Positions 1 to 41,304 of a DNA stretch of 41,304 nucleotides are shown here, one piece after another. The stretch lies in contig JBBSVO010000013.1 of assembly GCA_038046805.1 (NCBI GenBank), positions 1 to 41,304 on the forward strand, in the 5' to 3' direction. The position numbers and the translations under genes are program-made. The notes beneath the pieces were generated by a model. That model was not told the origin of the DNA. It worked only from the letters and a program-made list of their open reading frames with translations, and searched no databases. How positions within the stretch are numbered: position 1 is the first letter of the stretch; the number at the start of each line of letters is the position of its first letter. The DNA comes from Candidatus Micrarchaeota archaeon (lineage in GTDB: Archaea; Micrarchaeota; Micrarchaeia; Anstonellales; Bilamarchaeaceae).

Positions 1-421
1 AAGTCGGAGGCTGGGTATTGCAGACGTAGTCGTATTTTTCATCCGTTTCGTTTGCCTCAACGAATTTTCTTACGACGTTATCAACAACTTCCGGGTCAAG
101 AAGCGGGCAATCCGCTGTAACTCGGACAATCACATCTCCCTTACTGGCGCCGTTTGCCTTTGCAGCCTGATAATACCTGTCAAGCACGTCATTTTCGCTT
201 CCCTGGAAATATCCCACTCCTTCGTCTTTTGCGAATTGAGCGATTTTGTTGTCTGCCTCATTTGTAGTCGTGGCAACAACTATCCTGTTTATGGTTTTTG
301 ATTTTTTGAGCCGCTGGATCACGTGCCATAAAAGCGGTTTTCCATTCAATTCTGCCATTGATTTTCCTGGTAATCTTGTGGAGCCAAGCCTTGCCTGAAG
401 AATCGCGATTATTTGAGTCAT
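1..421 (-). CDS. spsF: SpsF-like cytidylyltransferase (CMP-nonulosonate synthetase family), 3' part outside the window
   Basis: Minus strand from ATG at 421 reads MTQIIAILQARLGSTRLPGK...VVATT...GSENDVLDRY...VRVTADCPLLDP. The start overlaps the upstream stop (ATGA). Not in the ORF track because it is truncated. Confidence 0.88.
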   Translation of the reverse strand, partial: MTQIIAILQARLGSTRLPGKSMAELNGKPLLWHVIQRLKKSKTINRIVVATTTNEADNKIAQFAKDEGVGYFQGSENDVLDRYYQAAKANGASKGDVIVRVTADCPLLDPEVVDNVVRKFVEANETDEKYDYVCNTQPPT

Positions 422-1407
422 TTTATCTTCACCGCCTTCCGGCCGTCTGATGATTTTTTAGCCGCAAGCGCAACCATCAGGGTTTTCTTTCCTTCATATC
501 CGTTAACGAGTGGAGTTTTGTTGTTCCGCACGCAGTCTATAAACTGCTTCATCTCATCAACATACATTTCGTTCGGTTCGCATTTAACGTCAATGGTTTC
601 TGTTTGTTTTGTCGAAGCATCATACACTTCTATTGCGGCTTTCGTGTAATCCCATTTCAGGGTTCCTTTCTCACCAATAAGTTCGCAATTGCGTGCGTAG
701 TCCTGTCTTACAAAATCCATATGAATTTGCGCGATTGAACCGCTTTTGAACTTTAGTGTCATATCTGCGGTGTCCTCGGTTTCCACTTCAAGACTGCTTA
801 CTTTTGCGGCTGTGCAATTGACTTCTGCCACTTCACCCATAAGCCATCTGGCATAATCTATTTCATGTGAATCGTCAAGAATTATCCCGCCACCCATGCT
901 TTTGCTTGCAGTATAGCTTTTCCTATAATCCTGGGTTGGTCTCCAGTTCGGGAGGTATTGACCAAAGAGCAGTCTTGCAGATAGAATCTTCCCAATCTTT
1001 CCGTTATCAATCAGTTCCTTTAGCTTTGCTATTCCTTTGTGAAATCTCAGGTTATATCCAACTGCGATTATTTTCTTCTTTTTTTCCGCTGCATTGAGCA
1101 GCGCGTCTACTCCTTTTCCATCGTGAGAAATCGGCTTTTCCATAAAGACATGTGCCTTGGCTGCCAACGCTTGCTTTGCAATCTGAACATGCAGATGTGG
1201 GGGGGTGCAAACAAGCGCTGCGTCTGGTTTTTCGTTGCGGAGGGCATCCTCTGCCTTTTCGTATGTTTTAATTCCTAAGTTTTCCTCAGCCCATTTTCTG
1301 TTATCCGGAACAATATCTGCACCTATAACCTCTTCTCCAAGTTCCTTGAGGTTTTTTGCATGTCTTCTGCCTATTGAGCCACACCCGATAATAAGAAACT
1401 TCATCAT
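418..1407 (-). CDS. Gfo/Idh/MocA family NAD(P)-dependent oxidoreductase
   Basis: IIGCGSIGRRH Rossmann motif, FMEKP, VGYNLRF, GGGIILDDSHEID. Start moved to ATG 1407/1404, which follows a GTGAT SD-like motif. Confidence 0.9.
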   Translation of the reverse strand: MMKFLIIGCGSIGRRHAKNLKELGEEVIGADIVPDNRKWAEENLGIKTYEKAEDALRNEKPDAALVCTPPHLHVQIAKQALAAKAHVFMEKPISHDGKGVDALLNAAEKKKKIIAVGYNLRFHKGIAKLKELIDNGKIGKILSARLLFGQYLPNWRPTQDYRKSYTASKSMGGGIILDDSHEIDYARWLMGEVAEVNCTAAKVSSLEVETEDTADMTLKFKSGSIAQIHMDFVRQDYARNCELIGEKGTLKWDYTKAAIEVYDASTKQTETIDVKCEPNEMYVDEMKQFIDCVRNNKTPLVNGYEGKKTLMVALAAKKSSDGRKAVKIK

Positions 1408-1435
1408 ATCACTTACAATTCTTTTCGTCAGAGAA

Positions 1436-1442
1436 TTATAAA
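1436..1442. promoter_or_regulatory. TATA box between divergent genes
   Basis: TTATAAA about 23 nt before ATG 1465 (+) and about 29 nt before ATG 1407 (-). Confidence 0.45.
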
Positions 1443-1464
1443 CCTTTCTTCCGAATACCCATAT

Positions 1465-2295
1465 ATGCCCGGACAAGCGAAAGCCGAGAAATCAAAGAAA
1501 CCTGACCGGAACCTTATAATTCATATTCCGGCTTATAATTCGGAAAATTCCATGTCAGACCTTCTAGTTCGGCTCGAAAAATCCGTTTCCGAGTTGAAAA
1601 AAAGCGGAATAACTACAAAACAGGTTATCGTAGTTGATGACGGAAGCACGGACTGCACGGTTAAGGTAATTCGCAGTGCGGAAAAAAGTTCAAATCTTCC
1701 ACTCACGTTAATCCAGAAAAAGAAGAACGAAGGGGCTACTGCTGCGGTTTTGGATGGAATGAAGGCCGCTCTTGACTATATTGATGCGAATGGCCTGCAG
1801 TTATCAAGCACAATTATTCTTCGTATGGATTCAGACCTTGAGCATCAGCCAGAGGATATTGCAAGGGTTCTTGCTCCAGTAGTTTCGGAGGTTGCAGTTG
1901 TTTCCGTTGGATATATTCAGTTCGATTCCCGCAGCGGTCTTTTTGCAAATTTCTTCAATGAAATGGTCGGTCTAAGTGAAAGTTCCCGCCTTGGAATGAA
2001 AATCCCGCAATTCTGCCCAGGTTTCGCAGCATTCCGCGCTGATGTTTTAAAGAAAGTTTTTCCGCAATTGCTTGTCGCAGCGGAGCGGTTCAAAAAAACA
2101 TTCGGGGTAGAAATGGTTACGCTTGATTTTGTCGCGTTAGCACTGGTAAAACTCAAATTCGGTTCAACAATTGAATCCGTGCGGCTCTCACCAATAGACG
2201 ATAAATGGATAAAGAAAATTCCATTAGGGAAGTTATGGAGATATCTCGATTTGCATAAAAAGACGATGGGATTTTTGGAGACATTTACTGTGTGA
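1465..2295 (+). CDS. GT2 family glycosyltransferase
   Basis: IPAYNSE, IVVDDGSTD, NEG and RMDSDLEH (DxD) motifs. Confidence 0.85.
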   Translation: MPGQAKAEKSKKPDRNLIIHIPAYNSENSMSDLLVRLEKSVSELKKSGITTKQVIVVDDGSTDCTVKVIRSAEKSSNLPLTLIQKKKNEGATAAVLDGMKAALDYIDANGLQLSSTIILRMDSDLEHQPEDIARVLAPVVSEVAVVSVGYIQFDSRSGLFANFFNEMVGLSESSRLGMKIPQFCPGFAAFRADVLKKVFPQLLVAAERFKKTFGVEMVTLDFVALALVKLKFGSTIESVRLSPIDDKWIKKIPLGKLWRYLDLHKKTMGFLETFTV

Positions 2296-2755
2296 TGCAC
2301 GCGTACGAAACGCATTCTTTATCTCCGCCCTTTTTAACGAATCCATTCTTCTCAAAAATCTTCTGGGATGGGATATTTCCTGGCTTAACACGCGCGATCA
2401 ATTTTTTTATTCCGAGCCGCGCCGAGATTTTTTTGATTTCCGCGATTGAGGCTATCCCAACTCCTTTTCCCTGAAATTCAGGGGAGATGAGGATATTTGC
2501 TTCGTAAGTTCCGGCATCGCCGTCTTGGTTATCCAGTCTAACTAGGCCGGAATCTTTTCCTTCAAATACAACGATATAAGAATAATTTTTCCTGTTCCGC
2601 AATCGTTTCTCCCAATAATCAGTATGTTCTTCCCATTTTATTTCAGAAGTCTGGAAGCTGTTTGCCCTTACGCTTTGGTCGTTGCGCCATTCAAATATTT
2701 TCTTTATATCCGCTTCTCGCACGGGTCGTAGTTCAATTATCTTTGCTTCATTCAT
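2285..2755 (-). CDS. pseH: GNAT N-acetyltransferase, PseH-like
   Basis: IFEWRND..VR..SF...I.WEEH..W N-terminus, FQGKGVG acetyl-CoA motif, N..S.K.FEK.GF; lies next to pseI. Confidence 0.75.
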   Translation of the reverse strand: MNEAKIIELRPVREADIKKIFEWRNDQSVRANSFQTSEIKWEEHTDYWEKRLRNRKNYSYIVVFEGKDSGLVRLDNQDGDAGTYEANILISPEFQGKGVGIASIAEIKKISARLGIKKLIARVKPGNIPSQKIFEKNGFVKKGGDKECVSYACITQ

Positions 2756-3795
2756 TCTACCATGCTCCGTTCCAAAGGAGTTCCTTTTTTCAAATCCTTT
2801 TTAGCTACCTTACCGAGCATTTCCTCATAGTGCCTTGGATGAAGGCCATTTCCAGGCCTGACAACGCGTATGTTTTCAGTAGTGAATTTATCTCCTTTCT
2901 TCATATCCTTGGCTACAAAAATAGACCTCATGGCAAACAGGTGTTTCTTTGTTTTCTCTCCAAGTTCGTATGTCACTTTTCCAAGAGCTTCTTCAGTTTC
3001 CCTGATTGCCGTCACCATGCTTTTGAATTCTGCAGGTTCAAGCGAAAATTCCACATCTGGTCCGCCAAGCTTACGATCAAGTATAAAGTGTTTTTCCACT
3101 ACTTTAGCGCCAACCGCAACTGCTGCCACTGCAACATTTGGATTCATGCTATGGTCTGAAAGACCTGCAACTACGCCGAATCTTTTGGCAATGTCGGGTA
3201 TGGTAAGCAGGTTCATTTCATTAAGCGGAGCAGGATACGCGCTTGTACACTTAAGAAGGATTATCTGCTCGTTTTTCTGCCCGCGAATCGTCTGCACGGC
3301 CAGTTCTATATCAGAGAGTGTCGCCACTCCAGTCGAAACCAGGATTGGCTTCTTCAGCCTTGCAGTATATTTTATCAGCGGAATATGGTTTATTTCAAAT
3401 GATGCAATCTTGTATGCAGGAACATCAAGTTTTTCAAGGAAATCAACTGCAGTTTCGTCAAACGGAGAAGAAAAGAATTCCAATCCCTCTTTTTTTGCCC
3501 TGTCCTGAAGCTCTGGAAACCAATCCCAGGGCGTATATGCCTCCTTGTAAAGATCATGGAGTGTTCGTCCATTCCAAAGTGTTCCTTTTATGCGAAAATG
3601 TTCGTTGTCCACGTCAAGCGTTATTGTGTCGGGAGTATACGTCTGAAATTTTACCGCGTCAGCTCCAGCTACCTTTGCTTCCCCTATCATCTTTAACGCA
3701 AGGTCTTTTTTCTGGAGGTGATTGCAGGATATTTCTGCAATTATGAAGACGGGTTTTCCTTCACCGATTCTTTTGCTTCCAATAGTGATTGTCAT
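2752..3795 (-). CDS. pseI: Pseudaminic acid synthase (NeuB/PseI family, with C-terminal SAF domain)
   Basis: FIIAEISCNH, DAVKFQTYTPDTIT, YKIASFE, LLKCTSAYPAP, GLSDHS, EKHF, RPGNGLHP. Probable ATG at 3795 after AGGTG. Confidence 0.92.
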   Translation of the reverse strand: MTITIGSKRIGEGKPVFIIAEISCNHLQKKDLALKMIGEAKVAGADAVKFQTYTPDTITLDVDNEHFRIKGTLWNGRTLHDLYKEAYTPWDWFPELQDRAKKEGLEFFSSPFDETAVDFLEKLDVPAYKIASFEINHIPLIKYTARLKKPILVSTGVATLSDIELAVQTIRGQKNEQIILLKCTSAYPAPLNEMNLLTIPDIAKRFGVVAGLSDHSMNPNVAVAAVAVGAKVVEKHFILDRKLGGPDVEFSLEPAEFKSMVTAIRETEEALGKVTYELGEKTKKHLFAMRSIFVAKDMKKGDKFTTENIRVVRPGNGLHPRHYEEMLGKVAKKDLKKGTPLERSMVE

Positions 3796-3818
3796 GGTTT
3801 GCACCTGTTTCCATATTC

Positions 3819-4958
3819 TTATTTACTTACACTTTCCTTTACTGCTTTTATTACGGTTTCTACATCCTCATCCTTTATTGAATGGAACATCGGAATTGAA
3901 ACAATCCGCGAATAAATTTCTTCGGTTACCGGGTAATCTTTCGGGTTTATTCCGAACTGCTTGTAATAGCTGAATTTGTAAATTGGAATGTAATGAACGT
4001 TTACGCCAATCCCGTTTGCGCGCATTTTGGAAAAAAACAAGTCCCGGTCTATTCCTTTTCCCACCAAAATCGTATACAAGTGCCATGCATGGCGGACATT
4101 TGATTTTACATGTTGAGGCGTAACCAAATCTGCCGTAGCCCCTGTTCCAGCAAACGCTTCCGCGTACATCTTCGCAACTGCTTCGCGCCTCTTCAAAAAT
4201 TCATCCGCTTTTTTCAATTGAGAAATTCCGAGTGCGCACTGGAAATCCGTAATGCGATAATTCCGTCCAAGTATTTTCATATCATAAACATATGTTGCCC
4301 GCTCGCTTGGCGTCTTGTCTATTCCGTGATTTCTAAGGAGTTTGAGCCTGGTACGAAACTCTTCGTTCTCTGTTGCTACTGCCCCGCCCTCGCCCGTAGT
4401 AATATGTTTTACCGGGTGAAAACTGAACGCAGTCATATCTGCAAGTGAACCAACGCGCTTCCCGGAATATTCAGCCCCTAAAGCATGACAAGCATCTTCA
4501 ATCAGCATGAGGCCATGATCTTCCGCAATCTCTTTAATCTCCTTTATGTCGCACGGATGCCCGGCATAATCCACGTAAATTATTGCCTTTGTTTTCTTTG
4601 TTATTTTTTTCAGAATTTGTTCCGGATCAATATTATACGTCTGCGGGTCAATATCTGCGAATACGGGTTTGCATCCGTTATATAACACGCAATTCGCATC
4701 AGCTGAAAAAGTAAACGGGGTAGTTATTATCTCGCTTCCTGGCGGCAATTCCAATGCTCCAACTGCAATATCAAGCGCGCTTGTGCCGGAATTTACAGCA
4801 ACACAGTGTTTTGTTCCAACATAGCTGGCGAGCGCATCTTCAAACTCACCAACCTTTGGTCCGGTTGTGAGGAAATCGCTCCCGAGCACTTCCGTAACCG
4901 AGCGGATATCTTCCTCATCGATAGTTTGACGCCCATATGGAATATTCTTGTTGGCCAT
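3819..4958 (-). CDS. pseC: UDP-4-keto-6-deoxy-HexNAc aminotransferase (DegT family, PseC-like)
   Basis: IPYGRQTI, LTTGP, NSGTSAL, IEDACHALGA, FSFHPVKHITTGEGG (PLP Lys), NYRITDFQCALG. Confidence 0.9.
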   Translation of the reverse strand: MANKNIPYGRQTIDEEDIRSVTEVLGSDFLTTGPKVGEFEDALASYVGTKHCVAVNSGTSALDIAVGALELPPGSEIITTPFTFSADANCVLYNGCKPVFADIDPQTYNIDPEQILKKITKKTKAIIYVDYAGHPCDIKEIKEIAEDHGLMLIEDACHALGAEYSGKRVGSLADMTAFSFHPVKHITTGEGGAVATENEEFRTRLKLLRNHGIDKTPSERATYVYDMKILGRNYRITDFQCALGISQLKKADEFLKRREAVAKMYAEAFAGTGATADLVTPQHVKSNVRHAWHLYTILVGKGIDRDLFFSKMRANGIGVNVHYIPIYKFSYYKQFGINPKDYPVTEEIYSRIVSIPMFHSIKDEDVETVIKAVKESVSK

Positions 4959-4978
4959 TTTATGTACCCCCCGCGTTG

Positions 4979-5374
4979 TTAATCTTCGAAAGCATACTTT
5001 ATCGTGTCTTCAATGTCGTGCGAATCCGAGAACACAACCAGCATTGCATCTTCTTTCCCAATGTTTTTTATTGCATGGGCAATGCCTGGCAGTATCTCCA
5101 GTATCGGCACGTTTTTTCCGTTATTTGTTAGTTGAACCGAACTCCTTTTGTTGGTTTTGGTATCCGCGAGAGTTACCTCGACCACCCCAGTCACCACGAA
5201 TATCTGCTCTTTCTTATGTTCATGGTAATGTTTTGCCCTGGTTTTTCCTGGTTTTATGGAAACCAGATAGCTGTGCGCAGGTCTGCTGCCGATTCCAAAA
5301 TCCCGCTCGGAATAAAGTTCCACAAGAAAGCCGTCGTCGCGGTGCTTAATTTCCCTGGTTTGCGGAATATTCAT
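4979..5374 (-). CDS. Cupin-fold sugar epimerase/isomerase (WxcM/FdtA/RmlC-like)
   Basis: DDGFLVE, PGKTRAKHYH...E, ILPGIAHAIKN cupin motifs. Confidence 0.75.
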   Translation of the reverse strand: MNIPQTREIKHRDDGFLVELYSERDFGIGSRPAHSYLVSIKPGKTRAKHYHEHKKEQIFVVTGVVEVTLADTKTNKRSSVQLTNNGKNVPILEILPGIAHAIKNIGKEDAMLVVFSDSHDIEDTIKYAFED

Positions 5375-5422
5375 AAATATTATACGCCGTGCCGTATTTT
5401 AAACCATTATTTACATTATTAA

Positions 5423-6586
5423 ATGCGTGTAACTATGTCCAAACGACTTGATTCAATTGCTAATTCTGCGACAATGCAGATGAAAGAAAGGGTAAATGCG
5501 ATTAAGGCCAGTGGCGCCAAAATAGCAGACTTAACAGTTGGCGAATCGGATTTCGATACTCCCGAAGTGGTAAAGCAAGCGGCAATCGAAGCCATTAACA
5601 AGAATTTTACCCGTTATACGAGCGCAAGCGGTATCCCTGAACTAAGGAAGGAACTTTCGCAGTTTTTGAAGAGTCATAACAAAATCGATGCCAGTCTGGT
5701 TGGCCCAGACAACGTTCTCGTAACTCCGGGCGCAAAACAGGGTTTATTCTACATTCTCGCATCTCTTCTGAATGAAGAGGATGAGGTAATCATCCCAGAA
5801 CCCTGCTGGGTTAGTTACGGAGATATTACTAAGGTAAACGGCGGGGCCCCGGTTTTTGTCCAAAGTTCGGAAAAAAGCAGCTTTATCCCGCAAATTTCAG
5901 ATATCCGATTTGCGATGACAAGGCGAACGCGTGCCATACTGATAAACAACCCTGTAAATCCAACAGGTGCGTTTTATGAAAAAGAATACATCCGGGAGCT
6001 CGTGGAGCTGTGCGACGAGCGGGGTATTCCACTTATTTCTGACGAAATCTATTCCGACATCATGTTCGAAGACAATACATTCTATTCTGCAATGGAAACA
6101 AAAAGTCCTAATGTAATCCTGCTAAGCGGGCTTTCAAAAACTGCGGCAATGACTGGATGGCGTCTTGGTTATGTCGTAGCGGAAAACAAATTAATCCGAG
6201 ATTGTTTGAAGCTGCAACAACAAACCGCAACCTGCCCCTCATCAATAACCCAATATGCTGCAATTGCTGCATTGAGAAACTACGAAAGTTATTTCCCAAA
6301 AATGCTGGTGGAATATAAAAAACGCAGAAGAATGCTGGTTGACGGAATACGCAATACCTCAAAATTCAGTTGTTTTGAGCCAAAGGGCGCGTTCTATGTT
6401 TTCATGAATATCTCCAAGTTAGGCGTTTCTTCGGAAGAGGCAACCTCTCTCCTGCTTGAAAAGGCGCAGGTGGCATCTGTTCCGGGCTCTGCATTTGGGA
6501 AAAGCGGAGAAGGTTACGTGCGGTTATCATTTGCAACAAGCGAGGCGAATATCGAACTTGCATTATCAAATCTGGCAAATCTGTGA
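5423..6586 (+). CDS. Class I/II PLP-dependent aminotransferase (aspartate aminotransferase-like)
   Basis: VGESDFDTP, YTSASGIPELR, NNPVNPTG, ISDEIY, LSKTAAMTGWRLGY, GAFY, VRLSFA. Alternative start at 5435. Confidence 0.92.
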   Translation: MRVTMSKRLDSIANSATMQMKERVNAIKASGAKIADLTVGESDFDTPEVVKQAAIEAINKNFTRYTSASGIPELRKELSQFLKSHNKIDASLVGPDNVLVTPGAKQGLFYILASLLNEEDEVIIPEPCWVSYGDITKVNGGAPVFVQSSEKSSFIPQISDIRFAMTRRTRAILINNPVNPTGAFYEKEYIRELVELCDERGIPLISDEIYSDIMFEDNTFYSAMETKSPNVILLSGLSKTAAMTGWRLGYVVAENKLIRDCLKLQQQTATCPSSITQYAAIAALRNYESYFPKMLVEYKKRRRMLVDGIRNTSKFSCFEPKGAFYVFMNISKLGVSSEEATSLLLEKAQVASVPGSAFGKSGEGYVRLSFATSEANIELALSNLANL

Positions 6587-6601
6587 CGGAGTCCTGGTAA
6601 A

Positions 6602-6976
6602 ATGGGAATTCGGAATCCTGTTAGTGTTCGTGGCATAGGAATTGATGTAGAGTCCATCTCTCGTTTCAGGAAACCAGAAACAATGAAAGCTGGTTTTGTG
6701 AAAAAGACATTTACTGGTAAGGAGCTTGCGTATTGCAATTCAAAGCGTGATCCCGCTCCCTCACTCGCTGCGAGATATGCGGCAAAAGAAGCACTCTTTA
6801 AGGCATTCAGCGGCATGGGCGTTAAATGTCCTGGATATAACAATATTGAAATTCTAAATAAAGAGAACGGCGCCCCAATCGTTAGGATTATTAAGGAGGG
6901 ATATGCTAAATTCAATATTCTTGTCAGTCTTTCACACAGCGGGGATATGGCAATCGCTTTTGTAATAATAACCTGA
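6602..6976 (+). CDS. acpS: Holo-ACP synthase (4'-phosphopantetheinyl transferase)
   Basis: GIGIDV, FT..E..Y, ARYAAKEALFKA, G.P and VSLSHS signatures. Confidence 0.92.
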   Translation: MGIRNPVSVRGIGIDVESISRFRKPETMKAGFVKKTFTGKELAYCNSKRDPAPSLAARYAAKEALFKAFSGMGVKCPGYNNIEILNKENGAPIVRIIKEGYAKFNILVSLSHSGDMAIAFVIIT

Positions 6977-6994
6977 GTTGTTTGGGTAATCTCC

Positions 6995-8056
6995 ATGAAA
7001 AAAGTCAATATTCTTGAAACTACTTTGCGCGACGGAAGTTACGCAGTAAATTATTCCTTCACTGCTCTGGATACTGCTACAATTTCCAGGCAGTTGGAAC
7101 TGGCAGGCTTCGAATATATCGAAATAGGTCATGGTGTTGGTTTCAATGGAAGCACCAAAGGTTATGGCAAGGCTGTTGCAACAGACGAAGAATACCTGAT
7201 TGCTGCGAAAGGTGCTCTGAAAAATTCAAAATTCGGAATGTTTTGCATTCCAGGAATTGCAGAAGTTGAAAACATTGACATGGCCCACAAGCATGGAATG
7301 AGTTTTGTAAGAGTAGGGACAAACGTAACCGAAATCCCGAAATCCGAGGACTTCATAAAGCGTGCAAAGGACTGTGGAATGTTCGTTGCTGCCAATTATA
7401 TGAAATCATACGCGCTTCCTCCAAGAAAATTCGCTGAAAATGTTCTTCTTTCTGAAAAATACGGGGCGGATATGGTTTATCTGGTTGATTCAGCTGGAGG
7501 AATGTTTACGGAAAACGTTCTTGAATATTATAATGCAATTCGCTCTGTTTCTGATATTCCGGTTGGTTTCCATGGACATGATAATCTTGGTCTTGCAATT
7601 GCGAATAGCATCGCGATAGCAGAAGCAGGCGCTTCCTTCGTAGATTCTTCGCTTCAGGGGCTTGGAAGAAGTTCTGGAAATGCCACCACTGAGATTCTTG
7701 TTGCGGCACTGATGAAAAAAGGCTATGCGCTTGGGATAGACTTTATAAAAACTCTTGAGCTAGGGCAGAAATACATAAATCCGATTCTGCCATTTAAGGG
7801 CAAAATGCCGCTTGATATCGTTTCAGGCTATGCTGATTTCCATTCAAGTTATATGCACAAGATAGAGAAATATTCCGTGAAATATTCGATCAATCCATGC
7901 ATTCTCATCATAGAGCTTTGCAAGGTGGACCGGGTAAATGCCAGTGATGAGGTCCTGGAGAAAATCGCCCAGCGAATAAAAAAAGACGAAGAGTTCTATC
8001 TTGCAAAATACGATTTTGGAAAGTATGTCGGCGGGGAGCAGGATGAGCTTAAATAA
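6995..8056 (+). CDS. 4-hydroxy-2-oxovalerate aldolase-like protein (DRE-TIM; DmpG/MhpE family)
   Basis: ETTLRDGSY, IEIGHGVG, YLVDSAG, GFHGHDNLGLAIANS, GLGRSSGN. Confidence 0.85.
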   Translation: MKKVNILETTLRDGSYAVNYSFTALDTATISRQLELAGFEYIEIGHGVGFNGSTKGYGKAVATDEEYLIAAKGALKNSKFGMFCIPGIAEVENIDMAHKHGMSFVRVGTNVTEIPKSEDFIKRAKDCGMFVAANYMKSYALPPRKFAENVLLSEKYGADMVYLVDSAGGMFTENVLEYYNAIRSVSDIPVGFHGHDNLGLAIANSIAIAEAGASFVDSSLQGLGRSSGNATTEILVAALMKKGYALGIDFIKTLELGQKYINPILPFKGKMPLDIVSGYADFHSSYMHKIEKYSVKYSINPCILIIELCKVDRVNASDEVLEKIAQRIKKDEEFYLAKYDFGKYVGGEQDELK

Positions 8057-9641
8057 TGGAAAGGATTTGGGCGATGCAAACGGCATAACCACATATAGGG
8101 AAGAGCGTTTCTCTTCCCGTTTGTCGCAGAGTGGCGACTCTGCTCCATCCCTGAAAACTGTTTTCCTGGCTAATTGGGACCAGCCATTCATTTTTGATGC
8201 ACTTAATGGGAGAGAACGTGCGGTAACCTATGGCGAATTTTTACATCTTTCAATCCAGCTTGGCAAAATGCTTGAAACATTTCGTGTAGACCGCGGAAAC
8301 ACGATATGCGTAATGATGAATAATTCTGTTGAACTTGCTGAGACTTATCTTGCCTCGCTTATTTCCGGAATAGTTGTTGTTCCGCTTGATCCGCTTAAGG
8401 GAGAAAACGAGGTAAAGGAAATACTTTCTTATGCTGGCCATAAACTGACTTTGTGCAATTTCACTGGCGGGCTTTCGGACATCGCTGACAAGAAGCCGAT
8501 AATTAAGATAAAATCGTTTAGTGATTACGCAGATTCTGATATCCTTTCCGATAAAAAAGATCTCGGGATACTGGATAACATCGATGCTGGAAAGCCATTT
8601 CTCAATACTTTCACTTCCGGTTCAACAGGGGTTCCAAAAGGAGTGATTCATTCATTCAGGAATGTGTATTTGACTTCAATTGCGTTCGCAAAGCGGTTCA
8701 ATTTCAACTCCGGCAGCGTTTTCTATCATAATCTTCCCATGACATATATGGCCGGAATATTGAATCTTTTTTTCATGCCCATGATTTGCGGAAGCAAGGT
8801 CGTTGTTGGAGAAAGATTCGGAATCGCAGCAATGCCAAGATTCTGGGATTTTCCGATAAAATACTCTGCGAATACCTTTTGGTTCATTCCTGCGATGTTA
8901 GCGCTTTTGATGAAGCTTGACCGCGGAAGTAGCGGGGTTGAATATGCGAAAAGAACTGTTATCACGGGTTTGGTTGGAACCGCACCGCTCAACCAGAAAT
9001 TAAGAAGGGATTTTGAAAAGCGATATGGAATTCCGCTTTATGAAAGCTACGGGCTTTCCGAAACCCTGTTTGTTTCAACAAACTCCCCCAAAGGGGTTGC
9101 CGGAGGAAGCGGGGATGGAGTTGGAAAACCGCTTGATATGGTAGAATTGAATTTTCAAGAAGACAAGGAAATATCTATCGGAGTTCCATGGATGTTTTTG
9201 GGCTATAGTAACGTAGATGCAAAGCAGTCCTTTTCTGGAGAGAAATTTTTATCCGGAGATCTGGGTGAATTCGAAAGTTCCAGCGGGTTTCTGAAAATCA
9301 CAGGAAGAAAAAAAGACCTTATAATACGAGGCGGAATCAATATAAGCCCAAGAAGGACTGAGGAATTTGTTGCGCATTCGGATCTTTTTGAGGAAAGCGC
9401 GATAATCGGTGCGGAAGATGCGAATCTTGGAGAGAAGACCATTTGCTTTTTTGTTCCGCGGAAAGGCGTTTACAGTGAAGATGCGAGAAAGCAACTTAAT
9501 CGGGACATTATTGAAAAACTCGGAAAAGATTATCAGGTTGACGAGTTTGTTGAGCTTCAGGAAATTCCAAAGAACATAAACGGAAAGGTAGATAAGCCAA
9601 AGCTTAGGAAAATCTACAAATCGGGTCGTGGGGCGGAATAA
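8043..9641 (+). CDS. ANL-superfamily adenylate-forming enzyme (acyl/aminoacyl-ACP or CoA ligase)
   Basis: FTSGSTGVPKG, SYGLSET, SGDLG, GRKKDLIIRGG, PKNINGKVDK. ATG 8043 follows GGAG. Confidence 0.9.
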   Translation: MSLNNGKDLGDANGITTYREERFSSRLSQSGDSAPSLKTVFLANWDQPFIFDALNGRERAVTYGEFLHLSIQLGKMLETFRVDRGNTICVMMNNSVELAETYLASLISGIVVVPLDPLKGENEVKEILSYAGHKLTLCNFTGGLSDIADKKPIIKIKSFSDYADSDILSDKKDLGILDNIDAGKPFLNTFTSGSTGVPKGVIHSFRNVYLTSIAFAKRFNFNSGSVFYHNLPMTYMAGILNLFFMPMICGSKVVVGERFGIAAMPRFWDFPIKYSANTFWFIPAMLALLMKLDRGSSGVEYAKRTVITGLVGTAPLNQKLRRDFEKRYGIPLYESYGLSETLFVSTNSPKGVAGGSGDGVGKPLDMVELNFQEDKEISIGVPWMFLGYSNVDAKQSFSGEKFLSGDLGEFESSSGFLKITGRKKDLIIRGGINISPRRTEEFVAHSDLFEESAIIGAEDANLGEKTICFFVPRKGVYSEDARKQLNRDIIEKLGKDYQVDEFVELQEIPKNINGKVDKPKLRKIYKSGRGAE

Positions 9642-10358
9642 ATGATAATTCAGATCGATCATATTGCTTTTTCATCAATGAATTTCGCGGAACATATCCG
9701 CATCCTCCAATCTCTCGGCTATTTGCTTAAGTTTTCATCAACCGGGAAAAAGAACATGGAAATAAAGCGTTCACTTCTAAGAGAATTCGGAGAATCACAC
9801 GATCTTGCACTCCTCACCCACGTGTCCAGCATTCCAATCGAATTGCTCAACCACGGCCACGTAAATACTTCTGAGGGATATATCTTTCCTTTATTTGACA
9901 ATGCACCGGACGAATTTCTCAAATCAATCGGGGTTGGTGCAGGCGTGTCGTCATATAATGGTTCGTTCCGGTTCAACAAATTCGTAGTGAAAACAAGCGA
10001 CGTCCGGAAAAGCGCTGATTTCTGGAAGAATTTTGGTTTTCGCGAAATATCGTGCGGTTCTGAAGCTGCGCTTCTCGAGTTTCGCTCTCCTTTAAGCAAG
10101 GTTTCCTGCACCATTTTCCTTAAGCACGACACCGCTGTCGAAAACCAGAAATATTTCCTTGACGATATGGGATTTAACTGCATTGCATTCATTTCAAACT
10201 CTGCGAAAAAAGAACGCGAGGCACTGATTAAAAACGGAATAAAAACAACAGAAATAGAACAATTCACTTCAAATAATACTCCGCTCAATGTTTTCTTTGC
10301 AATTGGGCCTGCCGGGGAAGTGGTTGAGATTATTGAGCCGCAGAAAGTAAAAAAGTAA
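9642..10358 (+). CDS. VOC/glyoxalase-fold protein (two-module)
   Basis: IDHIAF..., IPIELL, KSADFWKNFGF, FFAIGPAGEVVEII. Confidence 0.65.
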   Translation: MIIQIDHIAFSSMNFAEHIRILQSLGYLLKFSSTGKKNMEIKRSLLREFGESHDLALLTHVSSIPIELLNHGHVNTSEGYIFPLFDNAPDEFLKSIGVGAGVSSYNGSFRFNKFVVKTSDVRKSADFWKNFGFREISCGSEAALLEFRSPLSKVSCTIFLKHDTAVENQKYFLDDMGFNCIAFISNSAKKEREALIKNGIKTTEIEQFTSNNTPLNVFFAIGPAGEVVEIIEPQKVKK

Positions 10359-10367
10359 GGTGAATCT

Positions 10368-11066
10368 ATGGTCAAACCAGATTACGATGCAAAAAAGGAA
10401 TGGACGAATACGTTTATTGCCCAGAGCGAAATGGCGTATCCCGCGGAATGGGTTATTCGCATCTTCAAGGGCAGTTATCCAAAGCTTAATCTGGACAAAC
10501 CTTCTTTTAATGGAAAGAAAATCCTTGATATCAGCTGCGGAGATGGGTGCAACATGCCTTTGCTTGCGCGTTGCGGATTTGAGGTTTACGGAACAGAAAT
10601 AACCTCCGGGATTGCAGCCAAGACGATGTCAAACCTTGCTGCGGTTGGAGTGCATTCCGATATCAGGGTTGGAACAAACGACAATCTTCCATTTGAAAGC
10701 GAATTTTTTGATTATCTTTTGTCTTGGAACGCGTGCTATTACATGGGCGCATTACGGGATTTCGGAAAGCATGTTTCGGAATATTCCCGTGTCATGAGAC
10801 AGGACGGTTATTTAGTGATGTCAATCCCGAAGAAAACCTCGTTTATATTCAATGGAAGCGACCCTGCGCCAGAGGCAGGTTACAGGATAATCAGGAACGA
10901 CCCTTACAAAATCAGAAACGGGGAATCCTTGCGTGTTTTCGAAGACGAAAAAGAAATAGAAGAAACGTTTTCATCTCATTTCAAGGATTTCATGTTCGGA
11001 GATATCCACGATGATTGCTTTGGAAGGGAATATCATTGGCATATTGTAGTGTGCAAGAGGAAATGA
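10368..11066 (+). CDS. Class I SAM-dependent methyltransferase
   Basis: KILDISCGDG motif I, VYGTE, LPFESEFFDYL; GGTGA SD. Confidence 0.85.
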   Translation: MVKPDYDAKKEWTNTFIAQSEMAYPAEWVIRIFKGSYPKLNLDKPSFNGKKILDISCGDGCNMPLLARCGFEVYGTEITSGIAAKTMSNLAAVGVHSDIRVGTNDNLPFESEFFDYLLSWNACYYMGALRDFGKHVSEYSRVMRQDGYLVMSIPKKTSFIFNGSDPAPEAGYRIIRNDPYKIRNGESLRVFEDEKEIEETFSSHFKDFMFGDIHDDCFGREYHWHIVVCKRK

Positions 11067-11067
11067 A

Positions 11068-12408
11068 CTAATCTATCTTTTTTATCAACCCAACTTCCCC
11101 CAGCGCATCTGCCGCAGCCTTTATCTGCCTGAATTTCATTTTTGAGCGGATTGAGATATCAAGAAGGGAATTTTTTCCATCGGAAAGGTTCAAGACCCAG
11201 AACACCGCAAGCTCGTCGATTGCGTCTTTGTTTCCGCCATCTTTCTGTCCGCCGATCATTCGATAAAGCCCTCGCCGACCCAGTTGTGGCTCGCATTTGG
11301 GATTCTGATTAAGATAAGTCTTATTATTCTCAAGAATGAAAATTACGTCTAGGTATTTTGCGAGCGAGTCGCCGAGCGCATTTGGCTTTACAAAATCCAG
11401 ATTATCCGCCGAAGTATGATATTCCGGGAATTTCCCGTACATTGTTCGCATGAGCGACCCAATCGGCATGTCAAATGCAGGAGAGCAGAATTGCCTTTCA
11501 TCGCTTCCAGATGGGAAGAAATCCACAATTTCGTGCGGTTCTCCGGAATCAATAAGAACCTTCTCGGCTGCCTTATCTATGCTGGCATCTCCTTGCCTGC
11601 TTTTCTTATAAGTCATTTTTCCCGAATCTCCACAGCAGGTTGCAACAAGCCCATGTTTTATGTTTTTTATCTTTCCTTCGTTCAGACTCAACCATGTGAT
11701 TGCACCGATCGTTTCCGGGATAAAAATAAATCTATAAGAAAATTTATGTTTCCCGCCAAGCGCGATTATTTTTTTGGCAAGTTCGGTTGCCAACACGACT
11801 CCGCTCAGGTTATCATTGCAAAGTGATGGGTGGCAAAGATAGGTTGATATCAAAACCTCTTCCTCGCTCTGTCCCTTCACAAGAAGTTCCCCATACGTAA
11901 GGTTTCCGTCTTTTAGTTCGGAATCAATCACGACTTCATAATCTCTTTCTTTTCCTTCTCCACCCGCATCGTCCTTCACGAGCGTTTCATACTCTTTATG
12001 CGTAATGCAAAATCCCCAATTTTCTTTATAGTAAGAAGTAAGATACGGAATCCAGTCTGGATGCTGTGGAATGGTAAACAAATGTTCTTTTAACTCGGAA
12101 AATTTCATTTTTTTCTGCACAGGAACGCTATAATTCAAAACATGGATATTCAGTTTTTTGAATTCCGCGATTTTCTTTCCGTTTGGGCAGACGATATATG
12201 CATCCTTTATGTTCCATTCCTTTGGCACTGTCCAGTCAAACGCCTTTGTGCCTGTAGGAACTTCGTGAATCTCGATGGGTACGCTCTCTTTGATTATGCG
12301 CAGTGTTTCCCGCACTCCGTTTCCGGTTATGCTTCGGCATATCGGGTAAATCTTTTTCATGAGTTCATGCATGTAAACTCCATTCGCCATGTCCTCATTG
12401 GTTGCCAT
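11068..12408 (-). CDS. DUF4910 family protein (M28 aminopeptidase-like fold with C-terminal winged HTH)
   Basis: YPICRSITGNGVRETL, FDWTVPKEWNI, IPYLTSYY..NWGFC, STYLCHPS, PETIG, GSDERQF, EYHTSADN, CEPQLGRRGLY. Confidence 0.88.
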   Translation of the reverse strand: MATNEDMANGVYMHELMKKIYPICRSITGNGVRETLRIIKESVPIEIHEVPTGTKAFDWTVPKEWNIKDAYIVCPNGKKIAEFKKLNIHVLNYSVPVQKKMKFSELKEHLFTIPQHPDWIPYLTSYYKENWGFCITHKEYETLVKDDAGGEGKERDYEVVIDSELKDGNLTYGELLVKGQSEEEVLISTYLCHPSLCNDNLSGVVLATELAKKIIALGGKHKFSYRFIFIPETIGAITWLSLNEGKIKNIKHGLVATCCGDSGKMTYKKSRQGDASIDKAAEKVLIDSGEPHEIVDFFPSGSDERQFCSPAFDMPIGSLMRTMYGKFPEYHTSADNLDFVKPNALGDSLAKYLDVIFILENNKTYLNQNPKCEPQLGRRGLYRMIGGQKDGGNKDAIDELAVFWVLNLSDGKNSLLDISIRSKMKFRQIKAAADALGEVGLIKKID

Positions 12409-12410
12409 AG

Positions 12411-13226
12411 TTATTCCACCTTATCTCCCTTTATCAGAAACGCAGGATTTTTCAAAAGCTCACTTTGTATAAGCGTGACAACGTCTTCTGCCTTCATGCA
12501 TAGAACACTTCCCTTTCCAAGCTTAACAACCTTTGCAAGTCCCAGTTCTTTTGCCTTTTTGTCAAATTTAGTGAAATCTGCCTCGTTGTTCGACTTTGCA
12601 AGGTCATAAACATAATGATAGTATGTTCGGTCTTCTTCAATGCCGTTTACTATCGCCTTTCCCGGAAATCCCTTATCATATCTATAGGGGACTGTGATCT
12701 TCTTTTCCACGTAATGAATTAATGTTGAACCGGAATCAAAATTAAAATTGCAGATTTTTCCTCCAGCGCTCAGAAACTTTTCCCAGAACGAGTTTGGCCC
12801 AAAAGAATGTTCCGGCGCATTTTTGGTGAATTGTTCCGCATTTTTTCCAATCGCGGCAATCGAAAAGTTCGCATCATCGGAACGAATCGCTTCTGGATCT
12901 TTCCTCACCATTTCGGAAAAAAGACCGCAGACACTCGGAGTGGTTTTTTTGTCGTAGGGCTGCTTTTTGCAAAACGAATACGAAAATGCCGGAACTACGA
13001 GTGTTCCGCCATCGTTTCCATGGTCTCCGCTTTCGCCTTTCCCGCTGCCTATTACTTCAAATATCGCTTCCTTGAAAACTCTATAATAATCGTCCTGGTT
13101 CTTCGCCCCTTCTAACCGTCCAAAGAATCCGATATTGCTATGGATGAAGATACTGTCCCCTTTTGTTATTCCAACTTCCAGAAGTGCCTGTATAATGTCA
13201 TTTTTTGAATAGTCGCTTCCAGTCAT
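12411..13226 (-). CDS. AAC(3)/YokD family acyltransferase
   Basis: GITKGDSIFIHS, GTLVVPAFSYSF, G.FSE..R, S.AAIG, STLIHYVE...VPYRY.K. Confidence 0.85.
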   Translation of the reverse strand: MTGSDYSKNDIIQALLEVGITKGDSIFIHSNIGFFGRLEGAKNQDDYYRVFKEAIFEVIGSGKGESGDHGNDGGTLVVPAFSYSFCKKQPYDKKTTPSVCGLFSEMVRKDPEAIRSDDANFSIAAIGKNAEQFTKNAPEHSFGPNSFWEKFLSAGGKICNFNFDSGSTLIHYVEKKITVPYRYDKGFPGKAIVNGIEEDRTYYHYVYDLAKSNNEADFTKFDKKAKELGLAKVVKLGKGSVLCMKAEDVVTLIQSELLKNPAFLIKGDKVE

Positions 13227-13487
13227 CTATTTTCCCCCCAGCTTCCTTTGTATTATTTCCGCAAGCCCGTTTATGGTTGAAAACTCGCGGTTCTGGAATT
13301 CCTCGTTTGAAAACCGTATTCCAAATTCGTCCTCAATATCACTTACAAAACTTATGAATTTCAGGGAGTCTATCCATCCTTTCTCAAAATAGCTGACTGA
13401 TACTCCATTCCCAATTTCATCCTTCTTCATATCTGTATTCTTTTCAAACCATGAAATGAGCCATAACTTTATTTGTTGAGGTTCCAT
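13227..13487 (-). CDS. Acyl/aminoacyl carrier protein
   Basis: 86 aa acidic protein with GWIDSL (Ppant Ser), IEDEFGIRF and STINGLAEII. Confidence 0.85.
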   Translation of the reverse strand: MEPQQIKLWLISWFEKNTDMKKDEIGNGVSVSYFEKGWIDSLKFISFVSDIEDEFGIRFSNEEFQNREFSTINGLAEIIQRKLGGK

Positions 13488-13507
13488 TAGTTCATCCCCG
13501 TATAAGT

Positions 13508-14179
13508 CTATTTGAACAGGATTGCTCTTGCCGTGGATCCGTCCGCTCCTTTTATTTTAAGCGGAAGGGCAGCAATCGTCCATCCTTCGTATTCGGTTAC
13601 ATTTTCAAGATTCAAATATTCAACAAGTGCGATTCCGTTGCGCAGGAAGATTTTATGTATCGGGGAATCTTCCTCAGTGCCAAGAATCTCCCCGCTTAGT
13701 TTTATTCTGCTGTCATCAGGGGAAGCAGTGTCCAGTCCGACCATTTCCACTCCGCGCGCAACCAGGATCTCTGCCGCCTCCTTCGTGAAATAAGGATACC
13801 CAACATAAAATTTTTTCGTGTTCCAGTGCTTGCTCCAACCAAATTTGAATATGACTCTTTTTCCTATCTTCAATTTTTCAAGCATCTCTGCAGTTACTGC
13901 GGAATTTTCCATTTTTCCGAGTTCGCTAAAATCAATAATTGTTACCTCCCCGACTAATTTCTCAAGTGAAACCTTGTCTATACTGTTTCCACCTTTTACA
14001 AAATGAAGCGGGGCATCAACCTGTGTTCCAGTGTGCGTTCCGAATGTTATCTTGCGTGTTTCTCTTCCCTCAACGTCATGTCTTCCCATCTGCGTTATCG
14101 AAACAACCGGATGCCATGGCGCGCCGAATGTTAGCATGCCCTCTTCAATAAGATATGTAAGGTCAATTATCTTTTTCAT
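13508..14179 (-). CDS. Cyclase / kynurenine formamidase family metal-dependent hydrolase
   Basis: IIDLT, HTGTQVDAPLH, GLDTASPD, HKIFL..G..LVEYL, ALPLKIKGADGS.ARA. ATG 14179 follows GGTGAG. Confidence 0.85.
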   Translation of the reverse strand: MKKIIDLTYLIEEGMLTFGAPWHPVVSITQMGRHDVEGRETRKITFGTHTGTQVDAPLHFVKGGNSIDKVSLEKLVGEVTIIDFSELGKMENSAVTAEMLEKLKIGKRVIFKFGWSKHWNTKKFYVGYPYFTKEAAEILVARGVEMVGLDTASPDDSRIKLSGEILGTEEDSPIHKIFLRNGIALVEYLNLENVTEYEGWTIAALPLKIKGADGSTARAILFK

Positions 14180-14196
14180 AATCTCACCATGGTTTT

Positions 14197-15186
14197 TCAC
14201 TTCTTCTGCTCTGATGCCTTCATCCATTCAATTGTTTTCCTTATTCCGCTTTCCAGGCTTGTTTTTGCCTCCCACCCAAGAAGTTTTTTTGCCTTTGAAC
14301 TATCGCAGAGAAGTTTCATTATCTCAGCCTGTGGGTGATGGTGCGGAACATGTTTTATTTTGGACTTGTTGCCAACTGTTTCATTTACTATTTGGGCAAG
14401 GTCGTTTATTGATACGTCCTTTCCAGTGCCTGCGTTTATTATTTCTCCTACTGCTCTGTCGTTTTTTACTGCCATTGAAATAAACTCCGCGCAGTCTTCC
14501 ACATAAAGTAAATCTCTTGTTTGCTTTCCCTCACCAAAAATGTTAAGGTCTTGTTCGTCCAGTGCTCGTTTTATGAAAATGTTCACCACGCCGCCTTCCA
14601 TATTTGTTTTTTGGAAAGGACCGTATATATTGAATGGCCGAAGTACGACTACCGGAAGTCCAATTCCCCTATAATACGAAAGTGCAAGCTCCTCTGCCGC
14701 CATTTTAGAGCCGGCATATGGGGACGCAGGTTTTGTTGAATGCGTTTCTGAAATCGCAGTTCCGGATGCTGTACCAGCCGTGTCATAAACCATGCATGTT
14801 CCAACGAGAATAAGTTTTGTTTTTCTGCTGCCTTTCTGAGATTTTCTGCATTCCTCAAGCACATTATATGTTCCGACAACGTTGTCTTTGAACGCCTTTT
14901 CAGGGAAATCCAAAGATTCCTGGACGTTTATCTGCGCTGCGCAATGAATACATACGTCAGGTGCGAATGATGCGAATACCTTTTCAAGTTCATTGACATT
15001 TGTTATGTCTCCTCCAACAAAAACGAATTTTGAGTTGTAACTTTTATTTTTCATAAATTCAATAATGTTTTCTTCGCTTCCATTTGAAAGATTATCAAAT
15101 GCAGTTACACTATCTCCTTCATCAAGAAATCTTTTGACAACCCATCTTCCGAGAAATCCGGCACCGCCGGTTACAAGAACGCGCAT
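14197..15186 (-). CDS. NAD-dependent nucleotide-sugar epimerase/dehydratase
   Basis: VLVTGGAGFLG, PYAGSK (YxxxK), RPFNIYGP, TRDLLYVED. Confidence 0.92.
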   Translation of the reverse strand: MRVLVTGGAGFLGRWVVKRFLDEGDSVTAFDNLSNGSEENIIEFMKNKSYNSKFVFVGGDITNVNELEKVFASFAPDVCIHCAAQINVQESLDFPEKAFKDNVVGTYNVLEECRKSQKGSRKTKLILVGTCMVYDTAGTASGTAISETHSTKPASPYAGSKMAAEELALSYYRGIGLPVVVLRPFNIYGPFQKTNMEGGVVNIFIKRALDEQDLNIFGEGKQTRDLLYVEDCAEFISMAVKNDRAVGEIINAGTGKDVSINDLAQIVNETVGNKSKIKHVPHHHPQAEIMKLLCDSSKAKKLLGWEAKTSLESGIRKTIEWMKASEQKK

Positions 15187-15228
15187 TCAAATCACTCGAT
15201 TATCCAATTTATCTGCTAAAAGCTTCTT

Positions 15229-16269
15229 TCACTTCAGGAATCCGGTTTCCACAAGAAGTTTTTTTATCTCATCCATTGTCATCATCTTTTCATCTGAGGA
15301 ACGATAATTCGCATGCTTTGCCGGCTTTGTATTGGAATAGCGGGTTGTGTCAATGGAAAACAGGTCCTTAAGCGCTGGCGGAATCAAAATGAACATTTCA
15401 TTTGCCTCAAGCGCGCTTAGTGCTTCCTCCTCAGTCATCAATTCCTCGTACATTTTTTCCCCTGGAATTGCGCCTATGATTTTTTTCTTTATTTCCGCCG
15501 GTTTATGTGCAAATTTTCCGGCAATCTCCGAAATCATCACGTCTGCCAAATCATCTATTCTAAGGACAGGCATCTTAAGCACGAATACCTCTCCACCCTG
15601 TGCAATTTCTGTTGCCTTGAAAAGAAGCTTGAGCGTATGTTTTAATGTCATAACAAATCTGGTCATTTTAGTGTCAGTTATTGTTACCGGTCCGCCCTTT
15701 GCAATCTGTTTTTTAAATAGCGGAACAACAGAACCTCGGGAACCGAAAACATTTCCGAATCTCACGCTTGCAAATACGCACCTTCTGGAACCTTTGTAAT
15801 AATTGGCCGCGGTGACAAGTTTTTCCCCAAGTAATTTGGTAGTTCCCATCACATTAGATGGATGGGCTGCCTTATCGCTGCTTGTAAATACGAACTTCTC
15901 AACGTTCGCGTCAAGTGCGGTATCAAGTACATTCTGAAGTCCTACCACGTTGGTTTTTACTGCCTCAAAAGAATTATACTCACACGCAAGAACATGTTTC
16001 ATCGCCGCGCAATGGAATACGATATCAACGCCTTCAAACGCGCGCTTCATTCTATCCTTGTCCCGCACGTCCCCTATAAGGTATCTTACTCTATTACCCT
16101 CATCCAGTTTCCTGAAGGCATGCGCCATTTCAAATTCGCGGGTTTCGTCTATATCTAGTACCCGGATTGCCTTCGGATTCATTGGAAGAAGTTCCTTTAC
16201 AATCTCTCTTCCAACCGAACCGGTTCCTCCTGTGACAAGAATCGTCTTTCCTTCAAATATATTTGCCAT
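15229..16269 (-). CDS. pseB: UDP-GlcNAc 4,6-dehydratase (PseB/FlaA1/CapD family)
   Basis: ILVTGGTGSVG, GDVRD, HCAAMKHV, TSSDKA, MGTTK, VRFGNVFGSRGSVVP, MTRF, GEKMYEEL. Confidence 0.8.
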   Translation of the reverse strand: MANIFEGKTILVTGGTGSVGREIVKELLPMNPKAIRVLDIDETREFEMAHAFRKLDEGNRVRYLIGDVRDKDRMKRAFEGVDIVFHCAAMKHVLACEYNSFEAVKTNVVGLQNVLDTALDANVEKFVFTSSDKAAHPSNVMGTTKLLGEKLVTAANYYKGSRRCVFASVRFGNVFGSRGSVVPLFKKQIAKGGPVTITDTKMTRFVMTLKHTLKLLFKATEIAQGGEVFVLKMPVLRIDDLADVMISEIAGKFAHKPAEIKKKIIGAIPGEKMYEELMTEEEALSALEANEMFILIPPALKDLFSIDTTRYSNTKPAKHANYRSSDEKMMTMDEIKKLLVETGFLK

Positions 16270-16291
16270 AAATAGCCCTCAGAATACACAC

Positions 16292-16377
16292 TAACAAGGT
16301 GAGGCGACCCCGATATAATCGGGGCGCTGGTGCCACTAATGGTCAAACATCTGTGTGGCACTCGTCTCACCTTGTTA
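16292..16377. other. Three-way-junction palindromic element upstream of the pseB-like operon
   Basis: A 16 bp outer stem (16292-16307 / 16362-16377) encloses hairpins CCCCGAT/ATCGGGG and GTGCCAC/GTGGCAC. Confidence 0.75.
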
Positions 16378-16416
16378 CACGATTGATTATAATTTCTACG
16401 CATAAATATAAAATCC

Positions 16417-17550
16417 ATGCACATGGCAGTGGCAACTACGGCGCTTGAAGCCCGGGGCGGGGCAGAACGGGTAGTCCTGAAAATAGCCGAGCATTTTAAT
16501 GCCACGGTCTTTACTACCAGATATTCTCCAGAATGTACATACGAGGCTTTTGGAGACCTTGATATTCGCATTCTTAAAAGCCCGCTTCAGAAGCTTCCGA
16601 TTGGAAAGCGACTTTCCACAGGAATAGCTGCCGGAAGCACGTTTTATACCGCGAATTTACAGGAATATGGGGATTTTGACATTGTCAATGCGCACCAGAG
16701 CCCTTCCGAATGGTTGCGGAACAAAAACATCCCTATGGTCTGGTATTGCCACAGTCCTAATCGCGAGGCTTTTGACTTATATGAATGGCGCATGCGCAGG
16801 CGTGATCCCCTAAGAAAACTTGCATTCTGGACTGCGATAAGGGCATTCAGGCATTTTGAATTTCAGGTGGTCCCAAAAATCGAGTATATTTTCACGAACA
16901 GCAAGAATAGCAAAGGCAGGATAAAAAAATATCTTAATCGCGATGCTGAAATACTACATCCAGGAATAGAAGTCAGTAAGTTCCGCAGCGGGGAATATGG
17001 AAACTATTTCCTGTATCCAGGCAGAATAACTCCTGAAAAAGACATTGAATTTTCCATTTCCGCCTTTAAGAAACTGTGCGAACGCGTGAAAGGCCACAGG
17101 CTTATCATCGCAGGCGCGTTGTCCGACCGACCGGAACACATCGCATATTTTGATAAACTGAGAAAACTGGCAGCCGGTCTTCCGGTCGAATTCCAGACAA
17201 ACCTGAGCGAAGATGAGCTTATGGACCTTTATGCAGGCTCGCTTGCGGTTTTCTACACTCCAATCAACGAGGATTTTGGTCTTATTCCGCCAGAGGCAAT
17301 GGCAGCCGAAAAGCCATGTATTGCAAAGAATGAGGGCGGGCCGCGCGAAACGGTGATTGACGGAGTAGATGGTTTCCTTGTAAATAGTCCTGAGGAAATG
17401 GCGGACAGGATGGAATTTTTCATCCGCAATCCCGCGCTTGCAGAACAATTCGGAAAAAAAGGAAAAAAGAAGGTTGAGCGCGATTTCACATGGGAACATT
17501 TCCTGAAGAGATTCGAGGAAAAAGCAAAAGAGGTAATAAAAAATCCGTGA
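16417..17550 (+). CDS. GT4 family glycosyltransferase
   Basis: RGGAERV, YCHSP, NS, GRITPEK, EDFGLIPPEAMAA (EX7E), GGPRETV.DG..GFL. Confidence 0.92.
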   Translation: MHMAVATTALEARGGAERVVLKIAEHFNATVFTTRYSPECTYEAFGDLDIRILKSPLQKLPIGKRLSTGIAAGSTFYTANLQEYGDFDIVNAHQSPSEWLRNKNIPMVWYCHSPNREAFDLYEWRMRRRDPLRKLAFWTAIRAFRHFEFQVVPKIEYIFTNSKNSKGRIKKYLNRDAEILHPGIEVSKFRSGEYGNYFLYPGRITPEKDIEFSISAFKKLCERVKGHRLIIAGALSDRPEHIAYFDKLRKLAAGLPVEFQTNLSEDELMDLYAGSLAVFYTPINEDFGLIPPEAMAAEKPCIAKNEGGPRETVIDGVDGFLVNSPEEMADRMEFFIRNPALAEQFGKKGKKKVERDFTWEHFLKRFEEKAKEVIKNP

Positions 17551-17604
17551 AAATTTGCGGATTTTCCCAGCTTTTTCATAACTTGATAAAGAACGTGATG
17601 AAAA

Positions 17605-19320
17605 ATGCAGAAACAGAAGCAAAAAAGTGAAGGCGCACCCGATGCCGCTGCACAAAGCCGCCACGACTCCGCGGACGAAAACCTCTCCTTTATTGCAAAA
17701 GGTTCGTTCTGGCAGCTTTCATCCTCTATTATTTCAAAGCTTATTGCGTTCGTTTACGTGGTTTATCTTGCCCGTGTCCTTCCACAGGAGGAAGTAGGTT
17801 TATTCTACCTTGCATTGAGTTTCGTTAGCGTCATATCCATTTTTGCGGACCTTGGAATTTCCATGACTGCGCCAAGGTATATTCCATATTTTATGGAAAA
17901 AGGGAAGCCAGGAGAAGTCAGAAGGCTGGTAAAATACACTGCGTTTGTAGGCATCTGTTCCACACTGTTGTTTTCTCTCGCAGTTTTGTTCCTTTCGGGA
18001 AACATCGCGGATAGTTTCAAAAACCCGCGTCTTCAGCAGCCTCTTGCTATAATGGCATTTTACATAATAATAGTTGAATTATACAACATCGCGCAATCAC
18101 TGTTCGTTGGTTTCAAGAAAATAAAGGAAAATGCGATGATGGCGAATTTTCAATCATTGCTCAAATTGGTCTTTGCAGTTGTATTCATTGGCTTCCTTGG
18201 AAACAGTGCGGTAATCAATTCCTATGCATTTTTGGCATCGTTTCTTGTGCCAGCATTGTTCGCAGCCCCGTTTCTTTTGAAATTTGTATCCAGTGTTGAG
18301 CATGGCGGAGTGGAAGGGAGCAACAGACAGTTTCTTGCGGAAATCCTCCCATTTGGTTTTATGCTTGGAATTGTTTCCACTTTTAATTTTGTTCTCGCAT
18401 ATGCGGATCGGTTGATGGTCGGTTATTTTATAACCGGAGCTGAGGGAGAAAGAGCAGTTGCAATATACAGCGTTGCCACGGGACTTGCAGGTCTTCTTTC
18501 CGTTGCCGCGGTTGCAATTGCAACAACATTTCTTCCTGTTGTTTCCAGCATTCATGGCAGGGATGAAAAAGACCACGCTTCGCTTGGAAAAAATGTAGGG
18601 GTAACTACAAAATGGATGCTGTTTTTCACGGTTCCGTTTCTTTTGTTGTTCCTTGTCTTTCCTGAACAGATTCTTGAGGTCATCTATGGTGCGCAGTATT
18701 CGTCCGGCGCAAACGTGCTTGCGCTTACCGCGCTAGGATCTCTTATCCTTTTGATTACGCATATGCATCGGGTGGTTTTGGCAGGGATGAGACTGGTAGG
18801 GATTGAATTGAAAATGGCTGCCGTCACAGTACTAATCAATATCGCGCTTAATCTCTATCTTATTCCTGTATATGGGATAGATGGAGCCGCTCTCGCAACT
18901 CTTATCTCATTTGTAGCGATGACATTGATGACAAATGCTTTTTCCATACAGTCATTTTCGTTCGGATTTCCACCAGATATACTAAAACACCTTGCCACAA
19001 TAGCCGTGGCGGTTGGCATTATGCTGGTCCTGAAGGAGCCAATCCTCGCAGCGAGCGTTGGAATTCTTTCAATCAAGGAACTTTTTGCTTCCACTGATTT
19101 TGTTTCTGTAATCCTTTCAAAATTCGTCCGCCTTGCATTCATCGCAGTCCTTGGCTGCATCGGAATGGCATTTTATGTTGCGGGTTTAATGTTCTTTAAG
19201 CTTTTCAGACAATATGATATAGATGTGATGAAGGAGTTCCTAAAGAGAGTGGGGGTATCTGATCGGTTTATCTGTCCGATCGAAAGCATACTTTTATGGG
19301 GAACCTCGCGAGGGGAATAA
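17605..19320 (+). CDS. Wzx/MurJ-like (MOP) oligosaccharide flippase
   Basis: About 14 hydrophobic segments, YLARVL...EVG, ADLGI, DRLMVG, LIPVYGIDGAALAT. Confidence 0.9.
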   Translation: MQKQKQKSEGAPDAAAQSRHDSADENLSFIAKGSFWQLSSSIISKLIAFVYVVYLARVLPQEEVGLFYLALSFVSVISIFADLGISMTAPRYIPYFMEKGKPGEVRRLVKYTAFVGICSTLLFSLAVLFLSGNIADSFKNPRLQQPLAIMAFYIIIVELYNIAQSLFVGFKKIKENAMMANFQSLLKLVFAVVFIGFLGNSAVINSYAFLASFLVPALFAAPFLLKFVSSVEHGGVEGSNRQFLAEILPFGFMLGIVSTFNFVLAYADRLMVGYFITGAEGERAVAIYSVATGLAGLLSVAAVAIATTFLPVVSSIHGRDEKDHASLGKNVGVTTKWMLFFTVPFLLLFLVFPEQILEVIYGAQYSSGANVLALTALGSLILLITHMHRVVLAGMRLVGIELKMAAVTVLINIALNLYLIPVYGIDGAALATLISFVAMTLMTNAFSIQSFSFGFPPDILKHLATIAVAVGIMLVLKEPILAASVGILSIKELFASTDFVSVILSKFVRLAFIAVLGCIGMAFYVAGLMFFKLFRQYDIDVMKEFLKRVGVSDRFICPIESILLWGTSRGE

Positions 19321-19366
19321 AACAGATTCAGAACGTTTTTATTTTCTTTCGTCCATAAACTAAAAC

Positions 19367-19822
19367 ATGCGATTGAGAACCGCCGGACTGATTTTATTCT
19401 GTGCCGCATCCTGCGCTGCACCATCCAAAAGGATTAATACTTCTCCCAGTGATATTGACTCTGCAAAACCAGTGTTGGAGGATATTATGGGGCAGCCAAG
19501 TGCGTTTGCGAGAAGACCAAGCGAAGAAGCGCCAGAACGAGTCGCACCCCGAACGCCGGAATTGGTGGGGGTCAGTTCTTTCAAACCGTCAAAATTCAGG
19601 TTTGACAGGGATTATACTCTTTATGAGGATGGAAAAGGAAATGCACAGATTAGATGAGGAAAAGAGATTATTGAAGAAGGTAGGATTATAGGAAGATACA
19701 AAGACAAAAATTTTACCATTCTTACTAACAAGGGTTATGAGATCTTATTCCATAAAAATGGATTAATGACTATTACTGCCACACCAGAAGAAATTATGGA
19801 TAAAAGATACACGCCCAAGTAA
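19367..19822 (+). pseudogene. Putative lipoprotein interrupted by one in-frame TGA (19655-19657); pseudogene or readthrough
   Basis: Signal peptide and lipobox MRLRTAGLILFCAASC. The same frame continues 54 sense codons past the TGA to TAA 19820-19822. Confidence 0.6.
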
Positions 19823-20815
19823 TTATTTTGTAATCGCTCTTAGATTGTTCTCTATTTTCTTCCCAAGTTCTTTATTCGGATTAAGTTCAAGCGCCCTTTC
19901 CAGAAATTTTTTTGCGTCGATTATGTTTCCTGTAGCTGCATAAGCACTGCCAAGCGCCCCCAGAATCCTCGGATTAATTTTTCCCTCTTCAAATTCAGTA
20001 GCACATCTTTTGTAAATATCCAGTGCGTCTTTCCATTTGTCCTGTTTTTCATAAGCTACGGCAAGGTTCCAATTATATTTCAATTCATTTGGTGCCAAAA
20101 CAACTGCTCTCTTGTATGCTTCTTCCATCATTCTTGGGTTCCGTTCACCATAGTACTCCCCAACCTGGCCATAATGTGCAGCTTCAACCTCATCAAGATT
20201 TGAACGGAACGTTGTTTTGAAATTGGGGTTTGCCGCATCTGCTGCGTATTCTTTCCTTATCGCCGCCTCCAAATCATTGTTTCCAACTGCAAGAGCCATT
20301 TGCTTTCCTTTTTTGAAATAGGTGAAGTCATACAGCAACGGAACGCCTTTTTCATCCTGCGGCATTACGACCATGGCAGAATGCCCAGTTCTTTCTTTTG
20401 TCTCTGGGTCAGTCTATTTCATTTCAACCATTATGACGTTTCTCACTCCTGATTCCCATGCCAGCAGATATGCCGTTCTTGTTGCCTCGTCGCAGTCGGC
20501 CACACCATCTTTCAGCACAGTTGCAGGCTCACGGATAAGCCCTTTGTTTTCCTCGTAGAGTAGGTTTATCTTCTTTCCTTTTTCTGGGGCGCCCTTTACC
20601 TTCAATCCATCATAGACATCTCCAAGAATTCGCTCCGGCTGACCATCGATAAACGGGCTTAAGTTCAAGTCCTTCTTTACAGTTTCGAGTTGTTTTGAAT
20701 TCAGACGAAAATCCGCAACTCCCTTTGCCGCGTCTTCCTGCTCTTTGCCTTTTGGAAGCTGTGTTGAGATAATATTTATGCCAATCATAGGAGGGAGTTT
20801 CAGCTCAGGAGGCAT
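19823..20815 (-). pseudogene. Transglutaminase-like cysteine-protease domain plus TPR repeats, interrupted by one in-frame TAG (20414-20416)
   Basis: ORFs 20414..21001 and 19823..20374 are in the same frame. The joined protein has ADCDEA...GHSAMV...YDFT (Cys-His-Asp-like) followed by TPRs (AYKRAVVLAPN, FLERALELNPN). Start ATG 20815. Confidence 0.7.
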
Positions 20816-20836
20816 AATGCGTTTATCCCTTTCTTG

Positions 20837-20843
20837 TTTAAAA
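20837..20843. promoter_or_regulatory. TATA box between divergent genes
   Basis: TTTAAAA 22 nt before ATG 20815 (-) and 25 nt before ATG 20868 (+). Confidence 0.45.
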
Positions 20844-20867
20844 CATTTCTGATTCAATAGGTATGAC

Positions 20868-21818
20868 ATGGCAAAATTCATGGTAACTGGCGGAGCTGGG
20901 TTTATCGGTTCGCACATTGTCGAACATCTGGCAGCCCTTGGCAACGAGGTTCTTGTTTTTGATGATTTTTCGAGCGGGTTCATGTCTAATCTTGACCACA
21001 TTGCGAATAAAGGGAAAATGAAAGTAGTCCGCGGTTCTGTGACAAGTTTTGATTCGCTTCGCGATGCATTTGATATGTTCGGAGGATGTGATTACATATT
21101 TCACGAAGCAGCGCAGGTTTCTGTTGTTTCCTCTCTTAAAAATCCACAGAAAACATATGAAGTAAATGTTGGCGGAACCTCGAATGTTCTTCGCGTAGCA
21201 AAGGAGATTGGAGTAAAACGCGTCGTAATCGCCTCATCCGCGGCTGTTTATGGGAATATATCCAAGGAGAATAACATTGGGGTTAGCGAAGATGATCCAA
21301 CAAGTCCAATCTCTCCATATGCCTCGTCTAAGCTTCGGAATGAACAGGATGCGCTTGACTCTGGAGTCGAGACTGTCTGTCTTCGTTATTTCAATGTGTA
21401 TGGTCCGAGACAGAATCCTGATTCTCCGTATTCCGGAGTAATTTCCAAATTCGCAAATGAAATGTCTTCGGGAAATTCACCAACTATTTTTGGGGATGGA
21501 ACCCAAACCCGCGATTTTGTATATGTTGGTGATGTTGCACATGCGAATCTGCTTGCGATTGAATCAAAGAATGCTGTCGGTCAGGTTTTCAATATCGGTT
21601 CCGGAACCGCCACTACCATAAATGGTTTAGTTGCCGAACTCAATTCGCTTTTCGGAACAAATTTCACTCCGAACTACGCTGGCGAGCGTACGGGGGATAT
21701 AAAACATTCCTGCGCCGACATCTCAAAGGCAAGAAAATCCATGGGTTTTTTACCCTCATATCAACTCAAGGATGGCCTTCGCATGACAATAGATTGGCTT
21801 AAAAAAAGGAAAGTCTAA
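20868..21818 (+). CDS. UDP-glucose/UDP-GlcNAc 4-epimerase family protein
   Basis: VTGGAGFIGSH, ASSAAVYG, SPYASSK, LRYFNVYGPRQ, GDGTQTRDFVYV. Confidence 0.92.
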   Translation: MAKFMVTGGAGFIGSHIVEHLAALGNEVLVFDDFSSGFMSNLDHIANKGKMKVVRGSVTSFDSLRDAFDMFGGCDYIFHEAAQVSVVSSLKNPQKTYEVNVGGTSNVLRVAKEIGVKRVVIASSAAVYGNISKENNIGVSEDDPTSPISPYASSKLRNEQDALDSGVETVCLRYFNVYGPRQNPDSPYSGVISKFANEMSSGNSPTIFGDGTQTRDFVYVGDVAHANLLAIESKNAVGQVFNIGSGTATTINGLVAELNSLFGTNFTPNYAGERTGDIKHSCADISKARKSMGFLPSYQLKDGLRMTIDWLKKRKV

Positions 21819-21835
21819 GTTGTGTTGGTTTTTTC

Positions 21836-23248
21836 ATGGTTAAATATTTCGGAACAAACGGGGTTCGCGGGACTTTTGATTTTTTGAACCCACAGCTTGC
21901 GCTCAGGCTTGCAGCAGCAATCGGAACCTATTTCAATCATGGCACAATCAATAGCGGCACTGTTTTGGTTGCGCGTGATGCAAGGCTTACTGGAGAATGT
22001 CTTGAACACGCGGTTTTTGCAGGGCTTCAGTCAGTCGGATGCCAGCCTGTTTCTCTTGGTATTGTGAGTTCTCCTACTGCTGAATTCATGATTAAGAAAA
22101 TCCGTGCTGAGGGTCGCGCAGGTCGCAATGGGGCGGACGGTCTAATTATAATAACCGCATCCCATAATCCGCCGGAATGGAATGCATTGAAGGTTGTTGA
22201 TAAGAACGGGGTAACTATTTCATGGGAGCGCGGAGAGGAAATCGAAAATTTAATGCATACTGCAGGCAAGTCCTCATCATCTGCGAATTGGGATTCGGTG
22301 AAAGATGTTCAGTTTTATCAGAGCGCAGAAGATGAGCATATCGCGGAAATAAAAAAATCAGTTGATTCAAAATTCTTCCAAAAGAAAAAACTCAAAGTCG
22401 TTCTTGATTGTGGAAATGGAACTGCAGCAACCATCGCACCGCGCCTTTTCCACGAGCTTGGATGCGATATTACAGTAATAAACGGGCAGGTTGATGGAAG
22501 ATTTCCAGGAAGGCCTTCAGAGCCGCGTGAGGAGAATATTGGCGAGATGCTGAAACTCGTTCCTAAACTGGGTGCGGATATCGGAATCGCATGGGACGGG
22601 GATGGTGATCGCGTTGTTTGCGTTGATGAAAAAGGAAATTTCGTAGTTGGAGATAAAGTATTCGCGCTCTGTGCACTTTCGGAACTACAAAAAAGAAAAG
22701 GGGATGTTTCCACAACTGTCGCTACGAGTCGGGCGGTCGAAGAAATAGCCGCGCGTTTCGGATGCAAAACTATTTACACGAAGATTGGCGCGCCATATCT
22801 ATCAGAGGCGGTTGCCAATTCAAAAGGTGCTATATTAATGGCCGGGGAAGAAGTTGGCGGCGTTATCTGGCCGCAGTTCAGCCTTGCAAAAGACGGATTC
22901 CTGACTGCAGCGAAAATCGTTGAATTCATGTGCGAAAGCGGAAAATCCTTGTCAGCGCTTTTGGATGGCGTTCCGCTCTACTATAACGAGAAAACAAAAA
23001 TTGAGTGCAATGCGGAACAAAAGGAGAAAATCGTTTCGGGAATGCGAGCATATGCACAGGATAAAAAGCTTGATGCGATTCTGATTGACGGTGTAAGAAT
23101 AAATTTTGATGATGATTTTGGTTCATGGGTAATTTGCCGTGCATCCGGGACAGAGGACTACGTGCGCGTGTTTGCGGAATCCAAGGACAAAAAGAAGGCA
23201 AAAGAATTGGTTGAGAGGTATAAGAAGATGGCAATTTCTTATTTATGA
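21836..23248 (+). CDS. glmM: Phosphohexomutase (phosphoglucosamine mutase / PMM-PGM, archaeal type)
   Basis: FGTNGVRG, TASHNPPEWN (phospho-Ser), AWDGDGDR metal loop, GEEVGG, RASGTE. Confidence 0.85.
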   Translation: MVKYFGTNGVRGTFDFLNPQLALRLAAAIGTYFNHGTINSGTVLVARDARLTGECLEHAVFAGLQSVGCQPVSLGIVSSPTAEFMIKKIRAEGRAGRNGADGLIIITASHNPPEWNALKVVDKNGVTISWERGEEIENLMHTAGKSSSSANWDSVKDVQFYQSAEDEHIAEIKKSVDSKFFQKKKLKVVLDCGNGTAATIAPRLFHELGCDITVINGQVDGRFPGRPSEPREENIGEMLKLVPKLGADIGIAWDGDGDRVVCVDEKGNFVVGDKVFALCALSELQKRKGDVSTTVATSRAVEEIAARFGCKTIYTKIGAPYLSEAVANSKGAILMAGEEVGGVIWPQFSLAKDGFLTAAKIVEFMCESGKSLSALLDGVPLYYNEKTKIECNAEQKEKIVSGMRAYAQDKKLDAILIDGVRINFDDDFGSWVICRASGTEDYVRVFAESKDKKKAKELVERYKKMAISYL

Positions 23249-23301
23249 AATTGCCAGACTTGAAATGAGCAAAGCGAATTTCAAGAAGATGGTGATTATA
23301 T

Positions 23302-24540
23302 ATGGGGGCGCCTGATCCGTTCAAGAAGCGTGAGCAATCCCAAGAACCAACAAGAGAGGAATTAATCAATTTTCTTACTTCCTCACATTATGTACGTGCA
23401 GTTACCATTGAAGCTGCAAAGAAGTTTATCGACTCAAAATATGGACAGGTACCTTGGGTCAGCCATATGTTAGGTAGACTCAAGTTTGAATATGTTCAAG
23501 ATTCTAGTTTTCTTGGTGTTTTTGATCCCGAAAAGAACGCGCTTCTTATCCCAGAGCACTCTCTTTATTTTGATGAAAAATCCCTTGATCCAAAATTGAA
23601 AAAGGAGTACAAGGGTCTTGCTTTTGGCAATGTTGCAGAGTATTCCACTGCGCTTTTACTGGCTATATATCACTCTGTCGTGAAAAGCCGGCAAAAGGTT
23701 GAGAGTCCAGAGACAAAAAAGAAAATACTAGGGGCCCTAGACCATGAGCTCGGCCATGCAATCTTACATCAAATTAAAAATGGGTTATCTGATTTCGGGG
23801 TAAGTTACGCTGAAATTGAAAACTATACTATTGGAAGGATGCGTGGTAAGACAGATATCCTCTCTGGGATTGCCAGGCGCTATCTTTTTGTTGGAGGAGC
23901 TACTATCAGCAGCATAAGGGTTATGCAAACACTAGCCAAAGTATTTTTTGGTACTGTCCCGGACCCCCAGAAGATACATGAAAAAGGAAAAGAGATATCT
24001 GACCAGATTATGAGAGATACTAGTGTGGAGGTTGTGGATTGCGGACTTTTCAAAAAAGGAGACGAACCACCAACACTGGAGGATTTGGAAAAGATAGGTT
24101 ATAGTCGCCAGGCTGCTGCGAAGTTAAAAGAGATCGGTGGAAAAAATGTTCTAGACCTGGATAGAAAATATGGTTTTAAGGTTACTAGCAAATATGTAGA
24201 TAAAGAGTATGGCACTCGTTGGGAAGTGAGCTATAGCCCGGTTCGGGAGCAGATGGTGGATCGATACAAAATCAGTATGGAAGAATTTCAACAGATAAAA
24301 GATATTTCTACCGAGATATTACAAAGAGATGCGCTGGTTGGGGAATGTTTCAGTAGGTTGTTGGATGCTCTGACGGATTGTTCGTTTGCTGATGATAAAA
24401 AAGCCCTGCGCCCTGGCATTAAGAGCAAGGATTTGGAATTCTTCTCTCGTTTTGTTTTTGAGGGAGATCCGATGTTCGATAAATTTATAGAAGATGCAAG
24501 AAAAAAAATGATTGGCGTAAAACCAAAGAAGGTAAACTGA
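23302..24540 (+). CDS. Hypothetical protein with HExxH zincin-like motif
   Basis: 412 aa ORF with GGTGA SD and ALDHELGHAILH. Confidence 0.6.
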   Translation: MGAPDPFKKREQSQEPTREELINFLTSSHYVRAVTIEAAKKFIDSKYGQVPWVSHMLGRLKFEYVQDSSFLGVFDPEKNALLIPEHSLYFDEKSLDPKLKKEYKGLAFGNVAEYSTALLLAIYHSVVKSRQKVESPETKKKILGALDHELGHAILHQIKNGLSDFGVSYAEIENYTIGRMRGKTDILSGIARRYLFVGGATISSIRVMQTLAKVFFGTVPDPQKIHEKGKEISDQIMRDTSVEVVDCGLFKKGDEPPTLEDLEKIGYSRQAAAKLKEIGGKNVLDLDRKYGFKVTSKYVDKEYGTRWEVSYSPVREQMVDRYKISMEEFQQIKDISTEILQRDALVGECFSRLLDALTDCSFADDKKALRPGIKSKDLEFFSRFVFEGDPMFDKFIEDARKKMIGVKPKKVN

Positions 24541-24545
24541 TCCCC

Positions 24546-25415
24546 CTACAAATTAGCCACAAAATCCCCAATCTTTACCTCTGAAACCTCATTCGGAATC
24601 GTATCGCTCGCAAAGACAAAGTCGCACATTCCCCTCAATCTTGCAAGTGAATCCTTCAGGAAAAATCCATGGGTTGTCGCGCATCCGACTTTCTTTGCAC
24701 CGCCTTTTTTCAGGTTCTCCGCGGCTTTAACCATCGTTCCTCCAGTTGAAATCATATCATCAATGATAAGCACATTCTTCCCGGAAACGTCAAAATTCCT
24801 TTCCATGCTTTCTATTGTGCGGTAAGCCTCGTCCTTGTTTTCGGTTTCGTATTCCCCGCGAACCTTTTTCATTGATTTTCCGCCCGCTCCCTCAACAAGG
24901 TAATTCGCGCCCTCATCCGGGGAAACAATTTCAAATGGCACTTCTGTTCCTGCCCCATCGGTATTTCCGAATTTTTCCTTTGCATGATCAATAATCGCTT
25001 TACTCAGTGAAATATTCTGCAGGTTTAGCTTTCCGTATTTGAATTCGCCCTCCTTTTTCAGAAAATGGCAATCAAATGTTACAAGTTTTTTCACTCCTGC
25101 ACCTGCGAGAAGATTACAGACTATCTTTGCACTTTCTGCTTCCCCATCATGGAATGTTTTATCCTGGCGGGAATAAGGAAGGTATGGGGCGACCATAGTA
25201 ACTTCACATTTAAGCTTCTTCAAAACGCCGAGCACAAGTAATGCCTGTGTAATCGAATCATTCTGGTTTGGATAAAGTCGATGAAAAAATGTAACCTGTT
25301 GTCCTTTGTACTTCTCAGGGTCAAGAATACGAATATACGAATCCCCATCCGGAAAATTCTTTATTTCAAAATTCGCCGGAAGAATATCTGCAAAATTTGG
25401 GCTTACAAGTTGCAT
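24546..25415 (-). CDS. prs: Ribose-phosphate pyrophosphokinase
   Basis: FPDGD.YIR, APYLPYSRQDK, IVSPDEGA, VLIIDDMISTGGT, THG, SDTI. Confidence 0.92.
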   Translation of the reverse strand: MQLVSPNFADILPANFEIKNFPDGDSYIRILDPEKYKGQQVTFFHRLYPNQNDSITQALLVLGVLKKLKCEVTMVAPYLPYSRQDKTFHDGEAESAKIVCNLLAGAGVKKLVTFDCHFLKKEGEFKYGKLNLQNISLSKAIIDHAKEKFGNTDGAGTEVPFEIVSPDEGANYLVEGAGGKSMKKVRGEYETENKDEAYRTIESMERNFDVSGKNVLIIDDMISTGGTMVKAAENLKKGGAKKVGCATTHGFFLKDSLARLRGMCDFVFASDTIPNEVSEVKIGDFVANL

Positions 25416-25458
25416 AATTTGTTATCTGCAAAAGAATTATAAACTCTGTCTCCAGTAG

Positions 25459-25646
25459 TGATCCGCGCGAACGATCCTGAAATTCCGAAGGAATTTTGGG
25501 AGCTAGAGAACGAAGCGTCGTTCTCTGGAAGTGAAGCGCTTTGCCGCAATGATCCGCGCGAACGAAGCGTTCATTCCAGTGTTTCCTCATCTTGTTTGTA
25601 ATGTGTGTGGATAAAGCGAGTAGCGGGCATATGCGAGCTTACTCGC
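25459..25646. repeat. Intergenic hairpin cluster with a 16 bp direct repeat (REP-like or structured RNA)
   Basis: TGATCCGCGCGAACGA at 25459 and 25550; hairpins at 25475-25501, 25503-25528, 25560-25572 and 25616-25646. Confidence 0.7.
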
Positions 25647-25691
25647 GTTCCTATGAAAACATTTTTAATCTAAGTCTCCCTATCGTTTCGC

Positions 25692-26240
25692 ATGGACTTC
25701 GTTGCAAAGAAAATATTTTTCACAAATGGGGTTGGGAAGAGCAAGGACAAGCTGACTTCTTTTGAATTGGCGTTGCGGGATGCCGGAATTGCCCCGTTTA
25801 ATCTCGTTACCGTCTCAAGCATCTTTCCACCAGGTGCGGAAATTGTTTCAAAAAGGGAAGGGCTGAAACATCTAAGGCTCGGGCAGATTGTTTTTTGTGT
25901 TATGTCTCGTGCGGAATCAAATGAGCCAAACAGGCTTCTTGCTGCTTCTGTTGGATGCGCAGTTCCTGCAAATAAAAAGGCTTTTGGATATCTGAGTGAA
26001 CATCATGCTTATGGTCAGACAGAGAAAAGTGCTGCGGATTATGCTGAAGACCTTGCAGCTTCAATGCTTGGCAGCACATTGGGAATAAATTTTGATCCGG
26101 AAACCGCGTGGAATGAAAGGGAAAAATACTTCAAACTAAGCGGAAAAATCGTAAGAACAACAAACGTTACTCAATCCGCGCTTGTTGATAAGAACGGAAA
26201 ATGGACCTCTGTTATTGCAGCTGCGGTATTTTGCCTGTAA
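25692..26240 (+). CDS. pdaD: Pyruvoyl-dependent arginine decarboxylase
   Basis: [25 protein letters not shown] (Ser-Ser autocleavage site), [17 protein letters not shown]. Confidence 0.92.
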
Positions 26241-26253
26241 ATTTTAATTCTTT

Positions 26254-28023
26254 TCAGTAGTTTTCTGGTTTCTCAGGATCCGGGCTTATTGGTGTGCTCA
26301 TTCTCAACGGATTTGGTTTTCCAGGAGTTGATGAGAAATACGCTCCACCTACATGTTTTCCACTACCATCTCTGCTGATGCTACCTCTACCGGTCTGAGT
26401 CTGGTCTGCAATTACGGAATAAGCCCCGTAAGTTGCCTGTGAAAGAATGTTAGGTGAACTTGTTGCAGTTTCGTTTCCTTGTGAAATTGGTTCTTCTACT
26501 GCAATTGATATTTGAGCACCGCTCAATTCTGGCATGGTGCCTGTTAAAGACGAAGTCGTTTGATTCTTGGGTAATTGTCGTGTTTGTGGAACAAATTCAA
26601 TATCCGAAGACGTAATTGGCGCTGTTGAAACTGTGGAAAGCGTCGAATCTGAGGGAAGAACTGAAACCATTTGAATCGGAACTTCTTCAACAAATTCTAT
26701 AAATTGAAATATTGGACCTGACGAGTTGTTGGTTTCCGTTTGAGCCTGTGGATTCGTATTTAACGTGTTTTGTATTGGTTGTGCTGCACTTTGAGAGATA
26801 TTTGTTTCCGTTTCTGGATATGTTGTTTGAGTTGGTGTTCCCGCACTATTTTCACCCGGAGTTTGTATGGTCGATGCAGTTTTGGTGGCCAAAACCTGAG
26901 CTTGAATAGAAAATCCTTCTCTTTCAACTTCGGTTTGTTCTTCGGGTGTTGGATTTATCTGAATTGCAACAAGACTTTGAAAAACTGGAGAAGGGACACA
27001 ATCTGCAGGGATTATCAGAGTCTCATTGTTTGTTTTTTCTGGAACCCTATTATCAATTAAATTTTTCCGTGTGCGCTCTCGATTTCCATTTCGAGATTTT
27101 GTTTCGCTCATTCCGATTCGAGTGTTTACTTTATCGTTCATCCCATTTATTCCCGGATTGGGGTTGATTCCATTTATTTGAACTGCTTCAGAAGATTCCA
27201 AATTCAAGTTTTGTGATACTGGCGTGTACGTAAAAGTTATGGCATAACATTCTTCCTCGCGTACTTCGTGATCTGCTCTAGTTTCCGGTTCTACTCTGGC
27301 GTATCCAGGTTCCAAATTCGTGGTTTGTATTGGAGTACTGCCCGCTTCGATTATGTTTTGATGGTTTTCTTCAAACACAATATTGAAATGTGCTGACCAA
27401 GGTTTGTCTCCATCCTTTTCAGCATTTTTTTCTTCCTTGTCGCAGATTGCCAGTATATTCCTGGCAGGTACGCAGAATGTTACATTCATTTCATTTGTTT
27501 CACTAAGCGCGGTAAATGTTGCGTTGTGCATTTCCTCCCATTCCTGTGCGCAATCGTTTCTTGCTTTATCTGAAAGTGCCAATGCCGCGCCTATGGATGA
27601 AGGCTCTTCAAAAATTATTCCATATGCTGCAAGAATCCTGCCAATTCTAGTTTCCATTGATTTGCTTGGGTTCCAGTTCGGTGCCCACCAATGTGATTTT
27701 TTCGCGTATGGCGGTTTGAATCTTTTGTTTGCATTTTTCTTTCGCAGCTTTTCACGTTCTTCGTATGTAAGCGTCTTTTTTACACCAGTATATTTACTAT
27801 AGAACTCCTCGTTTTCTTCGTGCGGTTCTACATGTCGTCCATTTACTTCTTTCTTTCGGTTTTTTCTCAAGTTATTTTCCAATAAACAGTCTTTTTTCTG
27901 GTAAAATCCACCATATCTCCTTTGCTTCGCTATCGCATTCTCGTCGGGTCTGTGTTTATTGCAGCTCGTTTTTTGAGTATGCAATCTGGTTGTCTGCTCT
28001 CTTCTAATCCTCATAATTCGCAT
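26254..28023 (-). CDS. Hypothetical protein with a basic N-terminus and T/S/Q/N/P-rich low-complexity C-terminal half
   Basis: 589 aa ORF filling the gap; TTTATATA box at 28052-28059 upstream. Confidence 0.65.
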   Translation of the reverse strand: MRIMRIRREQTTRLHTQKTSCNKHRPDENAIAKQRRYGGFYQKKDCLLENNLRKNRKKEVNGRHVEPHEENEEFYSKYTGVKKTLTYEEREKLRKKNANKRFKPPYAKKSHWWAPNWNPSKSMETRIGRILAAYGIIFEEPSSIGAALALSDKARNDCAQEWEEMHNATFTALSETNEMNVTFCVPARNILAICDKEEKNAEKDGDKPWSAHFNIVFEENHQNIIEAGSTPIQTTNLEPGYARVEPETRADHEVREEECYAITFTYTPVSQNLNLESSEAVQINGINPNPGINGMNDKVNTRIGMSETKSRNGNRERTRKNLIDNRVPEKTNNETLIIPADCVPSPVFQSLVAIQINPTPEEQTEVEREGFSIQAQVLATKTASTIQTPGENSAGTPTQTTYPETETNISQSAAQPIQNTLNTNPQAQTETNNSSGPIFQFIEFVEEVPIQMVSVLPSDSTLSTVSTAPITSSDIEFVPQTRQLPKNQTTSSLTGTMPELSGAQISIAVEEPISQGNETATSSPNILSQATYGAYSVIADQTQTGRGSISRDGSGKHVGGAYFSSTPGKPNPLRMSTPISPDPEKPENY

Positions 28024-28071
28024 TCACCAATCTTTCTATCCTTTTGAGCAGTATATAAACCTTCTTTTTTG

Positions 28072-29508
28072 TTATTTGTTTTTTCGTTGTTTGTCTAAGC
28101 TTTCGCCCATTTTCACCAGGAATTCGTTTATTTTATCCTTTGGAACTGAAGCACCAGCGGCTATCCTGTGTCCCCCACCAATCGCTCCATGCGTAATGTT
28201 TTCGCAGGTTTCTTTTATCGCAAGACCCAAATTCATTCCTTCAGCAAGAAGAAGCCTGTTTGCACGTGAGGATATTTTTATTGTTGCGCCTCCATCCACA
28301 GACGGTTCTCCTTCAGAAATTCCAAGAACTGGCTTTTTTGCCATTGGATGAAGCCACATCCCGCATATTATTCCTATTATCCCCTCGTCTATCTTTCCCC
28401 TTCCATCAAGAAAATAAAATTTTCCGAAATCCTGGACATTTTCCTTTGCAAATGAAATCCCCTCGCGTATCATTTTCCTGTGATGTAGAAGCAGCGAGTG
28501 CGCCGCCATCATTGCTTCGGTGTCTTTACCATCGCCGTTCATGCAGACCCTGACACCTATTTCCGCCTTTCCATGCCGTCCGCACGCATTCAGCAATGTT
28601 GAAAACTCGTTTGCCTCGTATGTTTCACTTCCTCTTGCGCGATGCGGAAAAACATACGATTCTCCGACAAGTGTCTTTGCCTTGTTCGCCATTCCATTTT
28701 TCATTAGAATCTCCGCGAGTGCGGAAACGATTTTTCGTTTTTCATTTTCGTTTAGTTCTCCGTATTTTACCCAGCGTTCGCGTGCGGCCCCATCTTCCCG
28801 GTTTTCCGCGTTTTCGTTCGTATCATTTATTCCACAATCCGAAATCAGTTTCCTTACGCCTTCTTCATTATATGAAATTCCGGGAACATAAGGGTCATCC
28901 GAGTAAAGGAGAAACTGAAGGAGAGGGCGGGAATACCTTCCATAAAATCTCAAGTCGTTCTCAACAACTATCTTCCCACTTGAAATTCCCTGTTCAAGTA
29001 CCCAACGATTCATTCCGCGTAATGGGTGCTGCATATCTCCAACCGCACCTGTAATCGCAACATCAACATATTTTGCATTTGAGCCGCTTTCGTCATTTCC
29101 GAAAACGCAAAACGCCGCACCAGCGGAACTCAGTTCATCTCCACCATCAATTCCGAAAAGAAGAGGGGTAATCTGGAGTTTTTCAATGCCTTCGGTCTGG
29201 TGGTGATCTATAATTAAGATGTCTCCAGCGAGTTCATTTACTCTTTTATTTCCGCCTCCGAGGTCGCAAAAAATTATTTCGCGTTCAGGGCGCAATTCAT
29301 CAATCACTTTGTCATCCAGTTTTTTTATCCATCGCGCCTTGTATTTTTTTCCAGCATCGCGGAGGGCGGCCTGAACTATCGCGCCAGAGGATATACCGTC
29401 GGCGTCAAAGTGGTGCACAACGAGCGGTTCGTTAAATGAAAGCGCCACTCTCCGTGCCTCAGCGCATTTTTCAAGAAATTCGGTTTCATTTGATTTGAGG
29501 GTATACAT
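28072..29508 (-). CDS. DHH phosphoesterase, archaeal RecJ/GAN/Cdc45-like exonuclease
   Basis: HHFDADG, FCDLG, IIDHH, GAVGDMQ, EFSTLLNACGR, GGGHRIAAGA (DHHA1). Confidence 0.9.
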   Translation of the reverse strand: MYTLKSNETEFLEKCAEARRVALSFNEPLVVHHFDADGISSGAIVQAALRDAGKKYKARWIKKLDDKVIDELRPEREIIFCDLGGGNKRVNELAGDILIIDHHQTEGIEKLQITPLLFGIDGGDELSSAGAAFCVFGNDESGSNAKYVDVAITGAVGDMQHPLRGMNRWVLEQGISSGKIVVENDLRFYGRYSRPLLQFLLYSDDPYVPGISYNEEGVRKLISDCGINDTNENAENREDGAARERWVKYGELNENEKRKIVSALAEILMKNGMANKAKTLVGESYVFPHRARGSETYEANEFSTLLNACGRHGKAEIGVRVCMNGDGKDTEAMMAAHSLLLHHRKMIREGISFAKENVQDFGKFYFLDGRGKIDEGIIGIICGMWLHPMAKKPVLGISEGEPSVDGGATIKISSRANRLLLAEGMNLGLAIKETCENITHGAIGGGHRIAAGASVPKDKINEFLVKMGESLDKQRKNK

Positions 29509-29534
29509 GCCAATATCTAACGTGGTATTCAGTC

Positions 29535-29542
29535 TTTATAAA
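29535..29542. promoter_or_regulatory. TATA box for the DHH gene
   Basis: Palindromic TTTATAAA 27 nt before ATG 29508 (-). Confidence 0.5.
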
Positions 29543-29607
29543 TGTTTTGTTACAATAAATAAACTAATATCTACGTCTTTATGTATGATTTTTGAGAGGT
29601 TTATTAT

Positions 29608-30633
29608 ATGGTTGCAATGACACAAGCTAATGCAGGTACTCAGGGAAGGACTGTTCAGGGGATTGTTGAGGCCGCGAACGGAAGGCTTCAGGATGCATTT
29701 TTGAGGGCAGTCACCCCCAAATTAGATGAGGTGGCAGAAAAATGTCTTAGGCAGGTACGTACTACATATAGCTCAAGCCCAAGATTGGCGGAGTTATCCG
29801 CACGTGAGGCAGGTCTAAGTGATGATCAGACCAGACTAACCTCAAGACTAGGGCTGCTCAATCCTTTACTTGATTCTTTTTCTGATCTGTCTTTTGAATC
29901 TGTTGATGGTAATCCATTTTCTCAACCCTGCGGAATCGAAGAAATAGATGATCATATTAGAGTTCTTAATATATGGCGTGGAGTTTATTCAAGGGATTCG
30001 GAAGCAGCCAGGGAAGTTCAGACGCTTCTGAGTGAAATTGAGGTTAAATTCGCTAATCTTAAAGAGGATATCTCACGTCTGGAATCAGAAATAAAAGCTT
30101 TGGAAACGCCATCGCTTGCCGCAAAATTGGCAAGTTTCTTATCGTCCAAGCCGAAAGTTGAAGATACTGCTGTTTCTACGGGCGAAGAGAATGAACTAGT
30201 ATCTCAATCAGTGATAATCTCAAGTGGTCTCTGCGAAGTAGTCGGTAGAGTAGATGTTGCCTCAGCAAAATACAAAAGGGATGCACTTACTTCTAAACAA
30301 ACGGAGATTCGGGATGCAGATGCTTTTCTTACCGAAGTGCGTGCAAAACTAGACGCTCTCAGCGGGCATCTTAATCAGGTTAACGAGCATATTGGTGTCA
30401 AAGTACAACTAATCAAAGAACTTCCACAAACTCTTCTTGATGCTGCGAACACGGAATTGACTGACGTCGCTAATCAACTTAGTGTTGTTCGTACTGATAT
30501 TGAAACCGAAGTTGATCGTTTGTGCAATATAGCTGAGGTAAGAATATCTGAAATTATTGGGAATTTTCAGGCTGCTGGTGAAAAAGTTGCCACGCGTTTG
30601 CATGCTCTTGCAAATGACGAATCTCCGAAGTGA
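29608..30633 (+). CDS. Hypothetical coiled-coil protein
   Basis: 341 aa; GAGG SD; heptad-rich segments (LKEDISRLESEIKAL, VRAKLDALSGHLNQV). Confidence 0.75.
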   Translation: MVAMTQANAGTQGRTVQGIVEAANGRLQDAFLRAVTPKLDEVAEKCLRQVRTTYSSSPRLAELSAREAGLSDDQTRLTSRLGLLNPLLDSFSDLSFESVDGNPFSQPCGIEEIDDHIRVLNIWRGVYSRDSEAAREVQTLLSEIEVKFANLKEDISRLESEIKALETPSLAAKLASFLSSKPKVEDTAVSTGEENELVSQSVIISSGLCEVVGRVDVASAKYKRDALTSKQTEIRDADAFLTEVRAKLDALSGHLNQVNEHIGVKVQLIKELPQTLLDAANTELTDVANQLSVVRTDIETEVDRLCNIAEVRISEIIGNFQAAGEKVATRLHALANDESPK

Positions 30634-30643
30634 GGTGTAAAAC

Positions 30644-33600
30644 ATGTCAGATGATTCTAAACCAGATGGAAAAGGCGCAACCGCGCTTGATGCGTTTGAT
30701 ACGTTAGATCTTACACCAAAGAAATTAATAACTCAATTAAGGTTTTCAGAATCTGGCGATCTTCTTCGTGTAACTTTTACAAGAGAAGACGGTTCGTCAG
30801 GTGATTTTCAATTCAATTCTTCTGAGATCGTCAAGATGGTAAGCGGAGACACGTCTAAAGTAGCGGATATGCTTGCAAGCGATTATCCAGATATTTTTTC
30901 CCGTGAGTTCGCAACTCGTCTTCTTGATGGAGTTTCCGCTTCTTCTGAATTTCAGGCTCATGCGGCTACGCTTCAGCAAGCAGTTCAGGAACCATTGCAA
31001 AACACAGGACTCGGGACTCAAGACGCGAAACCCGGAACGCAAGACGCGGAACCATCATTAGGCGGCACACAATCCTTTGCGAATTTGGTAAACATGGTTG
31101 CGCCTCCTGGTGCAGCTCACCTTTCTGGAGATTCAGGAATCCCTGATCCGAGCCGATTGGTTGATTTAAGTGCAGTCCCGCGCGGAAGCGGAGCGGATGA
31201 ATCTTCAGCATTTCTTGTTCAACCAGATGGCACGAGCACCCCGCCCAGGGTCGTCCCACCCCCTGTTCCTCCAATCTCTTCGGAAAAAAGGGGAAAACCC
31301 GGTGAAACCGTTGTTCTTCCAGATGCACGTGAAGATGACGAAACCGTTGTTCTTGAAGGGGATGACATTAAGATGGAATCCGAGCCAGTAGCTCCAGTGG
31401 CAGCAGTCGGAGAACATTTAGGGCCGGTACAAACCCGCGGAGATATCTCACTTGTTTCAGATGTTCCGGAACCGTTACAGTTTGCTGGAGAAACCCAACC
31501 TTCTGTAGTTGTTCCAGAAATGGAATCGCCGACACAAGTTATTCGTACAGCACCTGAACCATTGCACCCGGAAGGCCGTGGAGATCGTGATGAGGATGTA
31601 ACTCAGGAAATTCCAGCAGATCAAAAGCCAAAACCCGTAACTCCGGCATTGGTTTTTCCGCCTTCAGAAGGAAGTGAATCTGCACAAATTGATTCATCTG
31701 CGCAAGCATCTGTTGGCGAGCCAACTACACAAGCTGCCTCAGTACAACCCGCTCCACAAGATGCTCCGCAATCTTCTGATGCAACACCTCAAGATGCAAA
31801 ACCAATTCCTGTTGTTAGTATCGGTCGTAGTGGTCATGTTCTCGTACTTCTAAATGATAAATCCGAAGTGATTCTTGGTGGCCGTTCGATTCTTCGCGTT
31901 CTCAACGCAAATAAAAGTGGCGGACGGGATGAAGCAGCACGCATACTGTCAGCAGAATATCCGGGCATTCAATCCGATCTCGCAGGGCTTATTCTTGACA
32001 AGGTGTGCGCCACGGATTTTGTCAGTAATGCGATTGATTTTCTGTCTTCTTCCAGGCAATCTGCATCAGACCAAGCATCTTCTGCACATACAAAACCAAT
32101 CCCTCCTGTTAGCTTAAGTATTCGTTACAATCTTTTAGTGATTGGCCATGATAGTCTTGAAATAGTTCTTGATCGCGCAGTTGTTACTCGCATTCTTCTT
32201 GCAAATAAAAGAGGCGGAAGATCAGAGGCAGAACGTGTATTGGAGCATAGACCTATGGGTATCACATCCGATGATGATAAAATTATTCTTGATCAGTTGT
32301 GTAGTCCAGGTTTTGCCAGTACGTTTAGACAGTTATTATCTTCCCAAAATCAGCCAGCATCAGTCCAACCATCCACACCAACACAACCGCCCGCGCAACC
32401 ATCGGTTTCGGCACCAGCGCAACCAGCAGTAAGCACTCCACAACCGTCGCCTCCGGTTCCAACAAAAGATGAGTTAAATGCAATGTATCTTGCTGCGGCA
32501 GGTAATGGAGAGGTAGATGAAATAAAACGTGCAATCGCACTTGGTGCGGACAAAGAGGCAAAAGATTCCGAGAAGAAAACCGCGTTAATGCGTGCGGTTG
32601 CAGGTCTTCATCTTCCTGCGGTTCAGTGTCTTATCGAAGAGATTAAAGTTAATCTGTATACGAAAGGTGTTTTTGGGTTTACCGTAATTGACAATCTGCA
32701 AGCTCTCGGGGATTCTGATGAAGCAAAAGCTGTTAAGACGTATATCCAAGAAATTCATGATAATGGCATGAGACGGGTTCATGATGCCCTAGTTGCCAAA
32801 TCTGCTCAAGATGCTATCACATCTGTTCTCCCAGCACCAAGAAAAAGTGCCAAACCCTTTCTCTCCAATTTGCCGTGGGGCTGGTTGATCGGTGCAACAG
32901 TGGTCACATCTCTTTCAATCGTGACTGCTGCTTCAAGTTCATTCCGCAACTCTGTTTTTGATTTTGCAAAGGGGGTTGCATCCGCAGCAGGGGTTATTTT
33001 CACAGATGGGATTAAAGAAACCAAAGATGGCGGATTGCGTTTCACAGGATTTTCTTCAGAGAATAACTGGTGGAAGGAAGGAAAGTACAAACTTTCAAAA
33101 GAAGATGCACTCGACGTTGCAAATCAGGTTCTTATTGGGCGTATGGATTATGCAAGGGATATTTTAACGACACGATTTGACATTTCCAATTCGCTCGCAG
33201 ATGATATGCTCGAGGAAATGAATATTTATGATGCTTCACGAATTGCAAAAAAGCCATTCTTACAGTTAGCGCATGGCCGCTATCAATTCACGAATGTATA
33301 CATAAATGATGTTTTTCCGAGTTGTTCGATTTCCAAAGACGGAATGAAAAAAGTTGTCAATGCATATATTGCGCAAGGTGAGGGGGCCGCGCTTGATATC
33401 CTTAACGACGAGCTTTTCGCTACTAATCGCAATGGCAGGTTAGTCAGTTCATGTTCTTCTTGGGCAGGAGTTACTTTCTTTTCCAAGAGTACTCTCACAG
33501 ATATGATGCGCGCAATTCTGTTATCATCAATTGGTCGGCCTTTTATTCATGAAGCTGATATGGCGTTTCAAGCACAAAAAGCTGCGGACGCGGAAGCGAA

Positions 33601-34057
33601 AAAAACCGCAGATGAAGTTGCAAAACTAGTGGAACAAGAGAGATTACGCAAAGAAATGGAAGCGAAAGATGCCGCTGCATTAAAAGCTGCAGAAGAAGCC
33701 AAAAACATGCGGGATCTTTTAGAATCTGCGATTACCCCGCCGGTTTTGAGTTCTGAAGACGAAGAGCATATTCGTTCTGTTGCAGCTGAAAAGCGGGCAG
33801 CAGAAGAAAAGGCGGCAAAACAAGAAGCAGAACGTGCGGAAAAACAAAAACAAGAACAAGCGAAAAAAGCTGCCCAAGAATCTGCAGCAAAAAAGAAAGC
33901 AGAAGATGATCGCAAATCACGTGAAGCTGCTGCAAAGCGCGCGATGTCAAAAGGAGCAGGTGCAGAAACCAGGCGCGTCTTAAGTGACTGCGAACGTAGC
34001 TGCAAATATGGTGGCGGTACTTCGATGCAACGGGCATGTATCAGCGGTTGCCGATAA
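30644..34057 (+). CDS. Large membrane-anchored protein: repeated ~80 aa module, Pro-rich linkers, ankyrin repeats, one TM helix, A/K/E-rich coiled coil, C-terminal 4-Cys motif
   Basis: 1137 aa; GAGGTG SD; ankyrin-like AAAGNGEVDEIKRAIALGADKEAKDSEKKTALMRAV; TM WGWLIGATVVTSLSIVTAA; ends CERSC...CISGCR. Confidence 0.8.
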   Translation: MSDDSKPDGKGATALDAFDTLDLTPKKLITQLRFSESGDLLRVTFTREDGSSGDFQFNSSEIVKMVSGDTSKVADMLASDYPDIFSREFATRLLDGVSASSEFQAHAATLQQAVQEPLQNTGLGTQDAKPGTQDAEPSLGGTQSFANLVNMVAPPGAAHLSGDSGIPDPSRLVDLSAVPRGSGADESSAFLVQPDGTSTPPRVVPPPVPPISSEKRGKPGETVVLPDAREDDETVVLEGDDIKMESEPVAPVAAVGEHLGPVQTRGDISLVSDVPEPLQFAGETQPSVVVPEMESPTQVIRTAPEPLHPEGRGDRDEDVTQEIPADQKPKPVTPALVFPPSEGSESAQIDSSAQASVGEPTTQAASVQPAPQDAPQSSDATPQDAKPIPVVSIGRSGHVLVLLNDKSEVILGGRSILRVLNANKSGGRDEAARILSAEYPGIQSDLAGLILDKVCATDFVSNAIDFLSSSRQSASDQASSAHTKPIPPVSLSIRYNLLVIGHDSLEIVLDRAVVTRILLANKRGGRSEAERVLEHRPMGITSDDDKIILDQLCSPGFASTFRQLLSSQNQPASVQPSTPTQPPAQPSVSAPAQPAVSTPQPSPPVPTKDELNAMYLAAAGNGEVDEIKRAIALGADKEAKDSEKKTALMRAVAGLHLPAVQCLIEEIKVNLYTKGVFGFTVIDNLQALGDSDEAKAVKTYIQEIHDNGMRRVHDALVAKSAQDAITSVLPAPRKSAKPFLSNLPWGWLIGATVVTSLSIVTAASSSFRNSVFDFAKGVASAAGVIFTDGIKETKDGGLRFTGFSSENNWWKEGKYKLSKEDALDVANQVLIGRMDYARDILTTRFDISNSLADDMLEEMNIYDASRIAKKPFLQLAHGRYQFTNVYINDVFPSCSISKDGMKKVVNAYIAQGEGAALDILNDELFATNRNGRLVSSCSSWAGVTFFSKSTLTDMMRAILLSSIGRPFIHEADMAFQAQKAADAEAKKTADEVAKLVEQERLRKEMEAKDAAALKAAEEAKNMRDLLESAITPPVLSSEDEEHIRSVAAEKRAAEEKAAKQEAERAEKQKQEQAKKAAQESAAKKKAEDDRKSREAAAKRAMSKGAGAETRRVLSDCERSCKYGGGTSMQRACISGCR

Positions 34058-34140
34058 TTCTCACTCTTGTCCAAACACTTCTATTTTTATTATTTCCCAG
34101 CGTTGCCATTTTGCATATTTGCGCATGGTAATGTGATCTT

Positions 34141-34794
34141 ATGGCTTCAAAATCAAAAGGCAAGGGAAAAACAACCGTAATGAAGGGAAAAAAAACTATT
34201 TCAAAGCCGCAACGAAGCGTAAAAGCAGGGATTCCAAAGATTCCAAAAAATCAAAAGACTCTGGAAGAACGCGAAGAGTCAGTGGAAATGCAGGAGCCGC
34301 TTAATCTTTCGGAACCCTCCGAAATCCAGGGCCTTTCCCAGACACCGTTTGAGCAGGCGCCACAAGTCTCAACCCCCATTCTTGACAAGGCTCTTGAGCA
34401 GCAGAGGGTTGAGGAAGAAAAGGCCCGTAAAATTGCAGAATTAGATCATACACTTTCAGAGCTTTCAGAAATGGAAGAAAGCATGATAATTATAACTCTT
34501 CAGAATACAAGTTCGGAAGATTGTGCGGAACTAAAACAACGAATTGTAGAAATAAAATCCGCCCCGGAAGATGAGCGAACGATCCCATTGCATGACTTGT
34601 TCATGGTGGAACGGGCATTTGAAGTCGTTGAAGGAAAAGTCAAACTTGAACTTCCAGCGTCTGAGACGGTTTCAGACTCCGGACAAAAACCATCCTTGTT
34701 TGATGGAATGAAACTGGCAGTTTCCGGTTTGTTCTCCTCCTTGTTCAAACCAAAGGGGAAATCAGATAATATCGAGCCCATCGCACCAGAATAA
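34141..34794 (+). CDS. Hypothetical protein (Lys-rich N-terminus, central coiled coil, amphipathic C-terminal helix)
   Basis: 217 aa ORF; GTGAT SD-like motif; LFDGMKLAVSGLFSSLFKPK. Confidence 0.7.
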   Translation: MASKSKGKGKTTVMKGKKTISKPQRSVKAGIPKIPKNQKTLEEREESVEMQEPLNLSEPSEIQGLSQTPFEQAPQVSTPILDKALEQQRVEEEKARKIAELDHTLSELSEMEESMIIITLQNTSSEDCAELKQRIVEIKSAPEDERTIPLHDLFMVERAFEVVEGKVKLELPASETVSDSGQKPSLFDGMKLAVSGLFSSLFKPKGKSDNIEPIAPE

Positions 34795-34825
34795 TCTGAT
34801 TCGCCCTGGTTCTGTTTCACAACAC

Positions 34826-34842
34826 TACCTTTTTATTTTTTA
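34826..34842 (+). promoter_or_regulatory. Putative promoter motif, copy 1
   Basis: TACCTTTTTATTTTTTA, 36 nt before ATG 34862; identical copy at 35878. Confidence 0.6.
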
Positions 34843-34861
34843 CCACTGATTAATATAAGTT

Positions 34862-35851
34862 ATGAACCGCTTAATAAGAACCGCTTTATGCGCTTCCGCT
34901 TTTGTCATAGCCTCTAATATAATTAGTCCATCTCAGGTTCACGCAAAACCGTTTCCACCAGGAGTTTCGTTTTTTCTCCCGCTTGCCGAAATCCCGCTTT
35001 CATCTCAGCAAAAGCTTCGAGCATTAGAAGAGAAGATAAATGCAATTGCTGAAGGCAGACTTAAGCTTAAGTTAAAAGATGATGTGCAATTACAGCTTCC
35101 GGATATTCCAACTCTGCGCGGGGTAATCATAAATAGAATACCTGCAGGTCCTCTAAAAACTAACTTATTTGCTCTATTGAGTGATGTTAACCAGGCAGGA
35201 GATGCCAATCCCGTGGGCGTTGCATTTGTTTCAGCATATCTTTTTTATGCAAATAATCTAAACCCATTTCTTGCAGCTTATTGGTCAGACCAGAATAATT
35301 TTGTTGAAGAAACATCTGAAGGAAGAGTAACAGGACCTTCCTACGATAAATCTGGAAACTTGGCAGGTTTTGTATGGTCTACTCAAGCGCCACCACAAAC
35401 ACCATCTTCCGAGCCAAAGCTAACAGACTCTGGGCGTTTGCCGGATGCTCAGAATCCTCAAGGTGAAACAAGGGGAAAAAGCCTGGCTGACAAGTTTTTT
35501 GATGCCCAATCTGCAAAAAAACCCGTAGTTAAGAAAGTGGCTAAGGAGGGAACAGTCATATTTCGAGGAGAACAAATTAAAGTAAACCAGGATTATTTAC
35601 CCATAGATGAAAAAGGTCTTGAATCGGTTAAAACTAAACTCTTCTGGCTGATTGAACTCAATCCTGGTGATCTGCCCGAGTATATACGTGTGCTTTCATT
35701 AGACGAACTTCGAGTATTCAATTCGGTAATCTCCACTCTGATCAGTAACCATAGCAATCCTATTCTCGAAAAAAGTGATGTTCGTAGAATGCTTCGAGAG
35801 AGGTTTGAGGCCCTGCAGGGAAACGAACCTACAATTCCGTTCGAAAAATAA
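34862..35851 (+). CDS. Secreted hypothetical protein, paralogous to the N-terminus of the downstream giant protein
   Basis: Signal peptide MNRLIRTALCASAFVIASNIISPSQVHA. Confidence 0.75.
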   Translation: MNRLIRTALCASAFVIASNIISPSQVHAKPFPPGVSFFLPLAEIPLSSQQKLRALEEKINAIAEGRLKLKLKDDVQLQLPDIPTLRGVIINRIPAGPLKTNLFALLSDVNQAGDANPVGVAFVSAYLFYANNLNPFLAAYWSDQNNFVEETSEGRVTGPSYDKSGNLAGFVWSTQAPPQTPSSEPKLTDSGRLPDAQNPQGETRGKSLADKFFDAQSAKKPVVKKVAKEGTVIFRGEQIKVNQDYLPIDEKGLESVKTKLFWLIELNPGDLPEYIRVLSLDELRVFNSVISTLISNHSNPILEKSDVRRMLRERFEALQGNEPTIPFEK

Positions 35852-35877
35852 TCCTTTTTGTTCAGTATTCAGGGACT

Positions 35878-35894
35878 TACCTTTTTATTTTTTA
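35878..35894 (+). promoter_or_regulatory. Putative promoter motif, copy 2
   Basis: TACCTTTTTATTTTTTA, 35 nt before ATG 35913. Confidence 0.6.
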
Positions 35895-35912
35895 TCCCAC
35901 GTTATACTCCCA

Positions 35913-38900
35913 ATGCCTTCTTACAGATTCAGAAGAATAGCCGTAGCCATAGCTACGGCGTTAATATTCAATTCCGTCCAGCCACCTGTCCTAGCAGAGG
36001 GTTTAAATACCTTAGGCGGTAGATTATATAATATTGGTGGTTTAATGAGGCCAGCAGTGGTTGGTAGACTCGCAGGAATTCTCCCGATTGGTCAAGTTCC
36101 GACAGAAGCCGAGCAGAGGCTCCGCGAGATTGAGGATACTCTAAAAAAGCTGGCAGACGGGACGCTTAAGCTGAAGGTAAAGGAAGGTTTTAAAGACAAG
36201 TTTGAAAGTCTTCCGTCACAAAGACTAAACAACCTACTTGGTATTATGCCTGACAATCAAACAATCCAAAACATAAAAAAACTAATCTCTGAAAATAACC
36301 GCGCCGGAATCGTATTCGGTTTTGCCTATTGTTTTCTAGTATCACATATGCGAAACGCCAATCAAAACGCACGTAACTTCGCTTTTGATTACTCTAATAT
36401 GGAAAATTATGAAGTTGTGACAAGCCAGCTTTCGGCTGTTCCTTCTCCAATCCCATCCCCAATTGAATATCTCCCTGCAATGCCCACACGAGAAGAACGA
36501 CCTCCAGTGGTAGAATCAACCACCACAAGTGATGAGCGCGTTGAAGAGGCGAAAAAAGAACTTAAGAGTAAGATCTCTCAAATCAAAACTATTCTTTCCG
36601 GAAGAGAACTTCTTAGCGATGATACTTCAAAACAGCTTAAGACATGGGAAGATCGAATAGGGAAGATTCCGGGTAAGGGCGCAGATGCTGAGAACCAAAT
36701 CCGTCGTTTATATCTGGAAATCCCGGAAGTAAGTGAGGTTCGAAGCCTTGCTAATATCTCAGCAAAAGTAATTGCAGCTGCAAATCTTGCTTTTTACGAT
36801 GAGACGGGCACGAATATAATGCTTGATAAACTTGGGAAGCAGTTTGATACGCTGGCAGCATCTTATACAGCTTTTAAGTCATCCACTAACTTCCTGACTG
36901 GTGTAATACTCAATTCCATGAAAAAGGACCATCTGTTTTTTGAATTTTCCAAAGTCAGCGGGCTAGATACGAATTCACTTCCTGGCATTGCATTTGCTAT
37001 AAAATCCTATGTAACTGGCAGGGCCGAGGTTCGTTTTGCATTCCAAAACGCGTTGAAATCCGCATCAAAAGACGAAGCAATTTCTGGTCTTCAACAGGCT
37101 ATTTCAAGCTGCGTGGCTAGGTTCGGTTCAATCGCTCCGTTGGACGAACTTGTAGATTTACGGGCTTTGGGTGCATCAAAGAACGATACCGTGGAGTATC
37201 TCGTAGGATGGATAAATAATAATTACGGAGACATTTCATATGGGCGTAACGCGTTCTTTAGCATCGGCGGTGCGCAGTTAAGCTCGCTTTCCGAATCTGA
37301 CAGTGAAACTGCTAACGCGGCCTGGGGCTCAAATCCGCTTGTCGGGGAAGGCGCGGTTACAGGTGCATATGCAGAGCGCCTTGATGAATTTTACGGAAAA
37401 GCAACGATGATTGATTATTTTTATCTTGGAAAAGCCGTAACTAAAATAATTCCTTCGGGTCTCGGAAGCCCTGTGGTTTATACAGCGCTTCTCGGCACAA
37501 CTATTTCCATAGATCAATTTGACCCGTATCTGTTGCCAACGTTTGTCAATGTCCTTTTACCGGAAATGGTTCGCAATTCCTATGACTCCGACGAACTGGA
37601 GCAGCTTCTTATTTCGTTGGATGGGTTCTTTTACAATATGAGAAATTCTCTCGGCGAATTCAATGTTGTTCCAAAAGAAGTCCGTGAGAACATGCAGGGT
37701 ATAATGAAGGACGCGGCAAAGGAAATCTCAGACACACGTTTAAACATCACCAAAGGAAATTTAATGGAGGAATGGCAAAAGCCGGCTGGACTCACCGGGC
37801 ATCGCGACCCAAATTACTATCTTACAAGACCACAGTTTGAAGGCTATGAAACAAAATGGTTCCCTTCACAAGGTCCGGCAAAGCCGCATCTCCTGGACCT
37901 CGACCCCGGACTGACCGGCGTAGCATACGATCCGTTTGGTTTGACTCTTCAGATGCCAATGCGGGCTAGAGGTGCCTCCAAGCTCTACGGATATCTAGAT
38001 AGCCTTCTTAATCCGCAATATGCGTTTGCAGAGTTCAGAGAAATCCCAGCGTCTTATCGTTTGCGTGTGTCATCTTTCCAGGACGTGGTGTCCTCATTGA
38101 ATAAAATGCAGGGGCGCATGCTGGCATATCTTTCAAGCCACCCCTATTCCGACGAGGTTCTTGAAGCGTTTGCACAATTCACTGCGTATGGACGGACGCC
38201 TTTACCAGATGCCGGCACCACAGATAAATTTGAGCATGTTGGTGCGCTTGGAGGCGGAGGTGTTGCCACGCCAGAAGGTGCAGCTCAGGTTCGCGGGAGG
38301 ATGGAAAAAATCGGAACCACCACTAGATATGAAGTTACGGAAAGCGCTTCAAAGGTTCCTGCCCCTCTTATTGGCAATAATATTCATTCCATGAATATGC
38401 GATTTCAGGGAAGGACCGAGCAGGATATGAAGAACTGGGAGGAAAACCAGCAGGCTTATACTGCACTTGAGCTCATGAAAAGAGGCGGTGCGAATGCGAT
38501 AATGACCTGGGAATACCAGTCGGTTGTTCCAGAAAAGTCAACGGATTACGAAAAAGAAAGATATGAAGTCGCATTGCATGTTTTGGAAGAAGATGGAACA
38601 GTAACTCGTTTTGCCCTGAAGTACGATGATTATGTGAAAATCCTCAATTATTCGTTCGGAGAAAGAGATGCGCAAAAATATATTGCAAGTGCCAAATACC
38701 TCACGGAAATGAATGATTTGAACGGTGCCGCGGTTGGCTTTACGCTTGATGACGTCGGCGTGCTCGCCCTCAGAAATCACATGTATCGCTATTTTCAGGA
38801 TAAAAAAATTGCAACACAAAATCTGGAGGTTGTCGGAGTCCAGCTCGGAAAATCTGCCGGGAAATTATTTGCAACCTATAAAGATACCATTCTAATGCCA

Positions 38901-40427
38901 CGTGTGTTTGCCGGGGAACAGCCAACAGAGGAGACCGTGCTTGCAAAAGGAGTTGAGGCAAAATGGGTGAAGCTTCCGCCAACCCAAAACGACTGGGGTG
39001 CGCTCGCAAAGGCATTCGTGTCAAAGTCTGATATAGAAACATGGGATGGAATCTATGGGACGTATGGGGTACGAGGAATCTATGAGTCACCTGCTTCTGA
39101 CAAAGTCCAGGATGCATGGGGCGGATCGGCGTATCGCAGAAGTGTTGTTCCACTCTTTAGAATGGTGCAACTCTCTTCCGAAGCGGATCAATACGCGCAA
39201 AGAGTTACGAATTATCTTGTAGACGCATACCACTGGGAAAAAGAAAAGGCAAACAAATATGGGTGGCTGGTTGCCGCTCAATACCTTCGTTCAGCTGTTG
39301 ATTCGGTTGTTGGCGGCGAGTCAAAGGACGAAAAAGCAAGAAACTTTGGAAGACTGGTGTTCCTCGGATGGACCGCTGCGCACAGCGGACAGCTTGGACT
39401 TGAAAAATTGCCTGGCTGGGCACGAATTGACGAGGAAATGAAAAATTTTGAACGTGAGCTCGTCTTAATGCCATATAATTCCGAGGCTATAGTGACTAAT
39501 TACGTGGAAAGAATAAATCAGCTTGCCAAGTCAGACCTTTACAGGTTAGCATTAAACTATGGTTATGATAATCGTGTTCTTTTGATGAATTATGTTGAGA
39601 ACTATGATGATTACTATGCAGGAAGAGGAGAGAATCTTGCTTTCCTGACAAATTCGCTTTATTTCGGAGCGACGTGGCAGATATACTCCTTCATGAATAC
39701 ATATGCACAAACGAATTCCTTCCTTGCTTATGGTCTTGCGACCATTGGTTACGTTGATGTTTTCAGGGCAATGGCCGGCCCGGTTTTCACAAAGGATGAA
39801 GTGGTTGGTGCAGCTGGCCAGTTGCTGGTAAAGATAAAGCTCGGGGAAGTTCCAATCATAATCGGTGGCATGGGTATGAAAGTAGATATGAAACACGTGG
39901 AACAAACACGTTTACAACTGGTTCTCAGTTCCCAACTTGTTGATGCTGCGATTACACACAGGACAATAACTTCGGTTTATGTCAAGTTTGATTGGACAAA
40001 GGGCATCGCATATCTTATTGATAAGACGGAATATGAAGATATGTACGGCCAGGCAGGAGTTACTGTGGAAAAACAAGACCTGAAGAATTATAGCTCGGCA
40101 TTTGATGCTGCTGTTAAGGTCGGTCAGGTAAGCGTGGCAAGATTTTCAAAATATGCTACCGGAGCTGGCGAGGAAGTGGTTACCTCAACTTCTACAGAGC
40201 AAACATCTGGTACCGGAGGAGTAGTTTATACTCTTGGCACCCCCGTAGGAGACTTTTCCATAGGTGCTTATGGTGGCAGAGGCGTTTATGGATATCTTTA
40301 TCCGTTTGGGGCGTCTGTTGCTTCGGATCTTCAACGTGTCATTACGCCAAATTGGCTTAGCATAGATCCAAAGCTTTATGAGAGATGGTTTGGCGGAGCA
40401 TTTGTGACTTATACCACAACATTCTGA
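35913..40427 (+). CDS. Giant secreted protein (~1504 aa) with a helical N-terminal half and a beta-strand-rich, beta-barrel-like C-terminal half
   Basis: Start moved to ATG 35913, which gives the signal peptide MPSYRFRRIAVAIATALIFNSVQPPVLA; ends WFGGAFVTYTTTF. Confidence 0.8.
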   Translation: MPSYRFRRIAVAIATALIFNSVQPPVLAEGLNTLGGRLYNIGGLMRPAVVGRLAGILPIGQVPTEAEQRLREIEDTLKKLADGTLKLKVKEGFKDKFESLPSQRLNNLLGIMPDNQTIQNIKKLISENNRAGIVFGFAYCFLVSHMRNANQNARNFAFDYSNMENYEVVTSQLSAVPSPIPSPIEYLPAMPTREERPPVVESTTTSDERVEEAKKELKSKISQIKTILSGRELLSDDTSKQLKTWEDRIGKIPGKGADAENQIRRLYLEIPEVSEVRSLANISAKVIAAANLAFYDETGTNIMLDKLGKQFDTLAASYTAFKSSTNFLTGVILNSMKKDHLFFEFSKVSGLDTNSLPGIAFAIKSYVTGRAEVRFAFQNALKSASKDEAISGLQQAISSCVARFGSIAPLDELVDLRALGASKNDTVEYLVGWINNNYGDISYGRNAFFSIGGAQLSSLSESDSETANAAWGSNPLVGEGAVTGAYAERLDEFYGKATMIDYFYLGKAVTKIIPSGLGSPVVYTALLGTTISIDQFDPYLLPTFVNVLLPEMVRNSYDSDELEQLLISLDGFFYNMRNSLGEFNVVPKEVRENMQGIMKDAAKEISDTRLNITKGNLMEEWQKPAGLTGHRDPNYYLTRPQFEGYETKWFPSQGPAKPHLLDLDPGLTGVAYDPFGLTLQMPMRARGASKLYGYLDSLLNPQYAFAEFREIPASYRLRVSSFQDVVSSLNKMQGRMLAYLSSHPYSDEVLEAFAQFTAYGRTPLPDAGTTDKFEHVGALGGGGVATPEGAAQVRGRMEKIGTTTRYEVTESASKVPAPLIGNNIHSMNMRFQGRTEQDMKNWEENQQAYTALELMKRGGANAIMTWEYQSVVPEKSTDYEKERYEVALHVLEEDGTVTRFALKYDDYVKILNYSFGERDAQKYIASAKYLTEMNDLNGAAVGFTLDDVGVLALRNHMYRYFQDKKIATQNLEVVGVQLGKSAGKLFATYKDTILMPRVFAGEQPTEETVLAKGVEAKWVKLPPTQNDWGALAKAFVSKSDIETWDGIYGTYGVRGIYESPASDKVQDAWGGSAYRRSVVPLFRMVQLSSEADQYAQRVTNYLVDAYHWEKEKANKYGWLVAAQYLRSAVDSVVGGESKDEKARNFGRLVFLGWTAAHSGQLGLEKLPGWARIDEEMKNFERELVLMPYNSEAIVTNYVERINQLAKSDLYRLALNYGYDNRVLLMNYVENYDDYYAGRGENLAFLTNSLYFGATWQIYSFMNTYAQTNSFLAYGLATIGYVDVFRAMAGPVFTKDEVVGAAGQLLVKIKLGEVPIIIGGMGMKVDMKHVEQTRLQLVLSSQLVDAAITHRTITSVYVKFDWTKGIAYLIDKTEYEDMYGQAGVTVEKQDLKNYSSAFDAAVKVGQVSVARFSKYATGAGEEVVTSTSTEQTSGTGGVVYTLGTPVGDFSIGAYGGRGVYGYLYPFGASVASDLQRVITPNWLSIDPKLYERWFGGAFVTYTTTF

Positions 40428-40460
40428 TCGTTTTTTGTTAATATTTATTTTGTTAAATAT

Positions 40461-40836
40461 ATGACTATCATCAAGTCGGTAAGAGTACCTGGCTTTTTGA
40501 GCCAGGGTGAATTGCCGACCGACTTGATGAGCGTTCTTCAACTGCGAAGCAGTTGGAGAGACGGCGAACTCTGTTCGCTGGATTTTCGAATGGGCAGCAT
40601 ACCCCGCGCTTGCGCGGGGTTCCGAGCATCAGCGAGGACTGCCCTTCGAAAAATCTGATATGAAACCACGAAAATAATGCAGTCATCTTGAGCACCAAGT
40701 CTCTGAAATCCGCACTCGTGGTTTGATATGTAGTGAGACGCGAAAGTTCATGATTGTCCGACGGCTCGGACAATATGCATCTTTTTGCTTTAAGCAAACA
40801 GATTGTCGCAAAACTTTCGTGGATCGCTATAGTTAT
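40461..40836 (+). ncRNA. Candidate large structured non-coding RNA or palindromic element of unknown family
   Basis: More than 12 helices, a terminal closing stem (40461-40468 / 40829-40836), G-U wobbles favouring the + strand, and AT-rich TATA-like sequence upstream. Confidence 0.55.
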
Positions 40837-41222
40837 TTTCCCCTCATTTCCAGTTTTGGTGGCATAAATGGTGACGCCATATTAAGTGCCCGTGAGATAA
40901 ATACTCCATTTAATCCCGCAGTCATATTTATTGCATTGAGCAACGGACCCATAATTTGAGGTAGAATCGACTTGTTTTTCTTCCACCCGTCCATCACGCT
41001 TTTTATTATAGTTAATTTTTCCCCGACTGCCGCGGTGCCGAATATTTTCAGATATCCTAACTTTGGATGATAAGTTGTTTCGTAGGTGAATTTAAATTTC
41101 AATTCATCTCCTGAGAACCCAACATCATTTATTCTTATATTCACTTCTATATTCTGCGGAATTCCGATACCTTCTTTCTTTGCTTCGGTTCCTTCAAGGA
41201 GTATTGCGCGTATTTCAGTCAT
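40833..41222 (-). CDS. Conserved-looking archaeal hypothetical protein (possible SecB-like fold)
   Basis: ATG 41222 after GGTGAT; four beta-strand-like segments followed by helices ending ISRALNMASPFMPP. Confidence 0.65.
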   Translation of the reverse strand: MTEIRAILLEGTEAKKEGIGIPQNIEVNIRINDVGFSGDELKFKFTYETTYHPKLGYLKIFGTAAVGEKLTIIKSVMDGWKKNKSILPQIMGPLLNAINMTAGLNGVFISRALNMASPFMPPKLEMRGK

Positions 41223-41304
41223 ACATATCACCCAGTATCCTTCACCTGTCACAGTTAAAAATCTCACTTTTCTATTCTTTCCTTCTCACATTCTTCCCTC
41301 GTTC

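Follow-up and report, generated by a model that had tools for sequence, protein, structure and literature searches.

A putative ketosynthase-free carrier-protein cassette for surface amino-sugar acylation in a Micrarchaeota pseudaminic-acid-type locus

The DNA analysed here, referred to as the window, is a 41,304-nucleotide stretch from a Candidatus Micrarchaeota archaeon (GCA_038046805.1 JBBSVO010000013.1:1-41304). Open reading frames (ORFs) were assigned to families by Pfam and NCBIfam profiles, with the NCBIfam cut-offs applied. Ten cassette ORFs at 5423-14179, inside a pseudaminic-acid-type locus of this genome, are all present and intact. These are the ten genes named in the initial annotation, and all were recovered with Pfam or NCBIfam, or by fold in the case of the VOC protein. 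The ten genes and their flanks are as follows:

2..1476, minus strand: Gfo/Idh/MocA oxidoreductase and SpsF/KdsB-like cytidylyltransferase (flank; profile matches)
2285..5374, minus strand: cupin, PseC aminotransferase, PseI synthase and GNAT acetyltransferase (flank; PseC and PseI over cut-off)
5423..6586, plus strand: class I/II PLP aminotransferase (Pfam, E 8e-69)
6602..6976, plus strand: AcpS-type phosphopantetheinyl transferase (TIGR00516, 63.2 bits, cut-off 59.8)
6995..8056, plus strand: DmpG-like class II pyruvate aldolase (NF006049 over cut-off; TIGR03217 273, below 286)
8043..9641, plus strand: ANL adenylating enzyme, acyl-CoA-ligase-like (longest ORF from TTG 8001)
9642..10358, plus strand: two-domain VOC (glyoxalase I-like) protein (structure prediction and Foldseek)
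10368..11066, plus strand: class I SAM methyltransferase (Pfam)
11068..12408, minus strand: DUF4910/DUF2172/HTH_47 single-zinc M28-like protein (Cj1295/CA_C2195 family)
12411..13226, minus strand: AAC(3)-fold N-acyltransferase (Antibiotic_NAT; Pfam, E 5e-30)
13227..13487, minus strand: stand-alone ACP (PP-binding), with Ser41 in a WIDSL motif
13508..14179 (or to 14227), minus strand: cyclase-family (kynurenine-formamidase-like) metal hydrolase (Pfam)
14197..16269, minus strand: NDP-sugar SDR and PseB/FnlA-like 4,6-dehydratase (flank; profile matches)

The cassette is not one operon. It consists of two convergent blocks, on the plus strand at 5423-11066 and on the minus strand at 11068-14179. 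Its location between pseB and pseC/I/H, as first described, was confirmed, and both PseI (TIGR03586, 487 against a cut-off of 340) and PseC (TIGR03588, 460 against 423.5) exceeded their cut-offs. The proteins labelled pseB and pseH stayed below theirs, the PseB-like protein with 321 bits (cut-off 408) and the PseH-like protein with 54 bits (cut-off 93). Two further genes, for a cupin (4979-5374) and for another SDR (14197-15186), also lie in the interval from pseB to pseC. The CMP-transferase (SpsF/KdsB-like) at 2-421 is truncated by the contig end. The window also holds a GT2, a GT4 and a Wzx flippase. Neither a PseG-like GT28_C domain nor AglB/STT3 was found in the genome, which is 86% complete; 16 of 37 relatives gave STT3 matches, which were weak.

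The assembly of the region was compared with contigs from runs X8 and X9, neither of which is marked as a possible source. These contigs gave depth in 30 of the 30 bins across positions 1-17000, nearly all at an identity of at least 99%. The cupin/aminotransferase junction was bridged by one X9 contig (5240-5859) and the methyltransferase/DUF4910 junction by one X8 contig (10419-11748). Eight short contigs from an RNA run also fall in the region but cannot be taken as evidence of transcription. A genome of the same genus carries these ten genes in unchanged order (67-93% identity), with its aminotransferase truncated by the contig end. A repeat search of positions 1-21000 returned repeats at chance level only, and the two-strand layout is therefore not explained by an invertible or phase-variable element.

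The ACP is the sole PP-binding match in the genome, and its Ser41 is invariant in all 45 aligned sequences. The earlier observation that a ketosynthase is missing was upheld: none was found in the cassette or elsewhere in the genome, whose sole PF00109 match is a thiolase. CoaBC was not found in the genome either, so CoA is probably scavenged. For comparison, 35 non-redundant loci anchored on the AAC(3)-fold gene were collected with flanks of up to 10 kb. The cassette is not confined to this archaeon but recurs in unrelated microbes, bacteria included. This, together with an AcpS in 25 of 301 Micrarchaeota genomes, does not agree with the view of the module as an archaeal oddity. Both an ACP and an ANL ligase occur in 35/35 loci, AcpS is nearby in 17, and the ACP adjoins the AAC(3)-fold gene or is fused to it (L146/148/149 and L108). 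These linkages, together with the N-acylating Campylobacter relative described below, support the proposal that the stand-alone ACP, the ligase and the AAC(3)-fold transferase act together on a surface amino sugar. From this gene content, ACP-dependent N-acylation of such a sugar is likely. A complex prediction for the AAC(3)-fold enzyme and the ACP scored 0.01, which is evidence neither way.

The start of the ligase at ATG 8043 agrees with that of its orthologue and overlaps the aldolase stop. Its A4 region, HNLPMTYMAG, is of the acyl-CoA-ligase (carboxylate) type and is without the amino-acid-binding Asp that marks NRPS A-domains. The closest solved relatives are the CoA ligases MenE and MatB (E 1e-28), with the carrier-protein ligase PltF behind (E 7e-19), and sequence alone is indecisive between ACP and CoA specificity. 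In fatty acyl-AMP ligases and carrier-protein-specific ligases, the canonical CoA pocket is blocked (PMC8460268). Alternatively, the ligase could release an acyl-CoA as the direct donor for the AAC(3)-fold enzyme, with the ACP as a secondary or vestigial shuttle. Characterised AAC(3) enzymes use acetyl-CoA, and in structure the ligase is nearest to CoA ligases. However, this reading is very unlikely in view of the constant ACP with its invariant Ser, its contiguity or fusion with AAC(3) and the nearby AcpS genes.

The aldolase resembles the catabolic 4-hydroxy-2-oxovalerate aldolases DmpG/BphI (PDB 1NVM) in fold, communication domain and metal site (R12, D13, H193 and H195 are kept). In contrast to these enzymes, to which it is ~35% identical, its active-site His20 and Tyr290 are exchanged (Y16 and H283) and Leu87 is replaced by Phe (F83). 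The Y16/H283 pair was invariant in 28/28 cassette aldolases and in all 120 further homologues. The exchange is also present in the aldolase of Anaerosporobacter mobilis (P0336). In BphI, Tyr290 and Leu87 set the C4 stereochemistry (PMC3962088). At the sequence level, the cassette aldolase is a distinct DmpG subfamily and the AAC(3)-fold enzyme is a cassette-specific one. The cyclase-family hydrolase keeps H65, D71, H191 and E203, while the second His of its motif, present in most homologues, is Gln69 in the window.

Two mutually exclusive front ends serve the ACP/AAC(3) pair: aldolase plus cyclase, which occur together in 22/22 aldolase loci, and M29-like hydrolase plus aminotransferase (10 loci). 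A metal amidohydrolase-like gene of either kind is present in 34 of the 35 loci. The locus G546 is reduced to AcpS-aldolase-ANL-cyclase-ACP-AAC(3). More distant AAC(3)+ACP pairs have a MaoC-fused front end (L003) or one of ANL/Fe-ADH/LuxE/LuxC/VOC (L195), and FkbH lies near 4/35 loci. The perosamine tetronate genes of Vibrio cholerae O1 encode an ACP, an ANL ligase, an Fe-ADH, LuxC/LuxE-like proteins and an acyltransferase. There, as proposed here, a sugar amine receives an unusual hydroxy-acyl group by way of an ACP and an ANL ligase, but the front end is reductive, without aldolase or cyclase; L195 is its look-alike with AAC(3) and VOC. If the N-acylation is ACP-dependent, the acyl group is likely to be aldol-derived.

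Every fold in the cassette has catabolic or resistance members, and the genes might instead serve catabolism or detoxification, as meta-cleavage aldolase, formamidase, VOC dioxygenase and aminoglycoside acetyltransferase, and lie in the sugar locus by chance. This explanation is hardly credible. The acylating aldehyde dehydrogenase partner (DmpF, PF09290) was not found in the genome, and the aldolase has a modified active site. The AAC(3)-fold protein scored far under every AAC(3) resistance cut-off (NCBIfam AAC_3, 59.7 against 270 bits), the ACP and ligase never separate from it in the comparison set, and the glycan-locus setting is repeated. On plasmids, catabolic DmpG reached at most 36% among the 25 matches listed, and only distant AAC(3) proteins, at most 30%, were found; viral contigs held no relatives of the AAC(3) subfamily.

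The VOC protein had no Pfam match. Its model (pLDDT 92.7) contains paired beta-alpha-beta-beta-beta modules with His/Glu metal ligands, as in the VOC superfamily, and the best Foldseek matches were GLOD4 and two-domain glyoxalase I (E 2e-10). Residues H7, K42, E67 and E229 are invariant, and the protein is most likely an optional tailoring enzyme. The methyltransferase, also optional, pairs with it in all 21 loci.

The aminotransferase is optional as well, being present in 10/10 M29-type loci, where ANL-aminotransferase fusions are frequent, and in only 8/22 aldolase-type loci, which makes an aminoacyl product optional. Together with the A4 region of the ligase, this speaks against the (hydroxy)amino-acyl cargo first proposed, and an amino-acyl product appears unlikely. 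The initial annotation had taken butirosin as its model. The butirosin AHBA branch employs BtrI, BtrJ, BtrH and BtrG, where an ATP-grasp ligase installs a gamma-glutamyl protecting group that a cyclotransferase later takes off; the HPHT branch of nikkomycin employs a DmpG-like aldolase, an ANL ligase and an ACP-aminotransferase. Both make a hydroxy-amino acid by aldol or ACP-tethered chemistry that ends on an amino sugar, but the cassette differs in having no aldehyde dehydrogenase partner, another transferase fold and an optional amine. A butirosin-like route, in which both hydrolases would strip a protecting group from a (hydroxy)aminoacyl product, would account for the aminotransferase here and in the M29-type loci and for the near-constant amidohydrolase-like gene, and aldolase plus transaminase would yield a 4-hydroxy-2-amino acid. 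Nevertheless, 14 of the 22 aldolase-type loci, G546 among them, have no aminotransferase; the A4 region is carboxylate-type; DUF4910 is mostly ACP-independent; and the cassette has one ligase and none for a protecting group, as Pfam detected neither an ATP-grasp nor a GGACT domain in any of the ten proteins. This route is quite improbable, and butirosin was given up as the closest model, also because a nearer, published cassette exists in Campylobacter and Clostridium.

The DUF4910 protein keeps H193, D199 and H331, as well as the non-canonical S195 and P231. It matched CA_C2195 (PDB 3K9T) with E 6e-172 and kept zinc ligands. Of 80 DUF4910 loci surveyed, only 4 had an ACP and 6 an AAC(3), and DUF4910 is absent nearby in 7/35 cassette loci. 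Because it mostly occurs without an ACP, DUF4910 is probably not an ACP-editing enzyme, contrary to the earlier assignment as a deprotecting or editing step on ACP cargo. In 63/80 loci it accompanies a different, ACP-free sugar gene set (neighbour families read from sequence), which leaves an amidase role tentative. The authors of the CA_C2195 paper also allow for transacylation (Das et al. 2014, PMC4000134).

Among known systems, the nearest is the Cj1295-Cj1299 region of Campylobacter jejuni, associated with 5-N-dimethylglyceroyl-pseudaminic acid. Campylobacter uses an FkbH-type glyceryl loader. No FkbH/HAD glyceryl loader was found among the window ORFs, where the acid would instead be supplied by the aldolase, the cyclase-family hydrolase and the ANL ligase. 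The systems share DUF4910, an AAC(3)-fold transferase, a stand-alone ACP and a methyltransferase by the pse genes, and the supplement of PMC4000134 gives the C. jejuni order pseB-pseC-DUF4910-AAC(3)-AAC(3)-ACP. Loss of Cj1295 abolished the 5-N-dimethylglyceroyl pseudaminic derivative (PMC3068675), and in the literature consulted the route is supported by this one knockout. The target there is flagellin. In C. acetobutylicum, CA_C2186-2199 encode DUF4910, AAC(3), ACP, AAC(3)-HAD and glyoxalase beside SpsE/SpsF (PMC4000134). The two loci thus have in common DUF4910, AAC(3), ACP, glyoxalase, nonulosonate synthase and cytidylyltransferase, but an AAC(3)-HAD fusion and an ATP-grasp ligase stand there in place of aldolase/ANL. 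Cassette-like neighbours in the PMC4000134 supplement include a PPTase and an aldolase in Nitrosopumilus maritimus, an aldolase and a ligase in Grimontia hollisae, and cyclase-small ORF-AAC(3)-DUF4910 in Vibrio coralliilyticus and Octadecabacter arcticus. In the literature, no paper was found on the chemistry of the aldolase/ligase cassette.

Nonulosonate-pathway markers were present in 24/35 loci, and most of the remaining loci carry other sugar genes. By analogy, N5 of the nonulosonate is a tentative choice of acceptor, at slightly below even odds. With the acylation chemistry unchanged, the acceptor might be a different amino sugar, for instance a 4-amino-6-deoxyhexose, in a glycan exported by Wzx. 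This would suit the 11 loci without a nonulosonate marker in the DNA examined, although markers can be missed with flanks of 10 kb or less. It would also suit the second SDR, cupin, GT2, GT4 and Wzx flippase of the window, the free amine of the PseC product itself and the sister genome, where a class III aminotransferase adjoining the CMP-transferase could make another amine. The over-cut-off PseI and PseC in the window and the modification of Pse N5 by the Campylobacter relative (PMC3068675) argue against such an acceptor, which we regard as improbable. The cassette is most likely a mobile, ketosynthase-free acyl-tailoring unit, and the sugar at this locus a pseudaminic-type nonulosonate.

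Transfer from bacteria, which the initial annotation proposed to test by phylogeny, was not demonstrated. Resolution in the AAC(3) tree was low, with 12 of 58 branches starred. After removal of seven long, outgroup or duplicate rows, the tree constrained to one clade of the six named archaeal sequences scored 31 log units better and could not be rejected (p-AU 0.912). The GC content (41-44%) and GC3 (0.36-0.48) of the cassette are the same as in the genome and thus give no sign of recent transfer.

We give a probability of roughly 0.65 to the reading that an aldol-derived acid is attached, by way of the ACP, to the nitrogen of a surface amino sugar. In this pathway, AcpS would prime ACP Ser41 with phosphopantetheine from probably scavenged CoA. 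The His/Tyr-swapped aldolase would condense a 2-oxo acid such as pyruvate with a small free carbonyl compound, giving a 4-hydroxy-2-oxo acid with an acceptor or C4 configuration unlike that of DmpG. The cyclase-family hydrolase may process this product or its precursor by lactone/lactam or amide hydrolysis, and the aminotransferase may add an amine or provide the 2-oxo acid. The ANL enzyme would adenylate the acid and load the ACP; as optional tailoring, the VOC protein could epimerise or isomerise and the methyltransferase methylate. DUF4910, by analogy with Cj1295, would free the N5 amine at the sugar level, the AAC(3)-fold enzyme would transfer the acyl group from the ACP to the free sugar amine, and the GNAT would acetylate N7 to give Pse5(acyl)7Ac. 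A bolder version, which we consider doubtful, is an undescribed ketosynthase-free carrier-protein line in which a 4-hydroxy-2-oxo acid of non-DmpG stereochemistry, made by the swapped aldolase and possibly while ACP-bound, is closed by the cyclase to a lactone or pyrrolidone ring and passed to the nonulosonate by an AAC(3) repurposed for acyl-ACP.

To our knowledge, how microbes add non-acetyl N-acyl groups to sialic-acid-like sugars is largely unsolved. The compact, soluble ten-enzyme set and the comparative map of obligate core, two front ends and optional tailoring make this question testable in vitro. The pathway would be an instance of carrier-protein chemistry in an archaeon that lacks fatty-acid synthase genes, of acyl-ACP use by an AAC(3)-fold enzyme, and of a natural aldolase with the active-site residue exchange that engineers use to change stereochemistry. 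Genes annotated as 'AAC(3) family' in such loci probably do not confer resistance. If the undescribed line were real, its product would be a sialic-acid-like sugar so far unobserved in nature. The ACP/AAC(3) pair would then be a plug-in surface diversifier, with aldolase/cyclase, M29-like/aminotransferase and, distantly, FkbH or LuxCE front ends, serving even a genome-reduced archaeal symbiont that seemingly takes CoA from its host.

The cassette at 5423–14179 is a real and conserved feature. All ten open reading frames (ORFs) reported for this interval in the initial annotation were present, and nine of them matched Pfam or NCBIfam models of the families assigned to them. The tenth (9642–10358) had no Pfam match, but its predicted fold (pLDDT 92.7) was two-domain and glyoxalase-I-like, in agreement with the VOC label; H7, K42, E67 and E229 were invariant among 38 aligned homologues. 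The genes are tightly packed in two convergent blocks, and public groundwater runs covered the region with contigs spanning both strand switches. The closest relative of the window's DUF4910 protein (83%) belongs to a Micrarchaeota archaeon that carries this cassette too. The surrounding nonulosonate labels held in part: PseI and PseC scored over curated cut-offs, whereas the pseB and pseH labels fell under theirs. Features of the window referred to here are:

6995–8056, DmpG-like aldolase
9642–10358, VOC protein
29608–40427, series of long ORFs lacking annotation (341, 1137, 217, 329 and 1550 aa), which contain low-complexity or coiled-coil stretches; a domain scan of the first (341 aa) gave weak coiled-coil matches
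contig end, CMP-transferase, truncated

The host genome (1.2 Mb, 86% complete) encodes one ACP, and its sole ketoacyl-synthase match is a thiolase. Neither CoaBC, DmpF, a GT28_C domain nor STT3/AglB was found in this genome, whose 86% completeness limits these negatives. STT3/AglB was not found in a same-genus genome either, and gave weak matches in 16 of 37 genomes searched. The sugar locus continues on contig C6 of the host, where a class III aminotransferase (265162–267495; L200:5163–7496) is split by an insert that resembles an intein and contains a LAGLIDADG domain, because the insert-free orthologue adjoins the CMP-transferase in the sister genome (L197). This part of the locus also carries genes for an acetyltransferase and a methyltransferase, and one that is glycosyltransferase-like. 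A short intergenic repeat with the core GATGCAGGGGAAG occurs on C6 in four copies (L200:7538–7570, 9113–9155, 12118–12160 and 19031–19073), which surround an AAA-ATPase and a Schlafen/ATP-binding-like gene.

A metagenome search with an alignment of 55 AAC(3)-fold homologues matched 183 stretches, and the analysis went on with the best 80; merging near-identical loci left 73, and keeping only those of at least 10 kb, without a same-genus twin, left 35. Among these 35 loci from the best 80 of 183 stretches, ACP and ANL ligase occurred in all 35, VOC in 29, DUF4910 in 28, cyclase in 24, aldolase in 22, methyltransferase in 21 (an alternative one in 4 more), aminotransferase in 18, AcpS in 17 and an M29/NicX-like protein in 10. 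Two front ends excluded each other in this set: cyclase accompanied aldolase in 22/22 loci, only 8 of which had an aminotransferase, whereas the 10 M29-like loci had no aldolase or cyclase and always an aminotransferase (10/10), often fused to the ligase. Within the available flanking DNA of the same 35 loci, 24 carried a nonulosonate marker and 19 NeuB or a CMP-transferase; a different amino sugar as acceptor is an unlikely alternative to a nonulosonate. In L195:2730–10338 (G967, Patescibacteria), AcpS, ACP, ANL, Fe-ADH, LuxE, LuxC, VOC and AAC(3) genes lie near a NeuB gene, apparently another front end on the AAC(3)/ACP pair. At L146, L148 and L149 an ACP-AAC(3) fusion is followed by an MBOAT gene, and HNH/BRCT and AAA genes break up the cassette.

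Catabolism is a scarcely credible reading of the cassette. Its aldolase shares about 35% identity with catabolic DmpG and keeps the metal site. The active-site His (His20) and Tyr of DmpG (TLRDGSH and GYAGVY in 1NVM) have changed places in the cassette enzyme, giving Y16 and H283. The Leu87 position is Phe. These residues did not vary among 28 cassette aldolases or among the best 120 of 2524 matches of a related query. In BphI, Tyr290 and Leu87 govern C4 stereochemistry (PMC3962088). At one metal-His position the window's cyclase carries Gln, where most homologues carry His. The ligase most resembles acyl-CoA ligases and lacks the amino-acid-binding Asp motif of NRPSs, so that its substrate is more likely a carboxylic acid; a protected aminoacyl route is given a low probability. 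The likeness is neutral between CoA and ACP, for which separating criteria are outlined in PMC8460268, and transfer from CoA alone is very improbable.

From gene content, residues and linkage we infer a mechanism to which we assign a probability of about 0.65. AcpS would prime the ACP, aldolase and cyclase would build a 4-hydroxy-2-oxo-acid-derived unit, and the ligase would load it. VOC, methyltransferase and aminotransferase may be optional tailoring enzymes, and the AAC(3)-fold enzyme would pass the unit to the sugar amine. By analogy, DUF4910 would act on the sugar, freeing N5, with a GNAT acetylating N7.

The window's DUF4910 protein matched PDB 3K9T (E 6e-172), and none of the three zinc ligands is lost. 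Its suggested role as an editor or deprotector of ACP cargo was not borne out, because among 80 DUF4910-anchored genome loci only 4 had an ACP; AAC(3) and ligase each occurred in 6, and 63 shared another sugar-pathway neighbour. DUF4910 therefore appears to work mostly independently of ACP. In those 63 loci (within L002–L080, many Nitrospira) the gene lies in a sugar cluster that lacks ACP and whose genes, judged from their sequences, resemble those for a C-methyltransferase, an RmlC-type epimerase, a dehydratase and a nucleotidyltransferase.

The AAC(3) subfamily is rare within the groups searched. Strong matches occurred in 3/401 Micrarchaeota (two more weak), 1/201 Nitrosopumilaceae (two more intermediate), 0/301 Nanoarchaeia (one intermediate) and 1/301 Patescibacteria genomes (one intermediate). 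Named cassette carriers include Babeliales, Kaiserbacteria and Wildermuthbacteria loci, and single proteins came from Ignavibacteriales, Lentisphaerae, Thermoproteota and Aenigmatarchaeota. The genome G546 has a minimal cassette (AcpS, aldolase, ANL, cyclase, ACP and AAC(3)) without VOC, methyltransferase or aminotransferase. This patchy spread over both domains suggests lateral movement but not its direction. Phylogenies had been proposed as a test of bacterial transfer; the AAC(3) tree was weakly resolved, and the AU test did not reject a topology in which the six named archaeal sequences form one clade (p-AU 0.912). A five-gene tree (quick search, LG+G4) grouped the three Micrarchaeota cassettes with two other contigs (SH-aLRT 99), with the Nitrosopumilaceae cassette apart. 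Base composition is like the host's.

The archaeal occurrence is less surprising than initially held. ACP machinery is indeed described by Lombard et al. for only a few archaea, as a gain from bacteria (PMC3533463), but AcpS matched in 25/301 Micrarchaeota genomes, mostly in a cluster other than this cassette. This second, commoner system groups phosphotransacetylase, acetate kinase, AcpS, ACP, a DUF35/ChsH2 zinc ribbon and a thiolase-like gene:

L208–L221, second ACP system
L222 (G261:C1:398000–412000), second ACP system
L223 (G236:C1:66000–80000), second ACP system

Of 17 listed AcpS loci outside the cassette, 14 showed it on sequence inspection; by Pfam, two genomes were confirmed to carry Pta, AckA, thiolase and DUF35, and four to carry ACP. 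It could represent an archaeal thiolase chemistry that is linked to ACP.

Butirosin, nikkomycin and V. cholerae tetronate biosynthesis are further comparison systems. Hitchen et al. report that flagellin needs Cj1295 to carry 5-N-(2,3-di-O-methylglyceroyl)-pseudaminic acid, and they propose that this protein takes off the N5 acetyl (PMC3068675). Das et al. present a Clostridium DUF4910 homologue structure and a locus table with AAC(3), ACP and glyoxalase, and propose that the protein transacylates or deacylates an amino sugar (PMC4000134). Their supplement gives the C. jejuni order pseB-pseC-DUF4910-AAC(3)-AAC(3)-ACP and, from the listing alone, aldolase, ligase, cyclase or PPTase neighbours in N. 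maritimus, G. hollisae, V. coralliilyticus and O. arcticus, the N. maritimus entry not being counted as independent of G546. Among archaea, a nonulosonate glycan has been described in Halorubrum (PMC6137143), and the accessible parts of two 2026 papers give no mechanism (PMC13130089, PMC13317340). Our literature search, with subscription papers and bioRxiv supplements out of reach, turned up no publication that deals with the chemistry of the aldolase/ligase form. The cassette seems to work like the Campylobacter acyl-tailoring system but to differ from it in loader and precursor enzymes; what is new and testable about it is the pair of mutually exclusive front ends and the aldolase with its exchanged residues.

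Follow-up and report, generated by a model that had tools for sequence, protein, structure and literature searches.

The window analysed here, a 41,304-nucleotide stretch from a Micrarchaeota genome, encodes a 1504-residue protein that was best explained as a single-chain transmembrane beta-barrel of about 36–37 strands, SprA-sized and fitted with a helical plug. It would serve as a conduit in the archaeon's own envelope and be inserted there without BAM; the probability of this reading was put at roughly one half. Diderm bacteria, mitochondria and plastids are characterised by transmembrane beta-barrels and the Omp85 insertases that go with them. Two questions become testable with a conserved family of archaeal barrels of this size, lacking Omp85: do some Micrarchaeota possess a second membrane, and by what means do DPANN symbionts open wide channels to their partners?

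The features of the gene and its surroundings are given in the table. The gene was single-copy in its genome, and its start codon was supported by a genome of the same genus, in which the N-terminus was 60% identical and began at the same start. No Pfam or NCBIfam family matched the protein or its homologs. The protein-wide hydropathy maximum lay at residue 9, inside the signal peptide, and homologs likewise began with basic and hydrophobic leaders; after residue 200 no transmembrane helix was seen, the highest 19-residue hydropathy being 1.43. Hydropathy and inspection agreed with the initial annotation, which had described a signal peptide and no C-terminal membrane helix. Many homologs had GDSL hydrolase genes next to them; this window has none. 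A peptidoglycan-binding motif suspected in neighbouring genes had no Pfam support, and the intergenic insertion had no Rfam match. A public RNA run contained 25% of the words, and 16 short contigs at a depth of 2–4 covered the barrel gene and its neighbours alike; this run therefore does not show transcription of the barrel gene.

Features of the barrel-protein gene and its neighbourhood (window positions)
Feature	Position	Strand	Remarks
329-aa exported protein	34862..35851	+	Paralogous in part to the N-terminus of the barrel protein (27% identical over 116 aa, E 6e-11)
Whole barrel-protein gene	35913..40427	+	1504 aa, ATG start at 35913; predicted as a giant beta-barrel preceded in turn by a signal peptide, a variable N-region and a helical plug-like domain
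Sec-type signal peptide	35913..35996	+	Residues 1–28, basic and hydrophobic, ending VLA; judged by eye
Variable N-terminal region	35997..37334	+	Residues 29–474; apparently helical; length in relatives ~430–1550 aa
Conserved helical domain and linker	37335..38162	+	Residues 475–750; plug-like by model superposition
Beta-strand region	38163..40418	+	Residues 751–1502; 37 consecutive predicted strands
Conserved helical hairpin loop	39414..39527	+	Residues 1168–1205, between strands 22 and 23
Final strand, ending in Phe; beta-signal-like	40386..40424	+	
364-bp insertion between barrel gene and SecB-shaped gene	40465..40830		Absent from the strain in the public RNA run
SecB-shaped protein	40833..41222	-	129 aa; extra paralog travelling with barrel genes; predicted homotetramer

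The family was found only in Micrarchaeota. Matches occurred in 44 of 99 genomes of the organism's own taxonomic family, while none was found in the phylum's two largest families besides this one (0/94 and 0/83). Three types were distinguished, the present type I and two sisters, II and III; over all three, carriers amounted to 52 of 75 genomes of the family by the author's count, distributed patchily with one or two barrels per genome. A single-sequence protein search recovered only the protein's own cluster; a profile search of a word-indexed library added two type II proteins. Of 63 profile matches, two were removed as repeat proteins. No published paper on these proteins was found.

The sequence itself bears several signs of a membrane barrel. 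All eight of the glycine- and aromatic-rich strand motifs quoted in the initial annotation were present (residues 1050–1504; window 39060–40424) and the terminal Phe was confirmed. The strand-rich half that it had started at 38240 was upheld as such but begins slightly earlier, at residue 751 (38163). Residues 751–1504 comprised 9.4% glycine and 12.3% aromatic residues with no cysteine, while residues 1–474 were 8.0% aromatic; helices at residues 836–858, 1168–1205 and 1458–1490 interrupt the region, so that it is not all beta. An aromatic C-terminus (F/W/Y) on an alternating strand was observed in 51 of 66 complete family members, which are kin rather than independent and include two of type II, versus 8.4% of 501 ORFs of the same genome; hydrophobic residues occupied positions -1, -3, -7, -9 and -11, and the beta-signal-like end was conserved in types I and III. 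Mean strand alternation was 0.42, against 0.32 ± 0.02 in 2000 within-strand shuffles (shuffle maximum 0.40); it was strong in 20 of 37 strands and weak in 17, with strands 1–3 polar and several others hydrophobic on both faces. On one (C-terminal) side 15 of 18 turns were six residues or shorter, and the long loops lay mostly on the opposite side. Gap-corrected covariation placed 8 of 36 neighbouring strand pairs above the 95th percentile, a result underpowered with respect to closure; a first run (24/36) was discarded, having been inflated by shared gaps. N-glycosylation sequons were not enriched among 22 homologs (203 seen, 233 expected) and thus gave no topology information.

Structure prediction, which the initial annotation had proposed as a check, was run with AlphaFold2 and gave a continuous strand meander with no sandwich or propeller fold. 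Model 1 contained 35 consecutive strands (pLDDT 77.1, pTM 0.75); model 2, made from a better alignment and without the plug, contained 37 (pLDDT 76.4, pTM 0.62), with pLDDT mostly 81–95 over strands 24–36. The count of 35, and an apparent small C-terminal barrel in model 1, were dropped because its alignment was out of register at residues 1264–1310. Odd strand counts in bacterial barrel models are reported to be mostly errors (10.64898/2026.03.07.710327), and the count here is 37. Among the best 50 rows of a wide VIA-align search, 47 for model 1 and all 50 for model 2 were outer-membrane or organellar barrels, matched as partial superpositions (Z 10–14, rmsd 4–15 Å); Foldseek barrel matches had TM below 0.45. 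Given the high rmsd and low TM, none of these model-based matches appears to be a family match, and no Pfam or NCBIfam profile placed the protein with SprA, SlpA/OmpM, TonB-dependent receptors, LptD, MtrB or VDAC/Tom40. The 26-strand MtrB aligned continuously over strands 17–37 (328 residues, Z 12.7, rmsd 6.8), and 30-strand SlpA gave the best whole-length Foldseek TM, 0.32. In the model, residues 475–750 superposed, on the concave side of the sheet, with the plug of TonB-dependent receptors and with the VDAC/Tom40 N-helix; the FhuA and BtuB plugs superposed on the linker with rmsd 4.5–4.8 over 260–280 residues. No ESM Atlas feature match to the barrel reached 0.9 (0.85 for lipid A deacylase, 0.84 for DUF6850), and these serve as leads only. 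The initial reading of a very large membrane beta-barrel was supported to the extent that two models gave a meander of 35–37 strands with outer-membrane barrels as its structural neighbours.

A search for Omp85-like genes, as the initial annotation had suggested, found none in 99 genomes (PF01103, E 0.1); the same search gave a match in 7 of 14 controls, and a remote homolog could be missed. A crude screen of the genome saw no other barrel-like protein, and an S-layer protein gene was present. Together these three observations argue against an ordinary outer membrane, and one barrel without Omp85 or other barrels is unlike any known diderm. The appeal made initially to two-membraned ARMAN cells proved weak, given the S-layer gene, the negative Omp85 search and the failure to find the barrel family in those two other Micrarchaeota families; M. 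harzensis was shown to possess a single membrane and an S-layer (10.1101/2021.04.28.441871); ARM-1, however, was imaged with two membranes (PMC8784108).

Alternatively, the same barrel might end up in a membrane of the partner, such as a diderm bacterium's outer membrane, where the partner's BAM would recognise the terminal aromatic signal; it would then be a feeding or injection pore. Retention of a beta-signal-like end in types I and III without an Omp85 of their own is consistent with this, as are the S-layer gene, the low and patchy barrel complement and the GDSL hydrolase neighbours. BAM works from the periplasmic side, however, such that the chain must first cross the host outer membrane; furthermore, these genomes have no known host and a terminal aromatic can be purely structural. 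Delivery to a partner was considered rather unlikely.

A second alternative divides the chain into a plugged barrel of about 27 strands and a separate 10-strand C-terminal barrel, in a tandem or autotransporter-like layout. Most homologs carry an insertion of about 300 aa exactly between strands 27 and 28, on the short-turn side; type II is homologous no further than about strand 29 (hhalign 99.6%), pTM falls to 0.62 without the plug, and the last 190 residues of model 1 matched 12-strand autotransporter barrels (rmsd ~5–6). The last of these came from the misaligned stretch, where pLDDT was below 50. In the 1504-aa protein, moreover, strands 27 and 28 are linked by a 2-residue turn, the corrected model aligned continuously across them with MtrB, porins and FimD, and no barrel of 8–10 strands occurred among the best 50 rows; two barrels are accordingly a distinctly unlikely arrangement.

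Still more doubtful was a curved beta-sheet that stays open and forms a hydrophobic groove, of the bridge-like lipid-transfer or lipoprotein type, which would carry lipids from a partner cell rather than enter a membrane. The upper Foldseek matches did include the non-barrel sheets LPD-3 (E 1.5e-4 and 1.7e-3), EMC1 and ApoB/ApoB100, closure of the barrel is only presumed, and several strands have two hydrophobic faces. Yet LPD-3 and ApoB were absent from the best 50 VIA-align rows, their rmsd was 35–60 Å, and the conserved terminal aromatic strand and one-sided short turns are features of barrels. Finally, mis-binning or a chimeric contig bearing a bacterial outer-membrane gene, suggested by an otherwise bacterial or organellar fold, was effectively refuted by synteny with homologs in about 40 archaeal genomes. 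Two archaeal marker families on the contig exceed their cut-offs, RecJ (385.7 bits against 360) and GlmM (468.7 against 439); GC is flat at 41–46%, the neighbour genes are common to dozens of genomes, and the named homologs of the barrel protein come from Micrarchaeota.

The SecB-shaped gene adjoined barrel genes of type I and of both sister types, and, of 40 type I loci, 31 had it within 3 kb of the barrel. As a prospective test, 20 loci were fetched around this gene from 18 genomes without a type I match: 17 contained a barrel-like gene of type II or III, against 0 of 6 single-copy control loci. The tetramer model scored 0.81 against 0.01 for the best control (pLDDT at least 86, 87% contact agreement), beyond a mark that 20 of 30 solved pairs, and 1 of 23 single chains, attained, although the pass may stem from likeness to solved SecB. 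The predicted assembly was a dimer of dimers, with contacts made by strand 1 and a helix, as in SecB, which the protein also resembles in length (~130–150 aa). It differs in having no detectable sequence similarity: three tests were negative, two of them by hhalign (probabilities of 0.1% and 0.4%) and one a search for PF02556 that gave no match. The ESM Atlas lead was DUF1149 (0.88), a family with a SecB-like fold. Archaea are not known to have SecA. SecB has been linked to outer-membrane protein export (PMC3581621), and an archaeal homolog was reported at 18% identity (PMC4361572); the barrel protein suggests a client for such unexplained archaeal proteins.

Under the preferred reading, a barrel in the archaeon's own envelope, gene linkage and the predicted tetramer suggest that a dedicated SecB-like tetramer would hold the chain of 1500–3000 residues unfolded in the cytoplasm, and the signal peptide points to export via Sec. 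The C-terminal half would then enter a second membrane or a patch of one, or less probably the cytoplasmic membrane, either by self-insertion or by an insertase, other than a recognisable Omp85, that reads the terminal aromatic strand. Residues 475–750 would plug the lumen, as the superpositions imply, and the long variable N-region may act as a tether or adhesin, so that macromolecules could pass through a gated conduit of wide bore where the cell touches a partner. More tentatively, the lineage may possess a beta-barrel biology of its own, with at least three giant types that each have a private SecB-like chaperone; the present type, with 37 strands and perhaps a parallel closing pair as in VDAC, would then exceed in size every single-chain barrel described so far. 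Its route into an archaeal outer or a host membrane would be independent of BAM, and it would act as a feeding or secretion conduit.

Comparison with known systems showed partial likenesses throughout. VDAC/Tom40, where an odd number of strands is closed by a parallel pair, shares a lumenal N-terminal helix and supplied top VIA-align rows (Z 13.9, rmsd 10.2), but has 19 strands, is inserted by Sam50 and shows no sequence similarity. TonB-dependent receptors (22 strands), MtrB and LptD (26 strands) combine a large barrel holding an N-terminal plug with a C-terminal aromatic (Z 10–15); the archaeal plug is helical, its strands are far more numerous, superposition is partial and there is no family match. 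The Deinococcus SlpA and OmpM tethers (8ae1, 7zgx, 8agd) offer a 30-strand barrel, a long N-terminal region and coexistence with an S-layer, whereas the archaeal protein has about seven more strands, no detected SLH domain and no sequence similarity to them. SprA/Sov, the type 9 secretion translocon (PDB 6h3i, 8gl8), differs in its low identity (7–9%; rmsd 26 Å, TM 0.12) and in belonging to Bacteroidota with BAM and partner proteins, the archaeal protein carrying its plug in the same chain; it is, however, a giant chain forming the largest known single barrel, of 36 strands, and was among the top Foldseek matches to model 1 (E 5e-5).

The stretch singled out in the initial annotation was the second half of a 1504-aa open reading frame, in which all eight quoted Gly/aromatic-rich strand motifs (8/8) and the terminal Phe were found. 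An export signal was evident computationally as a leader with peak hydropathy of 1.68 at residue 9 (19-residue hydropathy); this was the sole hydrophobic peak, values after residue 200 being 1.43 or less, which agrees with the proposed signal peptide and lack of a C-terminal TM helix. No family match occurred in Pfam or NCBIfam, and the protein was not a member of any family tested. The contig was confirmed as archaeal, RecJ and GlmM of archaeal type being above cut-offs on it, and the source genome also encodes PolD, an AglB-like protein and an S-layer protein. Named homologs belonged to Candidatus Micrarchaeota; one of these, named as Bilamarchaeaceae, was a sister-type protein with ~40% identity to members in the source genome's family, which would make Bilamarchaeaceae the source's probable family.

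The barrel protein belongs to a real, conserved archaeal protein family. For type I, a six-sequence profile matched 44 of 99 genomes of the source's taxonomic family, five of the 44 solely via a paralog. A larger profile produced 41 matches among 401 sampled genomes of the phylum (37/75 in the source's family, three across two other families, and the source genome itself), and none in the phylum's two largest other families within that sample (0/94 and 0/83). Of 63 matches among 1.84 billion representatives, two were repeat proteins and the remainder aligned to the type I family. Intact members ranged from 1374 to about 3100 aa, most of the variation lying in the N-region. An alternating pattern closed by W, F or Y occurred in 51 of 66 complete family C-termini, versus 8.4% of 501 source-genome ORFs.

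Types II and III also comprise exported proteins of giant size whose C-termini are barrel-like, and members of both types adjoin a SecB-shaped gene. Type II (21/401 sampled phylum genomes) was homologous to type I through about strand 29 (hhalign 99.6%), with a differing end; type III (17/401) was unrelated to type I by profile (0.8%), and 12 of 16 members ended in F, W or Y. Counted from the three match lists, the types jointly cover 52/75 family genomes. Two types stood in tandem in some genomes, and some barrel genes were broken by a stop or frameshift, through assembly error or as pseudogenes. Exported proteins at two further loci, with alternating C-terminal strands and SecB-shaped genes nearby, matched none of the three type profiles and are possibly a fourth type.

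The first structural model (residues 475–1504, 72 sequences; pLDDT 77.1, pTM 0.75) comprised 35 strands in succession after a helical domain, with a low-confidence stretch that coincided with an alignment error. After register correction, a second model (residues 672–1504, 60 sequences; pLDDT 76.4, pTM 0.62) had 37 strands across residues 751–1502. Both were compared with 48,161 representative chains; among the best 50 matches listed for each, outer-membrane or organellar barrels made up 47/50 and 50/50 respectively, those for the second model having Z of 9.9–13.9 and rmsd of 4.4–15.4 Å. MtrB superposed without break on strands 17–37 of this model, entire 16-strand porins on strands 21–37 (rmsd 7–8), and receptor plugs on the linker (rmsd <5). 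Foldseek ranked MOMP, SprA, LptD and MtrB highest, with LPD-3, EMC1 and ApoB also among the matches listed and SlpA the best by whole-length TM (0.32). This pattern fits one continuous sheet exceeding every match in size, in terms of continuity rather than closure, with the linker predicted on its concave side beside the last strands. Hydrophobic-column alternation exceeded all 2000 shuffles, and turns of six residues or fewer were found at 15/18 positions on the C-terminal side versus 10/18 opposite. Strands 1–3 were polar, and most homologs carried a ~300-aa insertion between strands 27 and 28. As originally proposed, a membrane beta-barrel of very large size is the most likely fold for the family: the continuous sheet of 35 or 37 predicted strands and its outer-membrane matches support this, while closure goes beyond the model matches and the covariation, which was too weak among strands to show it.

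The SecB-shaped gene had a homolog in 98/99 family genomes, mostly in at least two copies; the second copy in the source genome adjoins what is presumably an Hsp20 gene. A copy lay within 3 kb of 31/40 type I loci, several misses being cut by contig ends. In a linkage test set prospectively, around SecB-shaped copies from 18 genomes without a type I match, 17 of 20 loci contained a gene of type II or III, versus 0/6 control loci from single-copy genomes. Overall linkage was 21/22 for type II and 16/16 for type III, counts that are partly circular because these types turned up in loci fetched around the SecB-shaped gene. A four-copy model of the protein passed (0.81 versus 0.01 for the best control; pLDDT at least 86, contact agreement 87%) a mark reached by 20/30 solved pairs and 1/23 single chains. 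Its predicted interface, strand 1 plus a helix, is one that we take to resemble that of SecB. Since sequence tests against SecB were negative, the likeness is one inferred from structure, and chaperoning would be the putative role; SecB itself is treated in parts of PMC4361572 and PMC3581621.

The check for Omp85-like genes named in the initial annotation found Omp85 (PF01103) in 0/99 genomes, 35 of these at least 90% complete, and was positive in 7/14 controls. Of 985 ORFs, a crude screen retained 15 whose products bear a signal and end in an aromatic residue; amphipathic segments were most numerous in the barrel protein, and none of the rest resembled a barrel. The argument from two membranes is weak, the imaging being in conflict: passages of PMC4243693 and PMC8784108 describe them for ARMAN and ARM-1, but M. 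harzensis is described in part of 10.1101/2021.04.28.441871 with a single membrane and an S-layer, and the source genome has an S-layer gene. Self-insertion of BamA and SonA barrels into liposomes is reported in part of PMC13018214. On balance, the preferred reading is a conduit, closed by a plug, in an envelope membrane of the archaeon itself, at a probability of roughly 0.5. Insertion into a partner cell's membrane, also raised initially, is unlikely; tandem barrels are rather improbable, and a lipid groove that is not inserted is more doubtful again. The export signal, fold, distribution and gene linkage have computational support, and for the own-envelope conduit we infer chaperoning, insertion route, gating and cargo.

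A contig from a public RNA run lacks the insertion between the barrel and SecB-shaped genes. This insertion, with partial copies at ~10 other places in the genome and no Rfam match, is likely to be a mobile element of the non-autonomous kind. In many genomes, barrel genes of types I, II and III are immediately preceded by genes for proteins with a GDSL/SGNH hydrolase domain and by a further large orphan, neither of which is present in the window. The window's own large orphan has duplicated domains, Pro/Gln-rich linkers, ankyrin repeats, a central hydrophobic segment and a Cys-rich tail; the window's surface-glycan cluster, by inspection, includes a nonulosonic-acid-type synthase, aminotransferases, epimerases, an acyl carrier protein, an adenylation enzyme and a flippase.

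Features of the window and of barrel loci (L) in other Micrarchaeota genomes (G)
Feature	Location	Strand	Remark
Surface-glycan cluster, large	418–19320		labels by inspection alone
Orphan gene	30644–34057	+	1137 aa; conserved upstream in same-genus genome
Barrel gene	35913–40427	+	type I
Insertion	40465–40830		364 bp; TA at either end
SecB-shaped gene	40833–41222	-	129 aa
GDSL/SGNH hydrolase/large orphan, examples	L013:15704–18382, L062:1–1986, L143:2389–4539, L147:15215–17410		
Type II loci	L055, L057, L065, L125, L127, L130–L132		
Type III loci	L063, L064, L133–L137, L139, L143, L147, L148		
Possible fourth type	L153:11522–15136, L154:11181–14657		1160–1200 aa
Broken barrel genes	L152 (G001), L083 (G081), L144 (G004), L086 (G070)		

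No such family was described in the literature on Micrarchaeota/DPANN beta-barrels, outer membrane, porins and giant proteins, as covered by main texts available outside subscription. Term searches found neither barrel nor outer membrane in a study of 163 Micrarchaeota genomes (PMC12892359), and neither outer membrane nor Micrarchaeota in an archaeal fold survey (PMC13607799). PMC12228718 touches briefly on a putative PopA relative in Altiarchaeales. New here are the three-type picture with its distribution, the controlled test of chaperone-gene linkage, and the count of 37 strands for type I. The largest known barrel, according to part of 10.64898/2026.03.07.710327, is SprA, with 36 strands, and odd counts in bacterial models are mostly errors; 36 strands plus one internal strand are therefore as plausible as 37.

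What the first reader, a model, noticed from the sequence alone, without database searches (positions are those of the whole stretch)
40461..40836. Candidate novel ~375 nt closed multibranch structured RNA
Seen: most of the intergenic region pairs. Closing stem 40461-68/40829-36. Perfect 13 bp 40468-80/40518-30 enclosing CCTGGCT/AGCCAGG. CAACTGC-GAA-GCAGTTG (40539-55). GCGAAC/GTTCGC (40564-78). TTTTCGAA.GGGCAG / CTGCCC.TTCGAAAA enclosing ACCCCGCG-CTTG-CGCGGGGT. AAACCACGA/TCGTGGTTT (40663-71/40716-24). TAGTGA..GCGAAAGTT / AACTTTCGT..TCGCTA enclosing ATTGTCCGA/TCGGACAAT and TTTGCTT/AAGCAAA. Non-Watson-Crick positions are repeatedly G-T on the + strand, as expected for selection on a single + strand. 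An AT-rich TATA-like tract lies just upstream. I see no RNase P, SRP, tRNA or rRNA signature. Inference: an undescribed ncRNA, or a non-autonomous palindromic mobile element.
Basis: partly seen in the sequence, partly recalled or inferred. Interest (0 to 1): 0.8.

Follow-up and report, generated by a model that had tools for sequence, protein, structure and literature searches.

The report
Nest of mobile hairpin DNA repeats
The heavily folded 375-base stretch is not one new RNA gene but a pile-up of at least four small hairpin-forming repeat elements that have landed next to and inside one another between two genes of a tiny archaeon, and a near-identical relative lacks the whole pile.

Summary
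The hairpins are real. The + strand folds to -169.1 kcal/mol, z -11.2, and no Rfam family matches.

The region is not one unit. Its parts recur separately in this 1.2-Mb archaeal genome and in relatives:
- an A..C element (40466-40659), 4 copies;
- a two-hairpin module B (about 40535-40582) nested inside it;
- a two-hairpin D-E element (40660-40829), 8-10 copies;
- a 57-nt double hairpin (40749-40805) nested in the loop of E.

Evidence that these parts move:
- One contig from a public RNA library joins 40465 directly to 40830, so it lacks the whole 364-nt block.
- D-E copies of the sister species sit at loci that are empty in this genome.
- One relative (G034) carries a burst of near-identical A..C copies.
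- Both families are patchy across the phylum, 7 and 5 of 151 genomes.

Stems show compensatory changes. The element's + strand is the more stable in 27 of 29 copies, so structure matters on one single strand.

No mobilising enzyme was identified. Transcription is not shown.

This scan has already reported similar double-hairpin elements in Micrarchaeota on other DNA. The A..C and D-E families and the missing-block form are what this report adds.

The parts
35775..40427 (+). Upstream gene, 1550-aa ORF with no Pfam match. Its stop lies 38 nt before the block.
40428..40465 (.). Together with 40830-40832 it forms the 41-nt gap between the two convergent stop codons in the form without the block.
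40466..40829 (+). The whole 364-nt block, skipped in one RNA-library contig. The ends read TA..TA, so the cut can be placed 0-2 nt further right.
   Evidence: table 5 and record 9
40466..40532 (+). Module A: a long hairpin with a conserved internal loop (AGAGTAC / GGTGAAT) and a variable tip. It is the 5' half of the A..C element.
40535..40582 (+). Module B: a 48-nt double hairpin nested between A and C (boundaries +/-2 nt). It is absent from 5 of the 8 aligned A..C copies, and G005 and G039 carry other inserts. B-like copies lie elsewhere in the genome.
40583..40659 (+). Module C: a Y-shaped three-way junction ending in AAAAATCTGAT. It is the 3' half of the A..C element.
40660..40728 (+). Module D: a hairpin with the conserved foot (T)ATAGCAAACCACG / CGTGGTTTGCTAT and a loop that differs in every copy of this genome.
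40729..40829 (+). Module E: a hairpin with tandem G.A pairs (GAGAC / GGATC) and the loop TTCGCAAAAC. It is the 3' half of the D-E element and ends in GCTA(TA).
40749..40805 (+). A 57-nt double-hairpin mini-element nested in the loop of E. It is present here and in the C4 copy and absent from 8 of 11 aligned D-E copies. The C7 copy holds a different double hairpin at another loop position.
   Evidence: its first hairpin also matches C3:135108-135130 near the IS200 gene
40833..41267 (-). Downstream convergent gene, 144 aa, with relatives in 30 of 31 genomes of the family. Its stop codon lies 1-3 nt from the block.

Best explanation
The region is a cluster of four small, gene-less, hairpin-forming repeat elements, set side by side and inside one another in what was a 41-nt spacer between two convergent genes of a small archaeal genome. 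Earlier notes of this scan call the genome Micrarchaeota; I only confirmed an archaeal 16S match.

An A..C element (about 150 nt without inserts) and a D-E element (about 115 nt) lie head to tail. A 48-nt double hairpin (B) sits at the A/C junction. A 57-nt double hairpin sits in the loop of E.

Shown: each part is a separate dispersed family; inserts are present or absent among paralogous copies; copies occupy different loci in the sister species; the whole block is absent in one near-identical sequence.

Inferred: the elements are copied and pasted as DNA, probably through a single-stranded form of the element's + strand. The block's landing site is a TA inside a short palindrome. Non-coding spacers and the loops or junctions of elements already present are tolerated landing places, which builds such piles. 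The enzyme that moves them is unknown.
For: 1. No second copy of the whole unit exists. blastn of 40440-40850 against the own genome gives one full-length match (itself) and only partial matches elsewhere. Iterated nhmmer gives A 4, C 5 and D-E about 8 places. Model R1 finds 8 full D-E copies at 100 bits or more plus 2 weaker ones. Model R2 finds 4 full C copies.

2. Nesting. A and C are adjacent in 5 of the 8 aligned copies. They are separated by B in the window and by other double hairpins in G005 and G039. The loop of E is uninterrupted in 8 of 11 copies, holds the 57-nt insert in 2, and holds a different insert at another position in 1.

3. Presence and absence. Contig record 9 of run X13 (556 nt, 1 mismatch) lies on 40062-40465 and then 40830-40980, skipping 364 nt with TA at both ends. 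Two D-E copies of the sister species G001 lie in intergenic spacers whose flanking genes are 89-97% identical at protein level to G000 loci that lack the element.

4. Burst. G034 has at least 9 near-identical solo A-x-C copies with unrelated 3' flanks, most at contig ends. Five more copies run identically past the element's end into a contig break.

5. Patchy, multi-copy distribution. D-E is found in 7 of 151 genomes of the phylum sample, with 10-20 matches in four of them (both strands of one copy can each count). C is found in 5 of 151. By blastn, 11 of 41 relatives including the own genome have a match.

6. Structure is kept on one strand. 22 of 51 pairs (A..C) and 9 of 31 pairs (D-E) have compensatory double changes. 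The element's + strand folds better in 27 of 29 copies.

7. A B-like copy lies in frame inside the C-terminal domain of the ATP-dependent DNA ligase gene, where 126 residues span 90 profile positions. Palindromic repeat elements in other organisms do the same.
Against: - The only form without the block comes from an RNA library, as one contig at depth 2.7.
- No transposase is linked. Y1_Tnp was not found in G171, G169 or G144, which carry 12-20 D-E matches. No C module lies within 1.5 kb of the Y1_Tnp gene in 9 further genomes.
- A..C has no terminal inverted repeats, so it is not a classical MITE.
- Within this genome the D loops share no similarity while the stems are about 90% alike. Simple neutral decay of recent copies does not predict this. 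It suggests selection on each copy or an unknown mechanism.
- Copy numbers here are low (4 and 8-10).
- Motifs that I recall as RNA-typical would fit a function as RNA: G(CUUG)C and C(UUCG)G tetraloops, an AGUA/GAA loop-E-like internal loop, and tandem G.A pairs.
- Copies are related, so counts over copies are not independent.
Confidence: 0.75

Rival explanations
1. The modules are above all functional RNA elements, for example 3'-UTR stabilisers or terminators, or small RNAs, that are transcribed from the + strand. Their dispersal is secondary. The pile in this window would act as a structured 3' end for the 1550-aa gene's mRNA.
For: The + strand is favoured in 27 of 29 copies. Compensatory pairs are present. 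Single-stranded linkers and internal loops are conserved in sequence (invariant GAA in A, GAGAC/GGATC in E). Loop sequences are of the CUUG and UUCG type with matching closing pairs (the motif names are recalled). All 4 A..C copies and 6 of 8 D-E copies in this genome are co-oriented with an adjacent gene (my reading of the coordinates). REPs of bacteria are argued to act as RNA for the same reasons (PMC3733652, passages read).
Against: No read evidence of transcription: the one RNA run has no contig inside the block. T-runs directly after the upstream stop codon (40431-40436) would, by recalled knowledge of archaeal termination, stop transcription before the block. Copies are not syntenic between sister species. 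Two D-E copies lie antisense to both neighbours. ssDNA hairpins would give the same strand asymmetry.
Confidence: 0.15
2. The whole 364-nt block is one RNA-level unit, an intron-like insert removed from a read-through transcript. The first reader's closing stem would be its splice helix.
For: I recall that ARMAN-type archaea are reported to have a splicing endonuclease of broad specificity; I read no paper on this.
Against: The two junctions lie 2 bp apart inside a continuous 8-bp helix with no bulges, so there is no bulge-helix-bulge motif. That geometry is what a TA target duplication gives. The block lies between two convergent stop codons, where no spliced product is needed. Its parts are independent repeats. 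RNA libraries carry DNA, and a block-free strain explains the contig equally well.
Confidence: 0.05
3. A sub-hypothesis on mechanism: A..C is tied to IS200-type (Y1 HUH) transposition. Either it is a leader or left-end module mobilised as single-stranded DNA by TnpA, or its 3' end (T/C)TGAT is the sequence after which the IS inserts.
For: In G001, A..C lies on the same strand about 125 nt upstream of a Y1_Tnp ORF and about 25 nt from the IS left-end hairpin, which is shared with this genome's IS200. G034 has both the A..C burst and 14 Y1_Tnp matches, 6 of them C-terminal halves at contig ends, alongside 5 A..C copies that run on into contig ends. Y1_Tnp is present in 5 of the 6 genomes with A..C by blastn, against 8 of the 35 without. 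This count is descriptive only, because the genomes are kin and the groups were defined afterwards. One-strand structure fits ssDNA transposition.
Against: No C module lies within 1.5 kb of Y1_Tnp in the loci of G005, G006, G010, G012, G018, G020, G023, G026 and G038, nor at this genome's own IS200. G039 and G144 have A..C or C copies but no Y1_Tnp was found (both are 85-89% complete). The A and C hairpins do not resemble the IS left-end hairpin. The link in G034 is not assembled.
Confidence: 0.2

Closest known systems
REP / BIME / REPIN repeats of bacteria
   Same: Short hairpin repeats lying mostly between genes, often after convergent genes. They form mosaics of several units, show G-T pairs on one strand, occur occasionally inside genes, and vary strongly in number between relatives (PMC3733652, passages read).
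   Different: The units here are larger (50-150 nt), branched (Y-shaped C) and nested inside one another's loops. No RAYT-type gene flanked by them was found, and Y1_Tnp was not found in the genomes richest in D-E. The host is an archaeon, whereas the passages I read list only bacterial phyla.
Rickettsia palindromic elements (RPE)
   Same: Hairpin repeats that also land in frame inside essential genes without breaking them. Here a B-like copy sits in the DNA ligase C-terminal domain. No transposase is known. The properties of RPE are recalled, apart from the mention in PMC3733652.
   Different: There is no sequence relation. The elements here also insert into each other, and in this genome they are mostly intergenic.
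TA-targeting MITEs such as Correia/NEMIS elements of Neisseria and Stowaway-type MITEs (recalled)
   Same: Non-autonomous and about 100-160 nt long. A TA stands at both ends: the block's junction has TA..TA, 8 of 11 G034 A..C copies are followed by A after ...CTGAT, which gives TA, and D-E sits between T and A in most copies.
   Different: A..C has no terminal inverted repeats beyond TATC. D-E has only a 6-11-nt terminal palindrome that is also the foot of its hairpins. No IS630/mariner-type partner was looked for or found.
IS200/IS605 ends and palindrome-associated transposable elements (PATEs)
   Same: Strand-specific subterminal hairpins. One A..C copy lies directly upstream of a Y1 transposase gene.
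   Different: The association does not hold in 9 other genomes. The hairpins differ from the IS's own left-end hairpin.
Earlier reports of this scan on double-hairpin mini-elements in Micrarchaeota (e1-3241492, e1-3241493, e1-4360021, e1-5242110)
   Same: The same kind of object and partly the same family: the 57-nt insert in E matches DNA beside this genome's IS200. Nesting into hairpin loops was also noted there.
   Different: The A..C and D-E elements are larger host elements that those notes, as far as shown to me, do not describe. The block-free form in a public run is new.

Membership tests
Known structured RNA families (Rfam 15: RNase P, SRP and others) | Match to the family's covariance model at its gathering score | tested here: not met
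   There are 0 matches in the whole window and only E 2-3.6 sub-threshold matches at the edge of the region. The genome's SRP RNA lies elsewhere, at C2:59775-60029. RNase P RNA was not found in this 86%-complete genome.
A single novel ncRNA gene | Homologues keep the whole unit, with the same order and ends | tested here: not met
   Only parts recur, at separate loci, in the own genome and in 10 of 40 relatives.
A single novel ncRNA gene | A discrete transcript | tested here: inconclusive
   The one RNA run holds no contig inside the block, only the joined form. The data are contigs, not reads.
REP/BIME (RAYT-linked) | A Y1 (RAYT) gene flanked by the repeats | tested here: not met
   Y1_Tnp was not found in G171, G169 or G144. 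One adjacency was found in G001 and none in 9 other genomes.
REP/BIME (RAYT-linked) | A 20-40-bp palindrome with a GTAG or CGTC tag at one end | tested here: inconclusive
   GTAG stands at the D/E junction (TGTAGTGAG) in 7 of 11 copies, but the units are much longer and branched.
MITE | Terminal inverted repeats | tested here: not met
   The ends of A..C share only TATC. D-E has TATAGC...GCTATA, extended to 11 nt in G171 and G169.
MITE | Target-site duplication | tested here: inconclusive
   TA stands at both ends of the block, with 2 nt that fit either side. TA follows 8 of 11 G034 copies but only 2 of 8 copies in alignment A1.
MITE | An autonomous partner with the same ends | tested here: inconclusive
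   None was seen. Five G034 copies run on into unassembled DNA.
Archaeal bulge-helix-bulge intron | Two 3-nt bulges separated by a 4-bp helix at the junctions | tested here: not met
   The junctions lie 2 bp apart in an unbroken 8-bp helix.
Mobile repeat in the broad sense | Presence and absence at orthologous or allelic sites, and copy-number bursts | tested here: met

The most novel reading that the evidence does not exclude
The hairpin modules may be RNA-level entities. In this reading they are transcribed, protein-bound structured RNAs, with a loop-E-like AGUA/GAA loop, CUUG and UUCG tetraloops and tandem G.A pairs. They would spread through, or be removed as, RNA. The block-free contig in the RNA library would then reflect precise excision of a 364-nt composite from a transcript. 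That would amount to a new kind of self-removing insert, and it would explain why the same elements are tolerated inside essential genes.
Probability: 0.07. Interest if true: 0.8.

Novelty: new member of a known kind. Interest (0 to 1): 0.4.

Why it matters
The result removes a false candidate for a large new ncRNA. It shows how nested palindromic repeats can mimic a closed multibranch RNA, with a very strong folding z-score and apparent covariation.

It also adds two larger families (A..C and D-E) to the hairpin elements this scan has been finding in Micrarchaeota. My literature searches found no published description of such elements in that group.

It gives a first presence/absence case at a single site: a TA inside a short palindrome. 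These very small genomes tolerate and exchange such elements without an obvious transposase, so finding what moves them could reveal a new mobilisation route in DPANN archaea.

Tried and rejected
- Divergent RNase P or SRP: rejected. There is no Rfam match and the SRP RNA lies elsewhere.
- tRNA-like units of about 75 nt, suggested by the sizes of the blastn pieces: rejected, because the folds are long hairpins and Rfam found no tRNA in the window.
- C/D-box, H/ACA or K-turn guide RNA for D: rejected by inspection. There are no box C/D motifs, no ACA tail and no 3-nt bulge beside G.A pairs.
- D loops as guides: the 11 variable loops have no match of 16 nt or more elsewhere in the own genome, only chance 13-15-mers and one 24-nt stretch at 87.5% identity, E 1.1. 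In other genomes the loops of D are short and alike within a genome.
- A conserved protein partner: the flanking genes differ at every copy. The two A..C copies that flank an AAA_14/DUF4143 ATPase gene are only about 77% alike.
- Orthologous locus of the window in held relatives: none is close enough. The 144-aa neighbour's best match is 45% identical, and 33% in the sister species. L009 is not orthologous to the window.
- A metagenome scan with a 29-nt stretch of the upstream ORF gave 0 matches.
- The joints 40748>40806 and 40525>40641 in DNA runs X8-X10 are cross-mapping paralogues. Their loose ends read as the C6:4272 and C6:25690 copies. They are not alleles of this site.
- RNA run X13 has no cover inside the block, and I draw no conclusion from that.
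- Hammerhead-like core in C ('CUGAU...GAAAC'): not supported by Rfam.

Full report
**1.

Region 40455-40845 folds on the + strand to -169.1 kcal/mol. Dinucleotide shuffles give -109.3 +/- 5.4 (z -11.16; 0 of 100 shuffles as good). The - strand gives -149.4 kcal/mol, z -7.47.

Rfam 15 has no match at gathering score anywhere in the window. A permissive scan of 40200-41100 gave three chance-level matches (E 2-3.6), all at or before the left edge.

The window is a whole contig (C13) of a 1.2-Mb genome in 16 contigs, 86% complete. The genome has an archaeal 16S match and an SRP RNA on another contig. No RNase P RNA match was found. Earlier notes of this scan call the organism Micrarchaeota. I did not test that label.

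The neighbours are a 1550-aa ORF without a Pfam match that ends at 40427, and a convergent 144-aa ORF that ends at 40833.

**2. It is not one unit**

blastn of 40440-40850 against the own genome returns the region itself plus only partial matches at other loci. The same holds in 40 relatives, where 11 of 41 genomes, counting the own genome, have a match at E <= 0.001.

Sorting the matches gives separate families:
- **A..C** (40466-40659 here). A is a long hairpin and C is a Y-shaped three-way junction ending in AAAAATCTGAT. There are four copies: this one, C2:110315-110463, C2:112021-112167 and C6:25690-25807 (5'-truncated). There is also a partial C on C8.
- **B** (about 40535-40582), a 48-nt double hairpin. 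B-like copies lie at C3:99246, C6:230256, C2:39138(-) and C1:35681.
- **D-E** (40660-40829), two hairpins. A covariance model finds eight full copies at 100 bits or more, and two weaker ones.
- **A 57-nt double hairpin** (40749-40805).

A and C also travel together in G001, G005, G034, G039 and G020.

**3. Nesting**

In the alignment of eight A..C copies, A and C abut in five. In the window B lies between them. G039 has a different double hairpin at the same junction and another inside an arm of C. G005 has one just after TTTTCGAATG.

In the alignment of eleven D-E copies, the loop of E (TTCGCAAAAC) is intact in eight. It carries the 57-nt insert in the window and in the C4 copy. In the C7 copy it carries an unrelated double hairpin at another position.

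The window and C4 copies are 86% identical across the insert. So a D-E that already carried the insert was itself copied.

The first hairpin of the insert also matches C3:135108-135130, beside the genome's only Y1 transposase gene. This agrees with earlier notes e1-3241492 and e1-3241493.

**4. Evidence of mobility**

(a) Eighteen public runs from six studies of groundwater or aquifers hold the stretch. I laid four of them, all as contigs. A 556-nt contig of the one RNA-library run (X13, depth 2.7, one mismatch) lies on 40062-40465 and continues at 40830-40980. It skips 364 nt with TA at both ends and 2 nt that fit either side.

The form without the block leaves 41 nt between the two stop codons and reads ...GACTAGTT...

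The other two joints in that output belong to paralogous copies. Their loose ends read as the C6 copies, so they are not alleles of this site.

(b) The flanking genes of three D-E copies of the sister species G001 have clear counterparts in G000, 69-97% protein identity by tblastx. In two of these loci the alignment shows the element present in G001 and absent in G000: L045 against C3 at about 135.5 kb, and L044 against C7 at about 26.9 kb. The third locus could not be aligned on its left side.

(c) G034 holds at least nine near-identical A-x-C copies with unrelated 3' flanks, most of them breaking contigs. Five more are identical for 19 nt beyond the element's end, up to a contig end.

(d) Across a sample of 151 genomes of the phylum, the D-E model matches in 7. 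In six of those it gives 2-20 matches each, and both strands of one copy can each count. The C model matches in 5. The D-E foot motif occurs 51 and 37 times in G171 and G169, against 1 and 1 for the reversed control. It occurs as single hairpins, doublets and wider pairs.

(e) A B-like copy lies in frame in the C-terminal domain of the ATP-dependent DNA ligase gene, where 126 residues cover 90 profile positions.

**5. Structure is under constraint on one strand**

RNAalifold finds 22 of 51 pairs in A..C and 9 of 31 pairs in D-E with compensatory double changes. Folding each of 29 copies on both strands, the element's + strand is the more stable in 27: A..C 11 of 13, D-E 11 of 11, B 5 of 5. The copies are related, so these are not independent trials.

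Internal loops and linkers are conserved in sequence: AGAGTAC/GGTGAAT in A, and GAGAC/GGATC in E, which gives tandem G.A pairs. Many loops are CTTG or TTCG with fitting closing pairs. I recall these as typical RNA motifs, but no tool here tested that. Single-stranded DNA would explain the strand bias equally well.

**6. What remains unexplained**

In this genome and its sister species, the loop of D has no similarity between copies (24-38 nt) while the rest is about 90% alike. These loops match nothing else in the genome. In G171, G169 and G144 the loops are short and alike within a genome. The simplest reading is old copies with constrained stems, but that implies selection on each copy.

No moving enzyme was found:
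- Y1_Tnp is present in 13 of 41 relatives but was not found in G171, G169 or G144.
- In G001, A..C lies about 125 nt upstream of a Y1_Tnp ORF on the same strand.
- G034 combines the A..C burst with 14 Y1_Tnp matches.
- No C module lies near Y1_Tnp in nine other genomes or at this genome's own IS200.

**7. RNA excision is unlikely**

The two junctions lie 2 bp apart in a continuous 8-bp helix without bulges. That is not the bulge-helix-bulge geometry of archaeal splicing; it is the geometry of a 2-nt target duplication. I could not lay the DNA runs of that study, so this rests on geometry and parsimony.

**8. Comparison and novelty**

The behaviour matches REP/BIME, RPE and TA-targeting MITEs, but the defining features of each were not met or were inconclusive (see the membership test).

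Searches for Micrarchaeota with 'palindromic' and 'repeat' (12 papers, 10 listed), for Micrarchaeota with 'MITE' (1 paper), and for archaeal MITE hairpins (18 papers, 12 listed) showed no description of such elements in this group. I judged this from titles and abstract starts. For the REP comparison I read passages of PMC3733652.

This scan has reported related double-hairpin elements in Micrarchaeota several times. The present window adds the larger A..C and D-E families and a block-free form in a public run.

**Verdict**

This is a real and striking structure, but it is a nest of mobile hairpin repeats, not a new 375-nt RNA.

Noticed in passing
G000 C6:230256-230303 (locus L054:357-404): A B-like double hairpin lies in frame inside the C-terminal domain of the ATP-dependent DNA ligase gene. 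The Pfam match spans 126 residues for 90 profile positions, so the gene carries an insertion of about 36 residues.
   Followed up: partly
G000 C2:110315-112167 (loci L005, L006): Two complete A..C copies in the same orientation flank a 406-aa AAA_14/DUF4143 ATPase gene. It could be chance or a composite unit.
   Followed up: no
G000 C2:59552-59667(-) next to C2:59775-60029(-): A D-E copy lies about 110 nt downstream of the SRP RNA gene on the same strand.
   Followed up: no
G001 C97:3843-4517 (locus L091:1501-2175, - strand): An A..C element, itself carrying several extra double hairpins, lies directly upstream of an IS200-type Y1 transposase ORF. The IS left-end hairpin (GTAGCGG...CCGCTAC) is shared with this genome's IS200 at C3:134483-134830, which has no A..C.
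   Followed up: partly
G034, many contig ends (loci L096-L109): Five contigs end 19 nt after an A..C copy with identical sequence, and six contigs start or end inside the C-terminal half of an identical Y1 transposase gene. This suggests an unassembled multi-copy IS that may include A..C.
   Followed up: partly
whole genome G000: No match to the archaeal RNase P RNA model (RF00373) was found in this 86%-complete genome.
   Followed up: no
window 30644-40427: Two very large ORFs (1137 aa, with a weak ankyrin match, and 1550 aa, with no Pfam match) and two smaller unknown ORFs form a co-directional cluster just upstream of the block.
   Followed up: no
G171 and G169 genomes: The foot motif TATAGCAA(A/T)CC occurs about 51 and 37 times per genome, as single hairpins, doublets and pairs 80-500 nt apart. 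This is a REP-like family with many forms, and no Y1 transposase was found in either genome.
   Followed up: partly
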